Positions 1 through 64,000 are shown, numbered from the stretch's first letter. The stretch: DNA of 64,000 bases from Mustelus asterias (GCF_964213995.1 NC_135803.1:72602001-72666000); one strand, 5' to 3'. Made by a program: numbers and translations. The notes: generated by a model from the letters alone, not told the origin.

Positions 1-383
1 TGGTAACTACCTTTTTGGGCAGTTGCAGTCTTCCAGAAGAGAATAGTACACCGAATGGGTTAAGAGTCAACCACATTTCTGTGGGTTTGGAGTCACAGGT
101 GGGTCAGATATGGTAAGAACAGCAGATTTCCTTCTCTAGAGGACAGGAACCAGGTGGTTTATCACGACCATGATAGTTTCACGGGCCAATATTACTAAGA
201 CTAGATTTCATTCATTAAAAATTCACTAGATGCCGTGGTGCGGTTTGAACCAGTGTCCCCAGAGCATTAGCCTAGTCCACCAACATCGACACTAGACAAC
301 CATCTCCCCTTAACATCTGTCTGAATACTGCACTGAAGGTGCATGGATCAATGCACTATGGCATGTACAGTCAAGATACTTAC

Positions 384-529
384 ATTAACATGGTCCTCAG
401 CTTCAGGAAATCATTGTGCTCTGGATTCTCCACTTCCACGACGCCCCATGGATACAGACGCCCTCGGACTTTTTTACCTTTTGCCTCTATCAACTGATTT
501 GATCCAACGACAGCAAAAGGGATACTGGC
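384..529 (-). CDS. SEPT2: Septin 2 coding exon 8 ([49 protein letters not shown]); gene continues left of the window
   Basis: tacag|...|gtaagt, 146 nt. Contains the septin unique element GRxYPWG. Confidence 0.96.
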
Positions 530-989
530 CTGTATTCACAAGAGAAAAGACAACATGGTCCAAAACTGACCCACTTAACAAAAAAAATCTTCCCCCAAGG
601 CTTCTGCTACGAAGACCTAGATGCACGTTTGACCAAAAGCTTAAAACAGAATTGTGACGTAAAGGACAGGCATAATCTTGTATATCTGTTCATGGAGATG
701 TATGTATACACCCGTGAGATTATTTACTCACAGGTGAACTAAACATCTCAATTTCATACAATAAACACTCAAACAAATTTTCACCTGCATTAACAGTGGG
801 TGGGATTTTTCGGTCTTGTTCACCCCAAAACTGGAAAATCCCGCCCAAGGTCAATGGGGTCTGCCCCTCGCACGCTGCAATTCCTGTGGCAGATCCCTCC
901 AATATCTGAGAAGTAAATCTATTTTCACACTACTTTCACTTCAGGGGTGGATTAAATAAAGTTCCAAATCTCAATCGGAGTACGTTAAA

Positions 990-1300
990 ATAGAATACCT
1001 ACAGTGCAGAAGGCGGCCACTCAGCCCATCGAGTCTGCACTGACAATCCAGGCCCTATCCCTGTAACCCCACATATTAGTCCCTCTTACCTATGCAAACT
1101 GGGACACTAAGGGGTAATTTAGCATGGCCAATACACATAACCCACACATCTTTGGACTGTGGGAGGAAACCGGAGCACCCAGAGGAAACCCAGGCAGACA
1201 CATGGAGAACATGCAAACTCCACACAGACAGCGACTCATGCCGGGAATCAAACCCGGGTCCTTGGAGCTGTGAGGCAGCAGTGCTAACCACTGTGCTACC
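990..1300 (-). mobile_element. HE1-like tRNA-derived V-SINE
   Basis: A box GGTAGCACAGTGGTTAGC, B-box-like GGTTTGATTCCC, V core GGGTTTCCTCTGGGTGCTCCGGTTTCCTCCCAC, CR1-like tail. Confidence 0.9.
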
Positions 1301-3192
1301 CTAACAGAGTTCAGTTAATCTGCAAAACCTCAATTCTGAGAAGGTAAATAAAGCTGTTGCCTCTCTTCCTCCTTTTTTTGCACAACGTCAATAAACAGAC
1401 ATGGATTAATCACCACCAAGACTACTGATTCAGTTTCCTCAGAAATGTGAATGGAATTGTATGCACAAAATACATCAAAATGCAGACACCCAAGGACAAA
1501 ATTGCAGGTTGACATTCCAACTCACTGTAAATAATCACAATGGACATCGACATGTCTTAATGGTAAAAAGATCAATTTTCCGCCTAAACACATTTAGAGA
1601 AATGCACAAGGACTGATTCATACACCTGCCCTTATAAAAGAGCTTTCATTGTCATAATTCAATGGGGCTGCCTACTGTTAACTGGTCAAATGAAGTAACA
1701 GTTAAGGGGTTTACCTAAATGTTAAATTAGCGACTTTAGATATGATCTTGCAATTGGAAGTTTATTGTATTGTGTGTGGAGGCTGAGCTAGATCTGAAGA
1801 ATGAGAAACACCAAACCAGTGTTGCCACTAATGTATTTCAGAGTACCAGTAACGATCCTTTATAGAAATCACACTTTATGGTAAATTTGATGTTAAGTCA
1901 ATATACTTCTAGTGTGCAATATTCAATGCATGTATATTTATTACCACTAAAGTGAGATCTCTAACACCATCTCCTAACCCAACAATCCTCATGCTCAATA
2001 TGACCACTGTAGGCACACCTAAAAATTAAAATCTGAATTTCTGTACTTGGCGAGTACACAATTTTACAAATTCTACCATGTTCGTTTGAAATACTGGTGG
2101 TTAAAAAATGATACTCCTGGCAGACAATATATTGTCATACTTTCCTTTTATTTAGCAATTCCCAAGGTCCATTAATTCGCTCATCATCAGTAACAACATG
2201 ATTCAACGATAATGGAACTGCTGACTAATCTTTGGAATCTCTAAATCAATTAGTCTAGAACAAACGCAGACATGAAGCTAGGAAAACCCCAGTGCTTTCG
2301 GAGCTATAGACCAAAGGTCACTCGTTTCCTGTTACACCTACAGCATGTCTCAAATTACTCAGACTATAGTTACATTTATTTTCAGCAAGAAACGTTTTTG
2401 GAATAATTTGTATCTGAATGATTATCTGCAGCCACTGACTCCCTAGGGAGCCTATTCTGTGGACTTGTTCATTGAAATATTATCTTTGCAGATTCATTTT
2501 AAATTTACACCCTTCCAAGTCTGCCCTTCCTGTCTCCTCTTTTGTTCTGGACAACACAAAACAGCTAGTCACGGTTAGCATCATCTATTCCCTTTAGAAT
2601 CCAGGAAACAGTAATCACAACACTTCAACTTTCTATTTCCTAGTGAAAAGTTACCAATTTCCATAATCCAGTATCTTAATCTAATCCCTTCAACCCCTCA
2701 ATCTCAACACTCCATCCTGCATTCTTTCAATGGAAACAGCAGAGAAACTTAGGACTTAATTTTCTAATTCCATTGATCTCAATGTTACTACTCATTACCA
2801 TCTTAAGCAATTAGACAACAGAGTTTAGAAGAATTATGACTTTCAAAAAGGTACTTGGGCTCAACACCAAGGACCAAATTTTGCAAACTAGTTCAATTGA
2901 AAGAGTGGAAAGGGATCTTCTCCCAACCTATTAATACATGGCTATCTGTGCTGGAGAGCAAGTCTTCAGAAGGTTTACCAGGCTGATTCCTGGGATGGCA
3001 GGTCTATCATATGAGAGACCAAGTCGGTTAGGATTATATTCACGGAATTTTAGAAGAGTGGAGGGGAATCTCAGAAACTTATAAAATTCTGACAGGGTAG
3101 ATTCAGAAAGAATGTTCCCAATGATGGGGGAGTCCAGAACTAGGGGTTGTAGTTTGAGGATGTGTGGAATTCACTACCACCAAAATGTAGTT

Positions 3193-3518
3193 CATAGAAT
3201 CATAGAAACCCTACAGTGCAGAAGAGGCCATTTGGCCCATCGAGTCTGCGCCAACCACAATCCCACCCAGGCCCTACCGCCATATCCCTACATATTTTAC
3301 CCGCTAATCCCTCTAATCTACGCATCTCAGGACACTAAGGGGCAATTTTAGCATGGCCAATCAACCTAACCTGCACATCTTTGGACTGTGGGAGGAAACC
3401 CACACAGACACGAGAAGAATGTGCAAACTCCACACAGACAGTGACCCAAGCCGGGAATCGAACCCAGGTCCCTGGAGCTATGAAGCAGCAGTGCTAACCA
3501 CTGTGCTACCGTGCTGCC
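3193..3518 (-). mobile_element. HE1-like SINE nested in a CR1 3' fragment (about 2958-3720, +)
   Basis: Same head, core and tail as the other copies; CR1 sequence resumes on both sides. Confidence 0.9.
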
Positions 3519-5757
3519 AAAAAAATGTTGAGGCCAAAATGTCGGATTTCAAGAAGAAATTAGATATAGCTCTTGGGGCTAAAGGGATCAAGGAATATTT
3601 GGGGGGTGGTTTGGGAACCAGGATATTGAATTTGATGATCAGCCATGATCAAGACGAATGGTGGAGCAGGCTCGAAGGGCCAAATGGCCCACTCCCGTTT
3701 CTAGTTTCTATGTTTCTAAAAGACTGTTTCCACAAAGAGAAAAACTCCTTTATAACCGAGAGCCTTTTCAGGGTCTTTAGCTCACTATTTTTGCATCTAG
3801 CTATGTGACAGAGATTGATGGGAATGCCATGTGGGATCAAAAACCCAGATAGATGTGTAGCTCAGAGCAAATAGTTGATAATTTGGTTCAAGGACCAGGT
3901 GTTTGGTTTTCCTAAATTCTGTTCCCTGTTTCTGCCTTTATACACCATTCAATGTTTCCTTGAAGAACAGGGTAGAAACGTTGCACTGAAGTTTGAGGCA
4001 AAATGAAACTCGCCTCATGTTTTAGACATAAATGCCAAAATGGCATTATTGAACCAAGTAACACAGCATAATGTTACAGGATGAACATGACGTAAAATGG
4101 TTTGTGTGATGCTAATAAAATATTGATAATCAAAAAGATATTTCAAGACAGTTATAGTGGCTCTCTCAAAATGGTCAAATATGAGCTGAACAATAGTAAA
4201 TTATTTAGCATATTATGGACAGGTCAACCCCAACTCAAAGATCTGAGAATCAAATCATCCTCAGCCAACAGGGAACCATCACAACTATGCATCTAAGGTT
4301 AAGCTAGCTTTCTCTGCATAAGGAAGAAAGAAATAGAATATTGAAGTAAAGTCGGAGAGGTTTGTGTGAAACATGAACACCTGTTGTCAGAATGACCCGT
4401 TACTTTGCAGAAAATTTCGAAGTACATCAAAATTAGATAGCAAACTCATTTTACATCTAAAAGTGTTGTCCCACAAAATCTATGAAATAGCTTAACAAAT
4501 TAATTAATTTTTGGATTCTGAAGGGTTTGATGCTACAAACTGAACTTTTAGGCAGCAAATACAGAAATACAATTCTGATAACTCAAAAACTATAATTCAA
4601 GTCCTGATACAGGATCACGAGTGCATTTCTTCCATATTTATCTCACTTGGGTTACTTTTCCAATTACACTCAGTTCATGGTGAACCTCTCTCCCTTTATA
4701 AACAGTTCAGCCAGATACACTCAAAGCCTGTTTGCATGTCAAAATGCATCTTTGCACTCAGCGCCATAAACACGGCTTCCTTCAGACCTAGGATTTAGAC
4801 TAACATTCAGTTTGAATACTCCTTTCTGTTGGTGGAGCAAAGCACGTGTTGCATGCAGGGAGGAGTGATCTTCTAGTGTTAATTTATCTAGAACTGTCTA
4901 GCACAATGCAAAGGACATGTGGGAATTCTTTCAATAAGGAACTGCTGGACCAAAGTGTCAATATCTGCCCTCATTACTGGAGCTAACATAATAGGTGAAA
5001 AGCGTGGATTTTTACCTACCTAAGCAAATCTTATCTATGGTTACAGTAATCTCAAGGCTGACGTGAAATTTTTCACACAACTTCAAAGCTCAAAATTTCA
5101 CGGCCTTGGTAAAGATATCCTAATAATGAAGTGATCTTTGACTATTCACAGTATCAGATCCTTTACACTTCATTGCTACAGCGCTTTGCAAGTGGGGAGG
5201 TGACGGAAGCATTAAGCACTAGCTATTGCAAACAACCCACAACACAGTACACAAAGTCTTAATTCCAACTCTGAACTCTAAACCGAAGCTTTCCAGCTTG
5301 CAAGGAAACAGCCAAAACCTTACAAAATTTTCTCCAAACTCAAATTAGTTGGACTACATTTGCATTATTCGAAGAGCAAGGCTCCCAGGATTCTGCTTTG
5401 CTCCAGGCTAGATTTAGCCATGTTTCTGAATGTACTTTGTACTCCGGTACCACTGTATTGGCCTGAGCTTAACGGAATACAACCTTAAAGAATTGAGAGA
5501 TTAATTTATTGCCTAGCAAACTGTTTACAATGACTGGAGTAAACCAATTCAAGTATGATCAGAATAAGAGCAAGGGAATACACAAAAAAAATTCTCAGGT
5601 GTCAGAGGGTGATGTCCTGGTGCTACTTTTCCATTTGGATCACAGCCCATTCATTTTCAGGTGAAAGCTGTGCAAATAAGGAGAACTTTAAGTTTCCAAA
5701 ACATAACCAATGCAAGGACAATAATCACATTAAGTTTTAATTTCTGCTGTTAAGTAC

Positions 5758-5859
5758 CTTGAGGACTCGCGTTTGCTCCTTGAAATCCTCATCCTCGTCA
5801 GACTCTGCATCTGGAAGGTGGTATATCCTAATACTGTGCTCCTCTATCTCATCGAGAAT
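5758..5859 (-). CDS. SEPT2: Septin 2 coding exon 7 ([34 protein letters not shown])
   Basis: actttattaag|ATT...AAG|gtactt, 102 nt. The acidic SDEDED site is conserved. Not in the ORF track; found by reading the minus strand. Confidence 0.95.
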
Positions 5860-7137
5860 CTTAATAAAGTAGCAAACAAGAAGTTAACAAAAAATATATA
5901 ATTCCATTGAGTCACCAGGACACACTGGTTAAAGAATTCAAATTCAATGTTTAATTACACAGGATTGAGAAGTTTAAAAATTGTTTTGGGGACCAAATTC
6001 CTCAATTCCATCTACATACCATTGGGATCATAGATAATGGCAACTGAATACTTTATGACCCATTTTTTCATGATACTATTCCAGTTTCCTCAATGCCTTG
6101 CTCATTAATACTGCATCATGTACAGATTGCACTAACCCACAAACATAGGGACTGAACTTTAAGTTGGAGAGCTGCATTTTCTATAGTTCTACTTGCCTCA
6201 AAATTTCCCTCTACAAATAGTTTATTCCTAGAACAGCTCCTTATGTGGGGTTGTCAATTCCACAGTAGAATGATGGAATAATTGAGAGAGAAACAGAAAT
6301 TGATTCCTTCCTTACTGCAGTTGTTTGCCTTACTGCAGCACATTTAATGGAGAAAAATATCACTGGTGTGGGAGAATTACAAAAAGAGGTGATTTGCTCT
6401 CCAAGATGCAGGGATGGAAAGTTGACGGAGTTCCAAAAGATAAGACTTAAGGACAGAAGATTCTGCTGCTTGTACAGACTAATTGGGCCTGATTCTATGC
6501 TGTAGATTCTATGCTGTGAATGAATACTGAAAAATCAGACAAGCTGGAGGCCAACGAGGACATAAAGGGTGAGGCTGTGTAAAGATTTGTATTAATTCCA
6601 AGTTTAATCCACTGGTGACAGAGCAGTGTAGGCCAACAAAGACCGTAGGTGGGTGGAGAGTGGGAGGATAGGCAAGTCAGGGTACCACGGGATAGGACCC
6701 GAGTGGCAGGATTGCAATTGAAGGGTACAGATTGGGAAAGCACTGGTGAAGTCAAGTCCAGGAGTTGTCAAAGTCATGAATACAGTTTCTGTGGCATTGG
6801 AAGTATGTCACCCTGATAGTGAACTGAATATGGGATTTGAAGCTCCACTTAGATCTGGGATAAACAGAATACTGGAGTTTGAAACCAGATAGGGTTAACC
6901 TGAGTGAGCAGACACCGAAATGGAGTTGAAGGCTTCAGTGGAGGTTTTTTTTTGCTGAGGCTGAAGGTAATAGTAGTAGTTTATCCAACCTTCTATTTTA
7001 GAAAATGCTAACACATTTATGAGCTACTATTAAACAGACAGTCTAATAGTATTGAATTTACAATAGAAAAACAAGTCTTTCAGTCCAAATTGTTTTAGCA
7101 CAGTATTTACAAGTCTCCTCCTATTCCACCCAGTATA

Positions 7138-7545
7138 TCATAGAAGCTTATAAAATAGGTGCAGGAGTAGGCCATTCGGCCCTTTGAACCTGCACCACCT
7201 TCAATATGATCATTGTTGATCATGGACTTTCAGTATCCCACTCCTGCTTTCTCTCCATACCCCTTGATCCCTTTAGCCACAAGGGCCATGTCCAGCTCCC
7301 TCTTGAACATATCTAACGAACTGGCCCCAAAAGCTTTCTGTGGTAGAGAATTCCACAGGTTCACAACTTTGAGTGAAGTTCTTCTTTATCTCAATCCTGA
7401 ATGGCTTATCCCTTATTTTTAGACTGCGACCTCTAGTTCTACACTTCCCCAACAATCGGGAGCATTCTTCCCGCATCTTGTCTGTCCAGTCCCATGAGGA
7501 TTTTATATGTTTCTGTCAGATCTCCTTGCATTCTTCTAAATATCC
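7138..7545 (-). mobile_element. CR1 3' end
   Basis: RTRGRSLKIR...FTQ remnant and 3'UTR. Confidence 0.8.
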
Positions 7546-10098
7546 TTCAACTCCTTTCTTCCCCATTTGCTTATCTAGTTTTCCCCTGAAGGCATCTATG
7601 CTATTCATCTCAATGATCCCTTTTCATACCGAGTCCCACATTTGTGGGGAATAATGTAGATTGTCATGGAGATATTGAAGCCGATTCAGTGTCTAGAGAT
7701 ATCACCAGTGGGCAATACACAGTTGAAGAAAGGCTATGGCCAGGGTTGTGACAGAGCTGGAGGAGGAGAACCTATTGCTGGATATACACTAGCTTGGTAC
7801 AGGTAGAATTCAAACCAGCTAAGGGTAGTTCCAATGAAGTGGACCACAGAAACATGACGGAGGATGATAGGACTAACTACTGGATGGTGCAGAAGGATCT
7901 TGAATGAAAGGCCAAAATTTCCAAAGACAGATAGATGGGTTTCTGGACTGCAGAGGTTCATTTTCAGCAGTTTGTTCGCTGGAAGTCTCAAGTTCAACAA
8001 TACATAGAATTGCATAATTTCTGCATTAAGAAACAGGGCATCCAATCTATGCTGCTGCTATGCTACTCTCATTGTACAAGAAACTCTTCCCTTTCTAATT
8101 ACCTCCACTCACCCTAACACATATCCCTCTGTCTTCCTCCTTCTGCTATTCCCATTACTAAATCTAAACTTTAATAGGGTGAGAACCAGTCAGGGATTAC
8201 CCTTCCCAATAACACCTTTGTAGTTTGAATTTTTAAAATATTAGTCGCCAAACATATTGATTACTATGGTATTCCAGTACGCAGAGCTCACGGAGGACCT
8301 CTGGTAGCCTGATACAGCAGCATTTCAGAATCAAACGGGTACACAAAATAACTGGTCAAGTGGAATTGAACCAAGACATTTGTCAACACCACCTATCTTT
8401 GTCCAATTTTGAAAACTGATATTTTCAACTCCCGAGTCCTTATTTATTTTGCAATACAACAATGGGCAATGTCTTCGGGAACACATTTGTCCAAGACATC
8501 AGGTGTTTTACCAAGGAAGGTCCAACAGGTTATACAATGATGCAGTACTAGGACTGCAACACTGGAGGTCACTAGTAGTTGGCTGTCTTTAGCAAAGTCA
8601 GTCAGCTGAAAACTGGTGCTTCTACAAGTGGAGAGTGGATAATTCAGCATTTTAATTTGCTCCCACAGAATTTATTTCTTTAAATTCCTGCCATGTAGTC
8701 AGTTTCCAGAATTCGTTCCCATGAAATTTCAAATCAGTTAATTTCAAACAAAGAAAGCAGTAAATGCACAGTTTACTTGGCAATATATTAACAGCTAACA
8801 ATGGGGAAACCAAAATCTTTTGCAAATGCAAACTGTAAAAGGTGTCAAAGGAAGGCTGGTGTCAATTTGGGATCAAATGGATCTTGTGGAGACAGAGGGC
8901 AAGGCTTGGGTACTAAATGAGTACTTTGAATCTGTTTTCACCAAAGAGAATAGAATGCTGTCAATACAGCAGTAAAAGCAGTAACGATATTGGGTAGGAT
9001 TGGTCCGGATGCAAGGATGGAAACTGCAGAGTTTCTGGTCTTCCAATCCTCCCAAGATATGGAGGGAGGCCAAAGGACTATAAATTGTTATAACGGGTGG
9101 AGTGGTTGGGGAGAGGGAAAGAAATAAACTCAGCAACTGCAGACCAGTTAGCCCAGATTCTGTTATGGGTAAATTGAGATATAATCCAAACCAAACTGGT
9201 ATTTGGAAAAGTATGGACTTAAAATGATCAACACAGACTCTTGAATACAAAAATCATGTTTGATTAACTTCATTGCATCCTTTGATGAAATAACAGAGGG
9301 GTGATGTGGCAGCACAGTTGATTTTTTGTGCACATTCACAAGGTGTTCAACAAAGTACCATATTAAAGATCTGTAAGCAAATTCAAGCCCGTGAGATTAA
9401 GGGATAGTGGCAACATGGACAGAAAATTGGCAATTGCTGTTTTTCTGAACAAGAGGGAAGTAGAAAATGCTGTTTCCCATAGGCTGACATTTGGATCAAT
9501 GCTGTTTTTGATGTATTGACTTAGATACACGGGGCATAATCTCAATTTGCCGATTGTAAGAAAGTCAGAAATGTAGTAAGCAATGAGGATAGTAACAATT
9601 CAGGAGGGCATGGACAAACAGGTGAAAACGATAGAGAATTAGCAGATGAAATTTAAATGCAGGGAAATGTGAAGCAATACATTTTGGTAGTGTGATGATA
9701 CTGTGCCTTTAGGAAATGTATTCATATCATTTTTCTTGTCAGGGGTATGTTTGGAATTCAGCTGTGTTTTACACAGTGCCAATCTGCAAAACAGGCAGCT
9801 CACATGCTGAAAATGCAGGCAAATGATTGACTTTAGCTAATGATATGTTTGTTTTAATCTGAACTAATGCATTTTTGCTTATTTGGATTTTCCTCTGGGG
9901 TTTCAGAGTAGGGTTATTAGGTTGATTGACATCGAGTCATGGCTTAAGGGGAGGAGCTAATATTACAGGGTAAAGCATGCAGCATCTGCCAGGTTCTGAT
10001 AGGTGCAAGGTGTCTCTCTCTCTTGCTGTAGGCTGCTGTTTGGAACCCAAGAGAAATAATTCTCTCTCACCAAAGGTATTCTGGCGACTTGAGGACTG

Positions 10099-10918
10099 TA
10101 AGAAGTTTAACACCACCAGGTTAAAGTCCAACAGGTTTATTTGGTAGCAAAAGCCACACAAGCTTTCGGAGCTGCAAGCCCCTTCTTCAGGTGAGTGGGA
10201 ATTCTGTTCACAAACAGAGCATATAAAGACACAAACTCAATTTACATGAATAATGGTTGGAATGCGAATACTTACAACTAATCAAGTCTTTAAGAAATAA
10301 AACAATGTGAGTGGAGAGAGCATCAAGACAGGCTAAAAAGATGTGTATTGTCTCCAGACAAGACAGCCAGTGAAACTCTGTGGGGGTTACAAATAGTGTG
10401 CCATGAACCCAATATCCCGGTTGAGGCCGTCCTCGTGTGTGCGGAACTTGGCTATCAGTTTCTGCTCAGCGACTCTGCGCCGTCGTGTGTCGTGAAGGCC
10501 GCCCTGGAGAACACTTACCCGAATATCAGAGGCCGAATGCCCGTGACCGCTGAAGTGCTCCCCAACAGGAAGAGAACAGTCTTGCGTGGTGATTGTCGAG
10601 TGGTGTTCATTCATCCGTTGTCGCAGCGTCTGCATAGTTTTCCCAATGTACCATGCCTCGGGACATCCTTTCCTGCAGCGTATCAGGTAGACAACGTTGG
10701 CCGAGTTGCAAGAGTATGTACCGTGTACCTGGTGGATGGTGTTCTCACGTGAGATGATGGCATCTGTGTCGATGATCCGGCACGTCTTGCAGAGGTTGCT
10801 GTGGCAGGGTTGTGTGGTGTCATGGTCACTGTTCTCCTGAAGGCTGGGTAGTTTGCTGCGGACAATGGTCTGTTTGAGGTTGTGCGGTTGTTTGAAGACA
10901 AGAAGTGGGGGTCCTACG
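10099..10918 (-). mobile_element. Penelope-like element, 3' portion (GIY-YIG endonuclease C-terminus plus pLTR)
   Basis: ORF 10387-10635 LRQRMNEH...PVGEHFS...EQKLIAKFRTHEDGLN is typical of PLE endonucleases. 9-bp TSD TGAGGACTG at 10090-10098 and 10919-10927. CpG-rich, so probably young. Confidence 0.9.
10156..10195 (-). ncRNA. Minimal type I hammerhead ribozyme in the Penelope pLTR
   Basis: Minus strand: CUCAC-CUGAAGA-AGGGGC UUGCA GCUCC-GAAA-GCUU-GUGUG. Both core boxes, stem II and a palindromic stem III are present. Confidence 0.75.
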
Positions 10919-11359
10919 TGAGGACTGGCAGCCCAAGTACAAGCATGTAAGCCTGTGTGTCACCAACTGATTCTGAAGTGGAGTTTAAGTCTATAAGAGG
11001 AATATTGCTCGAATTGGAAAATAGTTGGGGTCTCGTCTAACTGCAAAATATACCTTGGGGTATCTGATCAGGTACCTTAACAGTAGGAAGAATGCAGAGT
11101 ACAAACTAAATGGCATAACTTTGAAGGGAAGCTCAAGACTTGATTGTATACACACAAATCTTTGAAGGATTTCAAGTTGAGAAGGCCATTAAATAACATA
11201 TGGAATCCTTAAATGCATTATTAGAAGCAGAGTGTACAAAAGGAAGGTGGTTGTACCAAACTTTTATAAAACACTGGTTAGGCTTCAGCTGAAAAACTGT
11301 GCTCATTTCTGGGAAGTATATCCAGGCATTGGAGAGGATGCAGATGACTTTAGTATTCA

Positions 11360-13050
11360 AGGAATGCATGTGGGCTTTATGGCTAGGCCAGCATTTATTG
11401 TCTGAGAAGGTGGTGGTGAACTGCCTTCTTGAACTGCTGCAGTCCACATGGTACAGGTACACCCACAGTGCTGTGAGGGAGTTCCAGAATTTTGACCCAG
11501 AGACAGTGAAGAAGCAGTGGCACATTTCCAAGTCAAGATGGCAAATGGCTTGGAGGGGAACTTCCAGGTGGCGATGTTCCCATGCATTTACTGTCTTTGT
11601 CATTCTAGATGCTAGTTGTTAGGGTTTGGAAGATGCTTTCCAAGGAGTTGCTGCAGTGCATCTTGCAGATGGTACACATTGCTGCCACTTAGAGGAAGCG
11701 AATGTTTGTGGAAGGGGTGTCAATCAAGTGGGCTGCTTTGTCATGGATGGTGTCTCGCTTCTTAGTTGGAGCTACTATCATCCAGGCAAGGGGACAATAG
11801 GGGATTTTCACAGTAACTTCACTGCAGTGTTAATGTAAGCCTACTTGTAACACTAATAAATAAACTTCAAAGTTTAGTATTCCATCACACTCCTGACTTG
11901 TGCCTTGTAGATGGTGGACAGGCCTTGGAGAGTCAGTTGGAGAGTTACTTGTCACAGGATTCTTGGCCTCAAACATGTTGTAGCCAAAGTATTTACTGGC
12001 CATTGCAGTTCTCTTTCGATATTGGGGGAATTCAGCAATGATAATGCCATTGAATGTCATGGGGTGATGGTTAGATTCTCTTGTTGGCAATAGTCATTGC
12101 CTGGTACTGGTGTGGTATGCATGTTACTTGCCTTTTGTCAGCCCATGCCTGGATATTGTCCAGGTCTTGCTGAATTTGGGCATGGGCTGCTTTAGTATCT
12201 GAGTCGTCGCGAATGGTAAACATGATCAATGAACATCCCCACATCTGACCTTATGGTGGGAGGAAGGCCATTGATGAAGCAGCTGAAGATCACTGGACCG
12301 AGAACATTACCCCAGGAACTCCTGCAACGATGTCCTGGAGCAGAGATAACTGACCTCCATCTTCCGTTGTTCTAGGCTCCAACCAGCAAAGAGATTTCCC
12401 ACTGATTCCATTTTTGCTAGGGTCCTTTGATGTCACACTTGGTCAAATGTTGCCTGATGCCAAGTGCTGTCAACTCTTGCCTCACCTCTGGAATTCAGCT
12501 CCTTTTTCCACATTTGAACCAAGGCTGTGATGAGGCCAGTAGCTGAGTAGCTCTGGCAGAACCCAAACGGAGTGCCAGTGAGCAGATTATTGCTACGCAA
12601 GTGCACTTGATACACTGCTGATGACCCCTTCCATCATTTACTGATGATCAAGAGTAGACTGATAAGTTAGTAATTGGCTGGGTTGGATTGGCCCCGTTTC
12701 TTGTGCAAGGACATACCTGGGCAATTTTGCTGGGGTTGCTGGGTTGATGCCAGTGTTGTACCTGTCCTGGAACAGCTTGGCTAGGGTCATGGCAAGTTCT
12801 GGAGCACAAGACTTCAGTACTATTGCCAAAATATTACCAGGATCCTGTAGCCTTTGCAGCATCCACTGCCTTCAGCCACTTTTTGATATCACAGGGAATG
12901 AATTGACTTGGATGAAGACTGCGATCTCTGATGAGGGGACCTCTAGAGGAGGCTGAGATAGATCATCCATGTGGCACTTCTGGTTGAAGATTGTAGAAAA
13001 TGCTTCAGCTTGATCTTCGCACGGTTGTGTTGGGCTCCCCGTCATTTTAA
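11360..13050 (-). mobile_element. Second CR1-clade LINE family relic, with a SINE tail inserted at about 11795-11875
   Basis: PGNI.AIVLKSCAPELA..LAKLFQ remnant; 3'UTR motif AATAAATGCTGGCC. Confidence 0.75.
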
Positions 13051-13749
13051 GGGGTTGGGAAACTTGTGCAGCCTTCTCCTCCAGAAAGTGATACCAAGAA
13101 TGAGACATAGTTATTTGAAAAGACTGGAGAAGCTGGGATTGTTTTCCTCATATCAGAGAATGTAAAGAGGAGATTGGTAGAAATATTCAAACCATGATTG
13201 GTTTCGATGGAGTAAATAAGCAGAAGTATTTCTTACAGCAGAAAGGCCAGTAACCACAGTAGATAGATTGAAGGTAATTGGCAAAGAACCAGAGGTGACA
13301 CAAGGAAATAATTTTCTCACATTAGGTTGAGATTTGGTATGTTCTGTCTGAAACGATGATGTGGTGGAAGCAGATCCAATAGCAGCATTCGAAAGAGATT
13401 GGGATAAAAAAGTACAGAGCTAATAGGGAAATAAACAGGACCAATTGGATAGGCTCTATCCACAGCATGGGCAGTGTGGTCCAGATGTACTCCTATTGGA
13501 GCACCTTCATATGAAAATGTCTAGTTTTTAAATCTTTGGTTTAATTAAACGCAAAAGTATCTGAAGGCGAGAGAGTGAAATTAAATGAGAAAAAATATTC
13601 ACAAGCACTAGAGTTAGGAGATGGGTGCTGACATTTAAATAGAAGCCCCTGATGTAGCTCAACTAAAGAACTTTGTTATTCAATCATTTATAAAAAGGTT
13701 CTATTTCTGTCCTAACTTCAGGCATCCTGAAAAATGCATCCTTAATGGG

Positions 13750-25369: not shown

Positions 25370-28240
25370 GATGTACTCATAGTAAGGGAGATTTACATTG
25401 CTCTCAGCAGTCCAGGGGGCTATGTTGCCTGCCCAGTGCTAGGGTTCGGGACATATGCTCAGGGCTGGAGAGGTACTTGCAGTTGGAAAGATAGGATATA
25501 GCTTCATGATCCGTGTAGCTCCCAACGATATGGGCAAGATGAGAAAGAGGTTATGCGTAGTCAAAACAAGGAGCTAGGCACCAAATTAAGGAGCAGAACC
25601 TCAGATAATAATCCTTGGATTATTACCCAAGGCATGGGCAAATTGGCATCAGGCAAATCATTGAAGCATACAGTTCGGAAGAGGCGCTTCGGTCCATCAA
25701 TCTGCACCAACATACAAGAACCACCTAACCTACCTCATCCCATTTACCAGCATTTGGGCCATAGCCTTGAATGTTATGACGTGCTCATCTAGGTACTTAT
25801 CAAAAGAATGTGAGGCAACCCACCACCACCCTCGCAAGCAGGGCATTCCAGACTGTCACCACCCTCTGGGTAAAACATTTTTCCTCACATCCCCCCCCCA
25901 AAGCTCCTGCCCCTCACCTTAAACTTGTGTCTCCTTGTGACTGACCCTTCAACTAAGGGGAATAGCTGTTCCCTATCCACTGTCCATGCCCCTCATAATC
26001 AGATGAGAAGTGAATGCGTGGCTCAAAGACTGGTATGGGAGAAGTGGGTTCTGGTTTGTGGGCATTGGCACCAGTACTGGGATGGTCTACACCTGAACCA
26101 TGCTGGGATGAGTGTTCTTGCGGATTGAATTACTGGGGAAGTAGTAAGTGTTTTAAGCTAAATAGTGGGAGCAAGTGATCAAATGTGGGAAGATGTGGTA
26201 CAGCAAACAGTAAAGACAAGGGAAGAGAGGGGAGGTATTAATATTGGAAGTGATAAACAGACCATGACAGGAAGTGCATAAGTCTATATGAGTAAACCAA
26301 CAGATAAATCTAGAGGTTACAAACGAAATAAAAAAGGACAAAACGTAAGACTCTATTTGAATTATGTAGCATTCAAAACAGAACAGATGAACCAATAGTG
26401 CAAACAGAGATAAGTATGATCTAATAGCCATTACAGAAACATGGCTACATGCTGGGACAGATTGATGAGTATTTGTTTAGGAAGGATAGGAAGTTAGGAA
26501 AAGGTGGTTCTGTTAATTATAGATGACATTAGCAAAATAGAGGGGGATAGCCTTAGTTCAGGCAACCAGGATTGTACAAGCGGTTTGGTAGAGATGAGGA
26601 AGGAGGTACACAGAACCAACAACAGTAATCACAAGGTAGGATGGGGCATCAAAGAAGAAACAATTGGAACGAATCAGAAAGACACAGCAATTCTCTTGGG
26701 GGATTTTAATCTACAGGTAGACTGGAACAACCAGGTGGGCAAAGATAGGATAGATGGCAAATTCATAGAATATTTCCAACCTAATTTCTTCTATCAGCAC
26801 ATTCTGGAGCCAAGCTGGGAGCATGTTATACCAGACCTGGTGTTGTGCAGCAAGGTAGAATTACTTAATGACCTCATGGTGAAGGTGCAACACAGATCAT
26901 AATATGATTGAATTTTACATTCAGTTTGAGGAACAGACTAGTACTTTAAACTTAAATAGGGGAATTATGAGGGCATGAAACCAAAGCTAGCAAAAGCGAA
27001 CTGACAACTTAGATTAAGGGATAGATCAATGATTGCATCTTTAATCATTTATAGGAATATTTCAGAATGCACTGGATACATTCCAACAGGAGAGAGAAAA
27101 TACTAAGGAGTGGACTCACCATCGATATTTAGTTTAAAAATATTAAAGATAGTATCAAACTTAAAGAAAAAGCATGAAGTTGTGCAGGGTGGCAGGCTAG
27201 AAGATTCGACAATATAAAAACCATCAAATAATAATTGAAAGATTAATAAGGAGAGTGTAATTAGGGTATAAGAAAGGGTGAGCTAGAAATATCAAAACAG
27301 ATAGTAAGGGTTTCTATAAATATTTAAAAATAAAAGCTAAAAAAAAAGTGAACATTGATCCTTTAGGAAGCAGGTCTAGGGAATTAATACTGGAAAATAA
27401 GGAGATGGCAGATGAATGGACGGATATTTTGCATTAATCTTCACTGTACAAGATGCAACTAACATCCCAGAAATAGCTATGAATTAGGAATTGGGAGGGA
27501 GGAACACAAGAAAATTAAAATCAGCAGGGAAGTGGTACTGAGCATATTATTGGAACTTCCGGCTGACATGTCCCCAGGTCCAAACTGATTTCATCCTAGA
27601 ATCTTAAAAGAAGTGGCTAGTGCGATCGTTGATGCGTTGGTTTCAATTTTCCAAAATTCACTAGATTTGGGGAAGGTCCCATTAGAGAATGTAACTCCCC
27701 TTATTCAAAAAGGGAGACAGAAAGCAGGAAACTATGGACCAGTTAGTCTAACATCTGTCACAAGGAAAATTTTAGAAGCCATTATAAACAGAACACTTTG
27801 ATAAATTTAAGGTAATCAGGCAGGGTCAACATAGCTTTCTGAGGGGAAAATAATGAATAACTTAGTGGAGTGCTTTGAAGCAGTAACAGTTGCTGTGGAG
27901 AAAGGGAATCTTTAGTGGATATACTGTACTTATGTTTTCACAAGGCATTTGATAAAGTGCTTCATCAAGGGTTATTATGGAAACTAAAAGCTCATGGTGT
28001 GTGCGATAACAAATTGGCATGGTTAGAAGATTGGTTAGCTAACTGGAAACAGGAGGCATTTTCTGGTTAGCAGGATATGGAGAGTAGTGTACCATAGGGA
28101 TCAATGCTGGGGCCTCAACTCTTTACAATTTATATGAAATGATTAAAACCAAATTAGCCAAGGCCTTATTGAATGACAGGATAAGCTTGAAGGGCTGAGT
28201 GGCCTCTCCTGCTCCTAATCTGCAAGTCTGTATGTTCATA
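25370..28240 (+). mobile_element. Degenerate long CR1 (ORF1 esterase remnant, endonuclease, RT), with a CR1 3' fragment nested at about 25655-26000
   Basis: ILLGDFN, DLVLC and GNYGPVSLTS remnants, and a 3' tail at about 28200-28240. Confidence 0.8.
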
Positions 28241-28366
28241 TGTAACATGTAACACCATATCTACAAAAAAGATTTCCCCGCTCATGTATACCCCCAACAC
28301 AGAAGAGGATGACAAACTTTTACAAAAATATCGAAAACTTAAGGGAAATAAATAAACCACACTTAC

Positions 28367-28547
28367 CAACCACCATGAGTGTGAATTCAAACCCTTTCTT
28401 CACAGACTTACGATGCACCTGATTAGGGAGGTTGGCAAATCCCACATAACCAGGAGTCTCTGGATTTGTGAATTGAGCTTGTTGTTGTTGTTGCTGCTGC
28501 TGCTGTTGCTGCTGTTGCTGTAACATTTGTTGCTGCTGTTGCAACAT
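28367..28547 (-). CDS. SEPT2: Septin 2 coding exon 2 with polyQ insert (MLQ5MLQ14[38 protein letters not shown])
   Basis: Bounded by ttttgcag| and |gtaagt, 181 nt. The C-terminal part is near-identical to vertebrate SEPT2, including the polybasic region HRKSVKK. Confidence 0.95.
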
Positions 28548-30417
28548 CTGCAAAATATCAAACCAGTTTAATCAAAATACAAACTGTTCAAGGCTCCTCA
28601 TTAAATCTTTTAACATTCCCCTTCATAAAAGATGGATCCAAAAGTAGGTTTCAAATTTCCCCATTGAAAAATCCTCCTGGTTGAATTACATTTTTTCTGA
28701 TCATTCTTGTGCTTTTCTCCAAACTCTCAGATTAGTGCAATAAATTTGAAGCAAACAGCTTGAAACTTAATCAATTGGAAAGAATTTCATGGCACAGTAC
28801 ATTTATAAGTGAAATAGAACACTTGCTGATTATCAAATCTGCTTCCTGGCCGAGAACCATAATTTGAGCTGTTCTCATAAGTGATTTAGTTTCTTGCAGT
28901 GCTCAGGATCAATTTGGTTACCTCTAGCCATTTTAAATACTTAGTGCATGCTCAACAATTTGGCTACCAGGTGGTTTTCAAAACAAACCACATACGCTAT
29001 CTGGTCAATTCTATTTCAGGGGGTTTGGGCTACAGACAAACAGATTTACAGAAATCATCTAAGATACCACTTGTATATACACAAGATACTTAGCAGCCTT
29101 TGGGCTGCACTGGTAAAATGCAATGTGCATTACAGATACAAGTATCTGCACTCAAATTAAAAATAGCTTTATGATCTAAAATTCAAGACTCAATAAATTG
29201 CAGCTGCATTGCTACTAATGTGGAATATTAAACAATTTCAGTGTTGAGTTATGATTTTTAGGGTAATGGTTGGGACAAAAACTGTCAATATTTAAGATTA
29301 GACGAAGGAAGAAGAGATGAAAGGATGGAGGAACAAAATGGATAAATGTGATCGGTATACACTCCCATAGAGCTGAGATGTTGTCAGTGACTGTTATAAA
29401 CTCTTAGTATAACACACTACTTACTCCATGTTTTTGTATCCTGCATTTAAGCAACAACTTGCTTAGTTTGAAATGCGAATCAGCTCCACTTATTGAATTT
29501 CTCAGTTTGTGGTGCATGTTCACTAATGATTGCAGTGTCCAGTTCCATTTGCAACTCCTAAAATAATGAAGTTCTCACCCACAACATCTGTAAAACATTC
29601 AGGCTTGGGCTAAAAAACATTTCAGGCAATGACCACCACCAAGAGAGAATCTGACCATCTCCACTTGACATTTAATGGTATCACCATCACCAAATCCCAC
29701 AACGTCAACATCTTTGGGGCGGGCGGGGCGCAACAGCAGCAACAACAAGCTCAAGTACTGCTAAATCCCAAGTTCCACTCCATCCATAATCACCATTCCT
29801 TTGTTGGCACTGGATCAAAATTCTGGAGATCCCTACTCAACAGCACATTAAAAAAATACTTGGATGTATATTTGAAGAGCCGTGACTGGATGGCTAAATG
29901 TAGGAAGATGGGGATCGGCTGGGTAGCATTCTCTTGATTGGCACAGACATGGGTCAAATGATCTCCTTCTGTAAATTTGATTTCTATAGGATCATAGGTG
30001 TACCTACATGGGTTCAAGGCAGCTTTTAACAACCTTCTTAAGGGCAATTAGTATCAGTAATAGTGGTGGCCTTGCCAGAATTGCCCACGTCACACAAACA
30101 AATAAGACTACTGATTATGGCAGTAACAAATATATGATGCAACTACTAGTTTTAGACACATCTAACTTTAATATATTCAAAATGTTGCATCTGTTTGCAC
30201 CCCATGTCTGTAGAATTTGAATTATTTCTTGCAATGCTTCTGTCAACTGTTTCCCATTAAATTCCAATGTTGACATTCATAAAACAGTGCTGTGATTGAA
30301 CAGGCTGGTGCTCTTTCCTCTAACAAAGAGAATGGCGAGGGAGTGATTATATTTTGAATTCCCTAGTTATGGTTCACCTGTCGGCTTTGACAGTGCCTCC
30401 AAGTCCCGCTTTTGTCT

Positions 30418-30670
30418 CAAAAGCAAAATACTGCAAATGCTGGCAATCGGAAATAAACAGAAACGGCTGGAAACACTGAGTAAGCCTGGCAGTATGTGTG
30501 AAGAGACCTGGCAGAATGCGTGGAGAGAAACTGATTTAACATTTCTGGTCAATAACCTCTCGTCAGAACGGTAACATTTTCCAGTTCTGACACAAGGTCA
30601 CTGACCTGAAATATTCAAATCTGTTTTCTCTCTGCACACTGCCTGGGCATTTCCGGTGTGTGTATTTGCA
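30418..30670. mobile_element. Inverted pair of Penelope-type pLTR relics with degenerate hammerhead cores
   Basis: Minus core CUGACGA...GAAA at 30536-30569 and plus core CUGACAC...GAAA at 30584-30617. The arms are roughly reverse-complementary. Similar relics at 35225-35400 and 61700-61850. Confidence 0.6.
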
Positions 30671-30719
30671 CTGTCTAATGTAATTGTGTTTAGTAGAATT
30701 TAATTAAAGCTAGTTCGTT

Positions 30720-33268
30720 ACCGTACAGCCCAAGGGAAGTGGAAGTACGGATATGTCAGGAGATACTGGATAGGTGCAGGAAAAATAGGGTTGTCGTCGT
30801 GGGAGACTTCAATTTCCCTGGTATAGACTGGAAATCGCTGAGAGCAGGGACTCTGAATGGGGAGGAATTTGTAAAATGCGTACAGGAGGGTTCCTTGGAA
30901 CAATATGTAGATAGCCCGACTAGAGAGGGGGCTATACTGGACCTCGTACTGGGGAATGAGCCCGGTCAGGTCTTCAAGGTTTCGGTAGGGGAACATGTGG
31001 CAAATAGTGACCACAATTCTGTTAGCTTTAGGATAGTGATGGAAAAGGATGAGTGGTGTCCCAAGGGTAAAGTGTTGGATTGGGGGAAGGCTAACTTTAG
31101 TGGGATTAGGCAGAAATTGGCAGCTCTTGATTGGGAGAGGCTGTTTGAGGGTAAATCCACATCTGGCATGTGGGAGTCTTTTAAGGAACAGTTGTTAGGG
31201 CTACAGGACAGGCATGTGCCTGCTAAAAAGAAGGATAGGAAGGGTAGGATTCGAGAACCGTGGATAACCAGGGAAATTGAGGGACTGGTCAAAAAGAAAA
31301 GAGAGGCGTATGGTAGGTCCAGGCAGCTAAAAACGGAGGGAGCTCTGGAGGAGTACAAAGAAAGTAGGAAAGAACTCAAACGGGGAATTAGAAGAGCAAA
31401 AAGGGGTCACGAAATGTTCTTGGCAGACAGGATTAAGGAGAATCCCAAGGCATTTTATTCATACGTTAGGAACAAAAGGGTTGTCAGGGAAAAAAAATCG
31501 GACCTCTCAGGGACAAAAGTGGGGAATTATGCTTGGAGCCCAAAGAAGTAGGGGAGATCCTAAATGAATACTTTGCATCGGTATTCACAAAGGAGAGGGA
31601 TGTGTTGACTGGGAGTGTCTCGGAGGGGAGTGTTGAACCGTTGGAGAAAATCTCCATTACAAAGGAGGAAGTGTTAGGTTTGTTAGAGAATTTAAAGACT
31701 GACAAATCCCCAGGGCCTGATGGAATCTATCCAAGGCTGCTCAGGGAGACGAGAGATGAAATCGCTGGGCCTCTGACGCAAATCTTTGTCTCGTCACTGG
31801 ACGCAGGTGAGGTCCCAGAGGATTGGAGGATAGCTAATGTGGTCCCGTTATTTAAGAAGGGTAGGAAGGATAGCCCGGGTAATTATAGGCCGGTGAGCTT
31901 GACGTCCGTGGTGGGGAAGTTGTTGGAGAAGATTCTTAGAGATAGGATGTATGCGCATTTAGAAAGGAATAAACTCATTAACGATAGTCAGCATGGTTTT
32001 GTGAGAGGGAGGTCATGCCTCACTAACCTGGTGGAGTTTTTTGAAGAAGTGACCAAAATGGTTGACGAGGGAAGGGCCGTGGATGTCGTCTATATGGACT
32101 TTAGTAAAGTGTTTGACAAAGTCCCTCATGGTAGGCTGGTGAAAAAGGTTGGATCTCATGGGATAAAGGGGGAGGTGGCTAGATGGGTGGAGAACTGGCT
32201 TGGTCACAGAAGACAGAGGGTGGTAGTGGAAGGGTCTTTTTCCGGCTGGAGGCCTGTGACTAGTGGTGTTCCGCAGGGCTCTGTATTGGGACCTCTGCTG
32301 TTTGTGATTTATATAAATGATCTGGAAGAAGGTGTGACTGGGGTGATCAGTAAGTTTGCGGACGACACAAAATTGGCAGGACTTGCAGATAGTGAGGAGC
32401 ATTGTCAGAGGCTACAGAAGGATATAGATAGGCTGGAAATTTGGGCAAAGAAATGGCAGATGGAGTTCAATCCTGATAAATGCGAAGTGATGCATTTTGG
32501 TAGAAATAATGTAGGGAGGAGCTATATGATAAATGGCAGAACCATAAAGGGTGTAGATACGCAGAGGGACCTGGGTGTGCAAGTCCACAGATCCTTGAAA
32601 GTGACGTCACAGGTGGAGAAGGTGGTGAAGAAGGCATATGGCATGGGCTTGCCTTTATAGGATGGGGCATAGAGTATAAAAGTTGGGGTCTGATGTTGCA
32701 GATGTATAGAATGTTGGTTCGACCGCATCTGGAATACTGCGTTCAGTTCTGGTCGCCACACTACCAGAAGGACGTGGAGGCTTTGGAGAGAGTACAGAGG
32801 AGGTTTACCAGGATGTTACCTGGTATGGAGGGGCTTAGTTATGAGGAGAGATTGGGTAAACTGGGGTTGTTCTCCCTGGAAAGACGGAGGATGAGGGGAG
32901 ACTTAATAGAGGTGTATAAAATTATGAAAGGCATAGATAGGGTGAACGGTGGGAAGCTTTTCCCCAGGTCAGTGGGGACGTTCACGAGGGGTCATAGGTT
33001 CAAGGTGAAGGGGGGGGGGGGGGGGGGGGAGGTTTAACACGGATATCAGACGGACATATTTTACACAGAGGGTGGTGGGGGCCTGGAATGCGCTGCCAGG
33101 CAAGGTGGTGGAGGCGGACACACTGGGAACGTTTAAGACTTATCTAGACAGCCATATGAACGGAGTGGGAATGGAGGGATACAAAAGAATGGTCTAGTTT
33201 GGACCAGGGAGCGGCGCGGGCTTGGAGGGCCGAAGGGCCTGTTCCTGTGCTGTATTGTTCTTTGTTCG
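30720..33268 (+). mobile_element. Young 5'-truncated CR1/HER1-type LINE (APE endonuclease C-half, RT, 3'UTR), frameshifted
   Basis: ORFs 30739-31551 (VVVGDFN, LDLVL, SDH), 31533-32660 (KSPGPDG, NYRPVSLTS, GVPQGSVLGP, FADD) and 32693-33037. Ends in a (TGTTCTT)n tail. Confidence 0.96.
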
Positions 33269-34203
33269 TACCAGGAAGAATGAGTGATTTGTACAGTCAG
33301 ATATGAAACCCTAAAATTGACAGCTCCAATGCAATAAAAGCATTTTTAGAAACAATTTAGTATTGATAAAACAGTGCAATCAAAATAATCTTCAGAAAGG
33401 CAGATTAAAGAAATACAAGAGGGGCGGATTCACTACAAATGTCTGAGTTAAGCTGAGTTTCATTGTTGAAAATCCGATAATTAGAACCAAGACAGCTGCA
33501 CCAACAGATAAAACTAGATTGGCAGAACTTTGCAATAAACAAATGGAACATAATTGGAGTTAACTATCCAAATAGAGAAGAGCCAAGTTTCAGAACACAT
33601 GTAGAACCATCTAAAGATCGTACCTTTGAAAGGAAAAGACCAACAAAATAGATTTCTCTTCAGCTGAAATCAGCAATGTGGATGCAAATATATCTAACCA
33701 TCTGTAATCAAGTGAATATTTTCACGTGCACAGCAGTGGACTACTACTCTGGAGGCCTGTTCTCGTCATACGGAGAACATTAGTTTGAGAACTTAGTAGA
33801 CCAGCCAATTCTGGTACATAGGTCTTCAGCATTGCAGCCAGATGTTTCCTGGGTCTACAGCCTTTGAACTTGCTTCTTAATGTCATGTGCAGTGAACCAA
33901 TTAAGCCAGACAATAGCCAATGCTGGTGGGGCCTCAGGAGTAGAACCATTTAGTCCACAGTTTTAGTCAGACACAAATAAGTACTGGCTTGACTCTTACA
34001 TTAAAGCAATGAGCTTCAGCAGTTTAAAATTAAGAATCGCATGGAAATTCCTCCTCCCTTTAGTTGATTCATATTGATCACCATTTTCAACCAGATTTGG
34101 TAGGACTTTTCTCTGGTCCTTTGGGACAAATAGACCGTGTAGGACTATTTGCTCCATCCATACAATACTATTTTTTGGTGCTTAGCAAGCAGGCAACTTC
34201 ACT

Positions 34204-34643
34204 AGGTTGGATATTTACTCCAAGTCAAACTCACTACTATTCCTGGGACACAATTCCATAACCCCTAGGCTTAGTGCCTGGTCTGACGGGAGGAATGAAA
34301 CATCAGGCCATAAGGTTACAGACTGACAGCAGACTAATCTAACAGCCCAGTGTTTCATGGATGCACATTGCAGGAAAGCTAGATATATCCTTTTTTCCAA
34401 CAGTAGCGTGGCATTAGACTTAACCTTTACAAGGGCTATGCAGTGGTCAATTTTATCAGCAGCAAAGAGGTTACAGTTTCCTCCCACAGTCACAATAACT
34501 GGGCTGTTAGATTAGTCTGCAACCTTATGGCCTGATGTTTCATTCCTCCCGTCAGACCAGGGCACTAAGCCTAGTTCAATAGGAATTATGGAATTGTGTC
34601 CCAGGAATAGTAGTGGGTTTGACTTGGAGTAAATATCTAACCT
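34204..34643. repeat. Long inverted repeat: arms 34204-34351 and 34498-34643, spacer about 146 bp
   Basis: The arms are direct reverse complements with a few substitutions and small indels. Confidence 0.93.
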
Positions 34644-34800
34644 GTAGGTCAGGTGGATTGGCTATGCTAAATTGCCCCTTAGTTGGAGGGATTTGCAAGC
34701 TAAATACATGGGGCTACAAGAATAGGGCCTGGGTGGGATTGTTATTGGTGTAGCTTGATGGGCTGAATGGCCTCCTCCTGCACTGTAGGGATTCTATGAC
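34474..34800 (+). mobile_element. HE1-like SINE split by an inverted local duplication
   Basis: Core fragment CAGTTTCCTCCCACAGTC at 34474-34491 resumes at 34644 (GTAGGTCAGGTGGATTGG). Confidence 0.75.
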
Positions 34801-36248
34801 ATAGAATAGTGCCTTAAACAAGTTAAGACAACAGTTGCTTTGTCCCATATGTTCCGTTGTTCATTCATCAAATAAAGAAGAGGATTAGTGTTGGACAAGC
34901 ACCCTTTTCATCTTAAATATTATTCAACTCAACTCTTCAGCTATAGCATTTTTCGAGTTTCATTATTATATGCTGAAAACTTCAAATATATTTTAACTGC
35001 ACAACCTGAATGGATTTTCAAAAAGTACAAAACGAGTAAGTGAGCCCCTATGGAAACCAGTGCTTTTCCTCTACAGCACCAGTGGAAGAGATTAAATTGT
35101 AGGTTTTAGAAGCAATGTAATCTGGATAAATTTGCAGTTCTGAATCAATTCCAGAAGTCTAAAGCTTCACTTAGCAACTCCATTAAGTGTATATACAAGC
35201 TCTGATCCAAACACAAGATTTCCTGTAGCAAAATACTAGAATAACAGAAAATTCTGAAAATATTCATGTTTAGCAACTTTGGAGAGAGAAAATTAACTTT
35301 TCAGTTCTGCTGAAGGGTCAACAACATCCTGAAATGTTAACTTTGTTTCTCTCTCCCCAAATGCTACAAGATCTGGAGTATTTCCAGCATTTTCTGGTTG
35401 TGTTAAGATTTATTGTCTTTTACGGGGTTTAATAGTTTGATTATTAATGGTCCCCAAGTAAATCCAATGAGGTATCGCACTCCTCTTCCCCCACCTCGTC
35501 AAATCCTGAATAAAATTCAACCCCCAACTCTGCTTGAAATCTACGGATGAGTGCATAGCTTCAGCTTCGTTTACGGAGGCACCAAGTCACAGAATAGCCG
35601 CACAGCTGGAATATACATTCTTCAGACAGCGCTATGACATTCTTGCACAATGTACAAAGCCTCTGTGCAATGTGTTTTTTTCATCTTTTAATTTACCTTG
35701 CCACGTGTGATTACCACCTCTACTGGAACATATTCCTCCAAGTCTGTTCACACAACATTTAATCATGTGACCAGCTCTAGCCTGAAACTGAAGATAATTT
35801 TCTGTAAACTCAAACAGATGTGATCTGAGAATGCAACCAGACAGACCAAAATGTCGAAAGTTTGATCGTGCGATGCTGAGTTTATTCACTAAAGCTAGCA
35901 TGGCAGTTCAATTAGCTTCAGTTTCCCCACGTTACGGAGAACAGCCAGGGTTTGTACTAAAAGTCTGCTCGAAAGGTGAGATTCATGATTCGGCTTTGCT
36001 GCGTTGCTTCAGTATTTTCTACACATCTGCTCTCCAGGTTCACAAGATTTTCATCCAGTGCCTCTGGAACTACATTCCAGCCAGAGTCAGTGCCTAGCAA
36101 GATACACAAGGGGTAATGCTCTTTGATGAAAAGGAGGGGGAAGTGGGGAAGGGAGGAGAGAATTGGAGTAAAATAAAAAGGAAACAAGTAAAATTGCTCA
36201 TAAATAGGGGAATTACTATTTTGGGGAGAAGAATATCCATTTAAATTG

Positions 36249-37292
36249 TTTGATTTGATTTATTGTTGTCACATGTATTAACAGTGAAAAGTATTGTTTC
36301 TTGTGTGCTATGGACAAAACATACCGTTCACAGAGAAGGAAACGAGAGAGTGCAGAATGTAGTGCTACAGTCATAGCTAGGTGTAGGGAAAGATCAACTT
36401 AATGCAAGGTAAATCCATTCAAAAGTCTGACAGCAGCAGGGCAGATGCTGTTCTTGTGTCGGTTGGTGCGCGACCTCAGGACTTTTGAATCTTTTTCTCC
36501 GAAGGAAGAAGGTGGAAGAATATCCGGGGTGCATGGGGTCCTTAATTATGCTGGTTGCTTTGCCGAGGCAGTGGGAAATGTAGACAGAGTCAATGGATGG
36601 GAGGATGGTTTGCATGATGGATTGGGCTACATTCACGACCTTTTGTAGTTCCGTGCAGTCTTGGGCAGAGCAGGAGCCATACCAAGCTGTGATACAACCA
36701 GAAAGAATGCTTTCTATGGTGCATCTGTAAAAGTTGGAGTCATAGCTGACATGCCAAATTTCCTTAGTCTTTTGAGAAAGTAGAGGCATTGGTGGGCTTT
36801 CTTAACTATAGTGTCAGCATGGGGGGACCAGGACAGGTTGTTGGTGATCTGGATACCTAAAAACTTGAAGCTCTCGATTTCGTCCCCATTGATGTAGTCA
36901 GGGGTATGTTCTCCTTTACGCTTCCTGAAGTCAATGACAATCTCCTTCGTTTCGACGACATTGAAGGAGACATTATTGTTGCCACACCAGTTCACCAGAT
37001 TCTCTCTCTCATTCTTGTACTCGGTCTCGTCATTTTTTGAGATCCGACCCACTACGGTGGTGTCGTCAGCAAACTTGAAAATCGAATTGGAGGGGAATTT
37101 GGCCACACAGTCCTGGAAGTATAAGGAATATAGTAGGGAGTTGAGAACACAGCCTTGTGGGGCACCGGTGTTGAGGATGATCGTGGAGGTGTTGTTGCCT
37201 ATCCTTTACTGATTGTGGTCTGTGAATTAGGAAGTTCAGGATCCAGTTGCAGAGGGAAGTGCTGAGGCCCAGGCATTTGGAGATGAGTTTCG
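36249..37292 (-). mobile_element. Rex1/Babar-type LINE 3' fragment
   Basis: GAPQGCVL, IFKFADDTTVVGRIS, NFYRCTIESIL; AATAAATCAAATCAA tail. Confidence 0.9.
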
Positions 37293-37894
37293 TGGCAATT
37301 GTGGGCTATTTACACAACTCCTCTTAAAAAGGTCACAATTGAGTTGCTAACCTTTTCTGGTGTCTTGTCCAAGTCATATTGTTAGTCAAGAACTGAAACT
37401 TATGATTTGAATTCTCTCCATGCAGATCATGCACACACCTTCTTGGCCACATGAATATAGAGTGGAAAGTCAGTAAAAAAAATCCTCTTGTCCCCAAGAC
37501 ATGGAATGGTTAGCTCTATCATGGACAAATTCAGGAATGGCCCTTCAATGTACCCCATTGGGTAGGTAGACTCAACAGCCTGGCAATGGGAAAAACGTGC
37601 ATTCTACCACTGACAAGAGCACAGCCACCCCTTCCGGAAATCTACTGATTATTTCCTAGAGGCTAAGCTGAAAGCAGCCACAGTGCTGGCCTGCAGGAAC
37701 AACCCTGAGGCTGGAGTTCAGCTGGTTAAGACAGATGTTGGGGTACTAATACCGGTGCCTTCGAACTTGAATTGTGCGCATGCATTGATACCAATCTCAA
37801 AATAGGAAGTACATTTCTCCAGGGTTGCTAGCACTAATTGGGTGATTAATTTTCCATTCATGGAATCACCTGGACAAGCTGGGAAAGCAACTGT

Positions 37895-38135
37895 AGAACC
37901 GTAGAATCACTACAGTGCATTAGGTAGTTATTCGGCCTATCGAGTCTGCACTGACTCAGCATCTTACCCAGACCCACACCCCATAACCCTGCGCATTTAC
38001 CATGGCCAATCAGCCTAACCTGATCATCTTTGGACTGTGAGAGGAAATTGGAGCACCCCGCAGGAAACTCACACAGACATGGGGACAATGTACAAACTCC
38101 ACACACACAATTAAGGCCAGAATTGAACCCGTCAC
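37895..38135 (-). mobile_element. HE1-like SINE, diverged
   Basis: V core and tail are recognisable. Confidence 0.8.
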
Positions 38136-39662
38136 ACCTCACTGAAATTTTCAGGGCCAAGATGAATAGCTTATTTTGTTAGGTAAGGGCATGAAGGGAT
38201 GCAGAGCCGAAATGGGTAACTGAAACGGAAGTACAGATTGAGCACAATCTAATGCTGGAGGGGTTGACTGGCCTACTCCTGTCCCTGTATTTCACAAAAT
38301 TACAATGGCTGCATTAACATTACCTTGACAAAGTTTTTAGATAATGAACGATGATACCTTGACAGATATAAAAGCCTTGTCACTCTGCTTTATCTTCCAC
38401 CGCCTTCCCCTCAGAATGCATGAATAAAAATCCCTACTTGCAAAGGGAAATTATGTTTGAATGACTTGACTGAATTCTTTGAAGTAGTAATGGAGCAGGT
38501 TAACAATGGCAATGAGTGTAATTGTGTATACATGGACTTGCAAAAGGCGTTTCAGCAAATAACATGATAGACATTTTAGCAGAATTAAAGCTTGTGGGAT
38601 AAAAAGGGACAGTGGCTGTATCAGTACAAGATTGGTGACGGACAGAAAGTAGCGAGGAAGGTATAGATTGGTGTTCCACAAGTCAGTGTTAGAACAATTG
38701 CTCTTTAAGCAAGGTAGAATTGCAAAGTTTGTGGATAACACAAAATCTGGAAATATAGAAAGAATGAGGAGAGCAGTAATAGACTTCAGGAGGACAAACT
38801 GACAAAATGGAAAAATACATGACAATGATATTGTCTGTCTTATGCTTCCAGAAAGTATGAACAAAATGTACAATTTTAATGAGAAAATGGAGAGAGAGAA
38901 AACCGAGGAAAACAGCTAATAAACCTCAGGATTCCAAATGCTTTTAACTAGAAGCGTAGAGTAGAATAGAAAGGAAGTTACTTCATAAAACATTAGAATA
39001 TTATTTTCAAATCTGGGTAAAACATTAGGAAAGTGTCAATACTTTGGAAAGGGTGCAGAGATTTACTAGAATGAAAATTCATTCATATGTGGAAGAATCA
39101 GAGAAGTTTGCTGAAGTTTCTCCCCTTGGGGCAGAGAATATTTTGTTAATTTGATGCACGTTCAATGGTTTTGATAGAACAAAGAAGAAAGTATTTCCAG
39201 TGGCAGACGAGTCAGCAATCAGAAGACATAGGATTAAAGGTGATTAGCAACAGAACGAGACAACATTCAGAAAAACTTTAACACATGGGATGTTGTGATC
39301 TGGAATGCCCTGTCTGAAGAGCTGGTGGAAGCAGATTTCACCTTCATTGGTTTGGCACATATTTATGATTACATTCCTCTGAAGCAAGTTGGGACTTCAC
39401 TGTTAAATCCAAGCTGTTAAAACAAGGGAGTTGTTTACTCTTCTGACTTTTGACAAGTAGAAACCTTGTTCAAAAAATTTCCCTCAATGCTGGGCACTTC
39501 CAATTCCATAGCCATCAGCACAGGCATCCAAGAAGCATCTGCTGACTGAACCACATCTGTTCATCTTCTGTCATTCTTATGTGGCCAATCCATCCATTTC
39601 TCACGACATTCAACTGAGGAAATCAGTCTTCCTTGCTGTTAAGAAACCACCATAATTTAGAA

Positions 39663-40498
39663 CAGCGGTGAGCAACCTGTGGCCCACCCGAGTTCGGAGT
39701 GTGGCCCACGAGACATTTTTCACCGTTGGCCACATGCAGGGTTGCCACAACCTGTTGATTTCTGTCATAGAAATCATAGAAAATCATAGAAACCCTACAG
39801 TGCAGAAGGAGGCCATTCGGCCCATCGAGTCTGCACCGACCACAATCCCACCCAGGCCCTATCCCCACATATTTTACCCGCTAATCCCTCTAACCTACGC
39901 ATCCCAGGATTCTAAGGGGCAATTTTTAACCTGGCCAATCAACCTAACCCGCACATCTTTGGACTGTGGGAGGAAACCGGAGCACCCGGAGGAAACCCAC
40001 GCAGACACGAGGAGAATGTGCAAACTCCACACAGACAGTGGCCCGAGCCGGGAATCGAACCCGGGACCCTGGAGCTGTGAAGCAGCAGTGCTAACCACTG
40101 TGCTACCGTGCCGCCCCACTCCACACAGACAGTGACCCGAGCCGGGAATCGAACCCGGGACCCTGGAGCTGTGAAGCAGCAGTGCTAACCACTGTGCTAC
40201 CGTCCACATAGTTATTTTCCTACTGGCATGACTGAAGTGAGACACATGTAAAGCAAGGGCAAATGAAGTGAGGTACATGCTGAATGTACACAACATTGAC
40301 TGTGAGAGAATGATAGTTTTAATATATAAATAATTAAGCATTTTCTACAACTCATGAAATATTAAGCATGTATTAAATGTATTTAATCTTATTCATGGGG
40401 TCATGGTTAGCAAACAAGCTTGATTTCAATCTTGCGGCCTTCTGAGATGGAGGGGGGGCCATTCATGTGGCCCACTCACTAGCTGAGGTCATCCACTG
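39663..40498. mobile_element. Non-autonomous hAT (Charlie-like) MITE containing a SINE insertion
   Basis: Imperfect TIRs CAGCGGTGAGCAACCT...AGGTCATCCACTG with subterminal GTGGCCCAC motifs. 8-bp flanks ATTTAGAA and ATTTAAGA match at 6/8. Confidence 0.65.
39766..40203 (-). mobile_element. Young HE1-like SINE with a tandemly duplicated tRNA head
   Basis: 40024-40109 is repeated at 40118-40203 with one mismatch. Confidence 0.92.
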
Positions 40499-41079
40499 AT
40501 TTAAGAGTCATTTTCAAGCATTGCACTCTGTACAATATGATGTATAAGTGTGGCATTTATAGTACAGAGCAGTCTTGACAGGAATGAAAACTAAGAAATA
40601 TAGTTGCTACCAAACCAGACTGACCATTACCTGTCATATGTACAGTGCAAATTGTATTGATTGAAGAGGTAGAGTGCACTGTTAATCTAAAAATACACAT
40701 ATGCTGATCGCTACACAAAGATGCAGCACATGTTGAAAATTTCCATTTCTACCTCACCCTTCAGCATTTTGAACACTTAGTTGCAGTGGAGCAAAATCTC
40801 TCCCATCACTGCTGCAAAACAGGAAGAGCAAACATGAGCTGAGACATGTCGATACTTTTAATTAGCACTCTCATTTCTGTATGGGGGAATAAAAGTCCTG
40901 GAAAAATCTCTTTCAGGGACACTTGCCCATTCATATAATAGGTGTTGACCTCATCATCCAAATGCAGCCGCCCAATGCATTTAATCCATTGTTCTGAGCC
41001 CATTAAAATCTCTTTAGAGACAAGGGAAGAGACACATACTTAATTCATCGATTTAAAAGGTTCATTTTTTAAAAGTTAC

Positions 41080-41106
41080 CTTAAATTTGTCTGAAGATTG
41101 CGACAT
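41080..41106 (-). CDS. SEPT2: Septin 2, first coding exon (MSQSSDKFK); whole exon 41080-41129 including 23 nt of 5'UTR
   Basis: Minus strand reads cttctgtttttcag|GTGAGAATTGCCCCATCTTTATC ATG TCG CAA TCT TCA GAC AAA TTT AAG|gtaact. The phase-0 donor matches the phase-0 start of the next exon. As I recall it, the peptide resembles fish Sept2 N-termini (MSQ.DK.K). Confidence 0.8.
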
Positions 41107-41899
41107 GATAAAGATGGGGCAATTCTCACCTGAAAAACAGAAGTTTTGTTTAAAAACAGTGAAGACACCAGCAACAAAAAGCTAACAAAATGCAAACACT
41201 GACACTTATTAGTGGTCAGGACACAATGTTGCACAAAATACATCCATCTCAGTTCAGTAACTGAAATTACTGCTCTTATCTTCACATACCTATATTTAGC
41301 TTTATGAGAATTCTTGTCCTCACAAATTACTGCATTTGCTGAATATATTCATAGAGCTCTTCCATTAACCAATGGAATGAAGGTTTGCTATGAAACAGGA
41401 CTGATGCAAAACTTTCTGCGTTTGTTTTCTTTATAGAAACTGCACTGGTCTGAATTAGAGATGCTGTACACATTCATCATCCACTCAGTTTTACTATGGT
41501 TCAGATGCAAGCATGATTTCCTTCTATACCGTTCTAACAATAGACATTATATTCAATCTGAGGATTCTACAGGCACCATTCCAGAGCCCAGGTTTAATTT
41601 AGTTAATGATTGAAGTCAATGATCAACTCCAAGTCAGATAACCAGATAAATAAAATTACCATTTTCTTCTAAGAGTACTGAGGCACAAATATTCTTCTAC
41701 CTTCAAGGGAAAATAAATTACTTCAGAGTGCAACATAGACAGAATGTAGTTGAGAATTTGGTGTAGAGGAACAGAGCTGCTCCTTTTCCTCCTTTTTTCA
41801 GCAGTTGATTTTTTTTTCCACATCTCCCAAACTAGCTGAGGGCAACTTTCAATTATTTTACTTTCAAGCATATCTGATGCACCTACAGCTTAAGCAACA

Positions 41900-42665
41900 T
41901 TGGCTCAGAGTTGCTCAACTAAAATCTGAGTTGCAGACAATGCGGGGCAGCATGGAGTAGGAGAGTTACCTGGACACTTCATTCCAGGAGGCAGTTACAC
42001 CTTTACATTAGGAAGAACCTTAAAAGTTGGTTAACGGTCAGGGACAGGAAATTGTGACCGTGAACTAGACAGGCAAGGGAAACCAGCATGCAATGATGCA
42101 GAAACCTCAGCCCCTGACTTTGTCCAACAGGCACAAGGTGCCTACTACCTGCGTGGATGACAAGACAACAAGATGATGAGTGGATTGGCCATGGCACCAT
42201 GGTGAAAGATGTCATTCAAATTCAGGGAGCAAAATGGAATGTGGTAGTGACAGGGGACAATATAGTCAGGGAATTCGATACTGTTCTCCACAGCTACAAC
42301 CAGGAGCTCCAAAGGTGATGTTGCCCCCCAGGGCCAGGGTTAAGGACATCTCCTCATGGCTAGAGAGAAGCCTGGGAGTGGTTTACATGGAAACTAATAT
42401 CGACATTACCCAAGAAAATCTGAGGAATGAGGAACAAAATTAAAACACAGATCAATGGCGATCTTCTCTGTTGACTGAGCCACATGCCAACTGGCATAGG
42501 GTCAAGCAGATTTAAGAATTAAATGTTGGGCTCAAGTGGCATAGGCAGCAGATGTTGCGATTCATGGTATAGTGCCAGGCATTGCTCGAGGAAGTGTGAG
42601 CTCTTCTGTTGGAATGGGCTGGGACCAGTGTCCTGGCCAATTGAATAACTAGGGCAGCGGAAAGG
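41900..42665 (+). mobile_element. CR1 ORF1 (esterase) relic
   Basis: Similar to the reverse complement of 24570-25360; contains a PRARVKDIS remnant. Confidence 0.7.
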
Positions 42666-42670
42666 GCTTT

Positions 42671-42990
42671 CATAGAATCGTACAGTGCAGGAGGCGGCCA
42701 CTTGGCCCATCAAGTCTGCACCGATCACAATCCCACCCATGCCCTATCCCCATAAGCCCATGCATTTACCCCAGCCAATCCCCCCCACACTAAGGGGCAA
42801 CCCAGCATGGCCAATCCACCTAACCTGCACATCTTTGGCTGTGGGAAGAAACCAGAGCACCCGGAGGAAACGCACGCAGACACAGAGAGAATGTGCAAAC
42901 TCCACACAGACAGTGACTCAAGCTGGGAATTGAAACCGGGTCCCCGGTGCTGTGAGACAGCAGTGCTAACCACTGTGCCACCATGCCACC
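42671..42990 (-). mobile_element. HE1-like SINE
   Basis: Full head, V core and tail. Confidence 0.9.
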
Positions 42991-43004
42991 CAATAGGTTT
43001 TTTT

Positions 43005-45513
43005 TAAAAGACAAGGCTAAGAGTGGCTTCTGGTCCATAATGTTAAAGTGTCTCCCATACACATATTGATGGAACTTCTTTACCCCATATACTGTTGAAA
43101 AGCAGTATTGGGCTCAAGTGGCATAGGCAGCAGAGGTTGCGAGAATAGCCTTTTTCGGCCTTTGAGAGGGTTCTCAAGACATAGTCTATAGCTCTTTCAG
43201 ATCCATCATCTATCTTATGGGACAGCATTGCACCAATGCCATATGGAGAAGCATCACAGGTTAACACCAATTCCTTAGTTGTTTGAAATGCACCAATAAA
43301 CTTGATGAATGTAACAACTGTTTTAAAAGCTTCTCTCTGGGGCATCTTTCAAAACCAACGCTGGTGCTTCTTTCGCAGCATATGCAAGGGGGCCAATAGT
43401 GTCAAAATGTGGCAGAAAATGCCCATAGTAATTCACCATTCCCAAGAGTGACTTGAGTTCAGATGTGTTTCTGGGGGTCAGTACCTCCTTTATTGCTCTG
43501 ACTTTGTCTTCCATTGGGTGTAATCCTTGTGCATCCATGCAATAGTCCAGATAGGCTACCTCAGTGGCTGAAAAGTACATTCTCCTTTTTGGGGCAAACA
43601 CCAGGCTCTTGATAGCTCTTTAGCACCTCCTCTAAGTTAGCTAGGTGCTCAGCTTTGTCGATTCAGTTACCAAAATATCATCCAAGTATACGATGACCTG
43701 TGGAAGTCCTGGAAATAGACTTCCATTGTTTTCTGGAAGATAGCACATGCTGATGACACACCAAAAGGTAGGCATATATACTGAAACAAACTTTTGTACA
43801 TGTTTATCATAACATAACCTCAGGAAGCATTGTCTAACTCAAGATGCTGATGTGTGGCTCATATCCAGCTTGCATAAGACTGACCACTGTCCAGTTTTGC
43901 ATATAATCAATCTTCAATCTTGGGGATCGGATACTTATGAAACCATGTGGTAGTGGTCTTGCTCTAAAAAAAGGGGTTTGACTCTGGATCTACATAGATC
44001 TTCGCCTGGTGGCCCTTTATTTTACCTAGCACATTGCAAAAAACGTTCTCATACTTCTTCATTAATTCAGGCAGTCCCCCTTCCAGTACTTGGGAGATCT
44101 CCATCCAGTTTAACATGATTACCTTGAGCCAATCGTGGCCCAAAAGACATGGCCAGGCCCTTAGCCTGACACTATTACTACTGGGAGCTGAGCGTTCTGC
44201 TGCTGATAGCTTACACGTACGTGGTAGTACTCTTTATCTTAATGGCTTCTCCTCCAAGTTATTAGTTTTGCTGTGGTGCCCCTCAAACCCAATGGCTGGA
44301 CTCCTTTGTCAATATCAAAATGTGTGCTTTCCCATCACTGTGGCAGAGACTCCCATATCAACTTACATCTTTAAGGGCCTACCATTTGTGAAAAGCATCA
44401 TAGTGATGGGGCTACCTTGCTCGCTTTCATGTTGAACAATTAATGAACATTTGATCCTCAACACTAGACTCTTCCATACTATTCACTTGAGATGTATTGC
44501 TAACTCTGTTACCGAGTAGATTTGACTTACTTTTACATTGGTGCCTTTCCTGTGGCAGAAAAAAGCACTCAGCCTCTTTATACCTGCAGGCATCAGGGGA
44601 GCAATTACCCTGAAGTGGCTCTGAAATCAGTGCTCGAAGGTCTGTCTTAACTTGGTAACATAAGTTGCAGTAGTTTCCCCAGGGACTCTCCGACAGTTGA
44701 GATAAACTTAAAATCGCTGCAATATTACCGTTGGCTTTGGATTCAATTATCTCAGTGAATGACTTGATTCGGGCAACTTGGAGATGTGAGGCTGCATCTT
44801 AAAATTGTGGGCCTGAGTCCCACACACTCTCCTTTCTCTTCTCCCTCCTCTATTCCGTTGGCCTGAAAATACTAGCCCAAACACTCAACGTATTGTGTCC
44901 AATCCTTCACAGAGACATCACAAGGACCCTTCTGTCTGAATAAGGGTATATCTGCAAACATTCTTCTGTTTCTCAACTTGAACTGAACTTCAACATGACT
45001 TGTTACTCCCGATTTTAGGACTGCTTTTTTTTATCTTCGTCGTCAATGTTATAATTCCTGTTCACCAATTAGGTAAATAAAAGCGGCAATGTTTATTTAC
45101 ATATGACTGTAATGCAGAGGCTTGCAGCATTATGGCTGCCAGTCAGCTTTCAGGATTAAACTGATGGCCCACACTTGCTAGGGTGATTACCTCACCCTGG
45201 GTCATTAGGTTACATTTTAGCTTCATTTGAAGCAATTTTTAAAAGCGGCATCTCGGCCTTTTGGCTGAGATGCAAATGAGATCAAGCCTTGGAGGAGGTG
45301 CAATTCCTACTCCAATCAGCTTGGATCATGTAGATCAAGCCCAAGACAGGAGGTGAGAGCCCCGTCTTGTCAGCTTGGATCGGGAATGTCTCAACTGGAG
45401 ACTCTGAATTGGACTCGATTTGATTGAATTTTTAAAAAATTACCTCACCCTGGTTCCTGATTCGTTACCTAGGTCATGTGACCCTCTTGGCAGATTGCCC
45501 CTTAAAGAGAACA
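43005..45513 (-). mobile_element. Degenerate Ty3/Gypsy (Mag-like) LTR retrotransposon: 5' LTR 45047-45513, PBS, gag, protease, RT, RNase H; truncated before integrase
   Basis: LTR runs TG...CA with AATAAA and is followed by a PBS-like TTGACGACGAAG. Gag start resembles DWTQYVE.L.YF.ANGI. Zinc-knuckle remnant near 44560, D(T)G protease remnant near 44355, VYLDDIL near 43680, and LVLTCDASPYGIGA RNase H. Confidence 0.88.
45201..45438 (+). mobile_element. Short structured retroposon with a U2 snRNA-like 5' stem-loop, inserted in a Gypsy LTR
   Basis: 15-bp direct repeat ATTACCTCACCCTGG at 45186-45200 and 45439-45453. 45248-45271 matches U2 nt 4-27 at 22/24 positions. Contains several hairpins. Confidence 0.75.
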
Positions 45514-47260
45514 AAAACCACTGAGCAGGGAGGTGGAATAACTAAATAAAAGACTTTAAAGTTAAATAAAATGCTAAAGTGGTTATAATCATTTATAAGC
45601 ATATATTCAAAAATGTGCTTGAAAGTCAAAAACAAACAATTAAACCAAATTCAAAAGTGACAGGAAAAGCACAGATTAAATTGTGTTTTAGCGACTTAAT
45701 TACCGTAATGCAACTTTTCTGGTATTGAGTAACATTATTGATTATTAATATTTAGACTGGCAGTAGAATTGAAGTAATCATCCCTATTCCACTGTTAGTA
45801 GCTAATCAGAAACCTTCCATATCTTGGTATTTGTTACTGGAATGAATTTTTCAATGCTTTTCATGAGTATACGGAGCAATCATTTGCCATATCATTTCAA
45901 AGATTTGAAAGCAATTAGGATTTTTCAACTCCCATTGTGGCAGTTACACCATGTAACAGTTTAAGCTGAGAAATAACAAAGTATCAGTCGAAGCTGCAGT
46001 CTCCAACAGCTTCTTTCTGACACGTCGTCATGATTTAAACCACATTCTACATGCATGTATTTAAAAAATGAGCAGCAAAAGCTCAGCCGAGGACAGAAGT
46101 GTCAGAACGTTCTGGAAAGTGTACAGGACTGGCACTTCAATTTGCTCTGGTAAATAGATTAGGACAAAGGAACAAGATGAAAAAATAAGGTTTCTTTCAA
46201 TATGACGTGTTATATGCTTGGGTTTTTACTCTAGATATTTTTGGCTCCCTACAGTGTGCCAATGTTTTCACTTGTCCTAGTGCCTTAGAGTCAGAGTTTT
46301 ATAGCACAAAAAGAGGCCCTTCACCCATCATGTCTGTGCCAGCCAACAAGCACCTATCTATTCTAATCCCATTTTCCAGCACTGGGTCCTTATGCTATGC
46401 CATTTCAAGTGCTCATCTAAATGCTTCTTAAATGTGAGGGTTCCCACCTCTACCACCCTTTAAGGCAGTGACTTCCAAAATCCCACCATCTCCTGGATGA
46501 AAAAGGTTTTCCTCAAATCCCCTCTAAGTGTCCTGCCCTTTACCTTAAATCTATGCCTCCTGATTATTGGCCCCTCTATTAATTGGAAAGTTCCTTCCGA
46601 GCGACCCTATATCCCTCATAATTTTGTACACCACAATCTGATCCCCCTCAGCTCTCTCTGCTCTAAGGAAAACAATCCCAGCCTATCTTCATAGCTGAAA
46701 CGCTCTAGCCCAGACAACATCCTGGTTAATGTCCTCTGCTCCCTTTCGAGTGCAATCACATCCTTTGATACCAAGCAGAGTTTCAAAGCATGCCAGGTTG
46801 GTGAACAAATTTTTTTTTTAAACATTATTTTTTCCTGCTTCTTCAAGCAGTGGCCTGGGATGTTGGGCAAGGTTTTTGGCGAAGGGAGATTTAGAATTCC
46901 AATGAGAAAGGTTGAAGCACCAGAACAATGTACCAATGTGGGTAACAACTACCAGAGTGGGACAGGATGGGACAGAATTTAACAACAATTATACATTTGG
47001 AAATAAGGACATTGCAAGGAATAGAAAAAAAAATCAAAAGTTCTTGATCTGAATGCACAAAGCATGATGAACTAGTGGCAGAAAGAGGGGGAAAATGATT
47101 GATGTGATCATTATTAATACAAGGCTATCAAGGATGGGTAATATTCTAGGGCAAATATTTTTGGAAAGGCAGAAGGAATGACAAACATGTGGTAGCCCTG
47201 ATAATAAAGGATGACACAAGGACATTTGTGAGAAAGGATCTGGCTCAGCAGATCATGCAA

Positions 47261-48256
47261 TTGTTTGCGATTTACATAGATGCTTTGGAGTTGGGGACCA
47301 AGTGTAGTGTGTCAAAATTTGCAGATGACACTAAGATGGGTGGAAGAGCTGAGTGTGCAGAGGACGCTGAAAGTCTGCAAAGGGATTTAGATAATCTAAG
47401 TGAGTGGGCAAGGGTCTGGCAGATGGAGTACAATGTTGGTAAATGTGAGGTCATCCATTTTGGTAGGAATAACAGCAAAATGGACTATTATTTAAATGGT
47501 AAAAAATTGCAGCATGCTGCTGTGCACAGGGACCTGGGTGTCCTTGTGCAGGAATCTCAAGGAGTTGGTTTGCAGGTGCAGCAGGTAATTAAGAAGGCAA
47601 ACGGAATTTTGTCCTTCATTGCTAGAGGGATGGAGTTTAAAAATAGTGAGATTATATTGCAGCTGTATAAGGTGCTGGTGAGGCCACACCTGGAGTAGTG
47701 TACAGTTTTGGTCTCCTTATTTGAGAAAGGATATACTGGCACTGGAGGGGGTGCAGAGGAGACTCACTAGGTTGATTCCAGAGTTGAGAGGGTTGGCTTA
47801 TGAGGACAGACTGAGTAGACTGGGGCTATACTCTTTGGAATTCAGAAGAATGAGGGGAGATCTTATAGAAACATAGAAGATTTTGAAGGGAATAGATAAG
47901 ATAGAAGCAGGGAAGTTGTTCCCACTGGCGGGTGAAACTAGAACTAGGGGGCATAGCCTCAAAATAAGGGGAAGCAGATTTAGGACTGAGTTGAGGAGGA
48001 ACTTCTTCACACAAAGGGTTGTGAATCTGTGGAATTCCCTGCCCTGTGAGGCAGTTGAGGCTACCTCATTGAATGTTTTTAAGGCAAGGATAGATAAATT
48101 TTTGAACAGTAAAGGAATTAAGGGTTATGGTGAGCGGGGGGGGAATGATAAATGGAGCTGAGTCAACAAAAAGATCAGCCATGATCTTATTGAATGGCGG
48201 AGCAGGCTCGAGGGGCCAGATGGCCTATTCCTGCTCCTAGTTCTTATGTTCTTATG
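47261..48256 (+). mobile_element. CR1 LINE 3' fragment inserted into an older CR1 relic (about 46860-48440)
   Basis: KFADDTK, RPHLE and FFTQRVVNLWN; (TTCTTATG)n tail. Confidence 0.93.
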
Positions 48257-48544
48257 ACATTTAATCATTATAGGTGAAAATTAGGAATAGCAAGAATCAA
48301 AAAACATTGGTACAAGTAGTTTATAGTCCTCCTAAAAGTAGTTGCACTTTCAAGCAGAACATTAAACAAGAAATTATTGGAGTTTGTAACAAAAGAAATG
48401 AAATAATTGAGGAACTTTAATCTTCATATAAACTGGGACAAAGAATGGTTTCCTTGTTCCTTCCATCTTGGTCTGTTCATCAATTCTCACATTGATACCT
48501 TTCTCTTTTGCCTTGAATCTACTCCTTGATTTACAACATCTTCC

Positions 48545-49690
48545 CAAATTTGATCCCTTGCCCCCACTATTTAGTTTAAAACCCTTCTGTACTTCCCTAA
48601 TTATGTGGTTCACGAGAACACTCGGTCCCAGCACAGTTTAGGAGTAGACCATCGTAATTGTACAGCCTCCACTTTTCTCAGTACTGGTGCCAATGCCCCA
48701 TGAACCAGAATCCACTTCTTGTACATCAGTCTTAGAGTCACATATTGATCTCTAATTTTATGTATCCTATGCCAATTTATTCATTGTTCAGGTAACAATT
48801 CAGATTATTGTTGCCCAACTCATACTCTATGCAGAACTTCTTTCCTAGTTCTGTTGTTGGTCCCGACATGGACCACAACAACCCGATCCTCCTCCCACTT
48901 CAAGTTCCTCTCTGAACAAATGTCCCAAATCCTGACCTGGGCAGGCAACAAAGCTGTCTGGACTCTTGCTCTTTGCTGCAGAGAACAGTATCAAAACCCC
49001 TCACTATACTGTTCACCACTACCATTTTATTTTGCTCCCCCCACTTGAATGGGTTCTTGTACCATGTTGCTTTGGTCACTTTGCTCATCGGCCCCTATTT
49101 CATCCAAACAAGCTGAGCGATTCTCAAACTTAAGGGACAATTGCAAAGGCTGGAGCTCTTTTTTATATATTTATTCAAGGGATGTAGGCATCGCTGGCAG
49201 GGTCAGCATTTATTGCCCATTCTGGAGGGCATTTGGAGTCACATGTAGACCAGACCAGGTAAGGATTTTCCTTCCCTAAAGGGCATTAGTGAAGCAGATG
49301 GGCTTTTAATGACAATTGACAATAGTTTCATGGTCATCACCAGATCTTTAATTCCAGATTTTAAAAATTGAATTCAAATTTCACCATCTGCCATGGTGGG
49401 ATTGAAACCCAGGTCCCCAGAGCATCACCCTGGGTCTCTGGATTACTAGTCCAGCGACAAATACCACTGCCCCACTGCTTCCCCTTGCACTCTGGGTCTC
49501 CTTATTTGCCACACTCACAATCACACCCTCCTGGCCGTGACCAAAGCAGAAGATCCTATCCTTAGAGGTACAAAAAGCACCCAGGTAACTTTTCCTCCTC
49601 CCTGATGCATCTGCAATGGCTCTGAGCTGTTGCTCCTCAAGCTGCAAAAACGTATTTCAGATGTGTTTGCCCTGATTCACACTCAGGATT
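48545..49690 (-). mobile_element. CR1 ORF1 (esterase) relic interrupted by a SINE
   Basis: VVVNSIVRGFD...CCLP remnant. Confidence 0.7.
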
Positions 49691-50249
49691 GTTTAAAATC
49701 GTAGAATCACATTGCTGGACACTGTTTTGAGTTGACAATATTTGCTAAACAATCCTGGATGTGCTAAGATTGTTAACAACCAATTCAAGATTCAGTCAGC
49801 CTTGCAGTGTGGTATACCTGTGTGTGCTAGAAGCTACATTTATTAATATAATACACAGGGCAGGCAGAACAACTATGCACTTTGTTCCTCTTTCAACTGA
49901 ACAAAATAGGCGGCAATCATTCCAAAAGCAATGCCTTGACCAGAGGCAACCTGCTTGGATTGCAATTAAACAAATCTTGGCAGTTCATTGTCAGTCATTA
50001 GTTAACTGGTGCATTTGCCATTGCATCACCTCTATCAATCAGCTCTCTTCTCATGACATAGCAATATTCGGTCCCTTCGTGTTTGGAATTCTTGCGAATT
50101 GTCCTGATGATCGCAATACAAAAAGCTTCAACAACATGTGGCTTTTTTGCAGCAATACTCCAGTACACTACCAGATAACTATTTTCACCCTCGTTTTCAA
50201 TCCCTCCATAGCCTTACCTCTTCCCATCTCTAATCTCCTGCAGCCCTGC

Positions 50250-53200
50250 AACTTCCAGAGATAACTGATACATTGATACATCACTGTGTTTCTTCATCTA
50301 AGTTGTTATAACAGGCTGCAAATAGTTAAGATCCCAGCACTGATCCTTGTGGAACTCCACTATTCACTGCCTGCCAACATGAAAAAGCCCTGTTTATGTC
50401 CACTCTTGGTTAATCAATTCTCGATCCATGCTATTACCCCATGAATCCTTCCCTTGCCTATTAACCTTTTGTGCAGCACCTTATCAAATGCCTTCTGGAA
50501 TCCCAGATATACGACGTCCACTGGTCCCTCTTTATTTCCACACCAGTTACATCTCAGGATAATAAGGAGGGAAAAATTCAAGTACGGGAGAAAGTTAATG
50601 AGAAATATTAAGACAGAGTTTCTGCAGATATTTAAATAAAAGGGTTAACAAAATGAGTGTTGGTTCTATGGAAAGTCTGGGGATATATAATGGAAAATAA
50701 GGGGATGGCAGATGAATTGAATACGTATCTTGCATCAATCTTCACTATAGAGGATACAGAAGAGGGAGGAACTCAGGAAAATTACAATCACCAGGGAAGT
50801 GATGCTAAGAAAACTGTTGAAGCTGCGAGCTGATAGGTCCCTGCGTCCAGATGGACTTCATCCTAGGATCTTATGAGAAATGCTTAGTGAGATAGTTGAT
50901 ATTTGGTTTTATTATTTTAATTCCCTAGATTGAAATTCCATTAGTCAGAATGGGTGGAAACAGAAAGCAGGAAACTACAGGCCACTTAGCTTAATATTTG
51001 TCACAGGGAAAATAAGAGAAGCCAGAACTAAAGATGTTATAGCAGAGCACATGGAAGAAAATCAAGGCAATCAGGCAGGGTCAACATGGTTTTCTGAAAG
51101 AGAAACCATGTTTAACTACTTTACTAGAGTTCTTTGAAGGAATTACATCCTACGGATATAGGGGAACCAAGGCCTTCGAGAAGGCGCTACAAAGATTATT
51201 GTAAAGAAATAAAAGCTCAAGGTGTAGGGTGCAACTTATTGGCATGGACTGAAGATTGACTAGATAACTGGAAACAGAGGGTAGGCATAAATGCATCTTT
51301 CACTCTGGCAAGATGCAACACGTGGTGTGTCACAGGGATCAGTGTTGGGACCTTAACTCTCCACAATCTATATAAATAACATGGATGAAAGGACAAAGGT
51401 AAATTTGCTGATGGTTCAAAGATGAGCTGGGTAGTAAGATGTGACGAGAATACAGAGACTACAAAGGGATACAGAGAAGCGAGTAAGTGAGCAAAAACCT
51501 GGCAAATGGGAGTAAAATGGAGGAAAATGTGACATCCCCCTCGGGTCACGTTTTTAAAGAAAGAGAGAGGCACATCCCCTTTGGGGAGAAAATATCTGAA
51601 CTTACTAGCTGAAAATGTATTCAACCAATTCTTTAAAATTGGGGCATCACATTTCTAACCCCCCCAGTGGGACAGAAGTGGATTAAACAGACTATTTGGA
51701 GCAAAGTCTCAGATTGTAACTTATTTAATTAAATGTTACTCTTCCTGCTTAGGGACTTTCTCTAGTTTCAAAATGTATGTGCAGTATCTGTAGAATAATT
51801 TTCTGGTCCCCAGCATCACAGGTGTCAGTTTTCATCCAATTCGATTCACTCTACACAATATCAAGAAATGGGTGAAGATACTGGATACTGCAAAGTCTCT
51901 GGGCCCTGACAATATACCAGCAATAGTACTGAAGACATGTACTCCAGAACTAGCTGCAACCCTAGCCAAACTGTCCAGTACAGCTTCAATACTGGCATCT
52001 GCCCAATGTGGAAAATTGCCCCGGTAGTCCTATACACAAAAAGGACAAATCCAACCTGCCTAATGACCACTCTCGGACTACAATTGGATTCCAAACAGTT
52101 AAAAAAACTTCCTAAAATGGAAGAACATTTTTGCTCAAGCGAGTCCAGGAGACAACAGACAGCTTTGGGCTTAAAAACAGATAAAGGGATCATAGAATCA
52201 TAGAATCCCTACAGTGCAGAAGGAGGCCATTTGGCCCATCGAGTCTGCACCGACCACAATCCCACCCAGGCCCTACCCCCACATATTTTACCCGCTAATC
52301 CCTCTAACCTACGCATCTCAGGACTCTAAGGGGCAATTTTTAACCTGGCCAATCAACCTAACCCGCACATCTTTGGACTGTGGGAGGAAACCGGAGCACC
52401 CGGAGGAAACCCACACAGACACGAGGAGAATGTGCAAACTCCACACAGACAGTGACCCGAGCCGGAAATCGAACCCGGGACCCTGGAGCTGTGAAGCAGC
52501 AGTGTTAACCACTGTGCTACCGGATCTTTTACCAATCCTCAAAAACTGCAAGTAAAAGGCACTGCTGGAAAATGTCCCAGTATATTACTTAGGGTTATCA
52601 ACTCTGCTTGGACACATTCCTGAGGTTTTCACTTGACTTCCTGGCTCCAGCTATCCAATCCAGTTAAACAACCCATTATCCTCATCAATAACCATTTTAT
52701 AAAGAAACATTCAGTGGAACTGAAAAGTTAACATAACTTCCTTATGGCTTTTCTCCAGGATTGCTCATGCATGCTCAGGCAATTAATCTTTTAATTCCTG
52801 AAGAATCCAGGACAATCCTGGAAGGTTGATGACTGCAAGTACATCCCATGCATTTATCAATTATCTGCATTTTTAATCAGTTTCTCCAGAACACAAATTA
52901 AAGAGAAATAAACAAGAAATGTTAAGGACTTCTAATAATCGCTCCAGAATATCTCACTTAATAACTAACCACTACAGGTCAGAATGCAGCCCCACATTTC
53001 AAAAATGGAAAACGTTTTTGCAATTATACCTCAGCAACCTCAAAACATTCACTTTCCTGTTGGATTAATTAGAACCAATTTCACATATAACCACTGGTAA
53101 TGCATAGTAAACTATTCATGCTGTCTCACCCAGAGCACATCCAAACAAGTCCAAGCAATAGTAACATCTCAACACTGCATTTCATTTGACTTTGAATACA

Positions 53201-55100
53201 ACAGCACAAGAAATGGGAGAAGATCATGCAGCCCATTGAGCATTCAACATGGGCAAGGGCGGATCTTGGACTTCCAACTTCACTTTCTCCATATCCCTTG
53301 ATTCTCCAAGAAACAAAAAAAATTTGTCCCAACCTTAAATATTGCCAAAGGTGGCATATCCACAGTCCTCTGGATTAAGGAATTCCAAAGATGCACAACC
53401 CTTCAAATGAAGTGAGACAGTCCTAAATGATCAGCCCTTATCCTGAAACCATGCCCCCTTGTTCTAGATTCCCCAGCATGGAGAAACAACCTTTCAATGT
53501 CTACCCTGACAAGTCCCTTCAATCTTCAATATCTCAATGAGGTCACTTCTCATTCTTCTAGACTTCAATGAGTATAGGCCCAATCTATCATGGGACTATC
53601 CTCTCAGCCCAGGGATCAATCCAGTGAACCTTCAATTAAAGTAAACCCTTTCCCATATGGAGACTGGAAATGCACATTGAACACAAAAATGTGCACACAG
53701 TACAAGTGTGTGCTCAAAGCCCTGTGCAGATATAGCAATACTTCCTCCCCCTACCTGCAATAAAGGCAAACATACCATTTGCTTTCCTAATTGTTTGCTG
53801 TACCTGCATACTACTTCATGCTCCTTATAGGAGTGCACACATTTCTTTGAACATCAATATTTGCAAGTTTCAGACCTTATGATCAAAGTGAACATCCTCT
53901 CACTTCCCCACATTATAATCCATGTGCTACTTTGTTAGCCACACACTTAACCTGTCCATATCTCTTTGCAACCTGCATTGCCCTCGCAGCTTGCATTCCC
54001 ACCTAGCTTTGTATCAAATTTAATTCGGATAATGTATCTAAGACATTCATATCAATCGTAAATAGCCGAGGCCCCTGTATTGATCCCGTCACAGCCTGTC
54101 AACTTTAAAATGCGCTATTTATCTCTACCCTCCACTTCCTGTCCCTTAATCGATCCTTTATCCATGTTAATTGATCCTACCCAACTCCATGAGCCCTCAT
54201 GTGAGGCGTTAAATTTGTTGATTGACTTTTGGAAATCCAAGTATACTACATTTACTGGTTCCCCTTTGTCAACCCCGTTTTTGTTTTTCAGTGGATGTAT
54301 TTGTATGAACATTTTGAATTGTTTAAATGTTTCCCACTGTTTATTTATGGTCATATCTTTTAAGCCCATTAACAAAATCACTCTTAGCCAGCTTTCCCCT
54401 CATAACATACATAATGGCTTTATTGAAATTCAAGGTTCTTGTTTGGGATTGGAGTATGTAGTTTTAAACTTAATGTGGAATTCAATTGTACTGTTATCAC
54501 CATTTTGCAGTGGATATTTTATTGTGACAAACCTTGCCTCATTGCACAATAGTAAATCTAAAATATAGTTCTATCCCTAGTTGGATCCATAACATCACTC
54601 CAGGAAATAGTCATGAAAACATTCTACAAACTCATCTTCCAGACCACCATTACCAATTTGACTAATCCAGTTTATATGAAGATTGAAGACCCTCACAATT
54701 ATTACATTACCTTGTTAAAAGCACCAGTAATTTATTGTTTAATGCTCTATCCAACAGTATTACTAATGTTAGAGGGGCTATAAAATATTCCAAACTGTTT
54801 TCGGATTCTTGCTATTCCTAATCTCCACCCATACAGATTCCTCTCTCACTGATATCCTTATGACATTTTTAATTATCAGGTCTATCCTTCTTTTCCATTC
54901 TTTCTTTTCATGATGTTGCATACAGTGGAATATTTGTTTTCCAATCTTGGTCACCTTGTGATCATGTCGCTGCAATGGCAACTAGATTGAAACATTTATC
55001 TCTATTTGTGCCAATGGTTAATGTGTTTTATTGTTGATGCTCCACAAATTACGATAAATTTTTTTTTGTTAAAATCCTATTCTCTGCATGGATCTTTGAT
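50250..55100. mobile_element. Cluster of degenerate CR1 fragments (50250-50555 -, 50570-51530 +, 51860-52050 +, 53200-55100 -)
   Basis: RT and endonuclease remnants such as VVYLDFQK, LNGKFAD and SVWVEIRN. Confidence 0.65.
52191..52521 (-). mobile_element. Young HE1-like SINE
   Basis: Near-identical to 39766-40115. Confidence 0.92.
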
Positions 55101-55146
55101 GCACTATTGTTAAGCTCTGTCCCTTCCTGTTTCACTCAACTTGTCT

Positions 55147-56706
55147 TAGAACATAGAAAAACTACAGCACAATACAGGCCCTTCAGCCCACAAAGTTGTG
55201 CCGAACATGTCCCTACCTTAGTGATTACTAGGCTTACCTATAACCCTCTATCTTACCAAGTTCCATGTACTTATCCAAAAGTCTCTTAAAAGACACTATC
55301 GAATCCGCCTCCACCACCGTTGCTGGCAGCCCATTCCACGCACCCACCACCCTGAGTGAAAAACTTACCCCTGACATCTCCTCTGTACCTACTCCCCAGC
55401 ACCTTAAACCTGTGTCCTCTTGTGGCAACCATTTCAGGAAAAAAACCTCTGACTGTCCACTCGATCAATACCTCTCAACATCTTATACACCTCTATCAGG
55501 TCACCCCTCATCCTTCGACTCTCCAAGGAGAAAAGGCCAAATTCACTCAACCTATCCTCATTAGGCATGCTCCCCATCCCAGGCAACATCCTTGTAAATC
55601 TCCTCTGCACCCTTTCTATGGCTTCCACATCCTTCCTGTAATGAGGTGACCAGAACTGAGCACAGTACTCCAAGTGGGGTCTGATCAGGGTCCTATATAG
55701 CTGCAACATTATCTCACGACTCCTAAACTCAATTCCTCAACTGATGAAGGCCAGTACACCATACGCCTTCTTAACCACAGCCTCAACCTGCACAGCTGCT
55801 TTGAGCGTCCTATGAACTCGGACCCCAAGATCCTTCTGATCTTCCACACTGCCAAGAGGCCTACCATTAATATTATATTCCGCCATCCTATTTGACCTGC
55901 CAAAATGAACCACCTCACACTTATCTGGGTTAAACTCCATCTGCCACTTCTCCGCCCAGTCTTCCATCCTATCAATGTCTCGCTGCAACATCTGACATCC
56001 CTCCACACAACACCTCCAACCTTTGTGTCATCAGCAAACTTACCAACCCATCCCTCCATTTCCTGATCCAGGTCATTTAAAAAATCACAAAGATTAAGGG
56101 CCCCAGAACAGATCCCTGGGGCACTCCACTGGTGACTGACCTCCATGCAAAATATGACCCATCTATAACCACTCTTTGCCTTCTGTGGGCAAGCCAGTTC
56201 TGGATCCACAAAGCAATGTCCCCTTGGATCCCATGCCCCCTCACTTTCTCAATAAGCCTTGCATGGGGCACCTTATCAAATGCCTTGCTGAAGTCCATAT
56301 ATACTACATCTGTTGCTCTTCCTTCATCAATGCGTTTAGTCACATCCTCAAAAAATTCAATCAGGTTCGTAAGGCATGATCTGCCTTTGACAAAGCCATG
56401 CTGACTATTCTTAATCATATTATACCTCTCCAAATGTTCATAAATCCTGCCTCTCAGGATCTTCATCAACTTACCAACCACTGAGGTTAGACTCATGGGT
56501 CTATAATTTCCAGGGTTATCGCTACTCCCTTTCTTGAATAAGGGAACAACATCCGCAATCCTCCAGAACCTCTCCCGTCTCCATTGATGATGCAAAGATC
56601 ATCGCCAGAGGCTCAGCAATCTCCTCCCTTGCTTCCCACAGTAGCCTGGGGTACATCTCCTCCGGTCCCGGCGACTTATCTAACTTGATCTTTTTCAAAA
56701 GCTCCA
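55147..56706 (-). mobile_element. CR1 LINE, 3' 1.55 kb (RT and 3'UTR), frameshifted
   Basis: KSPGPEE, NYRPMSLTS, DFSKAFDKV, GVPQGSVLGP, FADD and RPHLEYC in successive frames. Confidence 0.95.
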
Positions 56707-57914
56707 AATGATGTCTTCATCCACATCAACATACTATACTATTGCATCAACTTTTATCTTTGGATTTCTAAATCTCCCTTCACCCAAACACACTTCCCGA
56801 TTAGTTCAAAAAAGCCATTTTTCCCTGCTCGGGCTGTATTTGCATTTTCATGTTTGTATGCTCTGTCCCTTCCTGACATTCTAGTTATCATTATCCACAT
56901 CTCTATCCTGCACTACTGCCTTATCTTTTCCCTTTAACGCTCCAAATCCCCCCCCCCCCCCTCAATCCACTCTACAGCCCTAATTCAGCTTCAGGGGAAG
57001 ACCACCCAACGGTACGGCTCCCTCTTTCCCCACAGCAGTGCTCCAGGACTCAAAATCCATTTCTCCCACACCAATCTTTTGGCCATGCATTCAACTCTGA
57101 TGTTATGTCAAGTTGCTCTTGACTCAGGTAGAACTCAGAGATGACCTTAATTAAGTAATTGATGTTTTTCATTAATCTGTTTCCAAGAACCAGTTTTTTA
57201 AAATATCCTGGGTGAAGATTGTCCTTGCGTCCTTAACTTAGAACCAATAAGAAGCATACTCTGCAAAGCCATGCACCAAAATGCATTTTGTGCAAAAAAG
57301 CATTCTGAATATCACAATATCAAAACTACCTGTAAATGTTTCTATATACAGAAGTCAAACCATTTCACTTCTGACAATTGGAAACAAGGTCATGAGGCAA
57401 TTCACAGCACTCTGGGAGTGTAACTCACAACAGGCATGCTCAAAAAATAGTGAAAAGAATCTATCACCCAGGTTCCCATGTGTATGACTTCCTGCTTCTT
57501 CTGTACATTTCCAGATAAGACTAAGCACATACCAATGAGCTGCAGCAGTAGTTTCACATCACACAGCAGACAACCACACCATCTGATACTGCTGCTGCAC
57601 ACACAGCTCCCAGTCACTGGTCAGTGTGAACCGTCATTGAAGATTAGGAAACTATCTCCACCTCTGACTGCAAGGCATTTTTGCAGATTGATGGGATGAG
57701 GGTGATCAATAAATTTTATCCTCTCAGTTTGAGTTTTTTTCAGAAGCCTTCAGACATCATGGAACAATAAAACTCTAGAAGCCATTCAGCCCATCCAGTG
57801 CCTGTCACCTGAAAAAAAAACTAGCCACCCATTCTAATTCCACCTGCCAGCACCTGGTTCATAGCCTTGCAAGTTATACCACCTCAGGTGTAGATCCAAG
57901 TACCTTTTAGCTGA

Positions 57915-58077
57915 AAGAAACAAAATACTGCAGATGCTGGAATCTGAAACAAATTCAGAAAATGCTGGAGAACCTCAGCAGGTCTGACAGCATCTGTGGA
58001 GAGAGAATAGAGCTAACGTTTCGAGTCTGGATGACCCTTCGTCAGAACTGAGAGCAAAGATAATAAGAAGAGATTTA
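57915..58077 (-). mobile_element. Short non-autonomous Penelope-type pLTR element with hammerhead (58011-58049)
   Basis: Minus strand: AGUU-CUGACGA-AGGGUCAUCCAGACUC-GAAA-CGUUAGCU. Imperfect 14-bp TSD TACCTTTTARCTGA at 57901-57914 and 58078-58091. Interrupts a CR1 3' end. Confidence 0.75.
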
Positions 58078-60069
58078 TACCTTTTAACTGAGTTGAGGGT
58101 TTTTGCCTCTGCCAATCCAGGCAGCAAATTCCAGACACTTAACACCCCGATTGAAAAAAGTTTTCCCAATATCCCCTCTAAACATCTTTGTATTGTGGAA
58201 CCTTATCATGGGGTTCAGAAAACTCCACTACAGCAAAATACAAACCCAGTTGAAACATGCTTGCACGCAAGAAATTCTTACTTCAACATTAACACAAGCT
58301 TGGAGGTGCCCTGTTAGCAATTTGCGCAGATACAAGGAGTTGAAAGTGTCCATCACTTCTTCTGTGCCCTGTTGAAGTTACAGAGAAGTTCAGTTTTGAA
58401 GCTTCCATTAAGTGTTTGAAACAAAGCCAAAGGAAATGCAGAAGTGTTGCCGGTCAGTGGTTCTAAACATATGTACTGCAGGAAGATCAGTGTCTCCCCC
58501 TAGTTTGCAACCAAGTTTGGATTGCAAGAACCTCGAATTCACTGAATAATTCAAATGTTAAATCAACAAAGCTCTTCTGGTTTGTCCCCAATGCAGACAT
58601 ACTTACCACTTTCTGAAGCTAAACAATGAAATATCCCCCAAGATGTTTCACAGGAGAATCAAAGATTTTGATCCCTCAGACCAGTGATCAAAAGCTTGGT
58701 CAAAGAGACTTTTTCAAAACATCTTGAAGGAGGGGATTAGGCAGGGAATTCCATGATTTAGGACAGAGGCTGTTGAAGACAGCTATCATTGCTCACAGGG
58801 GATGCTGGTGTAGAGTGCCTTTGTGTAACACACCAGATGATTTGGAAGAATGTAGCATTCCTGAAGGGTTGTAGGGCTGGGAAGGGTCACAGAGGGACAA
58901 GGTCAGGGAGGAATCTGAACACAGGAGAACTTTTAAAATCTGAGGCATTGCTGGAGTGAAAGCTAATGCGAACAGCTCTGCCTCAGTGAAAAGACACACC
59001 TTCCATCTCTCCTTCCAAACATTCATACAAAAATCAACACTGAGTTGGAAAATAGTTCAACACAGCAAATGAATTACTCATTAGAGCTTTTTAAAAGTTC
59101 ATTTTCTTAGAAACCAGGTGAATGCTAAAAATGGAGGGGGGGGGGCAGAATGGGACTAAAATGAAAGGGTGAATAATATGTATATTGCAACAAGGAGGTT
59201 GGTATTAATAACATGGGCTGTTTCACCAGCTGTTACAGTATTACTTACTATTCATTAAAAAAATTACAGCCAAAAAGTTAACACAGTTAACCTTGCACAA
59301 AGGCAACCACTCTTGGCTCAGTGTTACTTACCACATCACACTATTCGCACTTCAGCTATTTAAAGAGTTAGGTGCACTCACTCAGTAGTACATACTCAGT
59401 ATACCAATTGTCCAGTACACCTGCAGACCAAACCACGGGAAGCAAAACTGATCTATATTTTGATTAGAGATTCAACTTTTGCTACTGACCAATTTCAGGA
59501 GAACTTTCTTGAAGTTGCACCTTTGTAGACAAAAAAAAACTGATTATATCCTCACTGTTTATGCACTCAAGGTTTGCACAGCCAAAGAACTTAAGTGCAC
59601 AGCAAAGGGAGCCACAGCTGATGAGAGCCCACAGAGCCAGCAATTAAAGAAATGAGTTCTTGATAATTCACTAGACTAAAAGGAAACATGAACAAAATAG
59701 TTCACTTGGCCCATCTTAGTTTGTTCTCCTGCTAAAATCTACAGTCCCAGCACAGCACTCACCTTCCAGAAATGATTCCAAGGCTTTTGCTTCCATTACC
59801 CGAAACAACAATCTATCCCAAGCAGTGACTACATTCTAAAGTGAGCGCACGACTGAGTTATTACAAATGCACAGCTCTTTCGAGGTTTGAGAATTTTGAC
59901 AATGTTCGGTAGCCATAAAAGTTGGGAGAAAATAAATATTTTTATTTTTGAGCTTCCATCTCACTGAGGCAGCTTTAGGCCAACCCACACCCAACAAATC
60001 GCTCTGAAAACTCTGCTCACATTTTGACAGCTGTGACAAATTCCACCACAACAGCAGAGCTGAGACGAT

Positions 60070-63000
60070 TGGCCCGAATTAGGAACAGGCTACCCGTCCC
60101 CTCGAGTCTGCTCCACCATTCAGTAAGATCATGGCTGATCTGATGATAATCTCAACACCACATTCCCACCTTTCATCCCCTTACTCATCATTAATCTGTC
60201 CAGATCTGCCTTAAAAATAATCAAAGACTCTGCTTCCACCCTTAACAGATCCTTTAAAAAAATTCCAGGACCTTGGTCCACATCTTTGCTAAAAACTAAT
60301 CACTTCTACTTTGGCCCCATGTGCCAGGTTCTGTTGAAATCCATCCAGTAGTTTTTCCATATAGTATTTACAAACATGAAAATATTACCCCTACCCATGA
60401 GAAAAATCTCTTTTTGTAATGCTGATTGAGGGATAAATATTAGCCATGACAGCAGGAATAACTCCCCTGCTTTTCTTCAAAATAGTGCCAAGGGATTTTT
60501 TTTTTTTACATTCTCTACCCAAGGGATGTAAAGGGAGCAGATGTGGCATGAAACCTGCACATAGCTCTGATAGTGAAATAAAAAAACTCCACTTGTGCAT
60601 TTAAGCAACTGTGGTCAACAAACGTGGTCAGAGGCAGTGTCAAAGCAGAAGTTTAGTTGGGGTTTACACAAATGCAAGAAAATGTGGAAATTCAAGCAAG
60701 AGTTATAAAACACTAAATGGATACAATAAAAAAATTTTAAAGCACAAAAAGTATGAACAAAACCCCTGCAAGAAATTACAAATCTAACAGTAAATGTTTT
60801 CCATTAAAAAGTGCATGTTATGGAGCCCATTAAAGACAATATAGGTGATCATGATAAAACTGCGAGGGAACCTAAAAATAAGTGGAGGGACTGAGTGGAT
60901 TTAAGATATCCTTAAAGTGAAAGGAGAAAATAATGGGATATAAACAGACAAGTCTCCGGACCTTTGGTTTCTATCATCAGGAATTAAAAGATACAGGGCA
61001 GAGAAATTACAGATGGATTAGTCAAAAGTTTCCAATAATCAAGAATTATTCATAAGAATCATAAGAACTTGGAGCAGGAAATTTAGCCCCCTCAAGCCTG
61101 CTCCGCATACAATCATTGCCGATTTCATCTTGGCCTCAATTCCACTTTTCTGGCCATTCACCATAGCCCTTAAAACCCTTACTAATTAAAAATTCATAAT
61201 TTCTCATCTTTGTTTTAAATCTGCCAGCCCTTATCCTAAAACTATACCTCGACATTGCCCTACAAGGGGAAACATCATCTCCACATATTAGATCTCCTCT
61301 CATTCTTCTAAACTCCAGGAAACATAGGCCTAAACTGCCCAATCTCTATTCGCAAGACAAACCCTTCATCGCTGGAATCAATCTATTGAAAATGCCAGTA
61401 AATTCAAGCCAGGAGGGAAGGAGAAACCAGAAATCTACAGAGCTGTCAATTTAATGTTAGCTTTGAGGAAGTGATTAGAATTCACCTTCAGTGACAGTGT
61501 GACTGAGCCTTTTAACAAAATCAAAAAGCGTCAGCATGGATTTATGAAAAGTAGATCATGTCTGACAGCGAGCTGAATTTCTGGAGGGGGTCAACAACTT
61601 GGTGCAGAGGGAAGTACCTTTGGATGTTGTCCACTTCCAGTAAGTGTCTGGTGGGTTCCAGACCAAAAATCATTAGCAAAAATGAAAGCACACAAAATTG
61701 GAAATGGAAACAGAAAATGCTGGAAAAGCTTAGTGGAATGAAGAAATCATTGACCTCAAAACTTTAAACACTATTCCTCCCTCCACAGATGTTACCAGAC
61801 CCCAGAATTTTCAGCATTTCCAACATCCGCAGTATTTTGTTTTTATTGTAGAATTGGAAGTAACTTGGTAACATGGGTTAGTAATTGGTTGACAGGAAAG
61901 CTTAGGAAAAGGGATTATCTTTGTTTGGCAGAGGAATCGAGGGTTAATCAATTTTGCAACTTACACCTACAGCTACAGTAATTTGTGCAGCTGTAAGGGA
62001 GATCTAAAAATATCAGTAAAACTTTACATTTGATCCCTACTATATACTGAGATCACATCCAGAATGGCAAGTTAGTACATTCTTGGTACCAGAGTTCAGA
62101 AATGGGAAGGAAATGCAGCAGGAGGACAAGTTTGGCTCCAGTTCCTTGGACAGGAATCTGCTCCCCAACACAATGCAGTGAACCCCAAGAGCATGCACAT
62201 GGACAACAGGCAAAGAGATGTTGCAAGAGGCAGTACCTTTTGGGGAGGAAAGGAAAACTGAGGGCTGGATACCAGGAAAGAGAAATAATAAAATTTTAGA
62301 AAGCTAAAATTACACGATCCACAAAACATACATTACATTGTGGTTGGAGCATATGGTAGGAAATTGGAGATTCCTCTGGCTTTATACACATTAAAGCAGA
62401 ATAAATAGGGCTGACAGATTAATCAGTTGGCTGAACACAAAGCAAGTTCAAATGACCCTGTCATTTGTTTTTAAAGGCGAATCCAGATCACAACCTAGCT
62501 CAATGATAAACTCAGTTACACTAACCCCTCTCAGCATGCAACGCAATCGCACATCCTGTTGGCTACTTAACATAAGAAATCCAATGCTGCAAACAAAGCA
62601 CTGAAAGAACCCAAGTAGAGACATTCGTGCAAAGCTAAGTTGCCTAGCAGCACGTTCTACATTTGTAAATGCTGCAGTGTCTGCCCTGTATAAAGCATTT
62701 TCTGTGCACCATACACAAAAGCATATTGTAAAATGGTGGTTCCCGCAAAGTTCATTGGGTCAAAATCCTGGAACTCCAATCGTAACAACATTATGGATGC
62801 ATTTACACCAGATGGATTGTAGCAGTTCAAGGCAGTAGTTCATCCATAGAATGTAGGTATACACAAATCTCCAAAAATATCAGGGTGAGTTGATAAAGGC
62901 AGTGAAGGTATATGAGATACACGGCTTTGTAAATGGAGGTACTTAAATGCAAAAGCAAAATCATGTAAAATCTTCGATCTCTGGTTAGGCTGCAGCTGGA

Positions 63001-64000
63001 GTATAATTTTGGACATCACACTTTAGGAAGGATAAGGCCTTGAAGAGGACAAAGGAAGTTTACCAAATGATTCTAGGAATGAGGGGTTTTAGCTTTGGAG
63101 AGACTGGGAAACTGGAATTGTTGTTAGACAAGAGAAGGCTAAGGGCAGACCCAATAAATGTTGTCATTAACAGCCATGCCTTTAGGCATCTGAGCTCTAA
63201 TTGCCTCTCTCTCCCTCAAAGAGAACTTTTAAAATCTCCCTTCCTAAACAAGCTTCTGGCCCTTTGAGTCAGTGTGTCAATTTTATATCTGATAGCACTC
63301 CTGGGAAGTTTTACCACTTTAAAGAGGTTACTATTGACTTCCAGAAGATATTTGGTAAGGGTCCACATAAGTGATTAGCAGCAAAAATGGTGAACAATAT
63401 TGGAGGCATCCTAGTGATCGATTGGAACATAAGAGAGATGAATAAAAAGATGTGTTCCCGTTGGCAAGATTCAACTTGTGGTGGTGCTTCCCAGGGATCT
63501 GTACTGGGCCACAGTTTTCACCATATATTTTCTTTCAAAATCATAAGAGTTGTACGTGACACTAGGTTAGGAGCATTAGAGCAAAGCAAATTGTTTGTTA
63601 AGTGGACAAACTGAAGGAGCAAAGGATTTTGGATTTCAAAGTACACAAATCATGAAAGGCTAGTGCATAGGTGAAACAAGTAATCAAAAAGCTCATGGAA
63701 TACTGGACTATCTCAAGAGGGTTGGAAGCAAGGGTACAAGGTGATGCCCCAGTTACAGTTTTGGTCAGACCCAAGCTAGAATACTGCATTTAATTCCATT
63801 TTGGACAACATACATCAGCAAAGATATATTGGCCTGTGAGAGAATATTCACCAGAATGAAACCACATATTAGGAGTTAATAACGAGGTCTGGTTATATAA
63901 CTGTAACTTGCATAGAAGGTTAAAGATTTATTTTTGGTGTTTAAAATGATAAAGAATAAGATACATACAGAAAAACAATTTCCTTTGGTATAACAATCCA
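60070..64000. mobile_element. Scattered old CR1 fragments (60070-60240, 60760-61960, 62860-63200, 63330-64000)
   Basis: LEFRRMRGDLI, QHGFMK.RSCL and QGSVLG remnants. Confidence 0.6.
60400..60600 (-). mobile_element. Deu-domain SINE fragment (SacSINE1/AmnSINE1-like)
   Basis: Minus strand ATCCCTTGGCACTATTTTGAAGAAAAGCAGGGGAGTTATTCCTGCTGTCATGGCTAATATTTATCCCTCAATCAGCAT resembles the Deu domain as I recall it. Confidence 0.65.

What the first reader, a model, noticed from the sequence alone, without database searches (positions are those of the whole stretch)
45201..45438. Candidate U2 snRNA-headed, multi-hairpin SINE in a shark genome
Seen: an insertion in the Gypsy LTR is flanked by a perfect 15-bp duplication (45186-45200 and 45439-45453). 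A second direct repeat, AATTTTTAAAA (45234-45244 and 45427-45437), resembles an L1-type TT/AAAA target and brackets an inner unit 45245-45426. That unit starts with GCATCTCGGCCTTTTGGCTGAGAT, 22/24 identical to U2 nt 4-27. Both changes repair mismatches of U2 stem-loop I, giving an 11-bp stem with a UUUU loop that overlaps an octamer ATGCAAAT (45270-45277). Two homologous hairpins follow (45280-45327, 45333-45381). Each opens with AGATCAAG (U2 nt 24-31), closes with TCAGCTTGGATC, and has different but still pairing inner stems (TTGGAG/CTCCAA versus CAAGAC/GTCTTG). A small hairpin lies at 45388-45402. No tRNA A/B boxes were seen. Known: snRNA-headed SINEs (SINEU) are described from crocodilians, and U2-targeting LINEs (Keno, Utopia) exist. 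Inference: this is an independent elasmobranch U2-derived SINE, or a retrocopy of an undescribed structured RNA, with structure under selection.
Basis: partly seen in the sequence, partly recalled or inferred. Interest (0 to 1): 0.78.

Follow-up and report, generated by a model that had tools for sequence, protein, structure and literature searches.

The report
U2-headed short retroposon family in sharks
This is a front-clipped copy of a short, very abundant jumping element, likely from a shark or ray, that carries pieces of the U2 splicing RNA; I found this kind of element described in print only from crocodilians, and it likely spreads by borrowing a LINE's enzymes.

Summary
The insertion is real, and it is one copy of a large family. 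The 15-bp duplication, the hairpins (fold z = -4.1) and the U2 stem-loop I match are confirmed. In another species (organism A), 9,645 contigs lie on the stretch. Depth over the insert is about 10^4 times the flank (rough), empty LTR sites exist, and copies end at about 45430 in AATAAA plus an A-run.

(1) There is no inner duplication: 45201-45244 is family sequence. (2) This copy is 5'-truncated; the family continues upstream into a second, outer U2 piece ending at U2 nt 40, next to the Keno/Utopia target site. (3) One of the two 'stem repairs' (G45267) is private to this copy; 99% of depth has the U2 letter.

The two hairpins are a 53-nt duplication with 4 of 6 stem pairs changed on both sides. 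Best reading: an snRNA-headed SINE of the SINEU kind, probably independent of the crocodilian families and likely mobilised by an L1/Tx1-clade LINE. The true 5' end, partner LINE, promoter and Repbase/Dfam status are untested.

The parts
45186..45200 (+). Left copy of the 15-bp target-site duplication
   Evidence: empty-site joints
45201..45430 (+). Body of the retroposon copy, 5'-truncated. The family runs at least 30 nt further upstream (U2 nt 32-40-like 9-mer plus a 21-nt spacer), and one contig shows a U2 stem-loop I beyond that.
   Evidence: depth rises at 45201; loose ends before 45201 in 166 X1 contigs and 10 X15 contigs share one consensus; joint 45271 to 45203 in table 5c
45201..45247 (+). 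Spacer between the outer and inner U2 pieces, with a small hairpin (45220-45233) and a U-run (45234-45241). Family sequence, not a target duplication.
45248..45280 (+). Inner U2-derived head: stem-loop I (U2 7-26 matched by Rfam), extended by 3 bp at its base, then a decayed match to about U2 nt 36 (by eye). G45267 is private to this copy.
   Evidence: U2 letters
45270..45277 (+). Octamer ATGCAAAT; no majority difference listed in the family; function untested
45280..45327 (+). Hairpin A, first copy of a 53-nt tandem duplication
45324..45333 (+). Linker resembling U2 nt 25-36 with a 2-nt gap (10 of 12 letters, by eye)
45333..45381 (+). Hairpin B, second copy; 4 of 6 middle-stem pairs differ from A on both sides and still pair
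45388..45402 (+). Small 3' hairpin; other copies carry about 3 more letters here and a longer stem
   Evidence: tables 4, 7
45431..45438 (+). Decayed tail; other copies read AATAAA plus an A-run after about 45430
   Evidence: table 7: 75 X1 contigs, 10 X15 contigs
45439..45453 (+). Right copy of the target-site duplication
45047..45520 (-). Host LTR interrupted by the insert (ends approximate, inferred from depth and a primer-site-like motif); insert is antisense to it
43100..45046 (-). Decayed internal region of the host LTR retrotransposon (RT-RNase H remnants, many stops and frameshifts)

Best explanation
The insert is a 5'-truncated copy of a high-copy, non-coding, A-tailed short retroposon that carries U2 snRNA-derived pieces and was likely inserted by target-primed reverse transcription using the proteins of an L1/Tx1-clade LINE. 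SHOWN: 15-bp duplication, empty sites, very many related sequences in another species, one shared 3' end with AATAAA and an A-run, variable flanks beyond it, and a shared upstream extension that contains U2 nt 32-40. INFERRED build order: (1) a U2 5' fragment (to about nt 36) was joined to a hairpin-plus-tail body; (2) a 53-nt unit duplicated and the two hairpins diverged while keeping their pairing; (3) a second U2 fragment (to nt 40) plus about 65 nt of spacer was added in front, giving about 295 nt plus tail if the outer head starts at U2 nt 1. INFERRED working: RNA polymerase II makes the RNA from an outside promoter, because T4, T5 and T4 runs inside the body would stop polymerase III; the RNA is polyadenylated at AATAAA; a LINE protein takes it up through the A-tail and probably the paired hairpins. 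For the source of the heads I put about 55% on template switching to U2 RNA and about 45% on insertion of the master into a U2 gene at the Keno/Utopia site, which would also supply the promoter.
For: (X1, organism A): 9,645 contigs laid; summed depth 173,396-368,275 over six bins 45210-45395 against 12-22 over 45520-45800, a ratio of 10,000-22,000 on a baseline of 16.8. Loose ends behind 45430 in 75 contigs start with AATAAA plus A-run and then disagree (agreement 0.64, median 229 nt). Loose ends before 45201 in 166 contigs share a consensus opening with TGTAGTATC, which is U2 nt 32-40 (numbering from PMC4640811). One contig runs from U2 stem-loop I through 13 letters that match U2 28-40 at 9 of 13, through the spacer and into 45203 (table 5c). 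X15 (organism G) shows the same ends in 10 and 10 of 215 contigs; 14 of 24 listed runs, from 7 studies and 6 labelled organisms plus one unlabelled, hold 0.33-0.48 of 33 words; I laid only one of these 14; 4 of 6 middle-stem pairs changed on both sides between hairpins A and B, none broken; chance 8e-4 (3.5e-3 with G-U) in a simple simulation. T-runs at 45215, 45236, 45259; 4 of 5 named shark or ray proteins among the best 120 are 66-70% identical to the window's RT, named birds, turtles, a lizard and a caecilian 38-61%. A 7SK retrocopy with an A-run in the same window shows that small RNAs are retroposed in this genome.
Against: The true 5' end was not seen: loose ends show only 30 letters, and the outer stem-loop I rests on one contig at depth 7. 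No partner LINE was found. The tool states that summed contig depth is no copy number; overlapping short contigs can inflate it, and the two flank contigs may be paralogues. The Rfam score is far below the U2 gathering cut-off (17.2 against 46). The insertion site does not read TT/AAAA and does not resemble the U2 target. With the family's majority letters the fold is weaker than in this copy (z -3.9 against -5.2 over 45201-45395), and 3 of 5 majority differences lie in a loop, so nothing shows selection on this copy. The stem simulation was made after seeing the stems and cannot exclude replacement of the stem by a local inverted copy. One named shark or ray hit is only 53% identical and one 70% hit is labelled Klebsiella, so the host group is likely, not proven.
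Confidence: 0.8

Rival explanations
1. The insert is the 3' UTR of a longer autonomous LINE (Tx1, Keno or L1 type) and all short copies are ordinary 5'-truncated LINE ends.
For: The 5' end was not reached. A-tail and 15-bp duplication fit L1-clade LINEs. Some crocodilian Tx1 families carry U1 or U2 pieces and two prefer LTR retrotransposons (PMC4494074).
Against: The U2 pieces are 5' parts of U2 followed by foreign sequence, which is how 5' junctions look; Keno and Utopia 3' ends are followed by U2 nt 39 onward, which the tail consensus does not show. In the crocodilian Tx1 families the U2 piece is at the 5' end.
Confidence: 0.08
2. The copies are retro-pseudogenes of a functional, undescribed U2-like small RNA: U2 nt 1-40 with the branch-point arm, a U-run at about the place of the U2 Sm site, then 3' hairpins.
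For: Layout resembles an snRNA; the U-run would lie at about nt 95-102 of the full-length form; strong fold; compensated stems; 7SK retrocopy nearby.
Against: The U-run is followed by A, not the G of a canonical Sm site (consensus recalled), and one search lists no majority change there. AATAAA plus A-tail is not an snRNA 3' end. Two U2 heads and an internal duplication are typical of SINEU-1. No Rfam family reaches threshold.
Confidence: 0.07
3. It is a polymerase III SINE whose internal promoter arose from the U2 piece (A-box-like) and the repeated GATCAAGCC (B-box-like).
For: GATCAAGCC at 45280 and 45333 fits a loose B-box pattern (pattern recalled).
Against: The pattern occurs 27 times in the window against 26 expected. 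T4, T5 and T4 runs lie inside the shared body. Most copies include sequence upstream of the inner head. No tRNA found.
Confidence: 0.03
4. The high depth reflects spread inside the LTR retrotransposon or a tandem array, not independent insertions.
For: The copy sits in an LTR; one contig of organism A bridges the element's 3' end into the same flank (record 7).
Against: LTR flanks reach depth 184-1,884, at least 90-fold below the body; joints show empty LTRs; sequences beyond the tail disagree among contigs. No second copy in the window.
Confidence: 0.02

Closest known systems
SINEU-1 subfamilies of crocodilians (Kojima 2015, PMC4494074; parts 1-4 of 5 of the text read, figures and supplements not available)
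   Same: Short, non-coding, A-tailed, thousands of copies; U2 5' fragment as head; repeated addition of snRNA pieces at the 5' end; partial internal duplication; internal T-runs; frequent 5' truncation; promoter unknown.
   Different: Host is likely an elasmobranch, whereas the paper found no SINEU outside crocodilians. No U1 piece seen. Copies look younger (4,885 of 9,645 laid contigs at 95% or more to this copy, in another species) than SINEU-1 (83-92% to consensus). Paired compensated hairpins are not described there. No Mariner target here. Homology of the bodies could not be tested.
Keno (Tx1 clade) and Utopia (NeSL clade), LINEs that insert in U2 genes between nt 38 and 39 (PMC4640811 passages and supplement rows; PMC6136364 passages)
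   Same: The outer U2 piece stops at nt 40 and the inner ones at about nt 36, within 2 nt of that site.
   Different: No coding sequence; the tail is not followed by U2 nt 39 onward in the consensus of 75 contigs; this copy sits in an LTR.
R2 SIDEs of Drosophila (PMC3414825, abstract only)
   Same: Short non-autonomous elements that use the promoter of their target gene; the abstract also reports U12 snRNA added to R2 5' ends by template jump. Both are the candidate routes for the heads here.
   Different: SIDEs stay in rRNA genes, cut themselves out with a ribozyme and are pieces of their partner LINE; none of that is shown here.
HE1 and SacSINE1, tRNA-derived SINEs of sharks and rays (table in PMC3747384, passage)
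   Same: Short retroposons of the same host group.
   Different: tRNA heads and CR1-type partners; no tRNA head here.

Membership tests
snRNA-headed SINE (SINEU as a kind) | 5' region derived from U1 or U2 snRNA | tested here: met
   19/20 to Rfam U2 7-26; upstream extension holds U2 32-40 in 166 + 10 contigs and stem-loop I in one contig. The first nucleotide was not seen.
snRNA-headed SINE (SINEU as a kind) | 3' poly(A) tail at a shared end | tested here: met
   AATAAA plus A-run behind 45430 in 75 X1 and 10 X15 contigs
snRNA-headed SINE (SINEU as a kind) | Many dispersed copies with one shared structure, not separate chimeras | tested here: met
   9,645 contigs, depth ratio about 10^4, shared junctions in organisms A and G, variable 3' flanks; copy number rough
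snRNA-headed SINE (SINEU as a kind) | Short (under about 500 bp) and non-coding over the full length | tested here: inconclusive
   About 295 nt if the outer head starts at U2 nt 1; sequence upstream of the outer head not seen. No ORF of 120 aa overlaps the insert.
snRNA-headed SINE (SINEU as a kind) | Signs of LINE-type insertion (duplication, 5' truncation) | tested here: met
   15-bp duplication, empty sites, truncation at 45201
Crocodilian SINEU-1, -2, -3 families | Found in crocodilians | tested here: not met
   Window RT is closest to named shark and ray proteins; indirect
Crocodilian SINEU-1, -2, -3 families | Body homologous to a SINEU consensus | not testable with these tools
   Supplements and figures of PMC4494074 not available; no Repbase
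Crocodilian SINEU-1, -2, -3 families | Mobilised by Tx1-Mar with preference for Mariner-N4 | not testable with these tools
   One insertion site only, in an LTR; no genome held
Keno or Utopia U2-targeting elements | 3' end followed by U2 nt 39 onward | tested here: not met
   This copy is followed by the LTR duplication; tail consensus shows no U2 continuation. A minority of such copies is not excluded.
U2 snRNA gene or pseudogene (RF00004) | Match over the model at or above 46 bits | tested here: not met
   17.2 bits, model 7-26 only
tRNA-derived SINE (SINE2, e.g. HE1) | tRNA-like head with A and B boxes and no internal Pol III stop | tested here: not met
   No tRNA; B-box-like motif at chance rate; T4 and T5 runs inside

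The most novel reading that the evidence does not exclude
The family's master copy is a hijacked U2 snRNA gene. A short element inserted at the Keno/Utopia site of a U2 gene, was transcribed from the upstream U2 promoter with the first 36-40 U2 bases as its head, and repeated this capture at least twice, leaving nested U2 heads. The paired, compensated hairpins are the handle for a Keno-like Tx1 protein that has lost U2 specificity. A young family with about 10^4 copies would make the open question of how snRNA-headed SINEs are transcribed directly testable, and the RNA, which keeps the U2 branch-point arm, might enter the snRNP pathway.
Probability: 0.25. Interest if true: 0.75.

Novelty: new member of a known kind. 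Interest (0 to 1): 0.52.

Why it matters
snRNA-headed SINEs lack an internal promoter, and Kojima 2015 leaves their transcription as an open question. The crocodilian families with stacked heads (SINEU-1) are old and dead. An abundant, younger, probably independent family in sharks or rays would show that this design arose more than once in vertebrates. It would also offer intact masters in which promoter, partner LINE and hairpin function can be tested. In practice, such copies can be mis-annotated as U2 pseudogenes.

Tried and rejected
No whole genome is held, so no BLAST count of copies. No second copy in the window. Raw-read runs X21 and X22 laid 0 reads: no test. Expression: no RNA holder is on record; X15 is RNA only by guess and contigs cannot show a discrete transcript, so expression is untested. 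Scans for copies in viral, metagenome and prokaryote collections: 0, 0 and 0 matches for exact patterns; 34 loci from gapped patterns, none with similarity beyond one 14-nt match, taken as chance; phages, no match. Inner target duplication: rejected. Family-wide perfect 11-bp stem: rejected. B-box as evidence for Pol III: rejected, 27 seen against 26 expected. Preference for this LTR site or for U2 genes: not seen in most copies. mir-218 and mir-205 hits in Rfam: E 3.5 and 4.5, chance. A short likeness between hairpin B's start and the 3' part of the 7SK copy was seen by eye but does not appear in blastn at E 10. Covariation across copies and a covariance model were not possible without copy sequences. 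Not in print as far as searched: ten full-text searches returned no shark or ray snRNA-headed SINE; subscription journals, Repbase Reports, Dfam and SINEBase are outside the library. Earlier scan notes hold no look-alike sequence.

Full report
OBSERVATION. The 15-bp repeat lies exactly where stated. Such repeats are rare: 2 in the window at 100-600 bp spacing, 1 in 30 shuffled windows. The stretch 45245-45426 folds at -73.5 kcal/mol, z -4.10, 0 of 200 shuffles as stable; 40 random stretches of the window reach at best -2.6. Rfam aligns 45251-45270 to U2 positions 7-26 at 19 of 20 letters, but at 17.2 bits, far below the cut-off of 46. The host is a decayed LTR retrotransposon on the minus strand (RT-RNase H, E 4e-11). 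The host animal is likely a shark or ray: among the best 120 relatives of the window's longest RT frame, 4 of 5 named elasmobranch proteins are 66-70% identical and one 53%, while named birds, turtles, a lizard and a caecilian are 38-61%. This excludes little formally but makes a crocodilian host improbable.

IT IS A FAMILY. No genome was held and the window has one copy, so I used public runs. Of 24 listed runs, 14 from 7 studies hold 0.33-0.48 of 33 sampled words. I laid four runs on 44900-45800. Two raw-read runs gave nothing and are no test. In X1 (organism A) 9,645 contigs were laid. Summed depth is 173,396-368,275 over 45210-45395, 184-1,884 over the LTR flanks and 12-22 beyond 45520. 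The ratio to the flank is 10,000-22,000. The tool warns that this is no copy number, so I read it as thousands to tens of thousands. X15 (organism G) shows the same profile in 215 contigs. Joints that skip about 250-340 letters show empty LTR sites. One X1 contig bridges the element's 3' end into the same unique flank, so this insertion may be shared with organism A.

THE ENDS. Behind 45430, 75 X1 and 10 X15 contigs continue with AATAAA and an A-run and then disagree, which marks a fixed 3' end with dispersed flanks. The window's tail is a decayed form of it. Before 45201, 166 X1 and 10 X15 contigs share a 30-letter consensus that opens with TGTAGTATC. This is U2 nt 32-40 by the U2 rows and numbering in PMC4640811. 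One contig (depth 7) passes from a U2 stem-loop I through 13 letters matching U2 28-40 at 9 positions, through the 21-nt spacer, into 45203.

STRUCTURE. Five places differ between this copy and the family majority in table 3 (129 further rows, for the whole stretch, were not shown). At 45267, 99% of depth reads A as in U2, so that 'repair' is private. At 45363, 99.6% reads T, which restores a pair in hairpin B. Three lie in the loop of hairpin A. The 3-bp extension at the base of stem-loop I and the octamer show no majority difference and so appear family-wide. With majority letters the fold over 45201-45395 is still significant but weaker (z -3.9 against -5.2). The best evidence for constraint is between hairpins A and B, a 53-nt duplication: in the 6-bp middle stem 4 pairs changed on both sides, 2 are unchanged and none is broken, with chance 8e-4 in a simple after-the-fact simulation. 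By eye, each hairpin starts at a position equal to U2 nt 36: 45273-45280 and 45324-45333 resemble U2 28-36 and 25-36 with gaps.

MECHANISM. Duplication, A-tail and 5' truncation point to target-primed reverse transcription by a LINE acting in trans; the L1/Tx1 clade is inferred from the A-tail, the 15-bp duplication and the SINEU precedent, not from a partner found here. Internal T4, T5 and T4 runs argue against polymerase III, the B-box-like motif is at chance rate, and AATAAA fits polymerase II. U2 has no internal promoter (PMC4494074), so the promoter must lie outside. Two routes could give the stacked heads. Template switching onto U2 RNA is the route Kojima favours. Insertion of the master into a U2 gene is the other: Keno and Utopia cut between U2 nt 38 and 39, and the U2 pieces here stop at nt 40 and about 36. 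That route would also supply the promoter, as the rRNA gene does for R2 SIDEs (PMC3414825, abstract). The data do not separate the two. Most copies are not followed by U2 nt 39 onward, so any U2 targeting is lost or rare.

COMPARISON AND NOVELTY. It works like SINEU-1: stacked snRNA heads, partial duplication, A-tail, thousands of copies. It meets the tested features of the kind but is not filed under any crocodilian family: the host differs and body homology could not be tested, because figures and supplements of PMC4494074 were not available. Ten full-text searches found no shark or ray snRNA-headed SINE. A repeat this abundant may well sit in Repbase or Dfam, which I could not search. Papers seen: PMC4494074 parts 1-4 of 5; passages of PMC4640811 (plus a search of its 10 supplements), PMC6136364, PMC7922186, PMC7245038, PMC5381603, PMC3747384 and PMC5786205; abstract of PMC3414825. 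Recalled without a call: U2 positions 4-6 in vertebrates, the position and consensus of the Sm site, the A- and B-box patterns, the T-run rule for this case, and the HE1 label for the other SINE in the window. Unchecked scan notes describe similar U2-headed elements in other animals, which suggests the design recurs and tempers the surprise.

VERDICT. A real, abundant, U2-headed short retroposon, likely of sharks or rays; new member of a known kind; interest 0.52. The hijacked-U2-gene reading has probability about 0.25 and would deserve 0.75.

Noticed in passing
window 16919-17192, minus: 7SK RNA retro-pseudogene (Rfam 157.6 bits) cut off before the 3' hairpin and followed by 8 A and a long G-run; no clear target duplication.
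   Followed up: partly
window 990-1300, 3192-3518, 19157-19436, 22729-22966, 39774-40115, 42670-42990, 52190-52522 and shorter pieces: A roughly 320-bp repeat in at least 7 long copies, up to 96.7% alike; probably the known elasmobranch tRNA-derived SINE HE1 (recalled, untested). The copy at 39774-40203 has its 3' 85 bp repeated in tandem.
   Followed up: no
window 45398-45799 (record 7): A contig of organism A bridges the element's 3' end into the unique flank, while a second flank contig starts at 45445 with 77 unlaid letters; the insertion may be shared between species, and the two contigs may be paralogues.
   Followed up: partly
window 45272-45364 (table 5): Contigs in both X1 and X15 skip about 91 letters from the inner U2 head to the 3' arm of hairpin B; others skip 34-76 letters. 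These may be subfamilies with fewer or different hairpins.
   Followed up: no
window 30697-33037, plus: Long EN-RT LINE remnant in three frames, CR1-like by its relatives; related pieces at 47150-48040 and 55304-56680.
   Followed up: partly
window 21147-21533, minus: Septin-like GTPase exon (PF00735, E 4e-7); the finding may lie in or near this gene.
   Followed up: no
window 10390-10959, minus: GIY-YIG remnant (E 2e-4), possibly a Penelope-like element.
   Followed up: no
window 42526-42560 and 43108-43142: A 35-bp near-perfect direct repeat 582 bp apart at the far end of the LTR-retrotransposon remnant; unexplained.
   Followed up: no
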